Virus record (IMG/VR): IMGVR_UViG_3300027573_000779
Coordinates: 144,934 to 208,933 of that record
Direction: 5' to 3' (one strand)
Length of the DNA stretch: 64,000 nucleotides
Part shown: positions 1 to 64,000 of the stretch, piece after piece
Layout: the number at the start of each line of letters is the position of its first letter
Position numbering within the stretch: position 1 is the stretch's first letter
Notes under the pieces: model-generated
Databases searched by the model: none
Seen by the model: only the letters and a program-made list of their open reading frames with translations
What the model was told of the DNA's origin: nothing
Program-made: the position numbers and the translations under genes

Positions 1-515
1 TGACCGAACCGCGTAAGAATAGTAACTATTTCATTGTGTCCAGAATTTTGACACTCATCGTAGATAAAGCATTTGGCGTTCCAACTCATTCCTCTAGCAT
101 AATTAGGAGGATAAGAAAAAACCCTTTTCTCTTTTTCTAATGCTTTGACTTGATGTTTAGGCAGAAGTTCTTCAAGTTTGTCCGTAAAAGGAAGGTTATA
201 AAAATAAAATTTATCTGAAACCTCTCCGGGTAAAAAACCGATTTTAAAACTAGAACTTTCAACAGCAGAGCGAATATAAATAAGTTCCGAAACTCGTTTT
301 TGGTCAAGAAGTTTTAATCCGCAATAAACCGCCAAAAGCGTCTTACTTGTCCCTGCTGGACCCGACACAAATATAACTTTAGTGTTTTTATCTAACGCAA
401 TATCTATAAACTCTTTTTGCTTTTTAGTCCATTTAAATTCGCGTATATCAAGGTTTTCCTTAAGCTTGTCCCTTTGATAAACATAGAGAGACTCATCCGT
501 TTTCTTTTCTTTCAT
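1..515 (-). CDS. phoH: PhoH-like ATPase (partial, runs off window start; not in ORF track)
   Basis: Manual translation from ATG at 515: MKEKKTDES...VIFVSGPAGTSKTLLA...IYIRSAVES...IGFLPGE...ARGMSW...IYDECQN. Shows Walker A, GFLPG, RG and DEcQN motifs of PhoH. Confidence 0.9.
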   Translation of the reverse strand, partial: MKEKKTDESLYVYQRDKLKENLDIREFKWTKKQKEFIDIALDKNTKVIFVSGPAGTSKTLLAVYCGLKLLDQKRVSELIYIRSAVESSSFKIGFLPGEVSDKFYFYNLPFTDKLEELLPKHQVKALEKEKRVFSYPPNYARGMSWNAKCFIYDECQNSGHNEIVTILTRFG

Positions 516-542
516 ATTAAAGAACTACACTATGTATTACAC

Positions 543-1691
543 CTACCTAAACAGCATAGTTCCTTTATTCTCCTCGTGAAAAGTTTCAAAGTCCAAATTA
601 TAAATATCGGCAATAGACATTCCCTCCCGGTCAATATGGTTAACATTCTTGCCTAGTTTTTGCGCCAATGTTACTGATTTATCATAAGACAGCTTTTTAA
701 ACTCATATTCAACCTTCAAGCGCCCCTTCCGAAGCAGCGCTCTATCAATTGATTCTTTTTTGGCATTAAAAGTAACTATAATAGAAGTGTTTAAAATTGA
801 ACCCACAATGCCATCAGTTAAATTTAAAACGGTGCTGATGAGAGAATTGTTGCTTCCATCACGTTCCAAAACCGCTTTTTCGGCATCCTCTAAAATCAAA
901 ACAACATTGTTATTATCAGTTAATAATCTAATAAAATCAGGCTCAATTAAAGCATTAACCATATTGGTTGGCACGAATATAAATTTTCGTTGAACACACT
1001 TGGTAAGATGTTTAAGATAGCTGGTTTTTCCTGTGCCGGGGTCGCCGTGAAAAATATACAAACCAGACCGACTGGTGTTTAGGCGCTCAACAATTGAATT
1101 ATGAACATCAATAAATCCTTCTGGATAATTTAATTCTAAGTTAGTGTTTAGGTCGTCAAGAGGAAAATTACTTACTGCTAAGTTTCCAGAATGTCCCTTA
1201 ATTAAAAGACTAACTTCGGAGCGGTTTTTAGGAACAATTGGAAAACGTTCATTTAGTTTATTAAAAATATCAAAAAAATAAACGTCATCAACGCAAATAT
1301 CCAAACTATATTCACTCGCTTTCCCATGATTATTAACATTGAGTTTTAACAAACAATTCCCCTTTTTGTACTTACAAAAAAACACTTCATAAAAAGAACG
1401 GTTTTCGTCATCAGTAAAAATAGCCTGCGTTAAATTATCTGATTTGTTTGTATCACAATTAGATATAGTTTTTTCGCTTCGACTGTTCTTTACAATACTC
1501 CATATTTCAAAATCCTCCCCATCTAATATATGTTTAAAAAGCTCTTCGCTTATATCATTAAAAAAGTAGGTACTTGGTAAAGTTTTATAAAAACATTCAA
1601 ATAAATAGGGCAAACTAATATCACCTAAACTGGCATTATAATAATCAAAAAACTGAAAACTCTTATCCAAAGTTACTTTTTTAATTTCCAT
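543..1691 (-). CDS. AAA+ ATPase
   Basis: Walker A GDPGTGKT, Walker B LILEDAE, LNLTDG, and IDRALLRKGRL second region of homology. Confidence 0.9.
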   Translation of the reverse strand: MEIKKVTLDKSFQFFDYYNASLGDISLPYLFECFYKTLPSTYFFNDISEELFKHILDGEDFEIWSIVKNSRSEKTISNCDTNKSDNLTQAIFTDDENRSFYEVFFCKYKKGNCLLKLNVNNHGKASEYSLDICVDDVYFFDIFNKLNERFPIVPKNRSEVSLLIKGHSGNLAVSNFPLDDLNTNLELNYPEGFIDVHNSIVERLNTSRSGLYIFHGDPGTGKTSYLKHLTKCVQRKFIFVPTNMVNALIEPDFIRLLTDNNNVVLILEDAEKAVLERDGSNNSLISTVLNLTDGIVGSILNTSIIVTFNAKKESIDRALLRKGRLKVEYEFKKLSYDKSVTLAQKLGKNVNHIDREGMSIADIYNLDFETFHEENKGTMLFR

Positions 1692-2197
1692 TGTTAATAA
1701 TCTACTAAAATCTTTAATTTTTTGTCAATTGACAAATGCACCAAACCCTTCATAAAATTAAGAACATGGGTAAATGCGCTAAATGTGATAAAAGAGTTGG
1801 TTTAAACGAAAGTTTTTTAATTGAGTTCACGGCTGAAACTTCGGTCTGGTATCTCAACAAAAAACACTCAAACCGTTTTACGTTTTCAAACATGCTTTGT
1901 GCGGTTTGCGCCCAAAGAGAACTGAACAATGAAACTGCTAACCCTAACGGATGCAACGTTTTACGTAAAAGGGTTACCTGTAATTGTTGCAACGAAGAAA
2001 TTATGACCACCAACCACAAATGTCCCCAAATCCCGCTTTTTACATGATTGACAACCCAAAAAAACATAGTATCATAGCTAGAAAGGTGCAAACCTTTAAT
2101 CATATCACTAATCGTTGGGTAACATTCATATACTTGGATAAACGTGAAAAGTTCGACCCAAAGAACTATTTGGAACAAAATTTCAAATGGCGCATTA

Positions 2198-2410
2198 TTA
2201 AAGAGGTTGTGGAACAGCCTTGGAAAGCTGGCGCTTGACCAGCACTTTTTTAATTAATCGTTCCTTATGCTTTTGATAAAAAGCTTTTTGTTTTACCTTC
2301 ATACAACCAATACAGTGATACTGAAGACCATCTTTGGTCCCGGCCTGTTTGCGGAACTCGGTAAGAGGTTTCTCCCTCCAACATTTTGTGCAAGTTTTAA
2401 AGATTTCCAC
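2198..2410 (-). CDS. Small Zn-finger protein (HNH-associated N-terminal type)
   Basis: KTCTKC..KPLTEF....GLQYHCIGC; GTGTAA lies 8 nt upstream of the GTG start. Confidence 0.55.
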   Translation of the reverse strand: MEIFKTCTKCWREKPLTEFRKQAGTKDGLQYHCIGCMKVKQKAFYQKHKERLIKKVLVKRQLSKAVPQPL

Positions 2411-2609
2411 ACTACTCTTTACACATGATTGCGATTTTTGGCATTTATTGCTTGATTGGCCTGTTATATTCGGTTGTCTCTATTATCTGCCAAAGAAAGA
2501 AGCTGTTGATGTATGAAACATCTAAAGTTTTTCTTGTCCTTTCAATAGTTGTTTTTGGAACGTTTTTGTGGCCAATTGTGGTCTACTGGAAATTTAAAAA
2601 TTTACAACG

Positions 2610-4739
2610 TTGATGAAAACAAGAAAGCTTGTAGAACTTGATAATCAAATTAAAGCTTCTATCTTACAACAAGCTATGTCACAACAAGCCAATGAAAACT
2701 TAGTAAATAAGATTCATACAATTTATAATAATATTTCCCATGACATTTGGACAAATTTAGGCTCTCAAATATTTTTGTGTGCTTCCTCAACTTTTAAAGA
2801 GGACCAGTTAATCAAACAAACAAATGACTATTGAATCCTACTACTTAATCAAGGAAGAAGCGCTTTCTGCGCTCCAAAACGAAGTAAACAAGTATATTAA
2901 AGCGGGTTTTGAGCCGCATGGGTCGCTTGCGATTCGAGTTTTGGGCGCTAACAGTTACTTTTACATCCAACCAATGATAAAATATAATTCTTTTTGTAAA
3001 CAAAAAAAGAGCCATGAATTTAGTTAAAATTTATAAAACTATAGTAATAGGTCAAATTTACAAAACGGCTAATTTACTCAACTGTCAGATTTTTGAACAA
3101 ACAAAACTAACACTACCTCCTACATTCCCCCCCCTTCCCTTTGAGATTAAACGAGAAATTCGTAATCAACTTCATGACCAGTTTAAAAAAGAAATTTTTA
3201 GATAATTTTTTAGTTGTAATGACTTCAGAAATTAAAATACATAGAGTTGTTCGTGAACAACTTGATGGCAAATTAGATTGGAAAATAACTCCCATCTTTT
3301 CTATGTTTTCGAACAATCGTGAAATAATACAAAAGCAAATAGAAGAGGTGTTGGATGAAGTATTTTAATTTAGTATATAGCGAAATGAGAAAAATAGATG
3401 ACTCGTTTAACGATTCTATTTCAACTCAAAGTTTGCACTATCCACAGTCATGGATTATTTATATAAAGCTTGACCGCGAAATAATAGCACGTGTCGGAAT
3501 GCCAATTAAACTATTAATGGAGGAGGCTCTAGATGGACTCTTTACAAGATAAAATAAATAACATAAAACAACCAATACTCAACTCTATTGTGCTTCAAGG
3601 ATATAGATATCCTAAAACCAATTCAGGGACGTATTTATCGCTTTGCGATGAGACAATAAATAATTATCGAATCCAAATTGAAGAGCAAATGTTAATTGAA
3701 ACACAAATGTTTAAATGAACCGTTTAAAAAACCTTAATTTAAAAAACCTTAATATAGTATTTAATAAGATGACTGAAATAGATGCGTTGCTTGCTAAATC
3801 TATTAATTTTACATATTCAACTCGCCCCTCAGAAATTTATCTTGAAATTGACAACGAAACAGCAAGTATCAAATTTCCAGTTTGTCAAAATTGTGTTTTT
3901 GAAAATGTTTTTATAAATGAATAATCAGTTTACATTAGTTTTCAGCGCCCAAGAGAAGGAGGAGCTTCTTGAAATCTTTAAAAACCATCCTAAATGGCAA
4001 GAAAAAATTAAAAATTCAAGTAATTCTTTCGTGTGGGAAAACATTATAACTTATCAAGGTTGCGCCGATAGGGGGTTTTGTTTTAAATGTAATATCTTTC
4101 TAGCTGATACATTGTGTTTTTGCGGAGGGGGTTTTTGCCCCAAGTGTGGCGGCTATGTAGCTATGTAGTCCCGCGCTCTTCTCCTGAGAAACTTGATGGT
4201 ATTTTTGAAGTCCATTATACCAACAGTAACATAAAACCCATTAAACAAAGGTTTGAAAATGGTCAGTGGAAGGAAACAATTACTTGATATGAAAAAACGC
4301 GATTATGTGGCTATTCATTATGTGACTGCCCACCTTCTTTCTAAAATTACATCGTTTACCGGTTTAATAGAAAATAAATGTACCTATAATCCCAAAATAG
4401 AAGCTCTTTACTATAAAATAGGAGAAGCCTCAAATCGAGGCGCAGTTTCCAATTTTTGTATGAAGTTTTTTAGAAATGCTAACATTTTCAATAGAAACAA
4501 AAAAACACAGTTGTAAATATGGAGACCGTATGATGGATATTATTAATCCAGACGAAATAGAAGAGCGGGTTTTTGGAAATATTTTTGGTAAAATATTCAG
4601 TCGCATTGAAATGCCAATAATGGAATCAATTGAAAAACAAATTTTATTACCCGTTGAAAACATAAGAAAGGATATTGAAACGGCAACACTTGAATTTATT
4701 GTTAATAATGTGGTTGATAATAGCCCTTTTATAAACTAA
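2610..4739 (+). CDS. Cluster of short (55-90 aa) Q/I/N-rich helical hypothetical ORFs; several resemble highly diverged members of the QVWD mini-protein family
   Basis: Overlapping ATGA-coupled ORFs with segments such as IWTNLGSQIF, QIFEQ..IRNQLHDQ, IQKQIEEV and IMESIEKQI. Confidence 0.45.
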
Positions 4740-4746
4740 AAAAACA

Positions 4747-4752
4747 GTGTAA
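4747..4752 (+). promoter_or_regulatory. GTGTAA promoter-like element (class II), 8 nt before subtilase ATG
   Basis: The same hexamer lies at the same 8-nt spacing before several other genes (2410, 51974, 57304, 62832). Confidence 0.65.
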
Positions 4753-4760
4753 TAGCTTTT

Positions 4761-6857
4761 ATGAGTAAGCTATTACTAGTTTTGTGTTTTTTAACTTTCT
4801 TTGGTTTTAATGTAAACGCTCAACAAGCTTGGATAGGCAAGTTTAAAGAGAATGGCGGCAATGGTTTAGCGGGAGAAATTGTTAATTCGCGTCACTTAAA
4901 GCACCTTGATTTGCATAGGTTTGAATTTAAAAACACCGAAGTAGCAGAAAAACTCCTTTCTAGTGGCCGATTTGAGTTTTTGGAGCCAGATGAAGAAATC
5001 TCTATAAGCGCTATACCAAATGACACTTTTATATCTTCTCAGTGGGCAATTACCAACATAGAAGCTGACTTAGGATGGGACATTTCAACGGGTTCTGATG
5101 AGATTGTTGTAGCTGTTGTAGATACGGGCATTTGGACCCAACACAGCGATTTAACCAATAATCTTTGGAAAGACCCTCTCTCGGGCGCAAGCGGTTGGAC
5201 TGCAAGAGGAGGGGTATTAACTGAAGGGGTCACAGATGACCATGGACATGGTACGCATGTCGCGGGAATTATTGGCGCAACAGGTAATAACAATAAAGGT
5301 GTTGCTGGTTTAAACTGGAAAGTGAAACTTGCGGGGTTTAAGTTTATAGGTTCAAGTGGAACGGGCAGCAGAGGAGACGCTTTTTTGTGTCTTGATAAGA
5401 TAATTGAATTAAAGAAACGAGGTATTAACATTAGAGTTGTAAACAACTCATGGGGGAGCACGAGTAAAGATTATACCTTATCTTTGGCAGCAGCTTTTAA
5501 AAAGCTAGAAGAAAACAACATCCTTGCAGTAAATGCCGCAGGTAATGAAAGTCAAAATGGTGACATTAACAGTTTTATGCCAGCTAACCTTACCAATAAT
5601 AATGTCATTTCAGTTATGGCTAGCACCCCCTTTAATAAGAAAGCATCTTTCTCCAACTTCGGGTATACCAGCGTTGATATTGCTGCTCCGGGTTCTAGTA
5701 TCTTAAGCACTGTGCCACAAATAAAAGCCGCTTTAGGAACTTCTACAGGTTATAAAATGGCTAGCGGAACGTCTATGGCCGCTCCTCATGTAGCTGGACT
5801 TGCTGCTTTAGTTTTATCTTTAAATCCTTATTTAACAGTTGACCAAGTTAAAGAAGTTATTTTAAATAATGCTAGTTATGATTTAATGGATAGTCCCACC
5901 AAAAGTCAAACAGGCGGCAAAATCAACGTTAAAAAAACTTTATCGAACCCTCTTGTTTATCGACCAGAGAAGAACCATAGTCCTGTTTTATTTGTTAAAT
6001 ATCCTACCAATGTTGTAGGGGGGCAAAGAATTACAATTTACGCATCTGCGATTGACCCGGACGGCGACCCTGTTAAAATTATTATCTCACCACTTGATAC
6101 ACTTTTTCGAGAAAAAACAAGCACAAACGCTGCCGGAACCAATGTTTCGTTTCTTTCACCTAAATATGTGATTGATTATGTTTGTAAAGCGCGAATTATA
6201 GCATTAGATAATAACGGTTCGTCCGCTGAACAATATATAAATATCAATATCCTTAAAAATGGTATTTATGCGCCAACATTTGGTTTAGAAACTGTTGTTA
6301 TAAATAATCCTACTAATTCTCTGCATCCTATTGCTCGCGCCTGCTTAACCGAAGGAAGTATTATACCTCAGAAGTTAACATATGGTTATCTTTTTGGATT
6401 AAACGGTGGAGTTCAGGCTAATACTAGTTTTTTTGGAACTTTAACCAATTGTGCCAGCAAAACCGCCACATATGCCAACGGCATTTCAAATAAATCAATA
6501 GTTGTTTATACTATAGCAGAGACTCCTAAAAAAGAGTTAGTTTATTCTCCTTATACTTATTTTAGAGTCGGCACAGAAACTAGCTCTACTACTCAAGCGC
6601 CCATTATAGACCTTAAACTGAGCGCCCAATCTGGTTACGGCCCTTTGAACATAGCCTTTGATTTTAGTGGATGTAAAGACCTTTATGGACCTGTAACTTT
6701 TATAATCGACAAAGAATCCAATGGCCAGCGCGTTTATATTCCCGAAAAAGGAACGTTGACCTATCCTAATGTGGGCACTTTCAAGTCAAGATTGACAGTG
6801 CAGGGAAAATATTTTAGTGTGTCGGCATGGTTTTACGTAACTGTGTTAACACAATAA
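4761..6857 (+). CDS. Secreted S8 (subtilisin-like) serine peptidase with C-terminal Ig/PKD-like extension
   Basis: N-terminal signal peptide; catalytic motifs VVDTG, HGTHVAG, AAGN, GTSMAAPHV. Confidence 0.93.
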   Translation: MSKLLLVLCFLTFFGFNVNAQQAWIGKFKENGGNGLAGEIVNSRHLKHLDLHRFEFKNTEVAEKLLSSGRFEFLEPDEEISISAIPNDTFISSQWAITNIEADLGWDISTGSDEIVVAVVDTGIWTQHSDLTNNLWKDPLSGASGWTARGGVLTEGVTDDHGHGTHVAGIIGATGNNNKGVAGLNWKVKLAGFKFIGSSGTGSRGDAFLCLDKIIELKKRGINIRVVNNSWGSTSKDYTLSLAAAFKKLEENNILAVNAAGNESQNGDINSFMPANLTNNNVISVMASTPFNKKASFSNFGYTSVDIAAPGSSILSTVPQIKAALGTSTGYKMASGTSMAAPHVAGLAALVLSLNPYLTVDQVKEVILNNASYDLMDSPTKSQTGGKINVKKTLSNPLVYRPEKNHSPVLFVKYPTNVVGGQRITIYASAIDPDGDPVKIIISPLDTLFREKTSTNAAGTNVSFLSPKYVIDYVCKARIIALDNNGSSAEQYININILKNGIYAPTFGLETVVINNPTNSLHPIARACLTEGSIIPQKLTYGYLFGLNGGVQANTSFFGTLTNCASKTATYANGISNKSIVVYTIAETPKKELVYSPYTYFRVGTETSSTTQAPIIDLKLSAQSGYGPLNIAFDFSGCKDLYGPVTFIIDKESNGQRVYIPEKGTLTYPNVGTFKSRLTVQGKYFSVSAWFYVTVLTQ

Positions 6858-7072
6858 AAAACATATGAACGTTCACGAAGCTCTTGTGAAATTAAAAGCA
6901 GGTGGATATGTAAAATGCCCCAAGGAATATGTTGGACTTTTTAGGTGGTATGCTGGAAAAATAACTTTTACTTGTCCTGACAATTGCTGTGAATGGGATT
7001 ACACAGAAGAAGAGTTTTTGGAACGAGAAAAAAATTCAGAGTTCGAGGAGCTTTAAAGAGTAAACTCCCGCC

Positions 7073-7100
7073 TTGACAAAACAAAAAAACCTGTTATCCT
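7073..7100 (+). promoter_or_regulatory. Sigma70-like promoter TTGACA-N16-TATCCT, ATG 6 nt downstream (leaderless type)
   Basis: Read directly from the sequence; ATG at 7107. Confidence 0.75.
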
Positions 7101-7106
7101 GTCTTT

Positions 7107-7460
7107 ATGAATAGACGCGGTTTTTTTACGGATTTAGCCTCAGGGTTGATTGTGTCGGCTGCACCGACAATTTTCGCGCCTCAACTCATTAAGCCAATCT
7201 GGAAGCCTTTCAGGTATATCCGCGCAGGGGAGTATATTCGGGTCAACAGACAAAATGTAATTGAAATGGGAGAAATGTTTCATGACCGATTAGCCAATAA
7301 ACTTATACGTAACCCTCTACCTAACTTGTTTGAAATAAATCAAGTGGCGGGTATGACGTGGTATAAACCACGCTTCTATAGTAACACTCCTGTTCTGACT
7401 GAATTAGACATTGTCAATTCTATTATATCTGAATATACAATGGTCGAACTACGTGATTAA
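7107..7460 (+). CDS. Hypothetical protein with twin-arginine (Tat-like) N-terminus
   Basis: MNRRGFFTDLASGLIVSAAP. Confidence 0.5.
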   Translation: MNRRGFFTDLASGLIVSAAPTIFAPQLIKPIWKPFRYIRAGEYIRVNRQNVIEMGEMFHDRLANKLIRNPLPNLFEINQVAGMTWYKPRFYSNTPVLTELDIVNSIISEYTMVELRD

Positions 7461-7797
7461 CATGACTAAAACTTACCGGCTAAAGTTGGACGACAAATAT
7501 TTTGACTATTGTTATAGGGGTCAGATGTTTTGTTGCTGTGATTTTATAGAACGAATTTTTGGGTCTTTGCCCCCTAAGATAACACTCGCCGCTTCAACAA
7601 CAAAAAAACAGGGCACTAGAATTTATGTCAAAAAACAGATATGCGAAGAGGAGACGTTTTGGTGGTGGCGGCACGACTGGGAAAGTAAAACAACAATATA
7701 TACTCTGTCTGGTTGTGTTGAGGAAAAGTTAACCAAGCTGTTTCCGAATGTTAAAGTAGGGGAGCAGATTGCTGTTTGGGTGAACGTTACAAAATAA
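7411..7797 (+). CDS. Hypothetical, CxxFV-P paralog family member 1
   Basis: Aligns by eye with 8042..8404, 29051..29383 and 59823..60239. Confidence 0.6.
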   Translation: MSILLYLNIQWSNYVINMTKTYRLKLDDKYFDYCYRGQMFCCCDFIERIFGSLPPKITLAASTTKKQGTRIYVKKQICEEETFWWWRHDWESKTTIYTLSGCVEEKLTKLFPNVKVGEQIAVWVNVTK

Positions 7798-8041
7798 TTT
7801 ATAATGAAAAGCCAACTCGTTTTTAACATCTTAAAAAGGCCATTTCCTAAATTAATGCAAATGAAAAGAAAGAATTATATTGTTCTTTTTGAAAAAGATA
7901 GTTGCGGCACTGTAATACATGCCCCTTTAACCCCTCCAGACTGCCAATCTTATAGTTTAGGATATTATGCCGATAATTGGGCTATGGAAGGCTTTGAAGA
8001 AATGCCGGAAGGAACTCAGGTTGTAATTTCAATATAAGGAG

Positions 8042-8404
8042 ATGAAAATTTTTGAACTTGCTCTTTCGGAGTCTAATTATTGGGTATACGCAGAAAGAAA
8101 TGGAGAAAAAAAGTTACTGCGAGCATTATGCGCAAATTTTGTCTGGCAATTAATTGAAGGAAAACCTGAAAAGATAAGGGTCACTGTCGATACCCAACCG
8201 ATTGAAGGGGCAAAAAAGCTTAAAGTTTGGCCAAACTTTTATGGTTGGTGTTGGTCAAATCCCGAGATGAATTTTACGATGCAAACTGATACTGCGCCAG
8301 TATATACATATGCCTCAGAGGTACTGAATAATATCTTTGGACAACATGTTGGAAAACATAGTGACAACAGCTTTGATATTTGGCTCTTGATTGAACCATC
8401 ATAA
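8042..8404 (+). CDS. Hypothetical, CxxFV-P paralog family member 2
   Basis: ALCANFVWQLIEGKPEKIRVTV motif shared with paralogs. Confidence 0.6.
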   Translation: MKIFELALSESNYWVYAERNGEKKLLRALCANFVWQLIEGKPEKIRVTVDTQPIEGAKKLKVWPNFYGWCWSNPEMNFTMQTDTAPVYTYASEVLNNIFGQHVGKHSDNSFDIWLLIEPS

Positions 8405-9385
8405 ATAATGACCCTAGAACAAAAAACTAGAAGTTTATTAAGGCGAGTGCTGCGGCTTGACTGTTTATCTTCTGAGATTGATTATGAAGTGCAACTTTAC
8501 AAGCTCCAAAAAGAAGTTAGAAAACATTTAAAAGAATTGCCAAAGTTACGAAAATGTTTAGGTTGTGGTTTTGTGCATAACGGCGACTGCGCGACTATAT
8601 GAAAAACATAAAACTTATAAACATTGTTCAGGCTCTAGATAATGAAGTCGGTATTACTGATAAAGACATGGTTGAAACTATTAAGTTTTTAACTAACGTC
8701 CTTGATTCCAAAGATAGTGTTAAAAAGGTCTGGAAGCATGTTAAAGATGCATATGAATATGAGTTTTGTAAACCATCATGAAACAAACCGCTTTAGATAT
8801 CTTACTTACAGACCCTGAATTTTTGGCCGCTTTCGGCGCTTTTATTACTGGTATGATAATATATGTTGCTGTTATGTGGTATAGAGATTGGAGAAGAGAA
8901 AGATAAAACTTGTGAAAATTCAAATCGAAAAATCAGAAGGCCATTATAGGGCAGATTGTCTGGATTTGCCCGGAACTCCTCCTGTAGGATTAGGGGAAAC
9001 GCCAGAAATGGCCGTCGCCTGCTTATTTTATAGGATGATGTTTGAAAGTCCCGGTGGCCCAAACAGTTATCAAAGGTATCGTTGGTTTGATTCAATTGAA
9101 AAAGGCGAGCCTATTATTGTTAATGACAAGATGTGGAGCTATCCCCCTTCTTATTTAAAAGATTTGAGATAAAATTATGAGTAAATTGTATCAAATTTAT
9201 GAACATGATTTGGCTATTCTTGAAAGCGAGCTACCAAGGTTGTTAGAAAGGCCAAACTGCGATGATGTAATTGTGCGCAAAAGGTGGGAAGCCATAAAAA
9301 AGATTATTTGTGACATAAGATGGGATTATGGTCCACCGTTAGAGAGTTTTATTATAGAGGAATAATAATTGGTTTGTCCTCATGT

Positions 9386-9525
9386 TTTGAAAACACCTTT
9401 TAAAAAAGAGCGTCTGGCCGAAATTTTAACTTAGTAAATGGTTTGAAAACTCCACTTTTTAAAATGATGGGTGGGCTTTTATATACAAGAAAGAAAGACA
9501 ATATTTGAAAAGTCACCTTTTAAAA
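9386..9525. repeat. Three imperfect direct repeats TTTGAAAA-(c/g-rich)-TTTTAAAA in the convergent intergenic gap
   Basis: Copies at 9386-9405, 9442-9464 and 9504-9525, about 56-62 bp apart. Confidence 0.6.
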
Positions 9526-9638
9526 TAGGTAGTGGAACGAATTTAACCCCCCCGCGCCCAATTCCGCCATAAGCCTCCCTTACTTTTTCATTAACACCCC
9601 CCCGGTCGAACTTATACTGCCTTTTCGCGTCAAGGCAC

Positions 9639-9666
9639 AAAAAAAGCGAGCTTATTAGGCTCGCTT
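9639..9666 (-). terminator. Intrinsic terminator closing the - strand early block
   Basis: AAGCGAGC-N7-GCTCGCTT hairpin next to an A-run (U-tail on - strand). Confidence 0.7.
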
Positions 9667-10213
9667 GTAGTGTTTTTAAGCTAAATTAGTTTACTTTTCT
9701 GTGGGTGTTTGCTTCCTCATCCCAAACAAACAGGCTCTTGCCAAGTATCGTAATTGACCCATTGACGCATTAGGAGCTTGTGTGTGTCTTTGCTAATGGT
9801 TCCACCGTCAAGTAGGAATTTAATAAACTCTGCAATGGTCATTAAAGGATAATCTACTGGCATGTTGACTGCATTGTTATAAGTGGCAACGTAAACGCCT
9901 ACAATGGCGCTTGCCCTATCGAGGTCAAGATATTGATTATTCATGGTCTAATCCTTTCAGATTAATGGGTTTACTTGGCTTCTGGAAAGGTCATCCAGAG
10001 CTTATGCAAAGCAGTCATAGTATTAGAGAAACCTTGACACACATCGTCAACCAAATAGAACTGTAGCTTGCCAAGGTCTGTATCTATTTCCATTCCTTCA
10101 CTGCTAGGTATTTGAGAACAAACCCTAGCGCCAACCGTATTGAATTTCTCCATGAGGGTTTTGACTTCTCCCCTAAGAGCTTTGATATCGTCTTTTATAG
10201 AATTCATGCCACA

Positions 10214-10241
10214 ATCCTACTCTACACCTGCCTAAATGCAA
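10214..10241 (-). promoter_or_regulatory. Leaderless-type promoter TTGCAT-N16-TAGGAT-N6-ATG
   Basis: ATG at 10207. Confidence 0.65.
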
Positions 10242-10243
10242 AC

Positions 10244-10270
10244 AAAAAAGGGAGGATTTTTTCTCCTCCC
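10244..10270 (-). terminator. Intrinsic terminator
   Basis: GGGAGGA/TCCTCCC stem next to an A-run, downstream of 10293..11483. Confidence 0.65.
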
Positions 10271-10292
10271 TATATTGCTCTCCTACAATGAC

Positions 10293-11483
10293 TTAGGAAT
10301 TAATCACTAGTCTACTTACCTTGGTTTGTTTGTTCCCCTTCCATTCTTCATGAGCCTTAACTGTAAAAGTAGCATTGACCATGGTACCCATAGGCACATT
10401 GACGTTTGTTCCACTCTTCCAGATAAGCCTAGAGCCATCATTAGCGCTAAAGGAGTGTATATAGGTGTAACCGTAAGCAGAATCAAACCCAGTAGACTTT
10501 AGGTAGGTTATTGGCTCATTCTTAACCCGTTTACCGACTAGTCCAAAGTAGTTTTGAGTAGCTGCAATCCTAGCTCTTTCAATTGAACGCGCATAGAACT
10601 CAGGGACAAAGGCCAGAATACCCGTATTTTTCCATTCTACAGCCTCACACTTGCAAACTACTAACAGACTATGCTCAAAATCTGTAATGGCCTCAGAGTC
10701 TTTGTTTTCTAGGGTCTCAATAACATACTCCTTTGCCTTACTAGCTAGAATAATATCGCAATCCTCTGGTCTATGGTAGTCAACGCCCAATCTCCAATCT
10801 TTTGCAGGGTGCATCCAGTCAGACGCCCTATCCTTAGTAGCAATACCTAGGGTTTCTTGTGCTTTCTTGCTCCCTATAAACCCAAAAAACCTTATAACGC
10901 ACGCTGCATAGGCCAGAAAACTCTCTACGTGACACAGTGAACGCCCGCAACCATACCCACCTAAGCCTTCTGATATTTCGCAAGCTTCTCTAAGTGAGAA
11001 GGCTAATTCTGCCATAGCTGCCAATCTTTCGGGACTATTGTGTCCCAAAAAATCACGTAAGCAATTGCGCCCTACCATCTTACGTGAACCGTCATCATGC
11101 AAAACAATAAAGGTTTCTATCCTATATCTAGCTTGCTTGCAATGGTCACAGTGTTGCGCACCCGTTCTAAACTCTCCTAATTCCGCCTCAATTCCGGGTG
11201 CTTTCCTTAGGATGTTTCCTTCCTCTGTATGCTCTACTACAGCCGCAAGCGTCCAACCATTAAACTTAGGCGCTTCCCCAGAGACTTCTACAAAATGATA
11301 TCTATCTACTCTGACAACTAGGCCAGAAATATCGTCCTTAATCTGTATGTCCTCCGTTCTGCCCGTCTCATTAAAGACAATTAAAGGGCAACCCAGTTTG
11401 ATAGCTTTCTTGTTAAGCTTGGCAATTTGCTCCCTAAGAGAGTAAAGGTTGCCCGAATAGACTCTATAAACGTTAGAATTCAT
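10293..11483 (-). CDS. Conserved phage hypothetical with Zn-binding CxxC...VGxxC motif and C-terminal OB-like domain
   Basis: CDHC...VGRNCLRDFLG; C-terminal TVKAHEEWKGNKQTKVSR. Confidence 0.6.
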   Translation of the reverse strand: MNSNVYRVYSGNLYSLREQIAKLNKKAIKLGCPLIVFNETGRTEDIQIKDDISGLVVRVDRYHFVEVSGEAPKFNGWTLAAVVEHTEEGNILRKAPGIEAELGEFRTGAQHCDHCKQARYRIETFIVLHDDGSRKMVGRNCLRDFLGHNSPERLAAMAELAFSLREACEISEGLGGYGCGRSLCHVESFLAYAACVIRFFGFIGSKKAQETLGIATKDRASDWMHPAKDWRLGVDYHRPEDCDIILASKAKEYVIETLENKDSEAITDFEHSLLVVCKCEAVEWKNTGILAFVPEFYARSIERARIAATQNYFGLVGKRVKNEPITYLKSTGFDSAYGYTYIHSFSANDGSRLIWKSGTNVNVPMGTMVNATFTVKAHEEWKGNKQTKVSRLVINS

Positions 11484-11742
11484 GTTTAAATCCTACTCTA
11501 GTCGCCCATGACACACAATATCTTTTTTATCCTTATGTCAAACTACTTCTTCCTGTTGTTCTTCCTGTTGTTCTTCCATCTCTTTCTCACCTAGGCAATC
11601 ATGACACAACCCGTCAACGTCATTAATGTCAAGTAAGATGTGTATATGAAACACTTGTCCACATTTGGGACATGTAAAGATATTAGACAAAGAATACATG
11701 AGAAGTTAGGGTTTAGTCACCTCACCCCTTTTTGATTTTAGG

Positions 11743-12201
11743 CTATTCGCAGGTTATAGCGTGACTTCGCTCTGTAGCCCATTCTGGCAAATCTCCCTGT
11801 TTTTCTGCCATCCTAAAGTAGGAGTAGGCTTGTGCAAGGGGTTTAATGAAGTAAACGCATTCCATGGCATTCCAGTCCGCCGTTGCTAGTTCTTGTGCCA
11901 CGATTGGCAGTCCGCCACCCTTGACCCCTTTAAACTTCATTAGCTCCTGTTTGTGTGTGCCGTCGACACACATGCGTAACTCTTGACGTATCCTTAGACC
12001 ATAAAGAAACTGTTTAGGTGTAGCAGTAACATAGGCTAACCCATTGTTAAGGAATTCAAGCTCGCCGTCAAAACAGTGAACCGCGTAAAGAGTATTAAAG
12101 GCATTAAGTATGCTTTCCTCTGTACCACTGAATAGCACATAGACGCTAGTACCATTCAATTGCTTTTGAACCTCACAACCACAGATAGTTAATTTATTCA
12201 T
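11743..12201 (-). CDS. Hypothetical, paralog of 19508..19957 (start moved to MNKLT)
   Basis: GELEFL..GLAY and KFKGVKGG...AQELA match GELHWL..TLAY and KYKGRKNG...ACELA. Confidence 0.55.
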   Translation of the reverse strand: MNKLTICGCEVQKQLNGTSVYVLFSGTEESILNAFNTLYAVHCFDGELEFLNNGLAYVTATPKQFLYGLRIRQELRMCVDGTHKQELMKFKGVKGGGLPIVAQELATADWNAMECVYFIKPLAQAYSYFRMAEKQGDLPEWATERSHAITCE

Positions 12202-12266
12202 GCTTAAAGAATAATCCCCACAAGACAAGGATGCAAGTTTTTTTTTAATATTTTTTAATATTTTTT

Positions 12267-13139
12267 TCATGCTGCAACCGCCTCAACATCAAGCTCTTCT
12301 GTAGGCTCTTCTGCCTTTGGATTAAGTTTTTCCATGACCCATTCAAACCTTTTTTGCGCTTGTCCACTAGCGCCAACAATCAGTTTGCAGTCATCACGCA
12401 ATTGACTAATCCAGTTATTAAGATAGGCTCCGCTATTTTTGATTGTCTTACTAATGTCTATTCCGCAGTAGCTAGCAAAAAAGTTTGCACCTATTTCCGC
12501 AGTAAGTTCCTCTTTGCTATAAGATTCGTTCCCAAAATTACAGTCAAGAGTGACGCCTACTTCCTTACTAAGCCAGTGAGTTAATTCATGGAACAATGTG
12601 CAGTAATACTCTTCTACGCTGCCAAATTTCTCCTTTAAGGGCATGTATACAGTATGCTCTGAGGGTCTGTAGCAAGCCCTATCGCCACTATGGATGACAT
12701 TAACGCCCGTAGCCAGTACTAGCTTTTCAGCCTCTTCTATTGGCATAAAGTCAAGTCTGTTTTGCGCTGGCAGCTTGACCTTTACGTTCTCAGTATCTTC
12801 CAAGGCAAACACTGTATAATACCTTAAAAGAGGGATTGTCTTTTCCTCTTTGTTACCCGTAGGGCCGACTTTTTGCTCTTTAAGCATTTTCCAGAATACT
12901 ACAGGAATTCCCTTAGCTCCCTTTTTAATACTTCCGCCCGCTGCCCTTGCTTGATTGAAAGTCAAGAACCATTCTCCCTTGTCAGCTATAGCGCACATAA
13001 GAACATTAACTCCCCTATACGCCTTTTTGCTAATACAGTTACCATACCTAAAGCTACTCCAAGGTTTGTGCCATGGAACACTCTTATTCTCTTCCATCGC
13101 CTTAACTATTCTGTCAGTGATAATTTCATATGTATTCAT
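12267..13139 (-). CDS. ardC: ArdC-like antirestriction / ssDNA-binding protein with zincin domain (start moved to MNTYE)
   Basis: PWHKPW, YRGVN, TFNQ, KKGAKG, YYTVF, YYCTLFHELTHW, YSKEELTAEIGA motifs. Confidence 0.9.
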   Translation of the reverse strand: MNTYEIITDRIVKAMEENKSVPWHKPWSSFRYGNCISKKAYRGVNVLMCAIADKGEWFLTFNQARAAGGSIKKGAKGIPVVFWKMLKEQKVGPTGNKEEKTIPLLRYYTVFALEDTENVKVKLPAQNRLDFMPIEEAEKLVLATGVNVIHSGDRACYRPSEHTVYMPLKEKFGSVEEYYCTLFHELTHWLSKEVGVTLDCNFGNESYSKEELTAEIGANFFASYCGIDISKTIKNSGAYLNNWISQLRDDCKLIVGASGQAQKRFEWVMEKLNPKAEEPTEELDVEAVAA

Positions 13140-13145
13140 AGGCTC

Positions 13146-13173
13146 AATATACATAATCTTTTTTGCGCCGCAA
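13146..13173 (-). promoter_or_regulatory. Leaderless-type promoter TTGCGG-N16-TATATT-N6-ATG
   Basis: Places ATG at 13139. Confidence 0.7.
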
Positions 13174-13191
13174 GCATTATTTTAAAATAAA

Positions 13192-13228
13192 TAAAAAAAA
13201 CCCCTAAAGCATTGAGCTTCAGGGGTTT
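13192..13228 (-). terminator. Intrinsic terminator
   Basis: AAACCCCT-aAAGC/GCTTc-AGGGGTTT stem with A-run. Confidence 0.65.
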
Positions 13229-13457
13229 ATGGTGGGAGGGGGGAAGGAAACTTAGTAGGTTTTTAAACTCCTATTGTTTTCTCTTTTGCTTCTTTTACCG
13301 CTTTTGCATAATTTCTAAGACAAGCGATTTTGCAAAAAGTTTTTCCTTTTAGATGTTCAAACCATCTTGTCTTGTTTTGAGCTTTAACTAAAGCGTTTGG
13401 ATTTCCACACCAATCACATTCATTCATCACCCCATAATACAAAACCTTTTTGCGTTG

Positions 13458-14006
13458 TCAACTCTTTAGCTTTAAATAAATTGTATCTCCTTGCAAAGTA
13501 ACGCTTTGCATGTATTCTGGTAGGATAATAAACTCCCTAAACCTACCTATAGGTAGTTCACTTCGCAAAGCTCTTTTAGCAATTGTCAAAGGTCTACTAT
13601 TTACAATCGGGCGTTCGCCCTCTTCTATGACTGTTTTCCTATGCTGTAAACCTGTTACGTTAATTGTTCTGTTACTGATACAGAATTTTAGGCCGGGAAC
13701 GATATCAACGTAAGAATCAGGTTTTCTATAGTCAGGATGAAAACGACCTAAAGAATGACTTTTTAAGCTTTCCTCAAAACTCTCTTTAAGTTGTTGAGCT
13801 GCAAGTATTAAGATAGGATGGTTTAGTGCTGGCCTGATTGCGTCAAGAGCTTCTAAAGACTTCCGAAGTTGATTGTCGTAAGATGCACCATAAATTACAG
13901 TATGGCGAGCTAGTTCGCCAGCTTGTTTGCATCTGTATAGAAATGAGACAAACTGAGCTTTACTGGCAAGCTCCTTTAGGGTGTCGATGACTAATTTTTC
14001 GTTCAT
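13458..14006 (-). CDS. Hypothetical phage protein
   Basis: 182-aa ORF with its own promoter-like upstream region. Confidence 0.6.
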   Translation of the reverse strand: MNEKLVIDTLKELASKAQFVSFLYRCKQAGELARHTVIYGASYDNQLRKSLEALDAIRPALNHPILILAAQQLKESFEESLKSHSLGRFHPDYRKPDSYVDIVPGLKFCISNRTINVTGLQHRKTVIEEGERPIVNSRPLTIAKRALRSELPIGRFREFIILPEYMQSVTLQGDTIYLKLKS

Positions 14007-14338
14007 CTCCCAATAATAAAGAGTTTTTTTATCTTGTCAAGCTTTTCTCAAAATGCCTTTGCAATAAGCCACAACGTTTTGAATCAAAAAAGACTATTAA
14101 AGCTATAAAGCTCTCAATTAGCCATCGGGGATAGCGCAATTTTAGCCAAAGAAATTTCCAAATCGGCGCTAATAAGCTTTTCTTATTTTTAATATACTTC
14201 GTTGCTGCCCAACGATTTAAAACCGCAATAGGCTTGTATCCCATGGGGTAAAGCCAGATAAAACGTAATACTTCTGTCATTATTCCCCATTGTATCAGAA
14301 ATTTTTACGTTGGCAAGAGGGGGGACCTCCCCAATGGG

Positions 14339-14497
14339 CTAAACGTAGATTGGATATGGATAATTTTCTTTTTGCTCTTGAGTTAGAAAGATTTGCATCC
14401 AAAGACTGCCAGCTTCAGAGACTTTTATATCTTGTGGAAGCTGCCCTTTGCCTAGCGCCACGAAAAAGTCTTGTCTTCTAATGAGATAAAGCTTCAT
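14339..14497 (-). CDS. 52-aa ORF not in track (MKLYLIRRQD...)
   Basis: ATG directly follows a perfect junction element (14498-14519). Confidence 0.55.
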   Translation of the reverse strand: MKLYLIRRQDFFVALGKGQLPQDIKVSEAGSLWMQIFLTQEQKENYPYPIYV

Positions 14498-14519
14498 ATG
14501 CTCAAGCGCCGCAGGGCTT
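14498..14519 (-). repeat. Junction element AAGCCCTGCGGCGCTTGAGCAT (consensus copy)
   Basis: Identical to copies at 33295-33316, 33521-33542 and 39861-39882. Confidence 0.9.
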
Positions 14520-16520
14520 TATGAATTATAATCCCTTTCACAAGACCGACTACAAAACACCTTTTCTTGCATCTCGTTCTTGTTTTTATCGTCCCTGTTA
14601 ATACCATACCTGAATTTAGCAGGTTGGCCGCACCACGCGCACTCACCCTCTGCTTTTTGGCGCACAACGTTAAAACGTCCAAAAGGGTCTCTTGAGATTG
14701 ATACTGTATTCATGTTCTCAATAATAGAGAGTCTTTTTATGTTTGCAAGACTAAATTTGAGAGTGCCCACATTTTGGACATTTGAGCACGTCAACCATTG
14801 TAACCTTAGAAGGAAGGAAACTAAGCGTATCTCCGTCTCTTGCGGGTTTACCATCAAGGCGACCTGTACCATTGACAAGAGCTTTTACCCTTTTTAAGGG
14901 GAACTTTACATCGCCAGCAAATTTTTGTGCCTTGTTTGGTCTTCATGCTTTATGTTACTTTCCGTCAAATTATACAATATTTATGTGTCAACCGCAAATA
15001 TCTTGTGGTCTATGAGTTACCTGTTCGCCATTTTTCGCCACAAGAACCACTGTTACCTGATATTCTTTGCGAGCTTTAAGCTGTTGCGCCGCTTTCTTTT
15101 GCGCCGAATAGGAGGTTTCAGCTTCGACTTCAATTTCCTTGCCACGATAAAAAGCTTTATATATATTCATAAAAGAGATTATACATAGTCTTTTTTATGC
15201 TACAAGCCAAACTTTATACTGCTAGGGCTGTATTCGTCTCAATAGGTGGCATACACTGATTAATCACTTCTAGCAATTCTGACAATTTATTGTCATCTAT
15301 GCCAAGAAATTCCCCTATAATACTTCTCATATCCTTATCTGTTAAAGCCACTTGTGCAATTTTAAGGGTTTCGAGTGCCTCTTCTCTTGTAAATTCTTTT
15401 GTGTTCATTGATTATAAAAATAGCGTATAAGGAGAAGAGCCGCAAGTAAAATTAATATGCTCATTTATTTATTCCTGTTCCTCTTCTGTGTCTTTTTCTT
15501 CCAGTTCATCTTCCAGACGTTCAACAACCTCTGCGAGTGTATCACAACTAGACACAACCCACTCTTGACTTGTCGAAATTGCTGGTTCGCAATGCCCTAA
15601 AGTCCTATACTTGAATTGCTGGTACTCCTGTTGAGACATTGACCGCCGACAAATTTCCTTAAACTCGTTTAATCCTTCCTCTAGTTCAGTGGCGAGTTCT
15701 GCGAGACGTTCCCAATTAGCTTTTGTAATTTTATTCATTGAGTTTCACTGATTTAATTTTAAATTTTTCGTCTGTTCCCTCGTACTTTTTGACTAGTTCT
15801 GCTAGTTTGGTTTGCGCTGGCGCTAGGTCAAGCCATACACCAAACTCCATACAATGGAGCCAGTCACCATCGCCCACGTTATCCACGTTATCATTATAAC
15901 TAGGACACCACTGCACTATGTAATAAACGCTCTTCATGGTTAAAAGATACAATATCTTTTTTAACTGTCAATAGCGGTTATTGTCAATCTTTCTAATCGC
16001 ATTAATCGCTGGTATAATACTTTCTGCACCAAGTTCATATGTAATTGATTCTTCAACAACACACAAAAGAGTCTTGGCTAGTCTAACAGGATGTTCCCCG
16101 TTAGAGGAAAACTTTAGTCTTTCGTCATATGTCAACTTTTTATAAAGCTGTAAAGCTCTCTCTTTTAAAATTTCGCCTGCTTTAACAGACATTTCTTTAA
16201 TAGCAGATTCAAATTCAGCACTACTACGGGCAACTTCTTTAGTATTCATAAAGTATAAAAGATACAATATCTTTTTTAAAAGTCAACACTCAAGCGCCGT
16301 TTACAGTTAATCTGCTAATTTGACTTCGCGCCATACCGTCAAGGCATTCAAAAGCTTTTCCTTGTCTTTCTATTCTAGTTTTTGCGCCATTGATGATATT
16401 AGCTACCTTTTGCGCATTTTCGCGCCCGCCGCAATCCTGAATCAGGTTAAAGTTCCCGTTAGAGAACACCCACTTGCGAAAGCTCCGATTGAAGTTAAAT
16501 AGTGTTTTATTCATATTCTG

Positions 16521-16548
16521 AGAATATAGAATCTTTTTAAAACGTCAA
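16521..16548 (-). promoter_or_regulatory. Leaderless-type promoter TTGACG-N16-TATTCT-N6-ATG
   Basis: ATG at 16514. Confidence 0.75.
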
Positions 16549-16937
16549 TACCTTTTAATTTTTTAGAGTATAACCCGCACCTTTTAAAGCTGTTTCGTGG
16601 TCATAACCTCCCCTATAAGACCCTTCAAGCTCGCTCCAATTCAAAATTTTTCCTTCAGAATCAGCAGCAAAGATGTAAGTTTCAGGACCAGTAAACATTG
16701 CATCAGCCGCAGAAACTACTACATATTCATGCTCTTTAACTTCCATCCCCCCAATGTCTTCAGCATAATCTTTTACTTTAATTGGCGGGTCAAGTTTATA
16801 CAAAACTTTACCCTTAGAGAGAGGTTTAATTAGGGTTGCGTAATTCATATGCTCAGTCGCCGCAAGGGCTTTTTGATTGTTTTTTAAATTGTTTAACTTT
16901 TAAGATTATACAATATCTTTTTAAACCTGCAAGACTT

Positions 16938-17255
16938 TTAAGCACCCGCTAAACTAGCTTTTTCCAGCCAATTAACTTCTGGTTTGTCCTGAAAATGATA
17001 GTCCCGTTCTATATAAAGACCAAACTTTAACTTGATAGACTGTAATTCTTTAAGGCTTATAGTGCCGAATTCGACACAACCCATTCCTAAGTCCGCATAA
17101 CCCCAAGCAACATCGTCATCAGGTTCTAGGTAACAAATAAGCCAAGTCGCCGCTCCCATTGGGTTAAAAAACTTAACAATCGGGCGCATATTATCAGGAC
17201 TAGCTTCCCTAAGTTTTCTGTGAAGTTCTTTAGTTAAGAATTTTTGTCGTGCCAT
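16938..17255 (-). CDS. DUF2958-like protein
   Basis: PIVKFFNPMGAATW...GYADLGMGCVEFGTISLKEL...IERDYHF. Confidence 0.85.
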   Translation of the reverse strand: MARQKFLTKELHRKLREASPDNMRPIVKFFNPMGAATWLICYLEPDDDVAWGYADLGMGCVEFGTISLKELQSIKLKFGLYIERDYHFQDKPEVNWLEKASLAGA

Positions 17256-17261
17256 AGTTTA

Positions 17262-17289
17262 ATTATACAATATCTTTTTTGCGCTGCAA
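17262..17289 (-). promoter_or_regulatory. Leaderless-type promoter TTGCAG-N16-TATAAT-N6-ATG
   Basis: ATG at 17255. Confidence 0.8.
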
Positions 17290-17930
17290 GTTAAATCTCA
17301 GTATAAGCTACTGAAATTGCAGTATTAAGATTTTTGATTGCATCTTCTCTACTAGTGGTGGGATTTACCCTCATATAAAACTGAATTCTGTCTTCTGTAG
17401 GAGGATATTTCTTTTGTGCTTTCTTTTCCGCCGCGTTATGGCTTCCAGCCTGAATTATGCCTATTTCTTCTCCCTTACAATAAACAATATAATTTTTCAT
17501 AGTTAAATTATACGATATCTTTTTTATCTTACAACCGTAAATTCATCCCACCAAAAGAACTTTTTATAGGGAAATCCATCAATATCAAAAGTCGCGCCGT
17601 TAAAGTGTGGTCCTGATAGTTCAGAAGGAGTATGAACAGTTAGAATTTCTCCCTTTTTAAAGGTTCTGCCAGTCGCGCAAACATCCTTTAACATCTCGAT
17701 TTTATAAGTTTTTAAGTTCATCTCTCAAGCACCAAGGGGTTGAACTAACTCCTCATCGTCAAAAAACCAGCAAACATAAAGAGAATTTCTGGCATTAGTG
17801 CAAAAATCGCGCATTTGGACAAACTCAGTTCTTAATAAACTCTGAGTTCTGCCACTGAAACCGCTCGCCAATTGCTAAATCCTTAAACCTCATAAGAAAG
17901 ATTATATATAGTCTTTTTAAAAAGACAAAG

Positions 17931-17956
17931 AAAAAAGCCCCCAAAAGGGGGGCTTT
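17931..17956 (-). terminator. Intrinsic terminator
   Basis: AAAGCCCCC/GGGGGCTTT stem with A-run. Confidence 0.65.
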
Positions 17957-18124
17957 AGCCAATTTATTTGATAGACCTATATAACCCTTCAAAAGGGCCG
18001 GTTGGCGGCACTATCTTTTTAACGACTTTTAGCTACGCCGTATGAATTAGCCAACCCTATCACTTGAAAAGCTTAACAGATTTTTTCCAAAAAGCAACAA
18101 TAAAGCCCTTCGGCGTCTGAGAAT

Positions 18125-18520
18125 TTAAGCTGCAACGGGTTCTGCCACTTCAGTTACAGGAATATTTTCTGTAACGTGCTCAGTCGCAGGCTGTTCGGGA
18201 GCATTGCTCACTCCTGACTTTTCAGCCGCTCGCGCCACCTTTTTGGCCAGTTTTTCAGCCTCTTTAGCCGCCTCTTCCTTGTGTTTATTTTCCCAATAAG
18301 CCTTTTTCGAAGCTGAGATTTTGTCCCTTCCAGCTTGGCTCATCTTACTTCCCTTGGGTCGCCCCTTTCGAGTTTGAGAAGGAGAAGGAAGAAGGCTAGG
18401 AAGAGTTGAGGGAATATTAATTCCACTCATCAACTGATTGTATTCAGACTGCTTTACCGCAATCTCTTCCAGCAACTTTGCCGCTCGCAAGTGAGTTTCG
18501 GGCGTTAACACTATGTTCAT
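18125..18520 (-). CDS. Basic putative DNA-binding / nucleoid-like protein
   Basis: N-terminal coiled coil, AT-hook-like KGRPKGS, and a NUMOD3-like MSQAGRDKISASKKAYW helix. Confidence 0.5.
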   Translation of the reverse strand: MNIVLTPETHLRAAKLLEEIAVKQSEYNQLMSGINIPSTLPSLLPSPSQTRKGRPKGSKMSQAGRDKISASKKAYWENKHKEEAAKEAEKLAKKVARAAEKSGVSNAPEQPATEHVTENIPVTEVAEPVAA

Positions 18521-18649
18521 TTTGTTCTTTCTTTCTTTTTAATTGTTTTTAAAATTTTGTCTTTAACTGACAACACCCATACGTTAACACTACTTTTTAA
18601 ACGTGCAAGACTATTTTTTTTCAATAATCAGTCTTAAGCTAATAACTAA

Positions 18650-19417
18650 TTAAGCTTCAACTAGTTGCGCACTAACTTTTTTCTTATCATAGTGGGCGAA
18701 ATAGTCCGTTTTATACCCGCCTCTTCCCTTCCTTCTAATTAGCTCCCAAGCTTTAGCCGCTTGAGTGCCAGAGGGTTGCACGCCATGAAGCAAGACTGCA
18801 TAATTTTTGTTAGCTTTCCGTGCTAGAGAGTCATCATGGTCAATCTTTAGTCCTAAATCTTTTGCCTCTTTCTCAGAAAAGACAACTTTAACCGATACAA
18901 GCCCATGTTTTTCAATGAGATAGTCAAATTTTCCACCCCTTGAAGCAGTAAGCTTTAGATTATGGGGTATAGACCCTAATCTATTGACCCAAAATGGTAG
19001 AGCTTTGGTGTAGGCATAAAACAGCTTATTGGGGTAGCGCCGAACTACTTCCACCCACGCGTCAAAATAGTCCTGACTGAAAAAGTCGCCTGAACCATGT
19101 ATGCGAATTATGGCATATTTCTTAGAAAAACGTGCAATTTCATTGTCAAGCAACGCGACTATTTGGTTGATTGACTTTCCTTTTACCAAGTCAAAATTGT
19201 TCCATCTGCTATCCCTTGTATTCTGAAAAAGGCTTTCGCCTGAAGCCGCATAACACCTAAATTGAGCGTCGGGTCCTGTTATAATTGGACCGCCAAATCT
19301 AGGAACTTTCGCTAGGCAATCCTTTGCAAAGGGGCAGGACCAACCAGCAGGGAGACTGAATATCTTTGTTTTATCAATCTTGGCGTTACCGTTAGCAAAA
19401 AAGAGTCTGTTATTCAT
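18650..19417 (-). CDS. Gp88-like phage protein (radical-SAM-like fold)
   Basis: FSLPAGWSCP, CYA, RIHGSGDFFS, YAYTK, TASRGG, DHDD motifs. Confidence 0.8.
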   Translation of the reverse strand: MNNRLFFANGNAKIDKTKIFSLPAGWSCPFAKDCLAKVPRFGGPIITGPDAQFRCYAASGESLFQNTRDSRWNNFDLVKGKSINQIVALLDNEIARFSKKYAIIRIHGSGDFFSQDYFDAWVEVVRRYPNKLFYAYTKALPFWVNRLGSIPHNLKLTASRGGKFDYLIEKHGLVSVKVVFSEKEAKDLGLKIDHDDSLARKANKNYAVLLHGVQPSGTQAAKAWELIRRKGRGGYKTDYFAHYDKKKVSAQLVEA

Positions 19418-21924
19418 AAATTGGATTATAAATAATCTTTTTAAAAAAGCAAGCCCCCATTTTTTAGGTGGGGGCCGGGGGGGCAGGGCTACTTATGGGA
19501 GAAGTATTTACATACCAACAGGACTATCAACAGGCACACACTCTCCATAATAATTTAAATTGGGCGTTTGAAACTCAAGGTATCCAACCTTGTAGCGGTA
19601 ATGTTCTTTAGGCTGTTCAAGAGGAACGAATTCTAGGTAAGTAATTTCCTCATATCGTTTTGAGGCCAACTCACAAGCTTGGCACATCAAACCATTTTTG
19701 CGCCCTTTATATTTCTTTGTATCTTGCTCGGAATTAAGTATTTGGAACAAAGACGAATATATTAAAGCGTGTTCAAACTTTTCTTGCGTACTCCAAAAGT
19801 AAGCAAGTGTAGGAGTCAACCAATGCAATTCGCCATTGGTGCCTTCGTGGTTGTAGAAAGAGAAGTATCTTTCTTGAAGTTCGATAGGATTGCTGTCTTC
19901 GATTGCTATTGCAACGTGTAAACCAAAGTTTTGACGATACAACTTTTGCATACGCACTCAAGCGCCGTGGGGCTTATAAAAAAGAAACAGTTTTCCTGAA
20001 CTGTAAATTTTAAAAACTCTGGTGCTTGATTTATATACTCATACTATCAAGGATTTTTCCTAAGTCAACAGGAATAATGGGGGAACAACCTTATTTTTTT
20101 GGACTTTTTTAAGATTTTTTGCTCAATTTTGAGACATTTTAGGGTTTTTTCCTACTCTCAAGCGTCGATGAGCTATTTTATAATTTCAGCTAGAGGCCAA
20201 GTGGTTTCGTCCATTTCATAATTTTTATCTCCTTTTGAGAACCAGAATGTCCCTACTGAGCTACTGCAATTAGTAAAGCCGTGTGCGCGACAAGCATCAA
20301 AGACCGCCTGAACATCCTTGTCTTTATCCCATTTAAGTTCTGTACGTATTGCTGTGTATATTAATTCCCATTCTCCAGCACAAGCAACGACTTTAGAATC
20401 AATTCGAAACTGATTCATTTTGTGGATTTGATAGGCCGCGACTGCAATAACAATACTATCGGGCATTTCAACTAGTTCCATAAAGAAAGTTTACAATCTG
20501 AGGGGCTTTTAGTTTGATAGAATGATTACTTTTGTGTACCTATCTTTGCACAAGTCATTCGCTTCTTCACTTGTAAGACTTTCATCAATCTCTTTTCCTT
20601 TTACACTGACTGCATTGACAAGTTGAACTATCCTATAACGCTTATCCAACAAGTTTTTTTGCAGCGTAACAGTGGTTTGTTTGTTATTCATAAACACAAG
20701 AATACAATATCTTTTTTAACTCTCAAGAACTTTTTGCGCCGCCTCAGAGCATTATTTTAGCTTTTTCTTCCATAGTTAAAACCGCCGCGTGAATACTTTT
20801 AATGTCTTCAAAGTCAAGGAACACATCTGTTTGATTACCTATAATTGTTACTCTATCTGGCCGCACTACAGCAATATTTCCAACATTAATAGGTTCAAAA
20901 ATAGTATTATCCGCCTCTATCAGTTCATCAAGGGTGACGCTTTGAACTACTTGGCCACAAGAGCACAGTTCTACAACTTTTGTTTTTCGTCTAACTAGAA
21001 TAAATTTTGAGGTTCCCACATCTCCTAATACGCGATTGTAACCTATTGAGGACAAACAATTTAGGAGCGCCGTTAAATGTGATTTACTTTTAATTGTAAG
21101 TTGGACCGCATCGTTCATATAGGAGGATTATACAACATCTTTCTATTAAATCAAGGTTTTATGGAGAAATGTTTCGAACTACTATGCATTGCCAAGTAGC
21201 ATGTATGTATTTACATTGTATTTACTTTGTATTTACATCCTTTAACTCTATATTATATTATACCATTGTCAGTTAACGCCTCAATATACGCCTTGGCATA
21301 CACTCTATGCCTTAACCTCAACTCTTTAGTGTCTTCATTGGCAAGCTTTATCCTCAGAGAATTAAGCTTCTGCAAAGAACTTCTAACGCTATCGGTGATA
21401 GTAGAATCGTCAATATCGGGCATGACCTTGTGAGAGTGCTGGCTTAAGCTGTCAATAACTTCAGTCAGCGCCGCAATTATCTCTAAGTTGCTCATAATCA
21501 AAGTCTTATCCTTGGAACAGTCCGTCACTATAAGGTTGATAATCCTTTTTGGCCATTATCTCCTTAACCCTTTCCTCTGTCACTTCGCGCCAACCAACGG
21601 GCAAACATTGATACCATTGACCTTTGAACTTCACAAAGTCGCCAGACGACATAGAACGGACATGTAATTTGCAGAAAAGTGTTGATTCACAACCACTTCC
21701 AGCGTTGAAAGCCGCAAAAATGTCCTCTAAGCCCAAATTGTCATCCCACACACTGGAAAACTCTACAGTTTGCGCCGCACCAAAGGAACGGGGATATTTA
21801 ATTTCAATCATGCACCCATTCTAGCAAGACTTTTTAAAGTTGCAACCCTAAAAGTTTGCCTAAAATGTAGACACCCAAGAAAAAGAATCAATTAAAGTCA
21901 ATAAGAACAGCAATTAAGAGCCAC

Positions 21925-22131
21925 TTAAGACCCATTATCAAGGTAACTTATCAAAACATCATTCTGTGCTTGGTCCTTTACTTGGTCCCAAATTGAGTCA
22001 TGAATTGGCCAAATTACGTTCCGAACTTGGTTCTCAACTTGGTCTGGAGTCTGGCCTTTAATTTGGCTTCTCATATGCCACATTTGGCTTCTGACGTGCT
22101 GTTGCCAAATTTGAACCTTTAAAGCATCCAT
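21925..22131 (-). CDS. QVWD-repeat mini-protein
   Basis: DQVENQVRN...IWDQVKDQ; DNA contains acttggtcccaaa. Confidence 0.75.
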   Translation of the reverse strand: MDALKVQIWQQHVRSQMWHMRSQIKGQTPDQVENQVRNVIWPIHDSIWDQVKDQAQNDVLISYLDNGS

Positions 22132-22287
22132 TCCCTTTAATTAATACTATCAATTAGCTTACCAAGAACAGAATTTTTATATCCACTCTCCGTTGCATCC
22201 ATTACGAGACAGACCAACGGAAAAATTGTAATTGTACACACAATCAGCAAAAAAAGGATAATTATTGCTCTGGCAAAAACTCTCATA

Positions 22288-22503
22288 TTAATCTTTTGTG
22301 TTTATGTTTTCTTCTAAACCCTTAACTATACATTCTGCCCATCGTGCGCCGAACCTCTTGTCATCAAGCTCCTTATCAATTTCCTTTAGAAAGGACTGAA
22401 TGTCTCTGCCTAAACCATCAGGGTAGCCGTCGCCATGCCTATAGACAATGGCTCCAGTTGAATCGTCGCTGTAACAGAAATGAATTGTAGCTCTAGTTGA
22501 CAT
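22288..22503 (-). CDS. MSTR...Y-x-H-x-DGYP family phage protein, possibly truncated
   Basis: MSTRATI...VYRHGDGYP. Confidence 0.5.
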   Translation of the reverse strand: MSTRATIHFCYSDDSTGAIVYRHGDGYPDGLGRDIQSFLKEIDKELDDKRFGARWAECIVKGLEENINTKD

Positions 22504-22509
22504 ATTTGG

Positions 22510-22537
22510 ATTATACGATATCTTTTTAAAACGTCAA
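22510..22537 (-). promoter_or_regulatory. Leaderless-type promoter TTGACG-N16-TATAAT-N6-ATG
   Basis: ATG at 22503; the -35 box overlaps a GGCGCTTGA junction core. Confidence 0.8.
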
Positions 22538-22740
22538 GCGCCCGTTAATGGTTCAAACGTCCTATCTTTAGGCCAACGGGCTAACCTATGGTCGTTAGCG
22601 TATTTTAGCCAAGCTTCTGCTTTTTCTTTATCCTTCCAAATATTCAAGGCAATCTGGCGCATTTCTAGGGCAGTTTGTTCCTCTTGATAATGCCACATAT
22701 CCCTATCATCTGAGGACTTAATGTCACGCCAAGAAATCAT

Positions 22741-22762
22741 ATGCTCAAACGCCGCAGGGCTT
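22741..22762 (-). repeat. Junction element (1 mismatch)
   Basis: Fills the whole gap between the stop at 22762 and the ATG at 22740. Confidence 0.85.
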
Positions 22763-24273
22763 TAGCTTTTCGTTTTTATAGGTTTCGCGCTTAGCCAGAG
22801 AGTTTGAACTTTCTTTGATTTGGGAAACAACTTATCTAAAATATTTTCTGCTTCTTTAATGTGATGTTCAAGCGCCGCCTTTGATTGTTCTTTATACTGG
22901 TCACTGGACTGAACGAAACTTTTATATAGCTGGACAATCATATCCAATCTACAGTTAGCGTTCTCAGTTTCGCGAATAAAATCTAAAGCGTTTGTCTTCA
23001 TACTCTCAAGTGTCGCAGGGTTTTAATTCCAAAATGCAATTCCGTGGCTAAATTCTTCTAAATGAAGAGGGTTCATTTCAAGGTCATTTAAACCATGTAT
23101 ATCAATGTAGGCGATAGGCAAATCATCTTTAGCGCCGTTTTTCTCCAGCAATTCTTTAAGTTCTTTCCACGTCATAAACAAGAGAATACGATATTTTTTT
23201 TATTCCGCAAGCTTTAACTTGGGTTAATAAAAGGATTAAACTTAGACTGAGAGTCAAGATTTCTATCTAAGATGCTCTGTTGCAACATCTTAATAGCTTC
23301 AACGCAATCAGCATCTTTAGGTCCGCGCCCTTTGTTCTTTTTAATGTGATTCCAGATTTTATCTGTAGCACAACACCAAGGAAGATTTGTATTCCAATCA
23401 TTGTCTTCTTTTTGGAAGCCAATACCAACTGTGCCAAACTTGGGAAAACATACAATTGCCTGATTCTTACTAACTTTAACCCGCATCAACCAAAAATCTT
23501 CATCCAATGGAGGAGTTATTAAAAGTGTGTTGCCAAAAGGTTTTGGGTCTTGAATTTTGTTTGAATTAAGTTCAATTGTAAGTTTCATATTCAGATGATA
23601 CAAAATCTTTTTTAAGAATCAAGCTCTTTTTTAGCTCTTATGTCTATCCCAAATCGACAATAGCCCGCCCAAGCTGGAATGTTTGAGGCTGAACAGACCT
23701 GTAAATTATGCCACTTATGGAATTCTTTGGGCCAATACTTAGGGTCTGCAAGCACTCCTAGCCTAAAGTGTTCCCGCGCCTCATTAGGAGAATCTGCTAG
23801 AATAAAACGCCGCTGGTTCTGATAGCAACCCCACTCGCCTGTAGTCAACAAGTGTTCACTGGTAAAAGTAACCATCCATCGCTTGTCAGGGGGATACAGC
23901 TTGATATCAATTGGGTTTTCATTCATATCCCAATCATATAATATCTTTTTTAACTGTCAACCTTGAAAATCTTCTCTAGGGGTTACCTTTATCTCAAGAG
24001 GAACAACCCAAAAAACCAACAAAAGGTCGCCATTGGGAACCTCTTCGAACCGTCCCACAGTCCAATTAAAAGATTTGTAATCTGCTAGCTTTTGCATCAA
24101 ATGAGCGCCGCCATCTAGCGCCCCTTGCGGACTTTTACAGTTTAAGCCATACACATAAAAAGCCCCTACTGATAAACCTCTGAAGTATACTGCCGTATAT
24201 TCTCTGCTTGGAGTAATAATTGTTTTCATTGTTTTTGTATTCTACAACATCTTTTTTAACCCGCAAGCTTTTC

Positions 24274-25065
24274 TCATAACATGTTTATAGGTTTCAGCGC
24301 CCACCCGAATTGTTGGTTAACTTTAGAATAAAGCTCTCTAATCTCTTGTTCTGCTTTCTCAAGTCGTTCAAAATCAAGTGGATGTGCGTTTTTAACGTGG
24401 TCTCTAGCTTGATGATGCCCCGAATATTTACCCTTTAATAAGATTTGAGTATTACAAAATGAACATTTAAAGTATGTTTTCATCCTTGGCCCTAAAATCT
24501 TTTCTATTGACTGCCACCTTGTAAAAGCTTTCCCTATTAGTTTCTTCAGTCTATTGCGCCAATTGGTTATACGATACCTAGATTGATAGGGTCCGCTCAT
24601 AAAAGTGCTGCCTTTTAAGAAAGTAAAAGTATCTAAAACCGCGCCGCTACAGAAGCTAATCTCATCTTTAAACTTAATTTTGTCACCCTTTTTAACCTTT
24701 ACTGTTGACCGCTTCTTAATGTTCTCCCAACACCTATCGCGCCACTGTTGCGCCCATTCATAAGTTGTTGGTGTTAAAAGCTTTAGGATTCTTTCAGGAC
24801 ACTCAGATTCACAAGGTCCCATTTCCTCACTCATATCCTTGTAGCCAAAATTATAGTAATCGTGTGGTTTATAACCCAACAAGCACACAATACCAATAAC
24901 GCTCTTTCTTGTGCCATCTTCGTTCAGACACTCATAAGCTAGGTAGGCTGTGCGATAACCCTTTACCGCGCAATCAATCACACACCCCTGTTTGCCATTG
25001 AATTCCTTCTCAAAGAATTCTCGAACTGAAACGCCTTGATTTTTGTTTGTAAATGTCCAACCCAT
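24274..25065 (-). CDS. DUF6927-like protein with in-frame C-terminal C2H2-like module
   Basis: MGW...FGYKDMSEEMGP...CPERILKLLTP...A..WRDRC; tail MKTYFKCSFC...HVKNAH. Confidence 0.65.
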   Translation of the reverse strand: MGWTFTNKNQGVSVREFFEKEFNGKQGCVIDCAVKGYRTAYLAYECLNEDGTRKSVIGIVCLLGYKPHDYYNFGYKDMSEEMGPCESECPERILKLLTPTTYEWAQQWRDRCWENIKKRSTVKVKKGDKIKFKDEISFCSGAVLDTFTFLKGSTFMSGPYQSRYRITNWRNRLKKLIGKAFTRWQSIEKILGPRMKTYFKCSFCNTQILLKGKYSGHHQARDHVKNAHPLDFERLEKAEQEIRELYSKVNQQFGWALKPINML

Positions 25066-25620
25066 ATGCGCTCAAAAGCCGCGAGGCTTAGTAATTTTTT
25101 GGTTAACGCCGCAGGGCTTAATTGCCCTTAAAGCTATAGACAAGATACACTATCTTTTTAAACTGTCAACGCTCTATGAAAGGCTATGCTGTATATGAGC
25201 TAAGTATGAGGCTCTTTTAATCTTCTTCTCTGCTAGGTAAGCTGCCTTTCTCTCCCTTTTGTTTGGGAACAAAGAAAGCATAACGTCTTCGTGATTTGTG
25301 GAATTACCTAATGCGTAAAGAAGATTTTCGGTTTCAAATTGGGTTAATTGAAATGTAACTTTCATATTGAATGCAAACCTGTTTTCTCAAGCTCTTCAGG
25401 ACCAAAAGCAACATTTAACATATCAACCGTAACAGAATAGCAACCGTTTTCGGGTATTAGTCTATTTACAACCCCACATTGACCTTTCCATGCGCCAGTG
25501 AGGATTCTAACCCTGTCGCCAATATTAAAGGATTGCTGTTCTTCTTTTGAGTCTTTATTCATCTGTGGGGATTATACAAAATCTTTTTAAAATGTCAATG
25601 CTCCAAAGCCGCAGGGCTTT

Positions 25621-25783
25621 TTAATATGAATTGAATATCTGTTGTAATTTGGTCCGCAATTGGGTCCCCAATTTTAACCAACTGTTCGGTCCCAAATGTG
25701 ATTTTCAACTTGTTCTTGAACTTGGTCCCTAATTTCGTACCTAACTTGGTCTTCAAGTGTATCCCAAACTTTCTTCCCTATTT
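25621..25783 (-). pseudogene. Decayed QVWD-repeat gene bracketed by two junction elements
   Basis: No ATG; reads KVWDTLEDQVRYEIRDQVQEQVENHIWD, then a stop/frameshift, then IGDPIADQI. Confidence 0.6.
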
Positions 25784-26923
25784 ATGCTCAGACGCCGCAA
25801 GGCTTAAAGTTTATTGGTATCACCATTACTTCAATTGGTTTAGAATGTTCGCTTGTCCCATAACCCATCTTTAGCGCCGCCGCCCTAGATTTAAATAACT
25901 GGTGCGTGTTAGGCAAAAGCCATCTCTTTCTAAGTATATGTTGTGCTTTTTTATGGTGATAACTCTCACACCAAGAACACCAAGGAATTTTCATATAGCC
26001 AGATTATACAAAATCTTTTTTAAGTGTCAATAATTTCCCGCCTATTGATAATCTTTATTCCCGAATGATGACAGTGTGGACACTTTTCCTCTGCAACTTC
26101 CCCCGTTACTTTAAACTGTGTTCCACAATCACAAGTAAAAGGAGCATGTCTGTTAATATCAGAGAAAACATCTACGGGCGCGTCCTGAAGGGTATAAATT
26201 CTTAAAAGACAGTCGCCTCCTTTCGATTGAGCTTCTTGTTCTAAGCCGCAACCGGGACAATGAATGATAACTGTATCGAAACAACCCATATTAAGAGTAT
26301 ACTAAATCTTTTAAATTGTCAATCGTATTTGTTGAGCATTACGCTCAGGGCACATTTCTTTCTTACACTTCATATATACGTCGAGTTCCACACTTAGGAC
26401 ACCAACCGCTTTCGTCAAGGTGACGCGCCTTACAAGTAGGACATATTTCTGTGGGATTTTCAAGCTTTTGGACAAGACCGCCCACCGAAACAATGCTCTT
26501 GTCTTCAATTTCTGCCTTCTTACGCAACCATTCAATTTCCGCGCTCTCCGCACTTTTAGCTGTCAATTCCCTTACAATTTGCATAAGTGTTTGAAACGCA
26601 ATGTTTTTGGTTGTACAAAGTCCATAAGACCTATTAACAAATTGTACTCCGTTGCGTTCAAAAGCTTCTTTAATTTCTTGTTCGGTCATCACGATTCCTT
26701 TGTAACATAAGGCCAGTAGATAATATACTCTAATCCCATATTGTCTTGGCAGTATTGTTTTAGTTTCCTGTGTTTCTTGGCTAAATCAATCACCAACTGA
26801 GGATTGCCTGTTACAATTCCCATACATTGGCGACCAAACATTCCGCGCCCCGAATAATCATAGCGCACTTCGCCGCCAACTTCTTCTGAGATTTCTTCAA
26901 TGATTTTTTTGTTGGTTGTCATA

Positions 26924-27217
26924 CTAAGTGTTAAAGTTTTTATCGTCTTCGGCTTCTTTCTGAGACTGGTTCCGAATTTGACTCCCGATTTGTTCCCAAA
27001 TTTGTTCTCCAATCTGATTCTTGAAGTGTTTCCAAGTATATAGCCAAATATGATTCCCGGTTTGTTCCAATACTTGGTTATTAATGCTATCAGATACTTG
27101 CGATATCTGCTCCCAAACCGGCTCTTTTTTAAAGACAATAATATCCATAAACACATCTGCTGCCATTTCGGGTGCAATCATGATTGTCATAAACAACCCC
27201 GTCAATAACAGCAACAA
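26924..27217 (-). CDS. QVWD-repeat mini-protein
   Basis: VWEQI...NQIGEQIWEQIGSQIRNQ. Confidence 0.7.
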   Translation of the reverse strand: MLLLLTGLFMTIMIAPEMAADVFMDIIVFKKEPVWEQISQVSDSINNQVLEQTGNHIWLYTWKHFKNQIGEQIWEQIGSQIRNQSQKEAEDDKNFNT

Positions 27218-27518
27218 AATGTTTACTAACTTGACAAATTAGCTTACCTTTGGGTAGTTCATTAGCTCTCAAGTGAACTTTACAGCCTTGACCAATAAAC
27301 ATAGTTGGCACCCAAGTCCAACCCAAACTCTTTAAATAGGCTCTCAATACTGACCTTTTTACCCCTCCCTGATAGCCCTTTTTTGGCCGCAAAGCGTCAT
27401 AAATCTCCTGATAAGGTTTACCAGTGACAATCGAAACAGCCCTAACAGAACAGTCACCCGTTTTGCCTTTGTAACCAGCATCAACTCTTCCTCCGTCTGT
27501 CAAAACAACATTGTTCAT
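27129..27518 (-). CDS. Conserved phage hypothetical (papain-like C...H..D dyad; start moved to MNNVV)
   Basis: DGGR..AGYKG.TGDCSVRA...HFVAVIDGVVYD.HDC.R....CVYGYY. Confidence 0.6.
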   Translation of the reverse strand: MNNVVLTDGGRVDAGYKGKTGDCSVRAVSIVTGKPYQEIYDALRPKKGYQGGVKRSVLRAYLKSLGWTWVPTMFIGQGCKVHLRANELPKGKLICQVSKHFVAVIDGVVYDNHDCTRNGSRCVYGYYCL

Positions 27519-27819
27519 GCTGCAATAATACAAAGTCTTTTTTAAAAATCAACCTAAAAATTCATTACCGCAAGAGCATTTGTAAGTAACTTTAGAACCA
27601 TTCTGAACAGTTATATAAGTGGTCCCCGGTGGAGGCCAAGGTCCATCATAATCAAGACTAAAATCCTTTGGCAAAACCTCTTCGTCATAAGTGATAGGTT
27701 CAGATTTAACTATTGCCTCAGGGCCAATTTCCTCTTGGCACTTTGGGCAAACCCTGATACCGTCATCAACCTCAGGGGGGTCATTCCAATAATCATTCAT
27801 ACTCTCAAGCGCCGAGGGG

Positions 27820-27870
27820 TTAAAAAAATTTAATATTCCGAACTTGGTCCCCAACTTGACCTTCGTTCAT
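27820..27870 (-). CDS. Minimal 16-aa QVWD-family remnant MNEGQVGDQVRNIKFF
   Basis: Two 12-bp units; its stop runs into the junction element at 27801-27821. Confidence 0.45.
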   Translation of the reverse strand: MNEGQVGDQVRNIKFF

Positions 27871-29050
27871 AATATCGTTCAAAGTTTAATGTCTGGCCCA
27901 CCAATACCCTTGATAATTCCGTTTTCAGCATAGGTAACATACAAAACATGTCTCTCTTCCTCTGAAATGAGACCCGCATCGCCCAAGGCATCAACGTAAC
28001 CCGCCAAATAAGGATTTGGAACTTGGTCCGACTCCTCATACATTTGGACCATAGCTTTTTCAATGAGGGTTATTGCGTGTTCTATGTTCATACTGCAAAG
28101 ATACAGTATCTTTTTAAACCTGCAAGCCTTTTATTCATCGTTCCAACATTGGCACCTAGGATTGTTAGACGACCCACAATACTTGCAGTAACTTTCCCAC
28201 AACCCCAATCTCTCTTCATCCGTTAAACCGGATATAAGAGTTTTGAGATTAGTAAAATTTGGTGGTTGAATGCTCAGCCAGTGCCCCCAATAGATAGGCA
28301 CACAGTTCTTTTGCCATTTACTACACCAGCCAATTCTAGGATGGTCTCTATCTGTCCTAAGAATATCAATAGCCTTTAAAGCCTCATCTTTATAGTTCCG
28401 CCAATAACTTTTGGCATAATCCTCTAAAAGTTCAGTCAAATCTTGTTCGTCCTTTGGTGCACAACCAGTTTGAATAAACAAAACTTCCTTAATATCTACC
28501 CTACCCTCGCAAATATCTCTAATACAACAGGATAGAGAGAAACCTATTAAATGGCGTTCCAGTTCCATAATTAAAAAAATTTTAAATAATTCGTTTGATT
28601 AATTTTAATGAGGGACACAAAGCAATCTTTGACCCGTTTAAAAGCTTAGGTTTGAAAAGCGTCTTTCGCTCGGTTCCTAACGCTTCCCAATTATTCCATA
28701 CGTTCAAACAATCATCAACTGTTTTGGGTGCCCAATTTAAATCAGCCTTATGCTCAACTGATAATGTAAATACTTGTAACGAATCGACTTCCCAAAGCTG
28801 CGTATTAGAAGTAATCGTTAAATTGTTGTATCTTTCTTGACCATCCTCTAGGTTATGATAAGCAAATAATGGAGTGTTGCGGACCTTAGGAAAAGTTTCT
28901 ATATTAGGAATATATTCGACCACTCTAAAGTTCATCCCTTCTGTCTTTAAATGTGGAGTCCATGAATAAAGCTTTCCTTCAAATTCTTGAACAAGTTTGT
29001 AAACTACCATAAAAAAGGCATGATACAATATATTTTTTAAACCGCAAGCA

Positions 29051-29383
29051 TTATTTGTCTACAGAGATTGAAAGATAGACAGGATAGTTGATACCAGCTT
29101 CGCTATCAGGAAAAAGGTCGCGTAATATTCTCTCTGCGTAAACATATGTCTCTCCACCCTCACCATCCTTCTTATCGAACCAATTCCAACCTCTAGAATG
29201 AGGGGTCACCCAAAGTTTATGGCCTTTTATTCTTTTGGTTGAGACCGTTATTTTGATGTGGCGAGGCTCTTTACCTAGTAACCTATACACAAAACCCGCA
29301 CATATCGCCATGTGGTCGTTATGCCAGTAAGCGCCGTCATCTAAGGTAAGAAAAAAAGTCAGTTTACTAATCAATTTTCTCAT
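29051..29383 (-). CDS. Hypothetical, CxxFV-P paralog family member 3
   Basis: AICAGFVYRLLGKEPRHIKITVST. Confidence 0.6.
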   Translation of the reverse strand: MRKLISKLTFFLTLDDGAYWHNDHMAICAGFVYRLLGKEPRHIKITVSTKRIKGHKLWVTPHSRGWNWFDKKDGEGGETYVYAERILRDLFPDSEAGINYPVYLSISVDK

Positions 29384-30297
29384 GGGGCTTATTTTATTCC
29401 TGCTTTTCTGTTTTCTTTCATTAATTCAATACTATTAACTTGTTGACTAAAAGAGGAAAAAGGACTCCAATTAGTAACTAAATAAAAATCTCGAAGAAAA
29501 ACCAAACCCTCACTCAAAACATTTAGTTATTCGTCCGACAAACATTCGCCCCTTTCCCAAGAGTTAAACAGTGTGGCTACATCTTTTCCGTTCATAAAAC
29601 AAATTAAGGCTTAATTTTTTTGATTCTGGAGCTATCCATAGTTGAAAACTCATAACCATGTTTATGCAATATTGTTGATAGCTTGTCGCAACACCCTTCT
29701 ATAGTTTCTTTGTCTTCTTTGTTGTTGTCTACGTTCCATAACGCCTTGTGAAGGTTTACAATTGCTCTTGCCACCCTGCTACAAAGTCTCTTTTTCATGA
29801 TGTTACCATTTTAAAATATTTTTTTAAAATGTCAACCCTTTCTTTTTTGGTCTAACCTTTAAATATCGTAGTTAGGATATTCAGGCTGTTTCTTAAAACC
29901 ATCCATCACTCTATGCAAGTACTCATATGCCCATTTTTCATCTATAGCCTTAGTGTGGTCATGGTCCCATCCAAATACTTCTTTATAAGTCATTCTGATA
30001 GTATGAGATTCCCATTTATCCGCTTCGTTATCCTCTTCTCCCGCACCAAAACCCCAAACATTTTTCTCTCTTTTGTAACCAAAAATTACCCCATCCCACA
30101 TCAGATGATAGTGAGAGTCATGTAGCGTGACGCCCACTAACTCTGGATGCAGTCTCCCTACAGCGCACCGAACAGTCCAATCCACAGACTTAGAATATCT
30201 CTCCGCTTCTTGATTTAGCTTAAAAGCTACCTCAGTCAGAACATGCATCTTGAGAAAATCTTCGTGTGTCATTTAAGCGCATGATACGATATCTTTT

Positions 30298-30660
30298 TTA
30301 AAAGTCCAGTTCTATTTTAGCGTAAAGAACATCGGGAGGAACTTTAAAGAACAAGGTCAGGGCGTTACAAAGCCAAAAAATCATCCCCTCAGTTTCCCAT
30401 TCGTAAAGCGTCCCCGATTCAGGTTGAACTTCTTTGGGACATTTAGTAGCTTTAGCTGTATAGTTAGGGAAAAACTCGTCCGAGAAAATCAGATTAAAGC
30501 CTTTTTTCATGGTAATTTTACCCTTGAGTTTTAACATTCTATCAATTGCTTGTGTTGCTCCTCCTACGAAAGCCTCTGCGACCAAACCTAAGGTAGGTTC
30601 GTCAAAAACCCAAATTTTGCCTAGCTTATATGGGCGAATTATAAATATTTTATTTTCCAT
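30298..30660 (-). CDS. DUF6717-like protein
   Basis: IRPYK...WVFDE...LVAEAFVGGA...IDRM...F.LIFS...FP...WLC.AL..FF...P..LY. Confidence 0.75.
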   Translation of the reverse strand: MENKIFIIRPYKLGKIWVFDEPTLGLVAEAFVGGATQAIDRMLKLKGKITMKKGFNLIFSDEFFPNYTAKATKCPKEVQPESGTLYEWETEGMIFWLCNALTLFFKVPPDVLYAKIELDF

Positions 30661-31157
30661 TAAGCTAGTTGATTGATTACGATAAGCATGTCTGTGTCTT
30701 TAAATACTTCTTCAATCATTACCCTGACAATCCTCCAGTTCCCTCCCGCCAAACCGCACCCCATTTTAAAAGGAATTCCAATAGATTTAATTCCTTTGGC
30801 TACAGCGTCGTTTTTCATTTTGTCGAGGGCTTTATAAAGGGCTTCATAATTTAACGCCCGAAGACCCCCAATTTCAAATTGACCATACAAATTGTAAATA
30901 TGTTTAATGTAATCGCCTGAAACCTGAGAGACTGAAAAGGTTCCGAGTTTTGTTCTTTTCCCGTAAGAAGTATTCTTGTCTGTTTCTAACACTTCTGGCC
31001 ACTGGCGAGCGATAGCAAGAGCTACACCCGCTCCCATGGTGTGAAAACAGTTTGCAACGTGAGCTATAGCATCTGTTTTGGAAAAAACAATAGAACGGTT
31101 TTGAGTAACGCTATTCATAAAAACGCATTCTACAACATCTTTTTCAAACGTCAACAA
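30660..31157 (-). CDS. Macrodomain (ADP-ribose binding/hydrolase) protein
   Basis: HVANCFHTMGAGVA, NLYGQ, GIPFKMGCGLAGGNW. Confidence 0.9.
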   Translation of the reverse strand: MLTFEKDVVECVFMNSVTQNRSIVFSKTDAIAHVANCFHTMGAGVALAIARQWPEVLETDKNTSYGKRTKLGTFSVSQVSGDYIKHIYNLYGQFEIGGLRALNYEALYKALDKMKNDAVAKGIKSIGIPFKMGCGLAGGNWRIVRVMIEEVFKDTDMLIVINQLA

Positions 31158-32502
31158 TAATCCAAAACCTCTGTAAAGTCTTGTATTTGCTTGGTGCCGC
31201 CCTCTGATTCTTTTATTAGTTTAATATAAGTTTCCTTATTAATAGTCCTTGAAGGCATACTGGCTAGTTCTAATGTAAAAATGTCGGGAGTTGATTGCGC
31301 ATAACTTGAATGCCTAAACAAACAACCAGTTAGTAAATTAGTAAACTTGTAATAGCCCTCAATATAGACCTTTGCGGTTAGATAGTAATTGTGGGGAGAC
31401 AACATCTTAAATTGTTCCTTGAAGGTCAAAATAAGTTTTCATCATGCCTTTCTCTGTATCGTTCGCTTCTTGAATTAGTTTTTTGCGTCTAGCACGCCAA
31501 ACACTCATTGAAGTTTCAAGTTGTGCGTTATAAGGGACGTATCCACTAGAATAAAACCCACACTCGTATCTTTCGAGTCCAATTTTATAACCAATTTTTC
31601 GTGCGTCTGGAATCCCTGCCTTGGTAAGCTGGTCTTTAGTCCAAAATCTTTTGCGCTCTTTGTCTATATAAGCCGCTTCCAGTATTTCGCCTGTTTTAGG
31701 ATAAACAAATTTATTCATAAATGCTCCAAAACACCAGAATACAGCATCTTTTTAAAATGTCAATGCTCAAGCACCGCAGGGCTTCAGTTCTAATCTAATC
31801 CCTTCAATTTTGTTTTTTTCAGTTAAATACCACCCCTCTATTATTAAATCAATATCAATGGTGGTCTTGGGACCAAAGATAGTCCATTTTTTGTTTTCAG
31901 CCTTATCAAACACAAGTAATGTATTACCATAGTTCATAACGTTAGCTTTGTCCCCTTCAATAAAAGGAGCGTTTTCTATAGTCTGACCTAAATCGTCTTG
32001 GATTGTTTTAATTAAGAAAAACATATCAGCCACCACCCACCCTTCGCCCAAATGATTATTTTTTGGGTCCTTTGGTTTTTGACCTATAGACCAAACAACA
32101 ATCTTAGAGATGCTTTTTGATTTCATCTGGACAAACTTCTAAAAGATAAATTTTTGTTAGTTTATAAATACCTTCAATTAATTGTTCTCTCTGAGCTACA
32201 ACTTTGTCCACTTCCTGTTTTACTCTTTTGCCTTCTTTTAATGGCAAAGAAGCAAAATATCTAAAATGACCGTCATAAGAACGTATATAGGCATAACCTT
32301 CTCTCCCTAAAAATTTTGGAACTGCAAACCCAACCCCACAAAGAAAACCCGGAAATTGGTCATATTCCCAAAAAAACATCCTTTTTTCGTGTTTTTTGCC
32401 GTCGCCATTACATTCTATACAACGGTTTTTTTCAATAGTCCCTGTTCCTTTACACTCTTTACACTCTCTCTTATTACTTAAATTCCTCATATCATAACTC
32501 CC

Positions 32503-32963
32503 TCAAAATGAGTTTTTGGTAGTTACAAAAACTTGTTCCATAATTTGGAGTCGAACCTGTTCTTGGGTTTGTTCCCAACCTCTTTCTAATTGGTCCCAAA
32601 CTTGGTTTCCAACTTGGTTTCCAATTTGATTGCTAAAGTGATACCTAATTTGATTTAGAATTGTTAAATATTTTTTATCCATTTCACAAACAGGTCTAAG
32701 ACAAAAACCATACCGAATGCTAAAACTAATATTAATATAATGTACATTCATTCAACTAAACTGTTGATTTGGTGCTCAATTTGGTAGCCAATTTCTGCCC
32801 ACATTTGGTTTTGAGTTTGGTCCCAAACTTTGTTTTCTATGGTTTGATGCCCAATTTGCTTAGAAATTTGAAGTCTTATTAAGTCCAAAGTATCTGTTAA
32901 GACTTGGCACTGAAACCGGTACTGGTCCCTAATTTGGTCTTTTGTTTTAAATCTCTTCAACAC
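32503..32963 (-). CDS. Two tandem QVWD-repeat mini-proteins (32748..32963, 32503..32751)
   Basis: NQIGNQVGNQVWDQ; KVWDQTQNQMWAE. Confidence 0.7.
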
Positions 32964-33290
32964 TTAGATTGGTTCTTTGATAAGTTTCGTATACATCAAT
33001 AGGGTCGCTGGCTGTCCAAGGCATTAAAATAAAATTAATTCCAAATGGGTGATACATTTCCATTTTTTCTTTGTCTGTTGCCTCGTCTAAATAGCCAGCC
33101 ACATACCAATCCAGCCCTTCAAATGGGTAGGCCCAGTTTTTTCCTTTCTTATCCGGCCTGTGTCCTACGACATAAATTCTATCTCTGTCGTTTCGTTTAT
33201 AACGCGCCCCTTCCCATTGGTCCGAACCAATCTTTACTTTAACTGGTTGCACGTCAAAACACCCACATTGTTCTAACCATTCTTTTAAAG

Positions 33291-33547
33291 TCATATGCTC
33301 AAGCGCCGCAGGGCTTAGTTTATTCTAATTCCCACCATTCGGGGTCCACTTCTGCCAAAGCTTTACCTAAGTCACTAGGAAAAACAACGGCAATATCATA
33401 AACGGGATTTTCTTTACCTTCACTATCTGATTCTGTCAAACTCAAACCCCTATGATTCAGAGTTAGGTTAGAGACTTTCTTAAAAAATGTTTCTAATTTG
33501 GCTTTATCGTGTTCTTTCATATGCTCAAGCGCCGCAGGGCTTAGTTT
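33291..33547 (-). repeat. Perfect ~31-bp direct repeats (33291-33321, 33517-33547) containing the junction element and bracketing gene 33320..33520
   Basis: tcatatgctcaagcgccgcagggcttagttt occurs twice. Confidence 0.9.
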
Positions 33548-33833
33548 TATTTATAATAAGTCTGAATATAGGCATCTGCCACCTGTTTGAAATAGCTAAA
33601 AATTCGCTCTTTTGTTTGTTCTGTTCCGTCGCCGCTCATATTAACAGTTACGCCTCCAATCTTGAGAGGCTTTACTTTACCATCCCTAAAAAGCCTCAAA
33701 AAACGCGAAACTGTCATCAGTTCAACCCACCTACGTTCAGGGGTCTTGATTTCGACCTTGAACTTCTTCACCTTTGGAAGGAAGTTGGCTACCAACGTAA
33801 TTGATATCATGAAACGATGATAGCGGGTCTTTT

Positions 33834-34259
33834 TTAAAAATCAAGTCGATTGCTCAAGCCGCTCCTAAAAATTTCACTTACAATTTGGTCCCAAATTTGC
33901 CCCTTAACTTGGTTCCAAGTTTGTCCTCCAATTTGGCTCCCAACTTGTTTCCAAACTTGCTCCCAGACTTGGTCCCCAACTTGGCTCCAAACTTGGTCTA
34001 TAATCCTTTCTTTAATTATTTGGGTCATAAAGGCTTAAATTTGGTCCCAAATTGCGTCCTCAAGTTGTTTCCGAAGGTTGTCCCAAAGTTGTTCCCTAAG
34101 TGGATTCCAAACTTGTATAACCTGCATCCAAATTGGGTCCCAAACCTGTTCATCAAGCTGACTTTTAACTTGGTCCCCAACTTGGTCCCAAATAATCTTA
34201 CGAATCTCAATATCGGTTTGGTACCAATCCTCCGATAATTTGTCTAGCATCATTTTCAT
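33834..34259 (-). CDS. Two tandem QVWD-repeat mini-proteins (34035..34259, 33834..34028)
   Basis: DQVWSQVGDQVWEQVWKQVGSQ; IWDQVGDQVKSQLDEQVWD. Confidence 0.8.
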
Positions 34260-34581
34260 TTATTAAAACTTTTTTAAAAATCAATCACAAAAAGAAACTA
34301 AGGAATTCTTGGTGGCAGTGGTAAAACAATTCCTAATTTAGTAAGGGCTTGTTCATCTGTATTGTTCAACCCGTTATAAATCACTTTTGTAGCTATATAA
34401 AGACACTCGGCTTGTGTCCAATCTGGAAACCTTTTCTCTAAAGAATCACAAAATCTATCCCTTAATTCTTCAACAGGTATGGGATTAGATTTAGAAACAA
34501 ATGTAAAAGCAATTTTGAAAACCACGTCTGCTAAAATTTCAGAATTATCACTTAAATCTTTTAAAATTTTTGGTGAAATTT

Positions 34582-34797
34582 TCATAACCATATTTGCTCA
34601 AGAACTTGGTTCCGAACTTCCATGAAAACGTCATTCCTTATTTGTTCCCTAGATGGGTTTCCAACATGCTTCATAACTTGGCTCCCAATCTCAGTTCGGT
34701 CCCCAACTTGGTCCATAACGTGGTCCCAAACTTGGTCCATAACGCGGTCCCAAACTTGGTCCACAACTTGATACTGAATTTTGGTGACTAAGCTCAA
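34582..34797 (-). CDS. QVWD-repeat mini-protein
   Basis: QVVDQVWDRVMDQVWDHVMDQVGD. Confidence 0.8.
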   Translation of the reverse strand: MSLVTKIQYQVVDQVWDRVMDQVWDHVMDQVGDRTEIGSQVMKHVGNPSREQIRNDVFMEVRNQVLEQIWL

Positions 34798-35132
34798 TCA
34801 ATCCGCTTTTGTTTCAACTTCTTCAATAGAATATTCAGGTAAAGCTTTATTAATCCGCAGTTTAACGCGCTCTATAATTGGTTTTACCACATCGGGCGCT
34901 CTGGCTACGGTTTTGAGTTTATTAGCTCTACCTATAGCTACCCGTAAACCAAAGTCTCTGTTAAACGAGTCTCCAGCATCAATATTGGTATAGCTCCAGC
35001 CAATATGAACCGTTTTGCGGTCATGGTCTTCTACTCCCGCCACAATGCCGCGCCTTTGATTTGTTTTGGGGTCTCTGACAAATTGAATAAACATATCTGT
35101 ATTTTAAATATTTTTTTTAAAAAAGCAAGCAA

Positions 35133-36128
35133 TTAATAGTCCTGATTTAAAATCTTGACCGACAGTGATTTACCAAGAATTGGGGAATATTTGGGCGTTA
35201 TTGGTCGCAAAACAATCCCCTCTGCCTTGCGCTCTTGTCCTGTAGATGTGAGATAAATAGCCTTGTTAGCTTCTTCCTGAAGCCGCGCCATGGTCCAAGT
35301 ATCATCAAATGTAAAAGGTTCACTAACAGGAATAACCACAGGAATTTGCAATTGGTTGCATAACTCATTTATTTCCTGCCAGTTATACCATTTGCCAGTA
35401 TCAAATTCTTTAACATTAAAGACAAACATCTGAAAACTGTTCAGGCCCAATGGGTTACCTTGAATTTTGCCCCCGCAAGCCTCTGCTTGAATAGCAATGT
35501 TTTTACCCAACTCTTTAAGCTTAGAAGTTAGATTATATTGGTCTGCAATCTTCCAAAAGCCGGTCCCTTCTTTTTGCTCCAGCCGCCGACTGCAAACGCG
35601 AACTTCACCGTTTTCATAAATCACAGTCATTGAAGAACCGTCAGCTTTGATAGTTAAATAACAAAGTTCATTCCTAAACTCTTCTAAAATCTCTGGATAG
35701 TTTTGAATGTTTTCTTCGTCTGTAATTGAGATTAAATGAGTAGGAAAAGAACCCTTGGCGTCTCCATTAACAGAAGAATCAATAGGTTTGTCGTATTTTA
35801 AAATACCTAAAGCTTCCGAAACGTCCGAACCTTCTTCAACCTGATAGTTATAGCTTGGAATGATAGTTAAAGGGCAAACTAAACCCTGAGAAGGAGAGCC
35901 GCGAAACTTGGCGTTCCAGACACGATATTTTTGCCTTTCTAAAAAACTAAAATAAGAATTCGCGCTAGGAACAATAGAGTCAATACGAATAAACACCACT
36001 AAATCGCCGTTTTTATATTCTCCCTTCTTAACCACAACAGGCCATTCTTTAATTTTGGCGACTTCAAGAGAGTCGGCGTTGAAATGTGGTTGGACGCTAT
36101 GAATTCGTTCAATTGTGGCTAATTTCAT
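35133..36128 (-). CDS. ATP-dependent RNA ligase (Rnl2/DRB0094-like)
   Basis: N-terminal LATIERI...HFNADSLE; TDEENIQN; motif I KADGSS; CSRR; QAE..G..IQGN; EGIV; KILN. Confidence 0.92.
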   Translation of the reverse strand: MKLATIERIHSVQPHFNADSLEVAKIKEWPVVVKKGEYKNGDLVVFIRIDSIVPSANSYFSFLERQKYRVWNAKFRGSPSQGLVCPLTIIPSYNYQVEEGSDVSEALGILKYDKPIDSSVNGDAKGSFPTHLISITDEENIQNYPEILEEFRNELCYLTIKADGSSMTVIYENGEVRVCSRRLEQKEGTGFWKIADQYNLTSKLKELGKNIAIQAEACGGKIQGNPLGLNSFQMFVFNVKEFDTGKWYNWQEINELCNQLQIPVVIPVSEPFTFDDTWTMARLQEEANKAIYLTSTGQERKAEGIVLRPITPKYSPILGKSLSVKILNQDY

Positions 36129-36138
36129 TTTAAAAGGT

Positions 36139-36174
36139 ACCCACTAGCGAACTGGCTAGTGGGTGGTTTTTTTT
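36139..36174. terminator. Strong hairpin / terminator
   Basis: ACCCACTAGC-N6-GCTAGTGGGT followed by a T-run on +. Confidence 0.55.
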
Positions 36175-37018
36175 ACCTTTACTTAACAAGCCTGCAAACC
36201 AACAAACAGGTTAATTTGCAGCGTCTTCCCCGAAGACATTTTAATGATATCAAGCCTTTCTAAAAAGTCAATCTCTCAAGTGCCGAGGGGCTAAGTTTTC
36301 GCTAAGTGCGCCGCAAGGCTAATCTTTTTGGTGAACTTTAAATGCTAGTATCTTAGTGGGGTTTGGACAACGCCAACCGTCAGTAATACACTCATATCCA
36401 AGAGTCCTCAGAACTGTTCTAAAAGTATTTGTTTCACTTAATGATAGTTCTACCGCATCGCCCACATTCATTGTGTTCGCTAAAGTAATGAGATTCTTTA
36501 AGGTTTGTTCTCTTGAACCCCTTCCTTTAGGAATGGGTAAATTTTTATGTATCGTAAAACTTTTAACCATTCGTTTTATGGTAAAGGTAACATTTTACTT
36601 GGGATTAGCCTAAATCTATCTTTTTTGTTTTTGCTTTGAATATATCTTTTAATATCATCGTGTCTTCCATAAATACCCCTTTCAGAGTATTGATAAGGCT
36701 CCCATGCACCGTATCCATCCCAATCGGTACAAAACTCAATTACTATCTGAAAAACGGGCGCTTTTAAGTGAACCCATTTTCCTAGCTTAGAATCATAAAC
36801 ATGTACTCCAGCATTATCATAATATTTTTTGCGCTCTATTTCTTTATAGGTTGTGCCGCCTTTATTGCCACATTTCGGACAATATTCCCAAGGGTCTTCA
36901 ATATTTAAAGTAAACTGTTTATGGCAGCTTAAGCATTTAAAACGAGCATAATGGCCATCTCCATGGTCTTCTTGCCATTTGGGACTAATTTGTAATAAAG
37001 TTCTCATACAGGGCTATT

Positions 37019-37243
37019 TTATTTTTGGTCCCAAACTTGGTCCTCAACTTGGTCCCAAACTTGGCCCTGAACTTGGTCCCAAACTTGGTCCCGAACTTGG
37101 TCCCGAACTTGGTCCCGAACTTGGTCCCGAACTTGGTCCCGAACTTGGTCCCAAACTTGGTCCCAAACTTGGTCCCAAACTTGGTCCCGAACTTGGTCCC
37201 GAACTTGGTCCCAAACTTGGTCCTCAACTTGACCCTCAATCAT
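37019..37243 (-). CDS. Archetypal QVWD-repeat protein, 17 x (Q-V-[WRE]-D)
   Basis: MIEG(QVxD)17QK; same frame and strand as all diverged paralogs. Confidence 0.8.
37025..37233. repeat. 12-bp tandem array, 17 copies (+ strand AACTTGGTCCC[A/G])
   Basis: Direct reading. Confidence 0.97.
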
Positions 37244-37256
37244 AAAGATTTAGTTT

Positions 37257-37382
37257 TTAATTCCTCAACTTGCCAATAAACTTGGTCTTTAATTTGTTAC
37301 CATTAACTTGGTTCCAAACTTGGTCCCCAACTTGGTTCCGAACTTGGCCCCAAACTTGGCCCCAAACTTGGTCCGCGTTCAT
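37257..37382 (-). pseudogene. Frameshifted QVWD-repeat gene (not in track)
   Basis: MNADQVWGQVWGQVRNQVGDQVWNQV, then a frame change; QIKDQVYWQVEE continues in another frame. Confidence 0.6.
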
Positions 37383-37389
37383 AAAAGAA

Positions 37390-37411
37390 GGGTAGCCCCG
37401 CAAGGCTACCC
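37390..37411 (-). terminator. Hairpin/terminator after DUF932 gene
   Basis: GGGTAGCC-N6-GGCTACCC. Confidence 0.6.
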
Positions 37412-37420
37412 CAAATTAAC

Positions 37421-38425
37421 CTAATTTTTTGGCAAGGTTAAGTCCTGTAGGAGTAAATCAGTAGCCCTCTGTTTGAGATTAGCTCCAGTACCAAGTAGCG
37501 CCGATTCAAACTTTGCTTCCTGTCTATTAGCTCCTTCTTCTGCTCTGGTGCTTCTTTTTTGGTCAACAAATTCAGTTATACTGTTTAGGTAATCATACCT
37601 TGTCTCGCCTACATTCCCTGTGCCACGCTGAAAAAGTTCTGTTACCTGCTCTCGAATATTCTCAGTTCTTGAGCTACATTCATAAAGTCCAGTTTCCTTA
37701 TTCAATTTCCCCGGAAACAAGGTTTCATTGTACCTAACTACCTCTTCTTCATTGCATTTCTGGTCTTTGAGCATTTTCAAGACTAGCTCCAGCCGCCCAA
37801 AATAACCATAAGCAATTCCGAGCGCCCTTTGAACTTCCTCTTTGTGACTCTTAAAACTTTTGGTATGGCGCATCTTAACCTGATTCTTTGCGCCTTTTAG
37901 GGCTGCATTAAGGGTGTTTTGACAGACTACCCGCACCGCTACATTCTGCATCCATACTGAGTGCGTACCATCGTGGCTTGAAATCATCAAAATCCACTTG
38001 TCCATCTTATCGCTAGGGTCAATATACATGGTTTCTGGCAGCTTGGCCATAATCCAGATTTTGCGCCCCTCTCTTAAAGACCCCGCAGTCTCATAAACTG
38101 CCTGACCTTCAGAAATAACCGAATCAAAAAATTCAAAAGCTTCCTCGTTTTGGACTGGCGTATATCGATTACCTACCACTCCCAGTTTAACCCCATTGTC
38201 CTCCCTTACAACAGCTTTATAATCTTCAAATTCAGAAAGACCACTCTCTGTCTGAATAAAAATTGGCTCTTTGCGAACCCTCCAATCCAAATGCGCCAAT
38301 TGGATTGCTTCTTTGGCTGTAACTGTTCCTTTGACAACGCTTCCCAATGAATGCCAAGGAACTATATTATTACCGCTAAAAGTTTCCGCAGTGCCGTCTT
38401 CTCTAATTGTTATTTCGTGTGACAT
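37421..38425 (-). CDS. DUF932 family phage/plasmid protein
   Basis: PWHSLG, LDW.V, Y.PVQN.EAF.FF, ETAGSL..G..IW, SHDG, RVVCQNTL, RHT. Confidence 0.9.
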   Translation of the reverse strand: MSHEITIREDGTAETFSGNNIVPWHSLGSVVKGTVTAKEAIQLAHLDWRVRKEPIFIQTESGLSEFEDYKAVVREDNGVKLGVVGNRYTPVQNEEAFEFFDSVISEGQAVYETAGSLREGRKIWIMAKLPETMYIDPSDKMDKWILMISSHDGTHSVWMQNVAVRVVCQNTLNAALKGAKNQVKMRHTKSFKSHKEEVQRALGIAYGYFGRLELVLKMLKDQKCNEEEVVRYNETLFPGKLNKETGLYECSSRTENIREQVTELFQRGTGNVGETRYDYLNSITEFVDQKRSTRAEEGANRQEAKFESALLGTGANLKQRATDLLLQDLTLPKN

Positions 38426-38913
38426 ATTGTTTTACAAGTTTGTTTATCTGTCTACAGCATAACAAATCTTTTTAAACCGTCAACAGGTTTCTTTTGAAAG
38501 TCTCCCCACTGCTTTTTCAAGTGCAACCATCTTAACCTCAAGTGGTTGCCCAGTCAAAAAAGCAACCAAAAGAGATTGAGACAAATCTTCTATTATCACA
38601 TCAGCCTCTTTTGGAGGAGTAGTACGAGTTTGTGTCCTAATTTTAGACAGGCAGTTCTTCATTGTTTCTTTATAAAAATTACGCTCTCTTCAAGCCCGAA
38701 AGCCCAAAGAAAATTATTCCAACCTCTGTGTCCTAGTCCGCGCATTTTCCAGACTATTCTTTTAGTATCATGAGCATTTTTGATTAACCAGTCTTGTTTT
38801 TGTTCTCTAGACCAGTTAACGTTGTATATTTCATCCACAGGAAAGAATCTTGTGTTGTCAGCTAAAAAATCTTCAATTTCTGGTAAATTTGGCATTGCTC
38901 AAGCGCCGCAAGG

Positions 38914-39102
38914 CTAGTTTATTTTTAGGTCTCTAACTTGGTCCCAAATTTGTCCCACAACTTGGCTTCTAAATTGGTCCTGTATTTGGCTTTGGCCCCA
39001 AATTTGTTTCTTGGTTTCATGCCCAACTTGGTCCCAAATTTCGCTCCAAATTTGGTCCCAAACTTGGTCCCGAACTTGTCTTTTTATTAAATTACTATTC
39101 AT
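38914..39102 (-). CDS. QVWD-repeat mini-protein
   Basis: [20 protein letters not shown]. Confidence 0.8.
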   Translation of the reverse strand: MNSNLIKRQVRDQVWDQIWSEIWDQVGHETKKQIWGQSQIQDQFRSQVVGQIWDQVRDLKIN

Positions 39103-39395
39103 TCAAATAATCATCGGGATTAACTTCTTCGCCAACATCGTCTTCTTCAGTTAAAGGAGAACCACAAATAGCACAAATTTCTTCTAAAAGCGAATAGCTG
39201 CTATGCGCTCCGCCATCTCCCTCTTGAACCAATACTTCAACCAGTTTATAGACGCGCCAATTGACTAACTCTGCTAATACTGGCAAGTCTTCCTTGGTAG
39301 GAGGCCAACAAGAGGCGCAAAGGTCTAAATGTTGGTCGTTAAGTCTTATTCTAGGCATCTCTCAAGCGCCGAGGGGCTAAGTTTTCGCCGCAGGG

Positions 39396-40764
39396 CTAGT
39401 TTATTTTTATGTTCCAAATGTGTTCCACAACTTGGCCTTCTACTTCTTCCCCAACTTCTTCCCAAACTTGGCCCCAAACTTGTTCAAAAACCTGTTCCCA
39501 AACTTGACCTTCTACTTGGTCCCAAATTTGTTCCCCAATATGGTTATGAACTTGGCTCCTAATTTGGTCATCAATTTGCTTCCTAATGTTATCTTTCGTC
39601 ATTAACGCGCCGATTTAAATTCTGGTATTTCCATCCAATGCGCCCGAACTGAAGGTAAAGCTATTGTACTCGTATAAGTTAAATCATTGTCCGTCATAAC
39701 AATAATTTTTGTGCCTTGCTGCTCCCATCTTCCAGTAATTTGCTGCCATCCCTCTTTCCGTTTAAGAGACCAAAGAACGGTGGTTTTTTGTGGAGGTTTC
39801 TCTTTCTCGAAATTCTTCCAAATCATAAAAACGATGATAATAAAAGTTTTTAAAATGTCAATGCTCAAGCGCCGCAGGGCTTAAGCCCTTTTTTTAAAAC
39901 GCCGAGGGGCTAAGCGCCATAGGGGGTTCTGTGTTCCAAGCTTGGTGCCAAATTTGGTTTTCTACTTGGCTCCCAATCTGTTCCCAAACTTGGTCCCAAA
40001 TCTGTTCCCAAACTTGGCCCCAAACTTGGCCTTCTATTTGGTTCCAAATTTGGTCCCCAATATGGTGGTCCCCAATATGGTCCCTAACTTGGTCCATAAC
40101 TTGGTTCTGAATGTTGTCTCTTGTCATGTTCTTAAGGAGGGCTAGGTTTCACTAAAACATTTATTTGAAATTTGTATCATAACTTCATGCCGTAATTGGT
40201 TCCAGTGTTCCTGACCTTGGTAAACTTGGTCCCCAACTTGGTTCCAAACTGCTTGGTTCCCAACTAGGTTTTGAATACTCTTAAAAGTTTGCCCCAAAAC
40301 GCCATTATATAACTGATGATGTAACTGATTCTCAATCTTATTTCTAGTCATGTGTCTCTAAAACTTGGTCCCCAACTTGGGTCCTAACTTGGTTCCGAAT
40401 TTCTTCTAAAGATGGATGTAAAAAACGTCGCCCCCAAAGTAACGGGTGCGAAGTCGGGTCTTGGATTTGATTATAAATTTGCTTCAAAATTTGGTCCCAA
40501 GTTTGGCCCCAAACTTTTGCGAACACCTGACTCTTAATCTCATCTTTGGTCATGTTTTTAGTAAATTTTGCTGCACCGAAAAACTTGGTACAAAATTTCA
40601 TTTTTAATTTCATACCTTATTTGTGGGTCCCAATAATCCTGAATTTGGTTATGAACCTGCTTGCTAATTTGGTTGCCAGCTTGGTTGAACAACGGTCTTA
40701 CAACAAGTTCCGAAGTTTGACCCCGAACAAAAGCATCCTGATTCTCAATCTTATCTTGGGTCAT
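39396..40764 (-). CDS. Cluster of five QVWD-repeat paralogs (40558..40764, 40344..~40553, 40142..40351, 39894..40127, 39396..39602) interrupted by one unrelated ORF
   Basis: Shared N-termini MTQDKIENQ, MTKDEIKSQ, MTRNKIENQ, MTRDNIQNQ, MTKDNIRKQ. Confidence 0.8.
39861..39918 (-). repeat. Stacked junction elements fused to a promoter -35 box; block duplicated at 44097-44167
   Basis: taaaatgtcaatgctc..gccgcagggcttaa..cttttttt..aaacgccg.aggggcta at both sites. Confidence 0.8.
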
Positions 40765-41488
40765 ATTTTATTAAAAAAGGTAAATACAATTTAATACAAA
40801 TCTCAGTAGCCACTTTTTCATCAAAACAATATGTAATCGTTCGTTTTTCAAAAGCTTTGTCTAATTCTTTTTCAGCTTCATCTACTTGTTTGTTTAAATC
40901 TTCTTTTTTGTAATTAGCTGGATTAGTTTTAATATCTATTAACCGCGCCGCAAAATCAGGGTTATATTTTTTGACATTAACGGGAAAAATCCCGTCAGTA
41001 AAAAAATACTTACCAGCCCAAGCAAGCCTAAATAATTGCACCGCATTCTTAAAAGAATAGCCAAACTCTTCTACCGCCTTGTGCCGCTTTGAACCTAAAA
41101 GCCCAGTCCGCTCGCCGTTCATCAATCTTCTTTCCCCAAACATGTAGCCTTTTAAAGATTTATATAAATGTTTACTATCAAGCAAAGAAAATTTATGAGT
41201 AAGGATTAACGCCCATTCTGGAGAGGGTTTAAAATTCGGCGCTTCATCTGTAAAAAGCAATTCTAAAGCCTGAGTGTTAGTCTTTCTTAAGCTGGATAAA
41301 AAATGTCGAAGCTCAAAAAGAAAAGTATCATCATTTTCTTTTTTAATATCCTGATGGTCGAACCTTTGGAGACCAATAATCTTTTCGGGTTCTTCGTTTA
41401 AAAAACAACCCCTAGCGTCCAAGTCGGACGCTGGAGTATTTAAACCGTAAGCATGACTTCCACCAAGAGTTGAGTAAATAATCTTCAT
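40751..41488 (-). CDS. DNA-pol-beta superfamily nucleotidyltransferase (RlaP/YcgL-like)
   Basis: GGSHAYGLNTPASDLDARG, NTQALELLF. Confidence 0.88.
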   Translation of the reverse strand: MKIIYSTLGGSHAYGLNTPASDLDARGCFLNEEPEKIIGLQRFDHQDIKKENDDTFLFELRHFLSSLRKTNTQALELLFTDEAPNFKPSPEWALILTHKFSLLDSKHLYKSLKGYMFGERRLMNGERTGLLGSKRHKAVEEFGYSFKNAVQLFRLAWAGKYFFTDGIFPVNVKKYNPDFAARLIDIKTNPANYKKEDLNKQVDEAEKELDKAFEKRTITYCFDEKVATEICIKLYLPFLIKYDPR

Positions 41489-41769
41489 TTTGCTTCAATC
41501 TCACAGCACCAAGTTTCAAGAGCATCAAGGTTTTCTCCCTTGTAAATTTCTTCCAGTTTATCGAATTCGTTCCTCAACGCCGAATGTAAAATGTCCCCAA
41601 GTTGACCCCAACCTATATCGTCACAGTCTAAAGAGTGTTTGGCATAAGCGCAAAGACAAGCGTGAAGCAACCTGTCGTTTCGCCCATTATGTTCATTTAG
41701 TTTATGGTAATCGGGCTTTATAAGAGCTTGAATTCCCGTCAATAAATCTTTGTTAATTGGTTCCATAAA

Positions 41770-42738
41770 TTATTTAGACAACAGCCTAGGATAGGTTTCT
41801 TTAATTCTATCTAAAATCAGCCGCCCGTTTTCTGTAATTATACGCCCATTTGCCTTCTCAATTTTCATCAAATCGTTCTTTAAGAGATAAATTTCAGCGT
41901 CTCTTTGGACCGCTGTCATGGTCTGTCCCGTCTTAGCCGCCAAAGTGGTTAAAGAAACTCCTGTGCCAGCCTCTAAAATACCCAAAATCTTAACCTCAGA
42001 AGGAAGAAGCCCCAAAGGAAGAATAAACAGTTGCGTCTTAATCTCGTTCCATTCCTTCAAAGATAGAATCCTTCTGTCGTGACTATCCATATAAAGCTTG
42101 ATAGACATAGCTATCTGGAAAGACTGCCGCGCATTACCACGAAAACAATCAGAAATATCTTCTAATGCCTCATCGTGAATTTGATTGGGCGTTATATACT
42201 TGAGAAGTATTTTACCAAGTTGCTCCCGAGTATAGCCTTCTAAATCAACTCGTTCCAGCCTGTTAAGGAAAGCCGCAAAAAGCTTTTGAGGTTCAGATGT
42301 GGCAAATATCCATGTAATCTTCCTCAAGTCAAAAACGTAGTCTTTCCCATTAAACAACAACCTATTTTTATGTTCCTTATTGGGGTTAAGAATAGTCAAC
42401 AACTCTTCCCTCATCATGTCTTTTGGGAGTTCTGCTGCTTCGTCAAAAAATAAGGTGACTTCGTTTTCTATTTTTGGCTGCAAAATTTGAGTCATTAACT
42501 GAAAGAAACTTTTAACACCCCCACAATTAATTATCGTTAGAGGTTTAATTTTGGTAGGGTTACTGGGTGTAATCAATTTACTGCTGAAACTTTCCGACAA
42601 GACTGTCTTGCCATCGCCCTTTGGACCAGTAAATAGAAGAGGGGGAATTATACCACTTCTATAATAGTTTTTTAAAAAGAAGCCAAGTTTTAGCTTGGCT
42701 CCTTCCTGTCCTATAATGTTATCAAACGAAACACTCAT
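41770..42738 (-). CDS. ruvB: RuvB-like AAA+ ATPase
   Basis: FDNIIGQE, GPKGDGKT, FFDEA, ATS, RGNAR, and C-terminal wHTH LTTLAA...EIYLL...GRIIT. Confidence 0.8.
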   Translation of the reverse strand: MSVSFDNIIGQEGAKLKLGFFLKNYYRSGIIPPLLFTGPKGDGKTVLSESFSSKLITPSNPTKIKPLTIINCGGVKSFFQLMTQILQPKIENEVTLFFDEAAELPKDMMREELLTILNPNKEHKNRLLFNGKDYVFDLRKITWIFATSEPQKLFAAFLNRLERVDLEGYTREQLGKILLKYITPNQIHDEALEDISDCFRGNARQSFQIAMSIKLYMDSHDRRILSLKEWNEIKTQLFILPLGLLPSEVKILGILEAGTGVSLTTLAAKTGQTMTAVQRDAEIYLLKNDLMKIEKANGRIITENGRLILDRIKETYPRLLSK

Positions 42739-43176
42739 TCTTTCTTCTCATTCTTTCTCGAAATGAATCTCTGTAGTTTCCAATGGAATATGCGTTATTA
42801 ATGTTTCAAGCTTGGCTGTTATTGGGGTGCCTTTAAGTTTGTTCTGGTCTGCCCATTTGCGCCACACCGGAATTGGATAGTCGGGCTTAAACAGTTTGTT
42901 CAATTCAGACAAAGGCACTTCACAGCAACTCACCGCTCCTGTTTTGCGTCCACTGCCTTCTTTTCTAGGTTTTTTTTCTATCATACATTAATAAAAACAA
43001 TTTCTAAAAGCGTTTCTTTCACAATCCCGCTACGCAAATCAGATTGCGGCCAAAACATTGCATCCATTTGACTTCTAAAACGGTTGTTAACTTGCGCACT
43101 AATTTTGTCAAGAATAAACCATTCAGTTTTTTGAATTTCTACTCCGACGCTGTTGTGAACGCTGTTTTCTACTTTA

Positions 43177-44082
43177 TTAAGCCGCACTGACAAATCGTCC
43201 ATTTTCATCGCGCTTATTGTAATAAGTCACCTTAACCTTACCAAGCTTGTTTTTTTCGCTTGCAAACCTGCCAAAGGAGTCGCGCTTAGGGTTGAAAGCT
43301 TTAAGCCTGTTCCCTGTCACTTTACCAGAATACAGCCTTTCTGTCAAGATGTTGCCATTTTCCCATTTTCCAACCACCGAAACAGGAAGATATCTCCAAG
43401 CTCTGCCTTTGGACTTATTTAAATCTTGCGGGATTGCAACAACATCCATTGGATTAACTTTGACAACAACAACTTTAGTTTTGTTGTTTATAATACCCCC
43501 ATAATAAGGCAAATAGGAATAAGAACAAAAATGTAGCCCATTTGAACAAAGCCTGATTCTGCTTGGGTCTACTTCATTGGGGTCCATTTTGACAATCTTG
43601 CCAATAGCATGTTTCAAATGAGTGCCATCAGGAGACTTGTTATAGGAAGTCATGTCTTCTCTCAGCATCTTATAAGCAAGAAAACACCCGTCATCAGTAA
43701 TAGGCATCTCTCCATTTTCAAGAAAATCGTACAGTTCGTTTCGTGCATCTTCTGAAGGATTTTTATAGAGATTAGCCAAAAACCTCACATAAGGTTCATA
43801 AGGGAAACCTCCTTGGACAAACTGTAAAATGCGCTTAACCAAGGTCCCATGAATTTCCTGTCCGTCATAATAAATCGCGCCGCTGTGGACTTTCACTTTG
43901 CCGTAGCTATGCTTTAGGATAGCGCCGGGAAGGTCCATTGCTTCAATCAGCTTCTTGTAATTCTTCTGTCTGTAAAACTCAAGAGCCTTTTGCCAATTTG
44001 GGTGGGTTGAATTGATGGAGTGCCGTTTACCATCTACCACCACAACCAGCACGTTGCCGTTAAAAATTGCTGAAACGTTCAT
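43177..44082 (-). CDS. rIIB: rIIB-like protein
   Basis: FLANL..NPS...ELYDFL...PITDDGCFLAYK...CSNGLHFCS..Y...VKVNP.DVV.IP.D...K.R. Confidence 0.9.
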   Translation of the reverse strand: MNVSAIFNGNVLVVVVDGKRHSINSTHPNWQKALEFYRQKNYKKLIEAMDLPGAILKHSYGKVKVHSGAIYYDGQEIHGTLVKRILQFVQGGFPYEPYVRFLANLYKNPSEDARNELYDFLENGEMPITDDGCFLAYKMLREDMTSYNKSPDGTHLKHAIGKIVKMDPNEVDPSRIRLCSNGLHFCSYSYLPYYGGIINNKTKVVVVKVNPMDVVAIPQDLNKSKGRAWRYLPVSVVGKWENGNILTERLYSGKVTGNRLKAFNPKRDSFGRFASEKNKLGKVKVTYYNKRDENGRFVSAA

Positions 44083-44164
44083 ATTTTTAATTGTATTAAA
44101 AATTTTTAAAATGTCAATGCTCCAAAGCCGCAGGGCTTAACCTTTTTTTAAAACGCCGGAGGGG

Positions 44165-44564
44165 CTAAAAAATGTCAAAAGTTTGGTCCCAAATACGGTC
44201 CAAAACTTGGTCTGCAACTTCATCTCTAAATTCACTAATGTCCCAAATTATAAGCGCAATCTGGCCCTTCACACTCCCCTCAACTTGGTCCGCTATTTGT
44301 CTTACGAGTGTGTCTTTAATTTTTTGGACCTTGTTATTTACTCTCATAAAAAATCTGGTTCCAATGGTTTAGAAGGTATTCCCAAATTGGGTCTGCAACA
44401 TCCTCAATCGTAAGTGCAATACTGTCTCTTTGGTCCCAAATCAGGTCTCTTACTGACTGCCCAACGTGGCTTACAATTTGGTCAACAAGGTGGTCGTCAG
44501 ATTCATGAATTCGATTTCTAATTTGATAAAGAGTTTCGCTCTCAATTTTGGTTAAATATATCAT
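44165..44564 (-). CDS. Two QVWD-family mini-proteins inserted between rIIA and rIIB
   Basis: QIADQVEG...ADQVLDRIWDQ; VDQIVSHVGQSVRDLIWDQ. Confidence 0.7.
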
Positions 44565-46666
44565 TTTTCCCTTATATAAGCCAAAAGGTCTTTTTGAATG
44601 TCTTCTTCCTCTTTCTCAAAACCGTAACTTTCCATTGCGTGTTTGATATAAGAATACAAAGGATAGTGTTTTAAAACATCGCTCTTAAGGCTCGCAAAAT
44701 CAACACTGGGCGTTTTAGTGCTTTCAGTCGCAAGCATGAAACCTTTCTTTGCCGAATTAATTACATTAATAATAGCAAGTTTTTGGCGTGCCTTTTTGGA
44801 AGCAACCTCTAGCTTAATATAGGCTCTCAAAAGCTCCGCAAAGGGAGAATCTTTTTTCACGCCAGACCATTTATACTCGCCCAAATAACTTTCCTCTATG
44901 CTGTCAAAAGCCTCTTTGTCTGCAATAAGCTGAGAAAGGTCTTCTTTGGCTATAGTCGCCTCAACCGCTTGAATTAAGTAATCCTTAAGAGTAACCCATT
45001 CGCTCAAATCTTCTTTAGCCACCAAAGCTTTCTTAAAACCATAGACTACAGGAACAGGATAATTAAGAGAACGTAAGGTGTCTAAAACCGACTGAATAAA
45101 TTTTGACCGTTTTTTGTCGTTTTCTTCCCAACAAACTTCATACCTGTCAATTTCAACATAGACCCCGCCCTCTTCAAGGTCTACTTCTGCAATATCCCAA
45201 AAATCACTTTTAGCCCTGCCATCAGGATTAAATACAAAGACCTTTTTGGAATTCTTCTCATTATTACCATTATAGGTATTGGGGGGCACAGGAAGCTCTT
45301 TAACCGACTTAAGTTGGGGAACCAAGTCTTCAAGCCCCATCTCTTTAAGTAGTAGCTCCCGATATTCGGGCTTAGTTGCCACAATCATCCAAACATATTC
45401 ACAATAAGTTTCTTTAAAATGATAGGAAACCCTGCTCTTACACCTTGTTGCGTCTTTAATGTAGACTTGCAAGTCTTTCTTAAAAGGCAATCTGTCTACA
45501 ATCTCTAAAGATACCTTTTTGCGCCCGTTCCTATACCAACGCTCAATGAAAACATCATTGGGCTGTAGATTATTACGCTTATAAAAGTCTTCAGGAACCA
45601 TAAAGTTAGTCCCCTTGACAGACTGACCGCCAAACTGAAGGTCTAAACCCTCAATAATATAGCGCAAGTTGCTGCTATAAGCTCCATCTAGAAACAAATC
45701 AGCCCAAATTTCTCTGGCGTTCCAAAGAGTTCTGGCACTGGCAAATTTAGCCTTTACCGTCTCTTCAAATCCACCAATAATTTCTCGACATAAAAGCAAA
45801 ATAGCATTCTTGGTCTTATCTGTATATTGTAAACCTTCCCGATTAACCGCAATATCAAGGTCGCCAATATTAAAATGAAACACTAAACCAGACTGAAGAA
45901 GACGTTCTAGTTTAGCATCAAGACTGGTAAAAACACTGGCGCGAATGGGATATGCAACCTGCCCCATTACCGCATAAGAAGTGGTTTGATTCTTATACAT
46001 CACCCAATTCTTACCACTAAAAGCCTCTTCCAGTGGAATTTGGTTATAGTAACGATTCCCTATAATTTTTGGCGCAACCTTCCAAAACCTAAAAACATCC
46101 TGTGCTTTTAGTCGAAATTCTTCAAAATCAAATTCATTAACAGGGACAATAATTTCAATCCCATCTGGCTCTTCAGTGGGGCTTTTATCCATTTGGGCAA
46201 TACGCCCTTCCTGTGAAGGGTCAATGAAAGCAGTGTAAGTAGTCTTAACGCCTTCCTGATAACTTACAATAGAAAAACTGTCCCCGTAAGCAAAACCCGA
46301 CTTGGAACCAATCCCCAACATCCCAATAGTCGCATTGGAATTTCTTTTCGTTGATTTGCAATACTTTACATAGGTATTGGTTACATCTTCATCGCTGAGG
46401 CCAGTCCCAAAATCGCGCACTCGAAACTCTGGTTCCAAAACATTAGGCAAGTGAACTTGGATAGGAAGGTCCCCTTTTCCAGCCTCTACATTAGCGTCAT
46501 AAGCATTACAGCTATATTCCCTGATAACAGCCTTGGTCTTATCCTCATAAAGACTGTTCCGTAGAATATGAAAAAGCATTGAAAAGTCTTGGGCATCAAT
46601 CCCAAAACTATTCACTTTCAAATCACCTTCTGTTTCAAGAATCCGGCTCTGTTGTGTTAAAATCAT
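44561..46666 (-). CDS. rIIA: rIIA-like protein (GHKL ATPase)
   Basis: LY.DK..AVIREYSCNAYDA, RDFGTGLS, STKRNSN..IG.LGIGSKS.FAY. Confidence 0.92.
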   Translation of the reverse strand: MILTQQSRILETEGDLKVNSFGIDAQDFSMLFHILRNSLYEDKTKAVIREYSCNAYDANVEAGKGDLPIQVHLPNVLEPEFRVRDFGTGLSDEDVTNTYVKYCKSTKRNSNATIGMLGIGSKSGFAYGDSFSIVSYQEGVKTTYTAFIDPSQEGRIAQMDKSPTEEPDGIEIIVPVNEFDFEEFRLKAQDVFRFWKVAPKIIGNRYYNQIPLEEAFSGKNWVMYKNQTTSYAVMGQVAYPIRASVFTSLDAKLERLLQSGLVFHFNIGDLDIAVNREGLQYTDKTKNAILLLCREIIGGFEETVKAKFASARTLWNAREIWADLFLDGAYSSNLRYIIEGLDLQFGGQSVKGTNFMVPEDFYKRNNLQPNDVFIERWYRNGRKKVSLEIVDRLPFKKDLQVYIKDATRCKSRVSYHFKETYCEYVWMIVATKPEYRELLLKEMGLEDLVPQLKSVKELPVPPNTYNGNNEKNSKKVFVFNPDGRAKSDFWDIAEVDLEEGGVYVEIDRYEVCWEENDKKRSKFIQSVLDTLRSLNYPVPVVYGFKKALVAKEDLSEWVTLKDYLIQAVEATIAKEDLSQLIADKEAFDSIEESYLGEYKWSGVKKDSPFAELLRAYIKLEVASKKARQKLAIINVINSAKKGFMLATESTKTPSVDFASLKSDVLKHYPLYSYIKHAMESYGFEKEEEDIQKDLLAYIREK

Positions 46667-47466
46667 GACTTCAGAATACCAAATCTTTTTTGTGACGCAA
46701 GAATTTTTTAAAAAATTTTTAAAATTTATCGGGAACTAATTCGAAAAACATTGGGAGACCGCTTAGACTGCTTGGAAATAGCTTGAATGTGTTCTTGCGC
46801 AAGGCTCTTCCCCTCGGAAGTATTGGGAAAAGCGCCTTGAATTGTGTTATCTTGTTTATCTAGAACAAGTAACATCTTTTTTTTACTCTTTTTCATTACA
46901 AAGTCTACTAAACCACTCGATAATCTCAAAACCAATTTTATCAAGCTCGCGCTGTTCCATCTGGCACTTTCCTATCAGAGTTTCAAGTTGTTTGGCTTTC
47001 TTTTTAGCCTCTCGCGGACTTATATTATCTTCTTCGGGTTTGATTTTATTAATTTCCCGTTCAAGAAAATCAATACTCTTGTTTAGTTCATCAAGTTTCT
47101 TTAATATTTGTTTGGCTTCTAAGACCTTTTTCATCAATACCTTTTTTTTGTTACAAGGTATTATAATTATCTTAGATTTAGTTTTCTATCTTTTCTTGAA
47201 AACAAGTATTAATTTTATCGCCTATAAGAATCTGGCTCTCCTGTCTCATTAAAAACATTGCTTCCTCTCCATCAGTTGTTGTTCCGTTCATTAAGCTAAT
47301 ATTTAAATCTTTAGACATGTCTACCTGTTGGCGAATTGATGTAGCTATGTCTACGAAAACCCTTTCTGATAAGCTTCCTTGAACATAAGTTATGTGAAAC
47401 ATAAAATAAGAAAAACAAGCACAAATTTCTTTATGCTTGTTTTTTTGCTCTTAATTTTAATTTGAT

Positions 47467-47778
47467 TCAGTCCGCCACTTTCCGAACCATTTCTTGGAAG
47501 TAATCGTACTCCCGAACCCTGCCCACTTCCCACAACCCCTTATCAAGAGTGATAGGGGCGTGCTCTTCATGGACAACGGTCGCTGACTTTTCCAGAGAGA
47601 GAAGAATTCTCTCGCCTTCCTGAATCAGTTCAAACTCGTCCTCTGCTTCGAGAATGTGACTGTGACCAGACTCGCCATGTGCTACCACATAATGTCTTAG
47701 TTTTGTGACCTTGGCTTCCTTGGAAGGAGGTTGGGTCACCCTTTTGAACAGAACGTCGCCTTGTTGTGCGGTTTTCAT
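47467..47778 (-). CDS. Conserved His-rich partner of DUF6745
   Basis: QQGDV...AHGESGHSH...HEEH..I.L..G......REY. Confidence 0.75.
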   Translation of the reverse strand: MKTAQQGDVLFKRVTQPPSKEAKVTKLRHYVVAHGESGHSHILEAEDEFELIQEGERILLSLEKSATVVHEEHAPITLDKGLWEVGRVREYDYFQEMVRKVAD

Positions 47779-47821
47779 ATATTGTTTCTCTATTATATTA
47801 CAGCTTTTTAAAAAGTCAAGC

Positions 47822-48841
47822 CTAGGTTAATTTCTCTGCATTCGTAAACCAATTACTGTTGCGCCATTTAAGGGCCGCTTCAATCGTGCTACATTCAGGG
47901 GCTACGCCCTCCAAATGCCACACTCCAACTGAAGGATTAAGCATCTTAAGATATTTGGCGTTTGGAACAACGTCTGATAAATTGACACTAAGAAGCTCAT
48001 AGTTGCCAAGCTTTTCCAAAACCTTATGACTTAAGCTTACCAACATGCGCTCAATTCCAATTTTGCGAATTAGCTCTCTCCGCTTGTCCACATTGGTTTC
48101 TTTTAAAACTTCTTTGGGATTGAGTTTTTCCGCAGGAGTTAAAACCTGTTTTGGGGACATAGCTATTCCATTCAGGAAATAAAGCTTCCAACCATCAGAA
48201 TATTCAACCGCTGGAGCTTCATCTTTGTGAAGTCGCCCTTCGCTATTGCGCCAAATTTGGGTTGGCTTGCTGGTAACAATGAGGCAGCTATCAGTAGGGT
48301 AAAAAAGGCCCAAATCCGCGCAAGCTTCAAGCTTATCGTAGTTTTTCATAACTTCAGCGTCAAATTTAACTCCAATCATCTTGTAGGCGCTTACCCACCC
48401 AAAATAATTGGAATAAAAATGACCATCAAAGTAGGGCCAGACAAAAAGCTTAATGGTATTTTTGAGCTTTGTAATAAGGTCCTCTTCTGAAAGAGGATTT
48501 TTGGACTTGAAAGTTATTTGGCTATTAATCTGTTCCCAAGTTGTTTCAAACAAGCCCCGCAAATTCTTATTTATCTCACTAAAACTGGGGCGCTTTGGAT
48601 TCCAGTTTTCATAGCCCCCCTCACTCAAAAGGCAAAAGGCAATCCAACCGCCAAAAGGACTAGAAACATGAATGACGGGGTTTTTCTTGCCCAAAATTTG
48701 CTCGCTCCATTCGCCTCCTAGCCTTTGTGCTTCGCTGGTTGGAACTTGGCGACAGTCAAGCGCCCTGTCCCGCCAGTAATTCTTGATTTCCTCAAGTTTT
48801 TTGACTTGTTCGTCAGTTAGTTTTTCGATTTTATCTGCCAT
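47822..48841 (-). CDS. DUF6745-like protein
   Basis: KIEKLT.EQ, P......GRLH....PAVEYSDGW..Y..NG, N...RR....IG.E, LKM.NPS.....E.V...C.T...AL.W. Confidence 0.8.
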   Translation of the reverse strand: MADKIEKLTDEQVKKLEEIKNYWRDRALDCRQVPTSEAQRLGGEWSEQILGKKNPVIHVSSPFGGWIAFCLLSEGGYENWNPKRPSFSEINKNLRGLFETTWEQINSQITFKSKNPLSEEDLITKLKNTIKLFVWPYFDGHFYSNYFGWVSAYKMIGVKFDAEVMKNYDKLEACADLGLFYPTDSCLIVTSKPTQIWRNSEGRLHKDEAPAVEYSDGWKLYFLNGIAMSPKQVLTPAEKLNPKEVLKETNVDKRRELIRKIGIERMLVSLSHKVLEKLGNYELLSVNLSDVVPNAKYLKMLNPSVGVWHLEGVAPECSTIEAALKWRNSNWFTNAEKLT

Positions 48842-48897
48842 ATTTTTTTAAGTTGTTCTCTAAATCTGTAGCTATGGTAACAAAACTTTTTGAAATG

Positions 48898-49499
48898 TCA
48901 ACAGTTTAGAAATTTTGAGCTTTCGTCCCAAATTTGTTCTGAAATTTGTTCCCAAGCGTCTTCAAGTCGAAAAAACTTCTCGTTCGCTATAATTTGGCTC
49001 CGAATTTGGAGATGAACTTGGTTATAAATTTCTCCTCCAATCAAACTCCGAAGTTCTATAATTTTAGTCGTCATCTGGTTCAAACGGTTCATATATTCAA
49101 GCGCCGAGAGACTATGTTGTTTTTGTGTTCATAACCGCAACTTGTTCCAAAATTGGGTTCCAAATTTGGTCCCTAAATTGGTCCCGCATTGGAGTCCAAA
49201 CTTGGTACCTAAATTGGTTCTTAATTTGGTCCCCAACTTGGTTATTAATTTTATCCCAAATTTGGTCCCCCATAATCTGAATTTTAGTATTAGCCATAAC
49301 TCTGGTTTCTTTACTAAGGGCTTAGTGTCTCCCTAAAAACTTGGTTCCAAAGCTGGTCCTCAATTTGGTGCTTGATTCGGTTTTCTATTGTGTCAATAAC
49401 TTTCCCAACTTGGTCCCAAACTTGGCTCCTAGCTTGATTCCAAAAAGCATGAGATATAATCATAGTTCTGGTTTCTTTACTAAAGTCATGCGCCGCCAT
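48898..49499 (-). CDS. Three tandem QVWD-family mini-proteins upstream of DUF6745
   Basis: GDQIWDKINNQVGDQ; WNQARSQVWDQVG; WEQISEQIWDE. Confidence 0.75.
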
Positions 49500-50467
49500 A
49501 TTAATTTGCGCAGTTTTCCTTCAGGACCATGGGGTTGATGGACGAGGCTTTTTCTTCGCCAATGCATCCGTGGAGAAGCGTGATGTCCCCCTAGACTTGG
49601 TGACTCGTGTTCAATCTTATAACCATATCCAACAATATTAGGAGACCAAAGCGCTTCTTTTTTAATTTCTCCCGTCTTAGCCTTTTTCTCGGGTCTTTCT
49701 AAAGATGCTGGCTTAATAAGTTTTGGACTGGTCCCCCAAACCATTAAAGTAAGGATTGTGGCTTGAACGGCCTTAATTAGGATTTTCTGTTCTTCTTCAG
49801 ATGAAGGAGATGGGGATTTGTCGTTTTTAATTTTTTCATATAGTTTTGGTTGGTAGAGTTCATACATTAATTCTTGAACCTTTGTCACATCTTCCCACCT
49901 ACCTTCTTTTTCAGTTAGACCAACAGTACTAATTGGCATATTAGTTGGATACCACGCGGCATAATTAACAAAACGCCCGCTATCCATTAAAAAAGGTAAA
50001 TGAAAACACAAAGTTCCCACATTTACTTCTTGTCCCAAAACAAAATCTCCTTTATCTACAAGTGAAACGCCAATAAAGGGAAATCGCCAGCCTAAATAAG
50101 ATTCAACAAATTGTGTTGGAAACACTAATATAAAATGTTTTAAAGGCAGATAAACTTCGCTAAAACTAAAATCTTGAGGAGGGACAGTCGCCACACATTC
50201 CAACAGAAATTCATGGTCAATAAAATAAGTCGGAACCTGAGTGTCTATCAAATTGTTGGTAACCGTTTTAATTACTTGGTCTGTGTCTCCTTGCAAAGAA
50301 TAAAACCATGAATTAATAATGCCTAAAACAAGACTGTAATATTTTGGGTCATAATACCCATTAGGGCAGACAATTCGTTTCGGGTAAAACAAACTAATTC
50401 TTTCTTGCGCCTTTTCGCAAAGTTCTTTGAAATGGTCCCACTCGTTTTCAAAAATTTCAATCTTCAT
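49460..50467 (-). CDS. Hypothetical phage protein with C-terminal SPRxHWRR motif
   Basis: GGHHASPRMHWRRKSLVHQPHGP...RKLIW. Confidence 0.6.
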   Translation of the reverse strand: MKIEIFENEWDHFKELCEKAQERISLFYPKRIVCPNGYYDPKYYSLVLGIINSWFYSLQGDTDQVIKTVTNNLIDTQVPTYFIDHEFLLECVATVPPQDFSFSEVYLPLKHFILVFPTQFVESYLGWRFPFIGVSLVDKGDFVLGQEVNVGTLCFHLPFLMDSGRFVNYAAWYPTNMPISTVGLTEKEGRWEDVTKVQELMYELYQPKLYEKIKNDKSPSPSSEEEQKILIKAVQATILTLMVWGTSPKLIKPASLERPEKKAKTGEIKKEALWSPNIVGYGYKIEHESPSLGGHHASPRMHWRRKSLVHQPHGPEGKLRKLIWRRMTLVKKPEL

Positions 50468-50504
50468 CCCAACATTTTAAATAAAATTTTTAAAAATGCA
50501 AGTA

Positions 50505-51143
50505 TTATTTTTGCTTCAAAATGAAGCTTAACCACTCTACCCTTGGGACAGTTGAAATTTCGCTTGCCGCAGTCCTAGGTAAAGGTTTTTTAGGCTCATA
50601 AAGAAGTCTGTGTCTGAAATTTTCGATAGGCATATTCCCTCTTTCACTGTTTAAGTCCCTATGGGCCAAAACAATATTGGTCCACTCGTCCTTTCCACCA
50701 TGGGATTTGGGTTTAACGTGTTCTAAAGAAGCTTCAGCTAAAGTTAAGATTTTACCACTATAAGCACATTTCTTGCCATAATGACGATAAGCGTTACGTT
50801 TGTTTAGTTTTAACTCCCTGAGGGCTAGACCGTTATAGTTTTTTGCCCTCATCACAATCGGCGCTCTAATAGTTCTTTTAGAGGTATGAATTGGAATGTC
50901 CCATGAACGAACCGGTAAATTCATCCAAGCTTCTAAATTAACTGGTTCCCAATAGCTAACTTTATCGAAATTCGGTCTGCCATCATCATCTAATTCAAAT
51001 TCAATATCAATCCCTTGAGAGGCCATATTGCCATCTTCTGAAGTAGAAAAAAGATTGGTAAGAGCCTTCTTTATTGTCGCGGTGCCTACAACAATATAAA
51101 GACTATTAAGAACAAGAACAAGCTGTTCATTTAAAAGGTTCAC
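50505..51143 (-). CDS. HNH endonuclease
   Basis: VLVLN, CAYSG, SLEHVKPKSHGG...WTNIV.....N..RGN. Confidence 0.88.
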   Translation of the reverse strand: MNLLNEQLVLVLNSLYIVVGTATIKKALTNLFSTSEDGNMASQGIDIEFELDDDGRPNFDKVSYWEPVNLEAWMNLPVRSWDIPIHTSKRTIRAPIVMRAKNYNGLALRELKLNKRNAYRHYGKKCAYSGKILTLAEASLEHVKPKSHGGKDEWTNIVLAHRDLNSERGNMPIENFRHRLLYEPKKPLPRTAASEISTVPRVEWLSFILKQK

Positions 51144-51805
51144 TAAAAAGAATTGTGTCGTTAACTGACCAAAGTAAAGGACTTATATCATTACCGAAAC
51201 CAACTTTTCTTACAATATCACCCCAATCAGAAACTAAAAATGACTGATAAATCTGCGTATCAATTTTTCTTCTTACTACTTTTATCTGGCTATACGGATG
51301 ATTCCAAACTCGGTCGCGAAATATGTTTCTATTCATCGTAAATTTATTCAAAAAATTCATTCAAATAAATTGCATCGTTAAGCCTCCAACTTAAAAGAGT
51401 TAAATTGTGCCCAAGATAGGTTCTTATTTCAATGTCGTGCCAAACAGAAGTTGATAATGACTTTAAAATTTGTGTATGAATTTCTTCTCTGATTCTTTGT
51501 ATCTGTATATTCGGATGAACCAAAGTTTGGTTTAAAACCGTGTCTATGTTGTTCATTGTCTATTCAAAAACTTTACTAAATACAATTCCCTCCTCAATAG
51601 CCCAAACTAGACGATGATAAGAAAAAGGAATGGTCTTTTTGATTTCTAAACATAAATTTGAGTGAATCTCTGAGTTTTGTTGCACAAGAATTTTGTTTGT
51701 TGCCAGTTTTTCTATCTGGCTATTCGGATGAGTCCAAACTTGGTTCCAAATTATGTTTGTTTCCATTATCGTAATCAACTTTATCTTTGATAACCTTGGT
51801 GCCAA
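51127..51805 (-). CDS. Tandem triplet of HPxxQI mini-proteins (diverged QVW-family branch)
   Basis: RVWNHPYSQI / QTLVHPNIQI / QVWTHPNSQI with matching C-termini. Confidence 0.7.
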
Positions 51806-51974
51806 AAAGCGCCCCTAAGAAAACACTTAAATTTGTAGGAATTTCAGCTAATTCTCCATTTTTAAGTGAAACAATACCCCAAACAACAAAAAAAAGAAGA
51901 AAAGCAACCGTATTTGCTGTGTTAATAACACAAAACGCTCCGTCTTGCTGTTCACATAACTCCGCTATTCTCAC
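51720..51974 (-). CDS. Small two-TM membrane protein (holin-like candidate)
   Basis: Two hydrophobic segments and a charged C-tail; GTGTAA-N8-GTG upstream. Confidence 0.45.
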   Translation of the reverse strand: MRIAELCEQQDGAFCVINTANTVAFLLFFVVWGIVSLKNGELAEIPTNLSVFLGALFGTKVIKDKVDYDNGNKHNLEPSLDSSE

Positions 51975-52145
51975 ATATTACATTACACAAATTTTCAGGT
52001 TCTGGCCTTTTAAACTTGCTACAACTTGACCTATGTCTTTCTGGCTGGCTTAAATGCCAGTAATCGCCGCACTCGTTACACCTAGCCGCCCAATTAGCGC
52101 CGTCTACGATTGCACTTGGGAGTAGTGTATATTCAAGAATTGTGT

Positions 52146-52328
52146 TCATCGTTCTTCTAAAGCAACCACCCTATCAATTATAAAACTGCGCACTCCATGT
52201 CCAAAAGCGTAAGTAGTAAATTTTTCATCATTTTGTTCAATTGGATTACTAATACGATAACTGTGAATCTGACCGTTGGTTTTGCGATATTTAAGATAAA
52301 ACGTTTTTGCTTCAGGTAAGTTTCTCAT
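52146..52328 (-). CDS. Small WYL-like domain protein
   Basis: Y.K..G....Y.I...RSF..DRV. Confidence 0.45.
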   Translation of the reverse strand: MRNLPEAKTFYLKYRKTNGQIHSYRISNPIEQNDEKFTTYAFGHGVRSFIIDRVVALEER

Positions 52329-52655
52329 TTTTTCATGTTACCTGAATCTTATTTCTTGTCAATATATGATTTTGCGCTTTGAGTAAATTCCTGTATTTTT
52401 GGCAATTCGATAAAAAACTCCTTAAAATTAGTCTTAAAAAAGTCAAACGCCTGCCTTTCATTGATAGGCCCTTGGGTTTTAACATTAGCTTTAAAAAGGT
52501 TGCTGTCTGGAGTCCTAATTGTAATTTCGTAAATCACGCTTCCCCAATTTGTGCCTAAAATTCTGAGGGAAGATTCAAAGCCTTCGATTTGCATTCGCAA
52601 GTTTTAACCAAGTAATAAACCAGTCACTATTATACCAATTCTCCATCCATAATAT

Positions 52656-53078
52656 TTACACCCAAACACTTTCTACGGGAACGGTACTATCAGAAATCCC
52701 TTCCTGTTTTAAATATTCTCTAATATTCTTCGAGCCTTCCGGGTTGTGACTGTGAACGTAAATTTCTGGAAGTGGCACTTTTGTCTTTCTACAATAACGA
52801 ACCAACCATCTGGCGCAATCAAACCCCGTTAACTCAGTAATCTTGGTATAGTCTATAGGTTTCTTGTGTATTTGCGCAATTTCCCATTCCATAATTGCAG
52901 ACCAATCTAAATCATGGTCTAAACTTACTACTTTAGGAATGCCATTTCTAAGTATAAAATCAATAAAATCCTTACCATTTCGCAAAACGACCCAAGGAAC
53001 AGTTTTTAAATGTTCGGGATATGCAATCCAATAAACCGCCTCAATACCAGAACGTTCATCGTCTAAAAACAAATACAT
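52656..53078 (-). CDS. Cyclic-phosphate-processing receiver-domain protein
   Basis: LFLDDER, VSLDHDL, TGFDCARWL, VHSHNPEG..NI. Confidence 0.88.
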   Translation of the reverse strand: MYLFLDDERSGIEAVYWIAYPEHLKTVPWVVLRNGKDFIDFILRNGIPKVVSLDHDLDWSAIMEWEIAQIHKKPIDYTKITELTGFDCARWLVRYCRKTKVPLPEIYVHSHNPEGSKNIREYLKQEGISDSTVPVESVWV

Positions 53079-53696
53079 ATTTCAATCAAAAACTCTACTC
53101 GTTTGTTTGTAAATCTCCTCAGAAAGTTGATATTTTATATTCCATAAACGGGAAACAGAAGGTCTCTGCATTTCAAAAGATATTACGCTAAAATTAAGTG
53201 AATCTGATATACTATTGATTGCATCCCTAACCTGTTTCGCTATTCGGTCCCGCAAAGCTATTTGCTGGCTCGTGTCTGTTGCCATACCTCATATTGATTC
53301 CGCATTTCATATTGAACTGCTTCTTGGATAGCTGTTTCTGCCAGCCCAGTATCATTTGTTATGCCCAATGGATAATAACGAAAACCAAGCCAATCCAATG
53401 CCTGTTTTGGAATAGTAATCGTAATACTAACTGGGTCTAGAATTTGTGTTTGTATCATCTATTTCGCAATATAAAGGTGAATTAAAAAATGGATACCATT
53501 CGGCCCAAACCGGCGTTCCTTCCTGTTCTTTTGGGTCATAAATGTAAGCGCCTAAATTAGTGCAACCCACAGCTATGCCATCAAACAGTTTAAGTTTTCG
53601 GCCAGAGTCAACTTTATAAACTCTGGCCTTTCTGCAAACCTCTGCGTTTATATACATACCACAGTATCTTACACTATGGTATGTTTGTTTTCAAGT

Positions 53697-54707
53697 TTAG
53701 TTCAGCACAATCAAAGTAGTGCCGGGAACTAAATTCCTATTAAGACTCTTAGATTGCACAAAAATGTTAAAAGAAGTATGTTTTACTGGGTCAACCTTAA
53801 CTTCATAATCTGGCAGCTTCAAAAAGTCTCTAGCACTGTCGCCAGTATAAACTTTCCCGTTCTTTTTGTCTTCAACACAAATTTGTTTTGTCGCCTGTAT
53901 TGTTTCAGGCTTAGTCAGCATGTAATAAGCACTTCCGATTCTATATGGTTTTTTTGTCCAACCTTCAACAAATTCCTTAATTGCTTTCTTTTGGTGAACA
54001 GAAAGAACCTGATATTCCTTGGGATTAAGTTCAATTAGGTGTTTTTTGACCGCTTTACTGTTAAGATTGGTAGTGTCCACAGTAAACAGCTTCTTCATGC
54101 TTCTAGTTCCAGCGCTACGAGCCGTCATAAAACTTTGGGTGCTCACAGTCATTATATCACCCATTTCTTTAACTCCATCTTTTGAAGCCTCCCAAGTTTG
54201 GATGTTGTCTTTTGGAAAACCAAATCTCAACAGTTCTTTTATTCCGTTTTGATTGGGAACAAAAGCTGCGAAAGTGTAATTCTCCTCCAGTTTTTTAATT
54301 TCCTCAACTAGATAAGCCCCACTTCCTCTACTGTTGTTTTCAAAACCGTCAGTAACACAATAAACAAGGAAAGCATGGTCGCCATAAAGCGTAGCTGTTT
54401 TCCTTAAATCATTGATTGCTCTCAAATTTGCATCGATTAAAGCTGTGTTACCGTATGGTTTGTAATGGCCCTTTATTGAGGGAACCCGCATCACGTCCAT
54501 ATCATATAAAAGACAATTTATGCTAAAATTGTCTGAAAACAAATAAATTGATAGTCTGGTCTCCTGATTCATGTCAACGGATTGTTTGGCAAAGGTTTTA
54601 ATTTGCCCGTCAACGACATTAATAACAGTGTCAGTAAGTCCAGCGCTTTCAATTGAAGAGCTTGCATCAACAACAAGCGCAATGTGGTTAACAAGATTTT
54701 GTATCAT
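53697..54707 (-). CDS. vWA-domain protein
   Basis: VVDASSSI (MIDAS), GNTALIDA, VTDGFENNS. Confidence 0.85.
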   Translation of the reverse strand: MIQNLVNHIALVVDASSSIESAGLTDTVINVVDGQIKTFAKQSVDMNQETRLSIYLFSDNFSINCLLYDMDVMRVPSIKGHYKPYGNTALIDANLRAINDLRKTATLYGDHAFLVYCVTDGFENNSRGSGAYLVEEIKKLEENYTFAAFVPNQNGIKELLRFGFPKDNIQTWEASKDGVKEMGDIMTVSTQSFMTARSAGTRSMKKLFTVDTTNLNSKAVKKHLIELNPKEYQVLSVHQKKAIKEFVEGWTKKPYRIGSAYYMLTKPETIQATKQICVEDKKNGKVYTGDSARDFLKLPDYEVKVDPVKHTSFNIFVQSKSLNRNLVPGTTLIVLN

Positions 54708-55206
54708 TTTCCCATTGTATTAAAACTTTTTAAAAAAACAAGCAAAAAAATTTAGCCAAAATAGCCGTTTTTGCAGATGAATTCATACATTTTTTCATCA
54801 GCGCCGCACTCCAGTTCAAAACAAAAAAAGAAGGTCCTCGCAAGCCTTTTGTGATAGGCATCAATCCAAGTCAGATTTGCCTTTTCCCAAGCTTTCCCTC
54901 GAAAATCAAACTCTGGATGCTTTTGAACGGTTTCTCGTGAAACATGAATATTCACTTAAATTCTGTCCACATTCAAATAAATTGCGATTGATGTTTGTTT
55001 TAGGACATCGCTTAAACTGTCAGACGCAAACTGCTCTCTTAGTTCGGGCGGAATAAAACCTATTTCACTTTCTATAGGCCAAATTGTTCTCCCAACTTTA
55101 GTAAGAATTTCTTGCGATATAGTTATATGTAATTTATTAGCAATTGGGAGCCGAATGTTTTCGCGTATTAAATTATAAACCTGTTGATTGAGTTCAGACA
55201 TTAAAT

Positions 55207-55461
55207 TCATTTAGCAATCTTTCTATAATTTTGCTGCCAAATAGCTTTTGTTATATAAGAGGAGGCTTTTCTTACTTGTCCTTCTTCCATTTCTGGAAAG
55301 CAAGCATGAAGAAGTTCATGAATAAGGGTATTTAAGTAATTTTTAGACAACTGGCGAGGGTCAATTTCAATAAGTTTGTTATCGGGCCAAAACTGACCCC
55401 AAGCTCTTTCGCGTCCAAGCTTTCTCTCTACTATAGGGACTCTTTTTCTGCGCCGCTTCAC
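55207..55461 (-). CDS. Minimal HExxH metallopeptidase-like protein
   Basis: TLIHELLHA...E..V. Confidence 0.6.
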   Translation of the reverse strand: MKRRRKRVPIVERKLGRERAWGQFWPDNKLIEIDPRQLSKNYLNTLIHELLHACFPEMEEGQVRKASSYITKAIWQQNYRKIAK

Positions 55462-56017
55462 ACATAGTTTTACACCTATTTAGATACCTGTCAACTGTTT
55501 GTAACCTTACCGAATCTGAAGTAATTATACCAACCATTGGAAGGCCAGTAAACGAGCCGGTATTTAAACAAACTATACTATTTATCTTTTCTAACGTAGC
55601 CTGATGATTGTGTCCAACTATAACTACTTGATAATCATTATCTTGCGCAAATTTAACAGCGTTCCTCTTAAGTCCAACCTTAGAGAACCAAGAACAAAAT
55701 TGATGACCATGAATAACACACACATTAAAACCATTATTATTCCAGTGATAACTTGGTAATAAATAGTCTTTTAAATAATCTTCGACTCCAGAAAACGCCT
55801 CATGATTGCCAGAAATCAAAATAGCTTTTCCTTTTTGTGCTAAAAATTTTATCTTTTCTAAAAGAGATTTATCATAAGAGGTCATGCGCCCTTTATAATC
55901 TACAATATCTCCATTGACAATTAATTTATCAAAAGAGGAATTTAAAACGCCGCTTATTGCAGACCTGTCACACCATCGATTCCCAAGATGTAAATCAGAT
56001 ATTATTAGCGTTTTCAA
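55379..56017 (-). CDS. Calcineurin-like metallophosphoesterase
   Basis: SDLHLG, NGDIVD, GNHE, HGH, GHNH, NTGS. Confidence 0.88.
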   Translation of the reverse strand: MKTLIISDLHLGNRWCDRSAISGVLNSSFDKLIVNGDIVDYKGRMTSYDKSLLEKIKFLAQKGKAILISGNHEAFSGVEDYLKDYLLPSYHWNNNGFNVCVIHGHQFCSWFSKVGLKRNAVKFAQDNDYQVVIVGHNHQATLEKINSIVCLNTGSFTGLPMVGIITSDSVRLQTVDRYLNRCKTMCEAAQKKSPYSREKAWTRKSLGSVLAR

Positions 56018-56419
56018 ACTTCTTCCAAGTCTCTTCCATTAATAGCCAACTCATGTAGCACAATTTCTTTCATACCTTTTCAACTAATTTTCTTTCCTGT
56101 CTTTGAATTTTTCGCCGGTTCCTTAAAAGCGCTTTCTTCTCTTTCTTGTTTCTGGCCTTTTCCAGAAATTCGGCCTGCGCCTTCCTTCTAATAGCCATCC
56201 TGAACACATCGAAAACTGATATATGATATCTTTGTTGAGTATGCAAAGGTCTAAACTCTATCAAGTCACCCGATTTTAGGCTAACCACTAGAGGTTTATC
56301 TTTGTCTTTGCCAAAAGTGCCGTCCAAAACACCTTTTGTAACCAAAGAAACAACCTTTTCTTTGTGACTAACAATATTATTATCTTTATCCTTAATAGGA
56401 ACTAGATAGCCAAAACGCC

Positions 56420-56632
56420 TCATAAAATACTAGTCTCAATTTGGGCTTCAACTTGGGTCCGAATTTGGCTCAAAAGCCGGTTTCCAGAATACTGAGTTCC
56501 CCAAACTTCTCCTCGAACTTGTCCCTGAACTTGGTTGAAAACTTGACTCACAATCTCATTCTTAACCTTGCCAAGAATTCGCTCAAAAGTGCTGTCCCAA
56601 ATTTGGTTTGGAGATTTTAGGTCATCGGACAT
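56420..56632 (-). CDS. QVWD-family mini-protein
   Basis: NQIWD...SQVFNQVQGQVRGEVWG...SQIRTQVEAQI. Confidence 0.75.
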   Translation of the reverse strand: MSDDLKSPNQIWDSTFERILGKVKNEIVSQVFNQVQGQVRGEVWGTQYSGNRLLSQIRTQVEAQIETSIL

Positions 56633-56719
56633 TTTTAAAGATTTTAAACGAAATTTTTAAAAACACAATAAAAATTTTTGCTATTGACGTTTTAAAAAGA
56701 ATTGATACACTTTTAAAAT

Positions 56720-57046
56720 ATGAAACATTCAAACATTCCAGAGCCTATACCTGATTTGGGACTAAAGGTCCGTTGTCCAATTTGCGAACAGGAAAAAGGC
56801 AAATCAAAACGATTTAAAAACAGCCTAGGCTATGAATTTCATTTCCATAAAATGCACGAAGATGGATACAGCTTGACTCAGGCTCCTCCCGAAACAATGC
56901 ATGTGAAAACTGAAATTAAGATTTTTTCCTATTTCTGTCCTGTTTGCGCTTACCCTCAAGCAACAATTAAAAAGCAATCCAATTGTGAGAAGTGCGGGAC
57001 ACATCAAGTCGCGATTTTAAAAGGTCTACAGGAAAGTCTTCAATAG
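56720..57046 (+). CDS. Zn-finger protein on the opposite strand with its own promoter
   Basis: CPIC...H...H, CPVC...CEKC; TTGACG-N16-TACACT upstream; convergent hairpin at 57064-57094. Confidence 0.6.
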   Translation: MKHSNIPEPIPDLGLKVRCPICEQEKGKSKRFKNSLGYEFHFHKMHEDGYSLTQAPPETMHVKTEIKIFSYFCPVCAYPQATIKKQSNCEKCGTHQVAILKGLQESLQ

Positions 57047-57312
57047 CGTTCAAACGAAGGAGAGGGAAGGGGTCGGTTCCGGCCCCTTTCCCTTTTATAG
57101 TAATAAGATAGGGTTTACAATCCCACTTTGTAGGAAAACGCCCTTTTTTCTTCTAAGCTCGAAATCCCATGCGCCTGAAATTTGATAAGGAATGCTAGTA
57201 AGATAGTTTTTCCCTTCAATTACAAAAAGATTAATGTCTGAAACGCCAGTCGGCAACTGGTGAATTCTAGACTGATAGTTGGTTATATCTCCTGTTACAT
57301 ACATAATATTAT

Positions 57313-58695
57313 TTACACTCCACTAGGTTCTAAAGATACCATTCCAGTGAAATAACTCAATGGTTGAGTATGGGTAGGCCAAAACCCAGTATAATAGTTA
57401 AAGTGTTGGACGTAACCTGTAGCAGTAAAGTATTGAGTTCTATAGGTCACTCCCGTAGCGCCGCCAAAACCAGTAATTACCACCACGTTCATCTTATAAT
57501 TACGATTTGGAACTACCCCTATACAATGAATGTGTATAGTGCCCGTTACATATTGTATTCCGCTAGTAGTGTTTTTTGGCCTACCATATCTAAAAGGAAT
57601 AACATTGTCATCTTCAGTTAGTTGAGTGGGGGCAGTAAAACCGGGATTATTCCACATTAAATTATTACCAATCAAATCAAAATCAATAGCATCAAAAGGA
57701 GATATCCAAGTTATTGCTGAATTAACACCACTGGTTTCTGAAGTTATTTCATTAAAAAAGGCGTTTTCAGCTAAAGGATTACCTATAGTAACAGCAAATT
57801 GTCTATTGTAATAATCATAGGTTAACAAAGGATACAAACTCCTTATCATTTGAAGACATTTACCTGTTTTTTGGGTAGCCGAACCATCAAGACGAATATT
57901 TAACGCTGTTTCAAAATAATAATCGCCGCTTCCGGGCAAGTCTTGGACAAGTACAAAGGTGCTTGGGCTACCATGACTGCTTGTGTCATAAAATGAAACA
58001 CCTATAGTATCGCCAGTATTAGGCACCCAGTTATCATTAAATTGAACCCATTTAGGACCGTTCACTGTCACTTCTCCAACTTGACCCGATTGAGGGCCAT
58101 TTAAAGCATAAACAAGCCAATCGGTCTGGTTAGACCATCCTGACAATTGACGCCCCCAAACAAAGTTTCCTGAAAGGTGTAGTTTGGTTTGAGCGCCAGT
58201 TTCTATCCCTGTAACTATCCCGCTTTGCCAAAGAGTAAAAATATCACCACCAAAGCCGCCGAAACCCCATCCTGTGCAAAAGAAAGCTTGGCCGCTGTTC
58301 CTGTTAAACTTGGTTATTACGCTCTTGGTTTTTCTAGTAGCGCTATCCCCATTCCATTGAGAGCCAAACATAGAAGGGGGAGCGCCCGAATCAAAAGGAT
58401 AAACAAAATCCCCAGTTAAAGCCTCTTCCCAACCAAAACTAGTTAAATCATGAAAATAATCATAAAAAGCCCCAGTGCCGGTAACAGTATAACCGCTAAA
58501 AACTGGGTAAATCCTTGATATTACGCTACTTACAAGTTGCCTATTTAATGTAATTCCGGTTCCTCCCGTAATTGCACTATAATACCCCGAGGCATAACCT
58601 GAAGCAAAAGGAAAGAAGGTATTATAAGGCTGGCCTGTATAATACCCATGAAGAGTGGCCTCAAAGTGTTGCTGCGTCCCGCTTGCGTATGACAT
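57313..58695 (-). CDS. Gly/Thr/aromatic-rich beta protein, probable virion/structural
   Basis: Many SG/TG motifs; GTGTAA element upstream (58706-58711); the next gene 57095..57304 also has GTGTAA-N8. Confidence 0.5.
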   Translation of the reverse strand: MSYASGTQQHFEATLHGYYTGQPYNTFFPFASGYASGYYSAITGGTGITLNRQLVSSVISRIYPVFSGYTVTGTGAFYDYFHDLTSFGWEEALTGDFVYPFDSGAPPSMFGSQWNGDSATRKTKSVITKFNRNSGQAFFCTGWGFGGFGGDIFTLWQSGIVTGIETGAQTKLHLSGNFVWGRQLSGWSNQTDWLVYALNGPQSGQVGEVTVNGPKWVQFNDNWVPNTGDTIGVSFYDTSSHGSPSTFVLVQDLPGSGDYYFETALNIRLDGSATQKTGKCLQMIRSLYPLLTYDYYNRQFAVTIGNPLAENAFFNEITSETSGVNSAITWISPFDAIDFDLIGNNLMWNNPGFTAPTQLTEDDNVIPFRYGRPKNTTSGIQYVTGTIHIHCIGVVPNRNYKMNVVVITGFGGATGVTYRTQYFTATGYVQHFNYYTGFWPTHTQPLSYFTGMVSLEPSGV

Positions 58696-59822
58696 TCATC
58701 ATACATTACACTTTTTTAACTAGTTCTTGGGGGATGTCGAAGGTTTTTACGAAATCTATTATTTCGTGTGAAATTTCAAGAGTATGGCAAATTGGGATAT
58801 AATATTCAGTTTTGTGGGATATCACAGCATCCACCCAAAAAGAAGCAGGAACCATTTTACAATCACTCTGTTCCCTATACTCATCACTTAGTTTTTGAAA
58901 ACGATAGTGCGCGACTTCTATAAACCACTTTTTAACCCTTTTAACTTTGCCTTCAGAATTAGCAAAAGCTAAAGTAGTTTCTTTTTGGCATTTATGTTCC
59001 TCAATAACACCTTGAAGGTAGGATATCTTTTTTTCAATAGTGTCAAAAAAGTCCTCTTTTAAGTGACCTTGTAAGTAAATTTTTCTATTGGTTTTTTTGT
59101 CTGCGTCTTCTACTGTGTCGTAACTAAAACCCCCAAAACTCCAACTGAATAATTCTAAAAAAACCGGAGGCTCGGTCATTACATCCCAAAGCGGACTGTC
59201 GTAAAACCCCTTAGCAAACGCCGCTGCTTTATAGATATTAATTTCCACTGTATTTAGTCTGACAATGACAGTTGTTTTTCTGCGCCAACCAAACTTAAAG
59301 CCATTAAACCATTGTCTTTGTTATTATCCACTAGACTCCGAATTTGCCCCGCAATATCGCCAATCCTTCTTTGTTGTTCGGCAGGTAAGGACGCTATTAT
59401 ACCCTTAATCATGAAAACAGTTTCTTCCTCTTCAGATATAAATTTATTCATTTTTGTTTATCTTCCTCTTGCTGTTTTGTTCACAAACTCCATTAAACAA
59501 ACTCTCGGAGCCACTTTGACCTTAACTGCTTTTGCAATATTAACTATAGAAAAAATAAAAAATATCGTCCCAAGAAATAACATTATAGCCCCCGTTACCA
59601 TCATATCACTCTCATTATAAGATTTTTGCGCCTTCCATTTGAAAAACATCCGCGCCAAAATAAAAGCAACAATAGCAAATAATCCTAGAACTGCCGCTAA
59701 AGAGCTATACTTAATAAGTTCCCAATTTAAAAACTCCTGAACCACCAAGGGGGCTTGTTCTTTGACAAAAACGGTCCCTTCTTGAAGGGTGCTGATAATT
59801 ATTTGATTTAAATTAGTGTCAT

Positions 59823-60197
59823 TCATATACTTTTTGCGACAACCCAAACAGTTTTAATCTCATTTGGTTTGGTTCTAGGAAAAATCTTTTGAACCACTTT
59901 CTGTGCGACAGTAGTTAGACAATGACTAATGTCATGAACAAACCTTGTTTCATTAGTGCTATAAAACCAACATTTATAACCACGACCACAATAACCACGA
60001 CCAGTTACTTGTTTCAATAAGTGTATTTTTTTACCTTTTTTAATTGGTGTTGTTAAAACGGTTACTTTTATTCTTTCAGGTAAATTCTCTTCGGGTTTAG
60101 AAAGTAAAAACCCTACAAACTCGTTACAAAGAGCCTCGCTCCCATGTGAATCCACATAAAAAGCCCCGCTCCAATCCAACTCAAATGTTCTTTGCAT
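59823..60197 (-). CDS. Hypothetical, CxxFV-P paralog family member 4 (start moved to MQRTF)
   Basis: ALCNEFVGFLL...PERIKVTV; promoter lies inside the track's N-terminal extension. Confidence 0.6.
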   Translation of the reverse strand: MQRTFELDWSGAFYVDSHGSEALCNEFVGFLLSKPEENLPERIKVTVLTTPIKKGKKIHLLKQVTGRGYCGRGYKCWFYSTNETRFVHDISHCLTTVAQKVVQKIFPRTKPNEIKTVWVVAKSI

Positions 60198-61719
60198 TTT
60201 TAAAAGGATAACAAAGTTTTTTGAAATGTCAACTCTCAAACGCCGAGGGGTTAATTTTTTGCCGCCTTTATAAAAGAATTAAAAATGCATACCAAAACAC
60301 TATCATGAACTTGGATTTTTGTAGGATTATCTAAAGTTGTGAAATCATCGCAGTATCCATAATAAATTTTACTCCAATCAATTTTCCCCCAAACCTTTTC
60401 GTATATTTTATATTTGATAAAATATTGTTGGTATGTTTGAATTTTATAAAAATCCATTTTACTCAATTATTGTCGCCGTTACTGTTCTTACTATTCTACT
60501 CGGAAGTCTAACAATTCCGGTTGTTTGATTAGTAATGGCATTTTTAAAGCTTGTCCTGTGAATAGGTCCTAGCCCAATAGTATGTTCAGAGCCTTCTATA
60601 CTATTTGACACCGTAATGCTAACAAGAGTCATTTTTTCTACTACAAATGATGCATTGGTTGTTAGAACGTTTGTTATAATAGAGCCAAAAAAAATATTTG
60701 GGTCATAATGCCTGATATTAAAAGAAATCCCATTAGTTGGACCTGAATAATTCCAAGTCATTTCGGTAGGAACATCTTGAGCAGTCGCAGTAAAAACCAT
60801 CAACAATCCAAAAAACTTCTTCATTTAAAAGAAGGATATCAAGCTCTTCTTTAGTCGTCAACAAAATTAGCAATAGTTTTAAAACCTTCATAGTTTATTC
60901 AAAATAAGGCAAAAGCATGAAAATTGTTTGGTACTTTCCAAAAACCTTACCGTGAAAGTAATAACAATCTCCACCTATAGCCGCAAACAGTGCATCTATG
61001 TAATTTGGTTCCTTATCTTCATCAAAAACCAACCAAGTGTCATATTTACACCCCTCCTGAATCCGCCCACCCTGCTCTAAAAGGATTGGTAGGAGAGCTT
61101 CTTTCTTCTTTTTTCCTTCAGGAGTAAGCACCCATTCGCCGGAAACTATTATGCCATATGTCATTTGTTTTTATAAAATTCATCTATTTCAACCCATTCA
61201 GGCACATTGCCTTTCCACCACCATTCGCCAACCCTCTGATGTCTTTCCATTGGCTCAGTAACTAATACTTTCTTAATTGCTGATAAATAATAAGCCGCTT
61301 CGTCATCTAAATAGGTGTCGCCTTCCATCTCTGGATGTGTTGCAGCACAAAAAATCCTCCCATTTTTTCTAATTCTAACAGCCATAACATTTATATTTAA
61401 TTATTTTTTTATGACCATAAATATCTTTGCTACCAATAAATACTTTTGGAAGTTTTATAATCCTGCTATCAGACTGAAACTGGTCAAGCGTGGGGTCAAT
61501 TATAGTTCCATCTTCCATTTCTAGCCAACAATGATGCGCTCTCATCAATTCTCCCTCCACAAGCGAGGTTTTAACGCCTATTGCTGATAAATAGCCCTGA
61601 AGTGGAAAACACATCATAAAACAGAAATTATCCGAAGACCTTCCGTTAAGCATACCCTTTCTGAAAGATGTGACCAACGAACGTAATTTAAATTTGCTTA
61701 TCACAAGCTTTCTTCTCAT

Positions 61720-61899
61720 TTAGTAAATAACCCTGTTTCTTCCGCCGCCGCCGAATGTCACTACGTATTCTACAAAATTTTTCCCATAGATTCCCCTAAT
61801 TTCGTGTCGTATTTTTGGCTTTTGTTTTTTAAATTGCATTTTTAAATTTGGAAACAATAAAAACGCCGTTAATCCAGTAAAGAAATTACGCCTGTTCAT
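61720..61899 (-). CDS. 59-aa ORF with twin-arginine N-terminus (not in track)
   Basis: MNRRNFFTGLTAFLLFP...; fills the gap between neighbours exactly. Confidence 0.55.
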   Translation of the reverse strand: MNRRNFFTGLTAFLLFPNLKMQFKKQKPKIRHEIRGIYGKNFVEYVVTFGGGGRNRVIY

Positions 61900-62831
61900 G
61901 TTATTTGCCTATATAATAAATGTGCTTGGACCCTTCCCAACTAAAACCTCTGCGTCCATTTTTATAATTAACAATAAAAGCTTCTTTGCCTAAAAGGATT
62001 GGCTCTTGCACACAAATAGAAATAATTGCTTTTTCAGCATGAACCTCCGTCCACATTTTCCCCATGTATACAATTCCCATTCCTTTAGCTGAGATAATTG
62101 TACCTACGCTTTCTTTAGAAGCGACTTCAAGATTACGTTCGCAACCAACCAAAACCAAACAAGCAATTAGGATTGTTATTAGTTTCATAAAACAATTTAA
62201 ATCATATTAGCCGCCGCTACCTCATCCTTTATAAAGTAACCGTTGTCATTGTGACCGAAAATCTCTGGCGCGACCTCATCAAAGAGTCCAATGTGCTCTT
62301 TGGGTATATAGAAAGAGTTAATAAAGCTACCAAAAAACCCTCCAAGCATTGGTCCTGCTAGAGTTATCTTCTTACCAACCAAGGCGTTGATTCTATCTTC
62401 AAGAGTTTTGGGATACATTGGACTAGGGTTGCTCATGCGGACGGAACCGTCTTCCATGGTATAAAACTTGTAGTATGTTGTTTCCATAAGTTTAAAGTTA
62501 ATGGTGTTGAAAAGAATAACCTTCTTTAAAAAAAGTATCCATATCAAGCGATAACTCTACCCTGTGTCGAGCACAAAACTCCTTGAATTCTTTAACAAAA
62601 TCATCCAGTTGGAGTTTCTCGTAGAAAAACTTTCGATGCTCCTCATAAAGCGCGTGCATTAAAGCAACATAATATGGATAATTGGTCTGCGCTTCATTTT
62701 TGAGGTTGTCTCGTATGTATTGGTCGAGAACATACGAAGATGGCACCCTTAACGACTCATTAGACTGGAAGATTTGTTTGGCATCTTCTTTAGCTGCTTC
62801 AGGAGTTTTCATAATATGTGTAATAATTAAT

Positions 62832-63167
62832 ATGAACTTAATCGTTCAAGCATCACTTACTGAACCGCCGACAGACTTTCTTTCTCTTCGCATTATTACG
62901 CAAGTCGCCGTGCAAAGCTTACATCTTGATTGCTTAATCGAAAGCGAGCAAGACATGAAAGATTTATACTTCCATTATCTAGTCAAAAAGGGATTGATGG
63001 ATTTTATTAGCGACATTATCACTCCAGATGACCATATTGAAGGTCTTCGGCTCGCTAACGAACCTGTAGACGCGCCCGTTATCAAAGTGAAAGCAGTCTA
63101 TCCGAATAATTCATTGTATGTCTTAGGTCAGGTGCAAAAAATAATATTGATGAAGTCATATTTTTAA
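62832..63167 (+). CDS. Hypothetical (start moved to MNLIVQ)
   Basis: GTGTAA (62818-62823)-N8-ATG. Confidence 0.6.
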   Translation: MNLIVQASLTEPPTDFLSLRIITQVAVQSLHLDCLIESEQDMKDLYFHYLVKKGLMDFISDIITPDDHIEGLRLANEPVDAPVIKVKAVYPNNSLYVLGQVQKIILMKSYF

Positions 63168-63845
63168 TTTTGCATTCTTCGGTTATTCATAATATGAAAA
63201 TTTAAGGTTCGTAAATAAAGCCATCTGGTGACGATAGCCATTTTGAGGTATCGCACTCAACCCAACGCTTATGGTCTTCATCAAGACTACCTTTATGAGC
63301 TTCCAAGAAAGAAGCTATCTCTCTACAGGTTGGTCCGTCAATAACCTTCCCATATTGCATATTAATCAATACTGCGAGTTTCTCGGGTGAAAACCCCCAC
63401 TCCTCCAAATAATTAATCAGCCAATTAAATCCTGCTGCGTTGTATCGAAGATGATACCCTGTTTTAGATACCGGAGCAAAGTCAAAACCCATAAAACCTT
63501 ATGACAATCTTTCTTCTTCGGCTCCACACTCAACTAGAATAAATTGGAAACTCAGGAACCGGGACATGAACGAGACAAAATCTCTAAGTGTTTTGCTTCA
63601 CTATCTATAACTTCTCCACCTATCAATGCGGCCAGCACACACTCCAACTCTGGGTCAACCGACGCGAGGATTTTCTTCTCGTGTTGCGGCCAGCGAAGCT
63701 TACCCACAAAACCTACGTCATCATGATAGACACAAATACAAGTATGTTCGCCACTAATTTCGTCTGGATGGTCGCACAATTCGAGTTTGGGTTGCTTGCT
63801 GATTTCGACAACGGCTTTTAGGAAAGTCATATTTATTTTTATAAA

Positions 63846-63922
63846 TGGTTGCGGGAGAAGGATTTGAACCTCCGTCCTCTTGGTTATGAGCCAAGCGAGC
63901 TACCAGACTGCTCCATCCCGCG
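63846..63922 (-). tRNA. Initiator tRNA-fMet (CAT), CCA encoded
   Basis: CGCGGGATGGAGCAGTCTGGTAGCTCGCTTGGCTCATAACCAAGAGGACGGAGGTTCAAATCCTTCTCCCGCAACCA; C1:A72 mismatch, A11-U24, TTCAAAT loop. Confidence 0.96.
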
Positions 63923-64000
63923 ATAAAATCTTTTTCACTTTCTAAATGTATCAACATTTTTTCTTTTGTCAACGTTTTAAAAAAAAAAAAAAAGACGGTC

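What the first reader, a model, noticed from the sequence alone, without database searches (positions are those of the whole stretch)
33291..33547. One gene precisely bracketed by perfect 31-bp direct repeats
Gene 33320..33520 lies between two identical tcatatgctcaagcgccgcagggcttagttt copies. Recombination between them would remove exactly one gene and leave one element in front of the next ATG. This is the cleanest candidate for a recently inserted cassette.
Basis: partly seen in the sequence, partly recalled or inferred. Interest (0 to 1): 0.7.

Follow-up and report, generated by a model that had tools for sequence, protein, structure and literature searches.

The report
Phage gene flanked by regulatory repeats
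The two identical 31-base repeats around a small phage gene are neighbouring copies of a roughly 25-copy intergenic signal that marks gene boundaries in the early region of a large uncultured phage; recombination between them could cut out or paste in exactly one gene, as described for T4-type phages, but no gene-less version was found.

Summary
Identical 31-mers lie at 33291-33321 and 33517-33547, and a 66-aa minus-strand gene (33520..33320) sits exactly between them.

The repeats are not cassette-specific ends. They are the two most consensus-like members of a family of about 25 copies. The family is strand-specific and intergenic, and is confined to the early, small-gene region of a 208.9-kb uncultured tailed phage.

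Each copy runs from the upstream stop codon through GCC-N4-GGC and an invariant GAG. It then abuts either the next ATG (12 copies, including these two) or the -35 box of a sigma-70-like promoter (8 copies). The closest known thing is the PeSL, the 'promoter-early stem-loop' of T4-type phages. These two copies lack the promoter half, and the phage is not demonstrably T4-type.

The pair is 31/31 identical, while every other pair is 27/31 or less and other close pairs are 19-23/31. The two copies are therefore probably young or recently homogenised.

The gene belongs to a small-protein family found, without its neighbours, in unrelated viral contigs. No empty allele, circle or relative lacking the gene was found, but the available data (k=31 contigs, near-clonal assemblies) could hardly have shown one.

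The phage has a UvsX-like recombinase and no integrase.

Verdict: a PeSL-like variant, moderately interesting, with mobility plausible but unproven.

The parts
33517..33547 (-). Upstream copy of the intergenic element. It holds the last base of the TAA of the 87-aa gene, then AACT, the core (AAGCC, CTGC, GGCGCTTGAG), then CAT and ATGA of the 66-aa gene.
   Evidence: 32.0 bits, second-best family member; 30/31 to consensus
33320..33520 (-). The bracketed gene, 66 aa. It belongs to a small-protein family with no Pfam or PHROG model (conserved KLE-FF, LT-NH, AVV-PS-LG-ALEKVDPEWW).
   Evidence: called by JGI and ENA; 49 relatives
33291..33321 (-). Downstream copy of the element. It holds the last two bases of the TAA of the 66-aa gene, the same core, and ATGA of the 115-aa gene.
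   Evidence: (32.1 bits, best family member)
33547..33810 (-). Upstream neighbour, 87 aa, first gene of the transcription unit. No family found.
32947..33294 (-). Downstream neighbour, 115 aa. Its only relative is one distant one (33% identity) in IMG/VR locus L003.
33817..33844 (-). Sigma-70-like promoter candidate (TTGATT, 16 nt, TATCAT) with the ATG of the 87-aa gene 6 nt after the -10 box. It is the only promoter-like site that can serve the bracketed gene.
   Evidence: (family D16)
31736..31791 (-). Composite copy that closes the seven-gene unit: the element directly followed by TTGACA, 16 nt, TATTCT. This is the PeSL-like architecture.
22737..23028 (-). Second example of 'element, one gene, element': the 79-aa gene 23001..22762 lies between two diverged copies (23/31 identical).
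14494..14524 (-). Family copy of the ATG type, 27/31 identical to the pair although 19 kb away.
39857..39887 (-). Family copy with an exact 19-nt core fused to a promoter, and preceded by a second small hairpin with a T-run.
44113..44143 (-). Family copy fused to a promoter, upstream of the 301-aa gene that follows rIIA.
18095..18128 (+). The only family copy in the opposite orientation. It lies directly after the stop of the minus-strand gene 18520..18125.

Best explanation
The two 31-mers are adjacent members of a dispersed, orientation-specific intergenic element family (about 25 copies). The family punctuates the early, small-gene region of a 209-kb uncultured tailed phage.

Each element is a gene-boundary module. 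It starts at or just after the upstream stop codon, carries an invariant GCC-N4-GGC(G) with a free 4-nt centre (a small hairpin in RNA, or an interrupted palindrome in DNA) and an invariant GAG, and ends 2-5 nt before the next ATG or 2-3 nt before the -35 box of a sigma-70-like early promoter.

Its primary role is in gene expression. I infer that it acts on the early polycistronic RNA as an attenuating, processing or stabilising signal. At this locus it cannot be a strong terminator, because five further genes downstream have no promoter of their own.

As a by-product, identical copies in direct orientation are substrates for the phage's own homologous recombination (a UvsX-like recombinase is present) or for replication slippage. 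Exchange between the two copies would delete, and the reverse reaction or unequal exchange would insert or duplicate, exactly one gene without damaging its neighbours. This is the mechanism described for PeSLs in T4-type phages.

The pair is far more alike than any other pair, so it is probably young: either an element-mediated insertion of the 66-aa gene or a recent conversion between the two copies.

Shown: the family, its anatomy and distribution, the transcription-unit context, the exceptional identity, and the independent distribution of the gene family.

Inferred: the RNA-level role, recombination as the route, and the youth of the pair.
For: Family and anatomy:
- 14 core matches in the window against 0 expected.
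- 18 copies with up to 4 mismatches in the genome, 17 of them at window 14.5-44.1 kb and 16 of those on the coding strand.
- About 25 copies by nhmmer, with the two finding copies scoring best.
- Invariant columns are A10, C12, C13, C17, G18, G25, A26, G27, and the central 4 nt vary.
- The element is followed by ATG or by TTGACA at a fixed short distance.

Context:
- Spacers are only 26 and 25 nt, with no promoter or terminator consensus in them.
- The unit runs from promoter 33844-33817 through seven genes to the composite copy at 31791-31736.

Pair identity:
- 31/31, against mean 20.4 and maximum 27 for other pairs.
- Other pairs closer than 600 nt are 19-23/31.

Gene independence:
- 49 relatives in 1.84 billion representatives.
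- Ten IMG/VR loci with GC 35-57% share none of 30 neighbouring genes and carry no element.

Recombination machinery:
- A UvsX-like recombinase is present.
- No tyrosine or serine recombinase, with controls ringing.

Precedent:
- PeSLs run from upstream stop to downstream start, cluster in hyperplastic regions, mediate gene-sized indels and give mini-circles (PMC2839356).
- In PST and nt-1 the stem-loop lies just upstream of the promoter (PMC4122927).
Against: - No empty allele, duplication or circle was detected, and gene-node depth equals flank depth (X1 13.2 against 12.9 and 12.5; X2 6.6 against 6.0 and 5.6).
- All five assemblies are filled and essentially identical, and the deletion junction is absent from JGI contigs.
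- The hairpin is weak (-5.3 kcal/mol, z about 0) and has no covariation beyond shuffled controls, so an RNA structure is not demonstrated.
- The two copies have no promoter half, so they are not PeSLs in the strict sense.
- 31 bp is near the lower limit of homology for efficient recombination (my own knowledge).
- No close relatives exist to show element-associated indels.
Confidence: 0.65

Rival explanations
1. The element is a promoter for a phage-directed form of RNA polymerase (for example with the phage's own sigma-like protein). It would start leaderless transcripts at the adjacent ATG. The bracketed gene would simply have its own middle-mode promoter, like its neighbour.
For: - High sequence conservation without covariation.
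- Strict orientation.
- A fixed short distance to the ATG; GCGCTT plus 6 nt plus ATG mirrors the -10 plus 6-9 nt plus ATG layout at 17 of 23 sigma-70-like sites.
- The GAG is not at a Shine-Dalgarno distance, and Shine-Dalgarno motifs are rare in this phage.
- A 233-aa protein with sigma-70 region 2 is encoded just upstream of the window.
Against: - The sigma match is marginal (25.4 against a cut-off of 24 bits, region 2 only; no PHROG).
- No single-subunit polymerase was found, though that search had no positive control.
- The element is absent from the structural-gene region where a phage sigma would be expected to act.
- The one inverted copy sits directly after a gene end, and sibling hairpins with T-runs look terminator-like. 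Both point to a 3'-end role.
Confidence: 0.15
2. The identity of the two copies is maintained only by selection on a consensus regulatory signal. The 66-aa gene is old at this position and nothing moves.
For: - Both copies match the family consensus at 30 of 31 positions and are the two top-scoring members.
- Copy 14494, 19 kb away, is 27/31 identical.
- The gene's GC (0.363) and GC3 (0.284) lie within the range of its neighbours.
- No empty allele was found anywhere.
Against: - The other 15 copies deviate from the consensus at 3-12 positions, so selection tolerates variation.
- No other pair exceeds 27/31, and other close pairs are 19-23/31.
- The gene family is found elsewhere without any of its neighbours.
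Confidence: 0.25
3. A dedicated site-specific cassette system (integron-like, or a small transposable unit with a long target duplication) inserted the gene, and the 31-mers are its recombination sites.
For: Precise bracketing of one promoterless gene by identical direct repeats.
Against: - No tyrosine or serine recombinase in the complete genome, with positive controls ringing.
- The same sequence separates many unrelated genes and is fused to promoters.
- Homologues of the gene in other viruses have no flanking repeats.
- 31 bp is far longer than usual target-site duplications (my own knowledge).
Confidence: 0.03
4. Assembly artefact: a 255-bp de Bruijn loop was wrongly threaded into the contig.
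For: Logan k=31 contigs break exactly at the 31-mer, and the gene is a separate 255-bp unitig.
Against: - Independent assemblies with larger k (MEGAHIT k141, JGI) give the same order.
- An X3 contig bridges copy 1, with 64 and 128 nt on either side.
- Gene-node depth equals flank depth.
- The ORF has 49 relatives.
Confidence: 0.01

Closest known systems
PeSLs (promoter-early stem-loops) of T4-type phages: RB49/phi1, PST/T4 and nt-1/KVP40 (PMC2839356, PMC4122927)
   Same: - Short repeated intergenic cassettes concentrated in a region of small genes of unknown function.
- They run from the upstream stop codon to the downstream start codon.
- In eight copies here a stem-loop-capable sequence lies immediately upstream of a near-consensus TTGACA-N16-17-TATAAT promoter, as in PST and nt-1.
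- Direct repeats flank single genes, so exchange would delete or insert gene-sized modules.
   Different: - The two copies in the finding, and ten others, have no promoter. The element abuts the ATG directly.
- The stem is only 3-7 bp and weak, not a poly-G/poly-C terminator.
- An invariant GAG tail has no described PeSL counterpart.
- The phage has a lambda-J-like tail fibre and no detectable Gp23, so it is not shown to be T4-type.
- No indels between relatives and no mini-circles could be shown.
Intercistronic hairpins of phage T4 early and middle transcripts, and bacterial REP/BIME elements (my own knowledge, not tested here)
   Same: Small repeated hairpin-capable sequences between cistrons of polycistronic mRNAs. 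They affect mRNA stability or read-through and can serve as recombination substrates.
   Different: Here the primary sequence, not just the fold, is conserved, including the single-stranded tail and exact spacing to the next ATG or -35 box. There is no evidence of stability or processing activity.
Integron gene cassettes with attC sites
   Same: Single promoterless genes delimited by repeated sites in one orientation; excision would give a circle carrying one gene and one site.
   Different: No integrase. The element is much shorter than an attC site, is fused to promoters elsewhere, and is identical in sequence rather than conserved mainly in structure.
Compact phage-specific promoters (T7-type 20-23-nt promoters; hairpin promoters of N4 virion RNA polymerase) (my own knowledge)
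   Same: A conserved sequence of roughly 20 nt, one orientation, directly upstream of the start of the expressed unit; the N4 promoters contain a small hairpin.
   Different: No phage RNA polymerase was found (no positive control). Only a marginal sigma-like protein is present, and the elements are wedged against upstream stop codons.

Membership tests
PeSL (promoter-early stem-loop cassette) | Contains a sigma-70-like early promoter (-35 and -10 boxes) | tested here: not met
   The 26-nt and 25-nt spacers at 33521-33546 and 33295-33319 hold no promoter match. It is met for eight other family copies (window 16284, 25596, 31761, 36270, 39859, 44115, 60230 and genome 24058).
PeSL (promoter-early stem-loop cassette) | Contains a sequence that forms a stable stem-loop acting as terminator or attenuator | tested here: inconclusive
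   The hairpin is possible but weak (-5.3 kcal/mol, z -0.1). 82-86% of cells are pair-compatible, but there is no covariation above shuffles. No T-run follows and no terminator-like site is reported at the locus.
PeSL (promoter-early stem-loop cassette) | Intergenic, spanning from the upstream stop codon to the downstream start codon | tested here: met
   Stop codons overlap or lie within a few nt of the 5' end, and the ATG lies 2-5 nt after the GAG.
PeSL (promoter-early stem-loop cassette) | Concentrated in hyperplastic regions of small, mostly unknown genes | tested here: met
   17 of 18 core copies lie at window 14.5-44.1 kb among 50-150-aa genes, and there are none in the structural or replication region.
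PeSL (promoter-early stem-loop cassette) | Associated with insertions, deletions or replacements between closely related phages | not testable with these tools
   No close relative exists in IMG/VR, GenBank phages, JGI contigs or the protein collections. All assemblies of this phage are near-identical.
PeSL (promoter-early stem-loop cassette) | Recombination products (mini-circles, deletions) detectable | tested here: inconclusive
   No skip-226 joint was found and there is no deletion junction in JGI contigs. However, k=31 contigs cannot contain a diagnostic word for a deletion between identical 31-mers, and no raw reads were served.
PeSL (promoter-early stem-loop cassette) | Host genome is a T4-type myovirus | tested here: inconclusive
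   rIIA, RNA ligase and a UvsX-like recombinase are present. Gp23 and UvsY were not found, though those searches had no positive control. A lambda-J-like central tail fibre is present.
Integron-type gene cassette | Tyrosine recombinase (IntI) encoded with the array | tested here: not met
   PF00589 is absent from the complete genome while ringing in 14 of 14 controls. Resolvase is also absent.
Integron-type gene cassette | attC site with paired inverted core sites and extrahelical bases | not tested
   The element is 31 nt with a 3-7-bp stem. No attC model was run.
Intrinsic (Rho-independent) terminator | G+C-rich stem of at least 5 bp followed by a T-run | tested here: not met
   No terminator-like site is reported in 33291-33547. 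The element is followed by GAGCAT, not a T-run, and five downstream genes depend on read-through.
Described RNA families (Rfam 15) | Match to a curated covariance model | tested here: not met
   Only a tRNA passes gathering thresholds in the window, and nothing falls at any element copy even at E up to 5.

The most novel reading that the evidence does not exclude
The element is a portable 'start module' for a phage whose early genes are translated from leaderless mRNAs. Either it is cut by a sequence-specific endoribonuclease just before the ATG, or it acts as a compact alternative promoter. In both cases each internal cistron would gain a 5'-terminal AUG like the promoter-proximal genes. Because the module carries a stop codon at one end and the start codon at the other, any ORF dropped between two copies would be expressed at once. 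That would make the early region a recombination-driven gene-sampling array in a phage outside the T4 group.
Probability: 0.15. Interest if true: 0.7.

Novelty: new variant of a known kind. Interest (0 to 1): 0.4.

Why it matters
Repeated regulatory cassettes that double as recombination sites are one of the few concrete mechanisms proposed for how large lytic phages gain and lose their many small accessory genes. So far they have been described only in T4-type myoviruses.

This locus suggests the same logic in a very different, uncultured 209-kb phage from groundwater and sediment. The architecture is stripped down: stop codon, small palindrome, GAG, start codon. The family is unusually sequence-conserved, and one pair is perfectly identical around a gene that demonstrably travels alone among viruses.

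If excision or insertion at these elements were shown, it would extend the PeSL model beyond T4-like phages. It would also give a clean natural example of a one-gene module.

The predicted leaderless design of the early genes is a separate, testable feature that bears on host identity and on how internal cistrons are translated.

Tried and rejected
- **Megablast against GenBank phages:** the locus gave no match.
- **Protein-pattern scans of IMG/VR with the three genes:** only one distant relative of the 115-aa gene turned up (L003, 33% identity, GC 0.50). It shares no other neighbour and no element.
- **Word-index protein search:** it reported the 66-aa and 115-aa proteins as unique. For the 66-aa protein this was wrong, because exhaustive HMMER found 49 relatives. 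I withdrew my interim 'ORFan' label. The closest relatives sit on contigs under 1 kb with no DNA served, and there is none in GenBank phages by tblastn.
- **Large-alignment locus search:** A smaller alignment worked.
- **Structure prediction:** the single-sequence AlphaFold model of the 66-aa protein had pLDDT 63.7. That is too poor to search with, so I did not use it.
- **2,027-aa Rhs/Tc-type protein:** it appeared among the HMMER hits through seven short stretches in its repeat region. I judged this a repeat or composition artefact and did not pursue it.
- **Reads:** three DNA runs hold the locus, but only as k=31 contigs. No RNA run was listed.
- **RegB-type nuclease acting on the GAG box:** not found, but that search had no positive control.
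- **The GAG as a Shine-Dalgarno site:** rejected on spacing.
- **The motif elsewhere:**
  - The exact 22-mer is absent from IMG/VR.
  - The 19-mer occurs in two contigs; L007 is a chance match in coding sequence.
  - The loop-free pattern gives 109 single hits, about the chance level.
  - G001 has three copies but shares no protein with this phage.
  - Bacterial hits are dominated by one Anaerolineae non-coding RNA in which the 19-mer plays a different structural role. I judged this probably coincidental.
- **My early 'T4-like' label:** downgraded after typing the structural genes.
- **My early view that consensus-likeness alone explains the 31/31 identity:** weakened by the pair statistics.

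Full report
**1. Observation**

The 31-mer occurs exactly twice in the window, at 33291-33321 and 33517-33547 on the + strand. No further matches appear at up to three mismatches, and none are expected by chance. All genes in this region are on the minus strand.

Read on that strand, each copy is AAACT, then AAGCC-CTGC-GGCGCTTGAG, then CAT-ATGA. The first A of the upstream copy completes the TAA of the 87-aa gene (33810..33547). Its ATG starts the 66-aa gene (33520..33320). The downstream copy begins inside the TAA of the 66-aa gene, and its ATG starts the 115-aa gene (33294..32947).

Identity ends abruptly outside the 31-mer, apart from an AATAA(A) stretch with a one-base indel.

**2. Genome**

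The window is the last 64 kb of a 208,933-bp IMG/VR virus record rated complete. It is a large tailed phage with these features:
- rIIA, an RNA ligase, a macro-domain protein and an anti-restriction protein in the window;
- a UvsX-like recombinase, a DnaB-type helicase, a DNA polymerase and a ribonucleotide reductase;
- a lambda-J-like central tail fibre and a 5,468-aa ORF elsewhere.

Gp23 and UvsY models did not match, though those searches had no positive control. I therefore do not call it T4-type. It comes from groundwater and freshwater-sediment metagenomes.

**3. The repeats belong to a family**

- The 19-nt core matches 14 places in the window at up to three mismatches, against 0 expected.
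- It matches 18 places in the genome at up to four mismatches. Of these, 17 lie between window 14.5 and 44.1 kb, and 16 of those are on the coding strand.
- An nhmmer profile finds about 25 copies, and the two copies of the finding score highest (32.1 and 32.0 bits).
- In an alignment of 18 copies, the invariant columns are the A before the stem, CC, C-G, and GAG. GG-C is nearly invariant, and the four central bases vary freely.
- All copies are intergenic, and the 5' end usually contains or touches the upstream stop codon.
- The 3' end abuts one of two things: the next ATG, 2-5 nt after GAG (12 copies, including the pair), or the -35 hexamer of a near-consensus TTGACA-N16-17-TAnnnT promoter, 2-3 nt after GAG (8 copies).
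- A second gene, 23001..22762, is bracketed in the same way by diverged copies.

**4. Local transcription context**

Neither spacer (26 and 25 nt) holds a promoter or terminator consensus. The nearest upstream promoter-like site is 33844-33817, with the ATG of the 87-aa gene 6 nt after its -10 box.

The next regulatory site downstream is the composite element plus promoter at 31791-31736. The bracketed gene is therefore the second of seven genes in one predicted early operon. The element cannot be an efficient terminator here, or five genes would be silent (inference).

**5. What the element does**

- The RNA hairpin is weak (-5.3 kcal/mol, no better than shuffles).
- Pairing is compatible in 82-86% of cells but shows no covariation beyond column shuffles.
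- No Rfam family matches.
- Shine-Dalgarno motifs are rare in this phage and lie 5-10 nt from the ATG. No ordinary gene has GAG at 2-4 nt. The GAG is also invariant in promoter-fused copies, so it is not a ribosome-binding site.
- At 17 of 23 promoter-like sites the ATG follows the -10 box by 4-9 nt, mostly 6-8. This predicts leaderless early mRNAs.

These facts leave three functional readings:
- An RNA boundary signal (attenuation, processing or stabilisation). I favour this because of the tight link to stop codons, the one inverted copy placed right after a gene end, and sibling hairpins followed by T-runs.
- A compact alternative promoter. A marginal sigma-70 region-2 protein is encoded nearby.
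- A protein-binding site.

I could not separate them, because no RNA data are available.

**6. Is the pair special?**

Both copies match the family consensus at 30 of 31 positions. I first took this as a sufficient explanation for their identity.

The pair statistics say otherwise. Among all other pairs the mean is about 20 of 31 and the maximum is 27. The other five pairs lying within 600 nt of each other are 19-23 of 31, no better than distant pairs. Adjacency as such therefore does not homogenise copies, and selection tolerates 3-12 deviations from the consensus in other members.

The two copies therefore probably share a more recent origin than the rest. That origin could be element-mediated insertion of the gene or a conversion between them. 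I cannot tell which.

**7. Is the gene a traveller?**

Pfam and PHROGs give nothing, and a word-index search found only the gene itself. An exhaustive HMMER search then found 49 relatives at 45-62% identity. These are mostly 50-190-aa proteins with a well-conserved motif set.

Ten IMG/VR contigs (GC 35-57%, up to 231 kb) encode members. In those loci none of 30 genes surrounding the locus in this phage has a homologue. None carries the element, and none shows flanking direct repeats.

The gene is thus distributed independently of its neighbours. Its GC and GC3 are unremarkable here, and no near-identical donor exists.

**8. Search for the empty allele**

- Five contigs from JGI and ENA assemblies all have the order 87-66-115 aa. 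They are identical in the locus, apart from a cluster of transitions at one contig end about 1 kb away.
- Three runs hold the locus, but only as k=31 Logan contigs. These break exactly at the 31-mer.
- A deletion between identical 31-mers creates no new 31-mer, so such contigs cannot reveal it (my reasoning). Only depth is informative, and the gene unitig has the same depth as its flanks (13.2 against 12.9 and 12.5; 6.6 against 6.0 and 5.6).
- One X3 contig bridges copy 1.
- The exact deletion junction is absent from JGI metagenome contigs. The positive control finds only this phage.

So no empty allele was found, but the test had little power.

**9. Mechanism available**

The genome encodes no tyrosine or serine recombinase, with positive controls ringing. 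It does encode a UvsX-like recombinase.

Homologous exchange or slippage between the copies is therefore the plausible route. A 226-bp double-stranded circle is sterically unfavourable, and 31 bp is near the minimum for efficient homologous exchange (both from general knowledge). I therefore expect rare unequal exchanges between genome copies rather than abundant mini-circles.

**10. Comparison with what is known**

PeSLs of T4-type phages are repeated intergenic cassettes made of a stop codon, an AT-rich stretch, a sigma-70-like promoter, a stem-loop, a Shine-Dalgarno site and a start codon. They are concentrated in hyperplastic regions, associated with gene-sized indels between close relatives, and shown to form mini-circles (PMC2839356; PMC4122927).

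Eight composite copies here fit that description closely. The two copies in the finding share the position, the stop-to-start span, the family and the recombination logic. They differ in three ways: they lack the promoter, they have only a weak stem, and they carry an invariant GAG tail. The host phage is also not shown to be T4-type.

I therefore file this as a new variant that works like a PeSL, not as a member in the strict sense.

**11. Side track**

The 19-mer also occurs three times, with different loops, in an unrelated GC-rich viral contig that shares no protein with this phage.

It also occurs inside a conserved structured non-coding region of Anaerolineae genomes, where it forms part of a long-range helix. 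I regard the latter as coincidence and the former as unexplained.

**12. Verdict**

This is a known kind of phenomenon in a new setting and a new form. Mobility of this particular gene is plausible but unproven. Interest is moderate.

Noticed in passing
window 21900-49300, e.g. 33834-34028, 34035-34259, 34582-34797, 36985-37400 (minus strand): There are dozens of arrays of a 12-bp unit (GGTCCCAAACTT on the + strand). They make up many small genes whose products are runs of a four-residue repeat (D/x-Q-V-W). This is a striking paralogous family of repeat mini-proteins interleaved with the early genes.
   Followed up: no
window 14013-60232, promoter-like sites listed: At 17 of 23 TTGACA-N16-17-TAnnnT sites the ATG of the next ORF begins 4-9 nt (mostly 6-8) after the -10 box. 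This predicts leaderless early mRNAs. Shine-Dalgarno motifs are rare genome-wide. Both bear on host identity.
   Followed up: partly
L008/L009-L011 = IMGVR_UViG_3300020577_013934 positions 1421-1438 (-), 1494-1511 (-), 4778-4795 (+): An unrelated viral contig (GC 0.68) carries three exact AGCC-N4-GGCGCTTGAG motifs with different loops. Two are tandem in an AT-rich non-coding stretch after a TTGACC. It shares no protein with this phage. The reason for the shared motif is unknown.
   Followed up: partly
L149, L155, L156, L158, L160 (about 4420-4800), L162, L166, L167 (Anaerolineae/Chloroflexota genomes): A conserved non-coding region of roughly 300 nt has several hairpins showing compensatory changes. 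It lies between HU-like and small genes on one side and a ParM-like gene on the other, and has no Rfam family. It looks like an undescribed structured RNA of a mobile element or plasmid. It contains the phage's 19-mer, probably by coincidence.
   Followed up: partly
window 34498-34575 (97-aa gene 34591..34298), compared with L006: A 7.3-kb contig from another sample is identical to the window over 4.2 kb except for 11 G>A / C>T transitions packed into 78 nt at its contig end. All are non-synonymous. This could be an assembly-end artefact, or local hypermutation or a variant allele.
   Followed up: partly
genome G000:115243-131646 (+) and G000:142464-143162 (-), outside the window: A 5,468-aa open reading frame lies in the structural region. 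A 233-aa protein with a marginal sigma-70 region-2 match lies just upstream of the window.
   Followed up: partly
window 39885-39910 and 44140-44165 (minus strand), also genome 24085-24110: Composite copies are preceded by a second small hairpin (GCC-N4-5-GGCG) followed by TTTT and an A-run. The full unit there is mini-terminator, A-tract, element, then promoter.
   Followed up: no
window 63849-63922 (-): A tRNA gene lies at the end of the record (Rfam tRNA, 63.7 bits).
   Followed up: no
method note: The word-index homology search called the 66-aa protein unique, while exhaustive HMMER found 49 relatives. ORFan calls for very short proteins from the index search alone are unreliable.
   Followed up: yes

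What the first reader, a model, noticed from the sequence alone, without database searches (positions are those of the whole stretch)
36271..44167. Stacked 'empty' junction elements and duplicated junction-promoter blocks
Two or three partial elements are stacked without an intervening gene at 25066-25120, 36271-36320, 39357-39398, 39861-39928 and 44117-44167. The block 39841-39912 is nearly repeated at 44097-44167, and 36272-36301 at 39358-39387. Inference: scars of cassette loss, or of recombination between distant junctions, which favours a DNA-level mechanism.
Basis: partly seen in the sequence, partly recalled or inferred. Interest (0 to 1): 0.65.

Follow-up and report, generated by a model that had tools for sequence, protein, structure and literature searches.

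The report
Stacked gene-boundary elements in jumbo phage
In the early-gene region of a 209-kb environmental phage, a 22-base GC-rich signal that marks gene boundaries sometimes sits as a cut-off copy next to a whole copy; these pile-ups are real and look like footprints of gene shuffling, and the whole copies carry compensating base changes that point to a small folded RNA.

Summary
All five stacks exist at the stated coordinates, and both near-repeats are real: 29 of 30 bases identical, and about 90% identity over 76 bases with a third copy at genome position 24.0 kb.

The window is the end of a 208,933-bp phage record that encodes rIIA and rIIB. Its minus strand is a dense array of tiny orphan genes. 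The genes are separated either by sigma70-type promoters placed for leaderless mRNAs or by a 21-24-nt GC element, TAA/TAG-GCC-N4-GGCGCTTGA-GNN. That element is followed at a fixed distance by ATG or by a -35 box.

In about 20 complete copies, the last three loop bases covary with the GNN tail in six Watson-Crick combinations. This supports a crossing helix (a pseudoknot) and so an RNA-level constraint. Each stack is a truncated copy, cut after GGCG and lacking the tail, followed by an A/T linker and a complete copy.

Two relatives (rIIB 51-56% identical) have only a promoter between rIIA and rIIB. The 44.1-kb stack therefore lies in an inserted block, not a deletion scar. The phage has no integrase or resolvase but does have a RecA/UvsX-like gene.

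Best reading: junction shuffling like the PeSL cassettes of T4-type phages, which leaves truncated elements behind. No site-specific cassette system is indicated.

The parts
25107..25119 (-). Truncated element (stem-1 hairpin only, ends after GGCG). It lies downstream of a promoter.
25066..25089 (-). Complete element with loop UCGC and tail GCG. ATG follows at 25065.
36309..36321 (-). Truncated element. Its TAG is the stop codon of the 83-aa gene 36319-36570. It is followed by the chimeric piece CACTTAGCG (36300-36308).
36272..36293 (-). Complete element (loop CCUC, tail GAG) abutting the -35 hexamer TTGACT at 36266-36271.
39386..39398 (-). Truncated element. Its TAG is the stop codon of the xDQV-repeat ORF 39396-39602.
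39359..39379 (-). Complete element (CCUC / GAG). ATG of the 87-aa gene follows at 39358. This is a synteny breakpoint relative to relative L012.
39900..39928 (-). A degenerate piece (39913-39928) fused at CTT|AGCC to a truncated element (39900-39912). Both lie inside the 3' end of the xDQV ORF 39894-40127.
39834..39882 (-). Complete element (39862-39882; CUGC / GCA) followed by a sigma70-type promoter: -35 at 39856-39861, -10 at 39834-39839. ATG is at 39826.
44154..44167 (-). Truncated element with a 5-nt loop. Its TAG is the stop codon of the xDQV ORF 44165-44347.
44090..44138 (-). Complete element (44118-44138; perfect 5-bp stem, CUGC / GCA) followed by the rIIB promoter: -35 at 44112-44117, -10 at 44090-44095. 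ATG is at 44082.
44083..44560 (-). Block absent from two relatives, where rIIA is followed by a promoter and then rIIB. It holds two xDQV ORFs (44334-44564 and 44165-44347) plus the stacked elements.
33295..33546 (-). 66-aa gene (33320-33520) flanked by two complete elements that form 30-nt perfect direct repeats. It is an element-bounded cassette whose homologue in L012 sits elsewhere and has no elements.
38896..38916 (-). Solo complete element after the paralogous xDQV ORF 38914-39102. It has the same 3' end as the ORF at 39396-39602 and shows the unstacked state.
18103..18125 (+). The only inverted complete copy. Loop UUC pairs with tail GAA, a sixth complementary combination.

Best explanation
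The window is the hyperplastic early region of a 209-kb rIIA/rIIB-encoding phage.

Shown:
- Gene boundaries carry one of two compact modules. One is a strongly conserved sigma70-type promoter whose -10 hexamer ends 6-9 nt before the ATG. The other is a 21-24-nt GC element.
- The GC element starts with a stop codon, forms the small hairpin GCC-N4-GGC, and ends with ...CTTGA-GNN.
- The element is followed at +21 to +24 by ATG or by the -35 box.

Inferred from covariation: in the transcript, the last three loop bases pair with GNN. This gives a small H-type pseudoknot that acts as a boundary signal for the upstream cistron. Its role could be insulation, 3'-end or processing control, or translational coupling. 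The exact role is unknown.

Inferred for the stacks: they arise when DNA rearrangement puts a gene that carries the 5' part of an element next to a resident junction. This could happen by homology-driven exchange through the phage's RecA/UvsX-type machinery. It could also happen by unequal exchange at the CTT|A(A)GCC quasi-repeat shared by the element's tail and its 5' flank. The truncated copy keeps the stop codon and hairpin but loses the tail, so it cannot form the second helix. It is a relic, or at most a plain hairpin.

One such composite (truncated copy, T4A7 linker, complete copy, promoter) then spread as a unit to three loci. One of these is the insertion between rIIA and rIIB.
For: - Anatomy and coordinates.
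- Covariation in helix 2: 92.8% of cells are paired. Pair 10-24 is UA 13, CG 7, UG 1. Pair 11-23 is GC 12, UA 7, AU 2. The covariation score is 0.370 against 0.187 +/- 0.028 in shuffles (0 of 500 reach it), and slid controls reach at most 0.162.
- Six of ten distinct loop/tail haplotypes are perfectly complementary. A haplotype-level permutation gives P = 5e-4.
- A compensatory change (UAC / GUA) lies inside the thrice-copied composite.
- All six truncated copies end at GGCG.
- The composite block is present at three loci, and the downstream genes are unrelated.
- Relatives L012 and L013 have rIIA, a promoter, then rIIB. They have no GC element and no xDQV ORFs.
- Homologues of five small genes lie in a different order in L012.
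- A RecA/UvsX-like gene is present, and no integrase or resolvase is found.
- PeSL precedent: PMC2839356 and PMC4122927.
Against: - No polymorphism or junction variant was seen in four other assemblies or three sequencing runs. All are about 100% identical, and the apparent joints are only other repeat copies.
- No relative carries the element, so no filled or empty pair was observed.
- Helix 2 is only 3 bp, and helix 1 is nearly invariant and therefore untested.
- Predicted hairpins are weak, at -2.6 to -8 kcal/mol, and are no better than shuffled sequences.
- The subfamilies are related by descent, which inflates shuffle-based significance.
- The composite keeps its hairpin and its T4A7-8 linker in all three copies. 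That could instead mean the stack itself is under selection.
- No RNA data exist.
Confidence: 0.5

Rival explanations
1. The stacks are selected composite signals, not scars. A first hairpin followed by U4, and a second hairpin that on the opposite strand is followed by U7-8, would form a two-way terminator or insulator in front of an early promoter. This is the terminator-plus-promoter logic of PeSLs.
For: - The same architecture occurs at three loci. The hairpin potential and the T4A7-8 tract are kept despite indels in the loop.
- The plus-strand scan flags hairpin-plus-T-run sites at 39876-39889 and 44125-44138.
- Antisense hairpins fold at -7 to -8.2 kcal/mol.
Against: - Sense-strand hairpins of the truncated copies fold at only -2.6 to -5.4 kcal/mol, no better than shuffles, and are followed by only four U.
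- The two AAAACT-type stacks and the stack at 25066-25120 have no U tract.
- The count of terminator-like sites in the region is not above that in shuffles.
- Three copies related by duplication do not demonstrate selection.
Confidence: 0.2
2. The element is a DNA-level recombination site of an integron-like cassette system. It would be folded as single-stranded DNA and cut at a fixed point, and the stacks would be empty cassettes.
For: - The array is one-directional and the small genes lack promoters.
- All truncated copies share the same breakpoint after GGCG.
- Structure rather than sequence is conserved in part of the element.
- The gene at 33320-33520 is bounded by identical elements.
Against: - The complete genome has no tyrosine or serine recombinase, and the controls for those searches were positive.
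- The element is 21-24 nt long, against 55-141 bp for attC sites.
- The two helices cross, which is not an attC-type hairpin.
- The A-type and tail-type are tightly linked, so the halves do not reassort.
- The relatives shuffle the same genes without any such element.
Confidence: 0.06
3. The element is a binding site on DNA or RNA for a phage or host protein, such as an operator or a translational repressor of a regulon. Stacks would be tandem sites.
For: - Strong sequence conservation of AAGCC and GGCGCTTGA, with a fixed distance to the ATG or the -35 box.
- The same conserved bases recur three times in an unrelated 65%-GC phage contig, twice 73 nt apart in an intergenic region.
- Resemblance to the start-associated sequences of Cluster K mycobacteriophages.
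Against: - Covarying positions change identity freely as long as they stay complementary. This is not expected for base-specific contacts on double-stranded DNA.
- The truncated copies lack half of the conserved bases.
- No candidate binding protein was identified.
Confidence: 0.12
4. The stacks are an assembly artefact or a chance resemblance.
For: De Bruijn unitigs break at the repeats at 39382 and at 44109-44138.
Against: - Identical sequence occurs in five assemblies and in runs from three studies. Single contigs bridge 39095-39415, 39382-40229 and 38400-44132.
- The motif count is 19 against 0.46 expected.
Confidence: 0.01

Closest known systems
PeSL (promoter-early stem-loop) cassettes of T4-type phages (Arbiol et al. 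2010, PMC2839356; Comeau et al. 2014, PMC4122927)
   Same: - Short repeated junction motifs that combine a GC-rich stem-loop with a consensus sigma70 early promoter.
- They are concentrated in hyperplastic regions full of orphan genes.
- Indels relative to related phages are bounded by them.
- Exchange depends on the phage's general recombination system, not on an integrase.
   Different: - Here the GC part is a 21-24-nt unit that more often stands alone, directly between a stop codon and an ATG.
- It has no U tract and only a weak hairpin.
- It shows covariation for a second, crossing helix.
- PeSL stem-loops are proven terminators. This was not shown here.
- The phage is not demonstrably T4-type.
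- No mini-circles or chimeric junctions were observed.
Start-associated sequences (SAS and ESAS) of Cluster K mycobacteriophages (Pope et al. 2011, PMC3203893)
   Same: - A short repeat in one orientation, in the non-structural half of the genome.
- It lies a few bases upstream of start codons.
- It sometimes contains the stop codon of the upstream gene.
- It sits in front of genes from unrelated families.
- Its function is unknown.
   Different: - SAS contains the Shine-Dalgarno core AGGAG. The element here has no such core.
- Seven copies here precede a -35 box rather than a start codon.
- SAS shows no reported loop/tail covariation.
Integron attC sites and gene cassettes
   Same: One-directional array of small, mostly promoterless genes separated by a structured repeat.
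   Different: - No integrase is present.
- The element is several times shorter than an attC site.
- The helices cross.
- The host is a lytic-type phage genome.
Small H-type mRNA pseudoknots in phage translational control, such as the T4 gene 32 leader (from my own knowledge, not checked here)
   Same: A compact two-helix fold close to a translation start in an early phage mRNA.
   Different: - Those are single-copy operators bound by a known protein.
- Here about 20 copies punctuate a gene array, and no partner is known.
- No Rfam family matches, even at E-values up to 5.

Membership tests
PeSL (T4-type promoter-early stem-loop) | The motif contains a consensus sigma70-type early promoter. 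| tested here: met
   Seven complete elements abut TTGACA/TTGACT with a 16-nt spacer and a TAnnnT -10 hexamer. Twelve others abut an ATG with no promoter.
PeSL (T4-type promoter-early stem-loop) | An adjacent stable stem-loop that terminates transcription. | tested here: inconclusive
   Hairpins fold at -2.6 to -8.2 kcal/mol, no better than shuffles, and there is no sense-strand U tract except U4 after three truncated copies. Function was not assayed.
PeSL (T4-type promoter-early stem-loop) | Located in hyperplastic regions, flanking orphan genes. | tested here: met
   The neighbouring genes have no Pfam or PHROG family. Gene order is shuffled relative to L012.
PeSL (T4-type promoter-early stem-loop) | Indels between related phages are bounded by the motifs, and chimeric motifs or mini-circles occur. 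| tested here: inconclusive
   The rIIA|rIIB insertion ends at the stacked element plus promoter. However, the relatives lack the GC element, no close relative exists, and no circles or variants appear in the reads.
PeSL (T4-type promoter-early stem-loop) | The host genome is a T4-type myovirus. | tested here: inconclusive
   rIIA, rIIB and a RecA/UvsX-like gene are present. The Gp23 family was not found, but the control for that search rang nowhere.
Integron cassette / attC | An IntI-type tyrosine recombinase is encoded. | tested here: not met
   PF00589 and PF00239 are both absent from the complete 208,933-bp record, and the controls were positive.
Integron cassette / attC | A 55-141-bp imperfect palindrome with R''/L''/L'/R' boxes. 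| tested here: not met
   The element is 21-24 nt long and its two short helices cross.
Intrinsic (rho-independent) terminator | A GC-rich hairpin followed by a U tract on the transcribed strand. | tested here: not met
   Complete copies are followed by CTTGAG..., not by U. The scan finds none of them on the minus strand.
H-type RNA pseudoknot | Two helices in crossing order, each supported by covariation. | tested here: inconclusive
   Helix 2 is supported by six complementary combinations (0 of 500 shuffles; haplotype P = 5e-4). Helix 1 hardly varies, and no structure probing was done.
Start-associated sequence (Cluster K) | Contains the Shine-Dalgarno core and lies 3-7 bp before start codons only. 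| tested here: not met
   There is no AGGAG core, the gap to the ATG is 0-5 nt, and seven copies precede a -35 box.

The most novel reading that the evidence does not exclude
The GC element may be an undescribed 22-nt pseudoknot that acts as a 'punctuation mark' in a phage whose early genes are otherwise made as leaderless mRNAs. It contains the stop codon of the upstream gene and ends 0-5 nt before the next AUG. It could direct cleavage or protection of the transcript so that genes without a promoter also obtain a 5'-terminal AUG. This would be analogous to tRNA punctuation of mitochondrial transcripts. The stacked truncated copies would then record how such marks spread with orphan genes.
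Probability: 0.12. Interest if true: 0.8.

Novelty: new variant of a known kind. Interest (0 to 1): 0.55.

Why it matters
How large phages gain, lose and reshuffle orphan genes is known in mechanistic detail only for T4-type PeSLs. This is an environmental jumbo phage outside the sequenced T4 group. Its gene boundaries are built from two tiny modules, and truncated modules mark where junctions were joined. One of these is a dated insertion between rIIA and rIIB.

The compensatory changes also define a new candidate RNA motif. It has about 20 copies in one genome, sits exactly between stop and start codons, and occurs in a genome with leaderless-type promoters. This gives a directly testable system for boundary signalling in polycistronic phage mRNAs.

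Tried and rejected
- Close relatives. Megablast against GenBank phages found nothing. A single-protein scan of IMG/VR found nothing. An exact 18-mer scan gave 3 loci, and a degenerate scan with 15 specified bases gave 109 loci, which is about the number chance would give. Only one unrelated 65%-GC contig had several copies, and the loop/tail pairing is not kept there.
- Population variants. Four further assemblies are 99.9-100% identical. Contigs from three runs showed no indel. The listed 'joints' have short sides (22-49 nt) and lead to other repeat copies in the same genome, not to rearranged molecules. No RNA run exists.
- Known RNA families. The elements match no Rfam family at the gathering threshold or at E-values up to 5.
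- Stable secondary structure. Folding z-scores are about 0.
- Promoter for a phage RNA polymerase. No single-subunit or multisubunit polymerase was found (the control for rang nowhere). The element is too short to hold -35 and -10 boxes, and there is no conserved -10 inside the downstream genes (inspection).
- Shine-Dalgarno role. There is only a GAG, 0-5 nt from the ATG, and most genes in the region have no SD at all.
- Proteins next to the motif in the unrelated contig. They have no Pfam family and no homology to this phage.
- An analogous junction element in relative L012. Only the leaderless promoter is repeated there.
Full report
**Where the window lies.** The window is bases 144,934-208,933 of a 208,933-bp IMG/VR virus record that CheckV rates as complete. 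From about 10 kb onward nearly all genes are on the minus strand, and most encode 50-130 aa. Recognisable genes in the window:
- rIIA (44561-46666) and rIIB (43177-44082);
- an RNA ligase (35133-36128);
- DUF932, RlaP, DUF6745 and an AAA/RuvB-like ATPase.

The genome also encodes a RecA/UvsX-like protein and a sigma70-region-2 protein. No phage RNA polymerase, tyrosine recombinase or serine recombinase was detected. The DNA comes from groundwater and freshwater-sediment metagenomes.

**The observation.** All five stacks are present at the stated coordinates. The core motif occurs 19 times against 0.46 expected. Read on the coding strand, each stack has three pieces:
- a truncated copy of 13-14 nt, consisting of a stop codon and a small hairpin and ending after GGCG;
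- an A/T-rich linker: AAAACT, 17 nt at 25090-25106, or T4A7 plus a few bases;
- a complete copy of 21-24 nt.

ATG or a -35 hexamer follows directly. At 39913-39928 a third, degenerate piece is fused to the truncated copy at CTT|AGCC. At 36300-36308 there is a chimeric piece.

Both claimed near-repeats are real:
- 36272-36301 and 39358-39387 agree at 29 of 30 bases.
- 39841-39912 and 44097-44167 are about 90% identical (E 1e-22). A third copy lies at genome position 24046-24107.

The five stacks therefore reduce to at most three independent events: one composite family of three copies, one AAAACT-type family of two copies, and the single stack at 25066-25120.

**Anatomy of the junctions.** Two modules separate the genes.
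- The first is a highly conserved sigma70-type promoter. At about 33 sites its -10 hexamer ends 6-9 nt before the ATG. This geometry predicts leaderless or nearly leaderless mRNAs.
- The second is the GC element. I found 19 well-formed complete copies on the coding strand (18 in the window and one at genome position 24.06 kb), plus one inverted copy at 18103-18125. There are also three degenerate copies, six truncated 5' halves (five in the window) and one 3'-half-only fragment.

The element begins with TAA or TAG. In solo copies and first-in-stack copies this is usually the stop codon of the upstream ORF. The ATG lies at +21 to +24 from the element's start, or the -35 box at +21 or +22.

**Evidence for a folded RNA.** In an ungapped alignment of 23 copies, the last three bases of the 4-nt hairpin loop are complementary to the three bases that follow ...CTTGA. 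Six combinations occur: UGC/GCA, CUC/GAG, CAC/GUG, CGC/GCG, UAC/GUA and UUC/GAA. There is also one wobble case. The three mismatched cases lie in copies whose hairpin is also degenerate.

The counting tool gives these figures (one search is similar):
- 92.8% of cells in this helix are paired;
- pair 10-24 is UA 13, CG 7, UG 1;
- pair 11-23 is GC 12, UA 7, AU 2;
- the covariation score is 0.370 against 0.187 +/- 0.028 in shuffles (0 of 500 reach it), and at most 0.162 when the partner is slid.

A permutation that counts each distinct loop/tail haplotype once gives P = 5e-4. This helix crosses the GCC/GGC hairpin, so together they form an H-type pseudoknot.

Caveats:
- The helix is only 3 bp.
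- Helix 1 hardly varies.
- Thermodynamic folding of the hairpin alone is unremarkable.
- I found the pairing by inspection before testing it.

The UAC/GUA change lies inside the thrice-copied composite, next to a promoter rather than a start codon. The constraint is therefore not specific to translation starts. It fits better with a role at the end of the upstream cistron.

**What the truncated copies are.** All six end at the same point, after GGCG, and so lack the tail that pairs with the loop. Three of them supply the stop codon of an xDQV-repeat ORF: 39396-39602, 44165-44347, and, in another frame, 39894-40127.

A paralogous xDQV ORF (38914-39102) has the same 3' end but is followed by a normal complete element and an ATG. 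This shows the unstacked state.

The 5' flank of many elements (CTTAAGCC or CTTAGCC) resembles the tail (CTTGAGCA). Three fusion points lie exactly there: GGCGCTT|AGCCCC, GGCGCACTT|AGCG and GGGCTT|AAGCCC. This suggests unequal exchange or slippage between tail and flank (inference).

Exchange between two complete elements would leave one element. An example is the pair of 30-nt perfect repeats around gene 33320-33520. This is what was reported for PeSL mini-circles. Stacks are therefore not the expected scar of a simple cassette loss.

**Comparison with relatives.** Across 5.8 billion proteins, the nearest rIIB homologues after the phage itself are 56%, 51% and 48% identical.

The 51% relative (L012, a 202.7-kb contig) and the 56% relative (L013) have rIIA followed by a 22-37-nt leaderless-type promoter and then rIIB. 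In the window the same promoter precedes rIIB. About 480 bp lie between it and rIIA: two xDQV ORFs, the truncated element and the complete element. By parsimony this is an insertion.

L012 and L013 have no GC element and no xDQV ORFs in 26 kb. The only repeated junction motif in L012 is the promoter.

Homologues of five small window genes occur in L012 in a different order. In particular, the 87-aa gene downstream of the stack at 39357-39398 follows the DUF6745 block in L012, so this stack is a synteny breakpoint. The 66-aa gene flanked by two elements in the window is coupled to other neighbours in L012 and has no elements.

**Population data.** Four other assemblies (two of about 208.8 kb) and contigs from three studies are 99.9-100% identical across all four stacks in the 36-44 kb region. 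Single contigs bridge the stacks. The reported joints are short matches to other repeat copies. No RNA run is available.

**Comparison with known systems.** The closest system is the PeSL of T4-type phages. It is a GC-rich stem-loop plus a consensus early promoter, clustered in hyperplastic regions and mediating insertion, deletion and replacement of orphan genes by homologous exchange. This case differs in four ways:
- the GC module is self-standing and more often abuts an ATG;
- it is not a canonical terminator;
- it shows a second, crossing helix;
- the phage is not demonstrably T4-type (inconclusive).

The Cluster K start-associated sequences share the position before start codons but contain a Shine-Dalgarno core. 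An integron-like reading fails on the integrase and on attC size and form. No Rfam family matches.

**Verdict.** No site-specific system is indicated, and the element itself appears to be constrained as RNA. I classify it as a new variant of the PeSL kind, with a candidate new RNA motif. The main rival is that the composite stack is itself a selected two-way terminator/insulator.

Noticed in passing
window 21925-56632, minus strand; e.g. 37019-37243, 39396-39602, 39894-40127, 44165-44347: A family of at least 12 small ORFs built from a 12-nt repeat that encodes xDQV/xDQI tetrapeptide repeats. It includes a near-perfect tandem array at 37019-37243. The family is absent from relatives L012 and L013 and has no Pfam or PHROG match. 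These ORFs are often appended to the preceding gene by overlapping stop and start codons, and they are usually followed by a GC element.
   Followed up: partly
window 13400-60900, minus strand; also L012 and L013: At about 33 sigma70-like promoter sites the -10 hexamer ends 6-9 nt before the ATG. This implies leaderless or near-leaderless early mRNAs. The design is shared by the 51% and 56% relatives, including the promoter in front of rIIB.
   Followed up: partly
window 36138-36165 and 37389-37412: Strong hairpin-plus-T-run terminators lie only a few bases before the ATG of the next gene (the RNA ligase gene 35133-36128, and the ORF at 37257-37382). The loop region of the hairpin at 37389-37412 resembles the GC element (TAGCCTTGCGG).
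   Followed up: no
window 33295-33546: The 66-aa gene 33320-33520 is flanked by 30-nt perfect direct repeats of the complete element. Its homologue in L012 (4458-4658) has other neighbours and no elements.
   Followed up: partly
window 18103-18125 (+): This is the only inverted complete copy of the element. It lies just past the stop of gene 18125-18520, in a 403-nt gap, and has a unique complementary loop/tail pair (UUC / GAA).
   Followed up: partly
window 16275-16290 and 20692-20743: At about 16275-16290 there is a 3'-half-only fragment (GGCGCTTGAGTG). Its TGA is the stop codon of gene 16290-16514, and a promoter follows it. At 20692-20743 the tail-like CTTGAGAG serves as the -35 box of a promoter. 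The tail therefore resembles a -35 hexamer.
   Followed up: no
L011 1421-1512 and L028 596-614 (IMG/VR contig 3300020577_013934, 77.6 kb, 65% GC): An unrelated high-GC viral contig has three copies of the same conserved bases, AAGCC-N4-GGCGCTTGAG. Two lie 73 nt apart in an intergenic region and one in a probable coding region. There is no protein homology to this phage, and the loop/tail pairing is not kept. This is unexplained.
   Followed up: partly
window 49460-50467, 50505-51143, 52656-53078: Precomputed Pfam hits on neighbouring genes: AcrVA2-like (335 aa), a faint HNH hit (212 aa) and cREC_REC (140 aa). These are possible anti-defence or homing functions within the same orphan-gene region.
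   Followed up: no
genome 142911-143051 (about 1.9 kb before the window) and 61582-62280: A phage-encoded sigma70-region-2 protein lies in a 233-aa open frame. A RecA/UvsX-like recombinase lies in a 372-aa open frame.
   Followed up: no
window 63846-63922 (-): A single tRNA-Met (CAU) gene lies at the end of the window.
   Followed up: no

Follow-up and report, generated by a model that had tools for sequence, protein, structure and literature searches.

A DUF6745 gene is found on the minus strand of IMG/VR virus record IMGVR_UViG_3300027573_000779, in a region of 64,000 nucleotides (positions 144,934 to 208,933 of the record) that is termed the window here. The putative protein matches Pfam PF20530 with 52.9 bits (cut-off 27, E-value = 3.7e-14), and the same hit appears at 53.7 bits in a six-frame search of the genome. 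It is the only copy in the 208,933-bp record. Three small genes consisting of tetrapeptide repeats (termed minis) lie directly upstream on the same strand, and a gene for a His-rich protein lies directly downstream, 44 bp from DUF6745 (Table 1). These features had been noted in a first-pass annotation, and all are confirmed. However, the minis are not limited to the three neighbours. At least 21 such genes of 40–97 aa lie between window positions 21925 and 56632, all on the minus strand, and none lies in the other 145 kb of the genome. The 74 aa open reading frame included in the interval of the first-pass annotation has no relative in the other loci and is not part of the module.

Table 1. 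Features of the DUF6745 region and the free-standing repeat genes (window coordinates)
Position	Strand	Feature	Size	Remarks
21925–22131	-	Mini	68 aa	Outermost family member on this side
26924–27217	-	ORF, probable family member		8 units in its C-terminal half
32503–32963	-	Two minis (32503–32751, 32748–32963)		
33834–34797	-	Three minis (33834–34028, 34035–34259, 34582–34797)		One non-repeat ORF between the last two
37019–37243	-	Mini	74 aa	Almost entirely 17 units of DQV[W/R/E/Q]; 12-bp array 91% self-identical, varying only in the 4th codon
37257–37382	-	Short mini	about 41 aa from first Met	Begins MNADQVWGQVWGQVRNQVGDQVWNQV...; coordinates approximate
38914–39102	-	Mini	62 aa	
39396–40764	-	Run of five minis (39396–39602, 39894–40127, 40142–40351, 40344–40613, 40558–40764)		Share N-terminal cap MT(K/R/Q)D(N/K/E)I; one non-repeat ORF (39602–39868) between the first two
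44165–44564	-	Two overlapping minis (44165–44347, 44334–44564)		Between rIIA and the rIIB-like gene; repeat units degenerate
47178–47402		ORF	74 aa	Not part of the module
47467–47778	-	Conserved partner of DUF6745	103 aa	Invariant QGD, GE-x-GH-x-H and H-x-EH motifs
47822–48841	-	DUF6745 protein, tract-less form	339 aa	N-terminal helical domain (about residues 1–66, ending in VSSP); low-confidence non-repeat linker (about 67–135); C-terminal alpha/beta domain starting at FVWPYFDG
48898–49092	-	Mini c	64 aa	Five xQ[VI]x units (NQVH LQIR SQII ... EQIS EQIW)
49112–49297	-	Mini b	61 aa	About 9 units (DQIW, NQVG, DQIK, NQFR, YQVW, DQFR, DQIW ...)
49314–49499	-	Mini a	61 aa as listed; more likely 49 aa	Probable start at ATG 49463
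56420–56632	-	Mini	70 aa	Outermost family member on the other side

The repeats are far beyond chance: the pattern Q[VI]..Q[VI]..Q[VI] occurs 49 times in the window, all on the minus strand, against 0.02 expected from shuffles. The probable ATG of mini a overlaps the stop codon of the preceding 335 aa gene as ATGA, and the same junction sequence TTAGTAAAGAAACCAGA precedes minis a and b.

The first-pass annotation also stated that DUF6745-type proteins often carry an internal tract of tetrapeptides after an SP motif, and this is correct. Of 120 homologues, many carry xQ[VL]x runs of up to 29 units, and close relatives differ in repeat number (four sequences with identical flanks have 6–28 units). 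In tract-bearing relatives, 9–90 units of the form x-Q/S/A/R/N-V/L/I-x are found. In a 12-sequence alignment the runs lie exactly between the invariant S61-P62 and DFVWPYFDG. The window protein displays a non-repetitive stretch of about 70 aa at this position, with 0 units by a lag-4 measure and only EQIN-SQIT in register by eye. Read by eye, hydrophobic residues keep a period of 4 over about 6 units (I, L, F, W, then I, I), which fits a decayed tract. The protein is otherwise collinear with family members, with invariant residues S61, P62, L204, H205, N250, R254, E256, R259, K260, H309, E311 and R327. An AF2 model gives a pLDDT of 85.5 overall but 51–72 over residues 71–135.

The 103 aa partner lies directly beside DUF6745, upstream or downstream, in 58 of 67 IMG/VR loci and in most MAG loci, and a fused partner+DUF6745 cluster is present in the ESM Atlas. 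It matches phrog_27831 and probably binds metal. No Pfam, PDB, PADLOC or NCBIfam match to the partner was found. The 74 aa and 335 aa open reading frames, as well as the partner, show no Pfam match at E-values up to 10. For the DUF6745 model, Foldseek gave no PDB hit at E < 0.001, VIA-align gave a best Z of 3.9, and the AFDB returned only other DUF6745 models. Profile searches of PDB sequences with DUF6745 and with the partner gave only chance hits. A nucleotide search of GenBank phages with 8 kb of the region found no match, and a tblastn search with a mini also found none, possibly because of the low-complexity filter.

Internal tracts and free repeat genes in other phages

About 190 loci were compared. 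Tract-bearing DUF6745 genes show no true free repeat genes in their flanks (0 of 51 in IMG/VR and 0 of 17 in MAG contigs). A generic period-4 detector flagged a few open reading frames, but on inspection these are low-complexity false positives (poly-D, R-rich, L-rich) or a second DUF6745 gene. One locus that looked tract-less is a tract gene broken by frameshifts. In another, the DUF6745 hit was a 220 aa all-repeat protein that matched the tract columns of the HMM, and the HMM was therefore rebuilt from the C-domain only. Every DUF6745 found beside, or in the same record as, free repeat genes is tract-less. In the two sets of loci ascertained by DUF6745, 0 of 68 tract-bearing and 6 of 50 tract-less genes have free repeat genes (hypergeometric, one-sided p about 0.005); for IMG/VR alone the numbers are 0/51 against 4/14 (p about 0.0015). 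A second locus set was ascertained by the repeat pattern, which inflates the tract-less-with-minis class. Of importance, tract-less does not imply minis: most tract-less DUF6745 genes, for example in MAG contigs and in Microcystis phage Ma-LMM01, have none, so the scaffold can work without any repeat.

Free repeat genes were not found without DUF6745 in any complete genome examined. All 5 mini-only records that are at least 90% complete hold one DUF6745 gene elsewhere, and all of these are tract-less. The same holds for the genome studied here and for the 369-kb phage G015, giving 7 of 7 complete mini-bearing genomes with one DUF6745 gene with no internal tract, whereas only 10 of 50,697 GenBank phage records matched the window protein. 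The partner is present in 4 of the 5 complete split genomes searched (G015 and four of those records).

The split state changes 12 times on the DUF6745 tree, and at least 9 of these changes are forced by well-supported branches. The window protein sits inside a tract-bearing clade at 95* support. Phylogenetically independent pairs go the same way 7.6 times and the other way 0 times out of 9 (sign test p about 0.008). Split examples exist with different unit types as well (QV, RV, KV, NL), e.g. xRVx, DKVx and ENLx units.

In G015 the gene is literally split. A free N-domain open reading frame, 50% identical to the N-domain of its sister phage L009, ends just after DSPLKCW. Nine minis follow, then an open reading frame made of a degenerate tract plus the C-domain, then about 35 more minis. 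L009 carries a 73-unit internal tract with the same SQVx unit and the same TCA CAA GTT codons. Thus in this phage the internal tract and the free repeat genes arose from each other by fission of the gene. The minis of the window, however, use codons (GAC CAA GTT NGG) that differ from those of the nearest tract-bearing relatives, so direct descent is shown only for G015.

One alternative is that the minis are an independent family of small helical phage proteins which share genomes with tract-less DUF6745 only through common descent of large phages. Only 3 of the at least 21 minis of the window are adjacent to DUF6745 and the rest are scattered over 35 kb, in two other phages some clusters lie 16–44 kb from DUF6745, and fragmentary mini-bearing contigs often show no DUF6745 (5 of 19 do). 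But the exclusivity with the internal tract recurs in at least 9 independent lineages and with four or five unit types, the minis of G015 sit between the separated N and C domains, the sister pair L009/L010 shares its unit and its codons, and DUF6745 is present in all complete mini-bearing genomes examined. This alternative is therefore considered improbable.

The minis are real genes. They have ATG starts, conserved N and C caps, and overlapping stop/start codons. An invariant cap leucine is encoded by 4 different codons, and between phages the units differ by synonymous codons while the peptide motif is kept. Within one genome, third codon positions are almost invariant (GAC 50 against GAT 0, CAA 139 against CAG 16) and the first positions of codon 4 vary. 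In addition, the unit is quasi-palindromic (CCAA..TTGG), so antisense frames are also open. The almost invariant third positions and the quasi-palindromic unit might point to expanding 12-bp DNA repeats with a DNA- or RNA-level role, or with none, the open reading frames being incidental. This is very unlikely, as no DNA motif is shared between phages, all copies lie on the coding strand (49 against 0 in the window and 334 against 0 in G015), the caps show synonymous variation at an invariant residue, and in the fused form the same units are part of a long conserved protein.

The first-pass annotation had proposed either that the tract was externalised into trans-acting subunits or that the minis are donors or decoys for the tract. 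Externalisation of the tract is supported by the comparisons above. The second, in which silent cassettes recombine into a DUF6745 tract as in antigenic-variation systems, is not supported and is regarded as very unlikely. The 12-bp units are shared among the genes of one genome and could recombine, and repeat number does differ between close relatives, but genomes with minis have no acceptor tract, no tract-bearing gene has cassettes nearby, and the minis have their own start codons, translational coupling and caps under protein-level selection. No RVT_1 match was found in the complete record, while the controls matched, so a diversity-generating retroelement is excluded. Contigs from four metagenome runs showed the same sequence in three samples and no repeat-number variants, which counts against the explanation favoured below; apparent joints are cross-matches between paralogous minis.

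Predicted docking and possible roles of the module

A structure prediction places mini b in the cleft between the N and C domains of the DUF6745 protein with an ipSAE of 0.66 (best control 0.00). This mark was reached by 58 of 80 solved complexes and 2 of 110 mismatched pairs. The predicted contacts are DUF6745 residues 4–28, 62–66, 127–171 and 196–227. Action in trans rests on this one in silico complex, which is a model's confidence only, and the job differs from the calibration of the method.

The explanation favoured here, with moderate confidence, is that DUF6745 and its partner form a two-gene accessory module that is widespread in phages. In the usual form, the DUF6745 protein carries a hypervariable tract, predicted to be helical, between its two domains. 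In the phage studied here the tract has been lost from the protein, only a decayed relic remains, and the same kind of repeat is encoded instead by the minis. It is inferred that the tract has a function of its own, as a binding or recognition surface whose fourth residue is kept diverse, and is not a mere spacer. It is also inferred that a mini-protein can supply this function in trans by lying in the cleft of DUF6745, and one scaffold could thus be armed with many alternative variable helices at once. The module most likely works in phage-host conflict, as counter-defence or host takeover, but this is the weakest step, as it rests on analogy with mycobacteriophage Tweety gp54 and on the position of the module among rII and RNA-repair genes; no function is known for DUF6745 or its partner. 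A further reading, which is doubtful but possible, is that the repeat element is an exchangeable specificity module with a barcode of variable fourth residues, repeatedly broken out of the gene by large phages and amplified into libraries of 20 to more than 45 small trans-acting subunits. This would be a combinatorial, innate repertoire for counter-defence or host targeting, of a kind not described for viruses.

The predicted docking fits an enzyme-substrate pair as well as it fits a scaffold-ligand pair. In such a substrate model, similar to ribosomally made and modified peptides, DUF6745, perhaps together with its partner, modifies the repeat peptide; the tract is a fused substrate and the minis are separate precursor peptides with a conserved leader and follower and a variable core. 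The minis of G015 have conserved ends (MNNKLINDQ... and ...RSQLELHE) around variable cores and form an array of about 44 genes beside one DUF6745. The C-domain has invariant polar residues (from H205 to R327 of those listed above), the partner has an invariant H-x-H ... H-x-EH motif, and fused and split forms replace each other. However, no similarity to any known modifying enzyme, recognition element, protease or exporter was detected in DUF6745, the partner or the other neighbours tested. In addition, the tract of the fused form is internal and not at an end, the minis of the window lack a uniform leader, and nothing points to export from a phage-infected cell. The substrate model appears unlikely but remains open.

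Comparison with other repeat-bearing phage proteins

Tweety gp54 (with Che8 gp57 and PMC gp51) is the closest described analogue. In gp54, unique N- and C-terminal parts flank 15–48 tandem tetrapeptide units encoded by a 12-bp repeat, and repeat number differs between close relatives. Third codon positions are invariant while first and second positions of the variable codons, there the third and fourth, change, which the authors read as selection for variation (PMC2884959). Changes in repeat number tune gp54 to neutralise the Phrann gp29/gp30 defence (PMC9262239, citing Dedrick 2017). The tract-bearing DUF6745 proteins and the window minis show the same architecture and codon signature. However, gp54 is not a homologue: it has no Pfam DUF6745 hit and hhalign gives a probability of 0.1. 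The gp54 unit is A-A-x-x, not x-Q-V-x, no 103 aa partner is evident next to gp54, and no split or trans form has been described for it. The spacer model proposed for gp54, in which the repeats set the juxtaposition of the N and C domains, cannot explain free-standing repeat proteins.

Bordetella phage BPP-1 Bbp36 variable region 2, cited as an analogue by the Tweety authors (PMC2884959), is part of a non-essential phage protein with an internal tandem repeat whose copy number varies between isolates. Its unit is an octapeptide, GTATAGYR. The protein has a DUF7666 N-domain and DUF4774-type repeats and is not DUF6745.

Gp174 of the cultured phage Ma-LMM01 is a tract-less DUF6745, and the adjacent gp175 is the 103 aa partner (hhalign probability 99.2%). 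Thus the two-gene core module is present in a cultured phage, although neither a tract nor minis are found near the gene. No paper mentioning DUF6745 was found, and the tract, the partner and the split form were not found in any published description. Variable tetrapeptide-repeat proteins have so far been known from one experimental case, gp54; DUF6745 with its partner is a much larger, unrelated family with the same kind of tract, found in hundreds of environmental phages. The recurrent move of the tract into mini-genes also explains a class of very abundant hypothetical open reading frames of 60–80 aa in large phages, of which the Atlas holds about 100 all-viral clusters, the sizes listed being 61–270 members.

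The DUF6745 locus, its internal tract and its partner

The complete 208,933-bp virus record, of which the window is the last 64 kb, comes from a phage found in groundwater and freshwater-sediment metagenomes. GC is about 38% and nearly all genes lie on the - strand. The order of genes around the DUF6745 open reading frame, together with the other features discussed here, is listed in the table. DUF6745 is confirmed by Pfam (E = 3.7e-14) and is single-copy in the genome. The 335-aa ORF upstream of the repeat genes shows no match in Pfam, PHROGs, PADLOC or NCBIfam and no relative in the 67 IMG/VR DUF6745 loci searched with it. Its last codons share the junction sequence that precedes the second of the three small repeat genes (mini b). 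The first (mini a) probably starts at ATG 49463, which overlaps the preceding stop as ATGA, and minis a and b are preceded by the same 17-nt junction. Promoter-like sites precede DUF6745 and the 103-aa gene, and a terminator-like hairpin follows the latter, but these are consensus matches only.

Coordinates of the features discussed
Record	Coordinates	Strand	Feature
Window	49460-50467	-	335-aa ORF
Window	49314-49499	-	Small repeat gene, mini a
Window	49112-49297	-	Small repeat gene, mini b
Window	48898-49092	-	Small repeat gene, mini c
Window	47822-48841	-	DUF6745 gene
Window	47467-47778	-	103-aa partner gene
Window	47178-47402	-	74-aa ORF
Window	37019-37243	-	Mini-gene of 17 near-identical units
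Window	35133-36128, 40751-41488, 52656-53078		RNA ligase with a PHA02142 OB domain, RlaP nucleotidyltransferase and cREC_REC domain protein
Window	44561-46666		rIIA gene
Window	43177-44082		rIIB-like gene (weak DUF7666 hit)
Window	51127-51360, 51344-51556, 51560-51805		Three consecutive paralogous small genes (70-81 aa)
Same genome, outside the window	115240-131646		Single open frame of 5,469 aa
G015	336599-336916		Free-standing N-domain ORF
G015	337117-339569		Nine mini-genes
G015	339621-340622		ORF of degenerate tract followed by the C-domain
G015	to about 349,970		About 35 more minis
G015	357153-357395		A last mini
G015	357681-358055		Partner gene
L013	9299-10597		Tract-bearing DUF6745 gene broken into three frames
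L260 (Microcystis phage Ma-LMM01)	6111-7642		gp175-gp174

The first-pass annotation had suggested that DUF6745-type proteins often carry an internal tract of tetrapeptides after an SP motif, and this is correct. A search of 5.8 billion proteins gave 159 homologues, many of which carry runs of up to 29 xQ[VL]x units. In alignment these runs sit exactly between the invariant S-P and DFVWPYFDG, whereas the window protein has about 70 non-repetitive residues there. Among the 67 IMG/VR loci found through the protein, tract length is bimodal: there is either no tract, or one of 9 to 73 units, and it reaches 90 units in a second locus set (see below). The unit types are SQVx, QQVx, SQLx, NQ[IV]x, [DA]SVx, [SR]AVx and [DN]NLx. 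Within one tract, codons 1-3 are nearly uniform and the fourth codon varies at its first or second base, but between phages the same residues use different synonymous codons. Thus the peptide motif is what is conserved, each tract is homogenised by repeat turnover, and diversity is kept at the fourth residue. This is the codon-position signature described for Tweety gene 54 (PMC2884959). A 29-unit tract is modelled by AF2 as three long helices, at low confidence. In one locus (L013) the tract-bearing gene is broken into three overlapping frames by frameshifts inside the tract, which is either assembly error in the repeat or real slippage-type on/off switching.

The 103-aa partner lies directly beside DUF6745, on either side, in 58 of 67 loci and in most MAG loci, and a fused form exists. 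Its invariant residues are QGD, GE-x-GH-x-H, H-x-EH and a C-terminal D. These are inferred to form a probable metal site. No family, structure or defence model was found to match it. Of interest, at least 8 dispersed chromosomal copies of a tract-bearing DUF6745 gene with its partner occur in one Candidatus Marinacidobacterales MAG (5.87-Mb and 0.66-Mb contigs). The flanks look alike, which suggests carriage on a repeated mobile element or on prophages.

The free-standing repeat genes

The repeat genes are a large family and not only the three situated upstream of DUF6745. At least 21 ORFs of 40-97 aa, made mostly of x-Q-[VI]-x units, lie between window positions 21925 and 56632. All are on the - strand, and none lies in the other 145 kb of the genome. 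The three-unit pattern occurs 49 times against 0.02 expected. Codons of these mini-genes are extremely uniform (GAC 50 against GAT 0, CAA 139 against CAG 16, GTT 81 of 89 Val, fourth codon NGG), while the genome at large uses both synonyms. The units of the 17-unit mini-gene differ only in the fourth codon. The 12-nt unit GACCAAGTTTGG is quasi-palindromic (CCAA..TTGG); antisense frames therefore stay open and read SQTW-like repeats, which produces many spurious overlapping ORFs on the + strand. The ESM Atlas holds about 100 all-viral clusters of such 60-80-aa proteins. The three consecutive paralogous small genes of 70-81 aa share a pattern (…W.HP.SQI… …L.W.…F/L.E.F.) but are not of the tetrapeptide type. 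These may be very diverged relatives or another mini-family.

Co-occurrence of tract and mini-genes, and a split gene in phage G015

A pattern scan of IMG/VR for QxW..Q..QxW gave 120 further loci. Loci were classified with a C-domain HMM and a period-4 detector, and every exception was inspected. No tract-bearing DUF6745 has a true free repeat gene in its flanks, and every DUF6745 next to free repeat genes is tract-less. For loci with mini-genes only, the whole record was searched. All 5 records that are at least 90% complete hold one DUF6745, and each is tract-less; fragments hold one in 5 of 19 cases. In the two sets ascertained through DUF6745 alone, free repeat genes are found with 0 of 51 tract-bearing and 4 of 14 tract-less genes in IMG/VR, and with 0 of 17 tract-bearing and 2 of 36 tract-less genes in GTDB genome contigs. 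Combined, the one-sided hypergeometric p calculated here is about 0.005. However the converse does not hold. Most tract-less DUF6745 genes have no minis, including gp174 of the cultured cyanophage Ma-LMM01, whose neighbour gp175 is the partner. This core module lies inside the DNA-replication gene block of Ma-LMM01, next to uracil-DNA glycosylase.

On a tree of 94 C-domains the split state needs 12 changes, at least 9 of them forced by well-supported branches. The window protein sits inside a clade of six tract-bearing genes at 95* support. Phylogenetically independent pairs give 7.6 concordant and 0 discordant of 9 (p about 0.008), but this figure is inflated by the pattern-ascertained loci. 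Split arrangements also exist with other units, i.e. xRVx in loci L043 and L044, DKVx in L218, ENLx in L256 and possibly xATY in L033.

Of importance, the gene is caught in the act of fission in a complete 368,758-bp phage, G015, the record of locus L010 (also L204 and L205). The free-standing N-domain ORF is 50% identical to the N-domain of L009 and ends just after DSPLKCW. In the C-domain ORF the first 132 residues are a degenerate tract with no N-domain, followed by the C-domain from FVYPYFDCQFW. About 45 tandem mini-genes are embedded between these two ORFs and the partner gene. The sister of this gene (100* support, same metagenome) is L009, which has 73 internal units of the same SQVx type and the same TCA CAA GTT codons. 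The G015 minis share end caps (MNNKLINDQ... and ...RSQLELHE) and have overlapping stops and starts. An invariant cap leucine is encoded by four codons, which is protein-level selection. The pattern occurs 334 times on the coding strand and 0 times on the other. Three other readings, that the minis are an independent family, that they are donor cassettes (an alternative raised in the first-pass annotation), or that the arrays are DNA-level repeats, are each contradicted by specific results among these: the synonymous codon differences between phages, the exclusivity of tract and minis, the repeated changes on the tree, the restriction to one strand, the G015 layout and the cap leucine codons. 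A diversity-generating retroelement is excluded because the genome has no reverse transcriptase.

Predicted docking and related proteins

A three-chain prediction (DUF6745 with its alignment, the partner, and mini b) gave an ipSAE of 0.66 against 0.00 for the three controls. That mark was reached by 58 of 80 solved complexes and 2 of 110 mismatched pairs, although the calibration fits this type of job only roughly. In the model the mini touches DUF6745 residues 4-28, 62-66 (the SP motif), 127-171 and 196-227, which form the cleft where the tract would leave and re-enter the protein. Together with the exclusivity, this makes a trans-supplied tract the best reading. It also argues against a pure spacer role, which was the idea proposed for Tweety gp54 (PMC9262239), because a free peptide cannot space two domains. 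A substrate or modified-peptide model, however, fits the caps, the array, the invariant polar residues and the metal motif equally well and is not excluded. The first-pass observation, that a DUF6745 gene nearly lacking its internal repeat is surrounded by free-standing repeat genes, is confirmed, and its suggestion that the tract may have been externalised is supported by comparative evidence and by one in-silico docking, without a function yet having been shown.

No paper mentioning DUF6745 was found. Tweety gp54 is an analogue and not a homologue, and BPP-1 Bbp36 has octapeptide repeats on a DUF7666 protein. Variable tetrapeptide-repeat proteins are already known in phages, but no published description of a split, multi-gene architecture was found.

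RNA-repair-type genes are interleaved with the minis in the window, i.e. the RNA ligase, RlaP and the cREC_REC protein, and rIIA and the rIIB-like gene lie in the same block. This setting and the Tweety analogy point to phage-host conflict, but that step is inference. The repeat scan also showed, upstream of the window, the single open frame of 5,469 aa.
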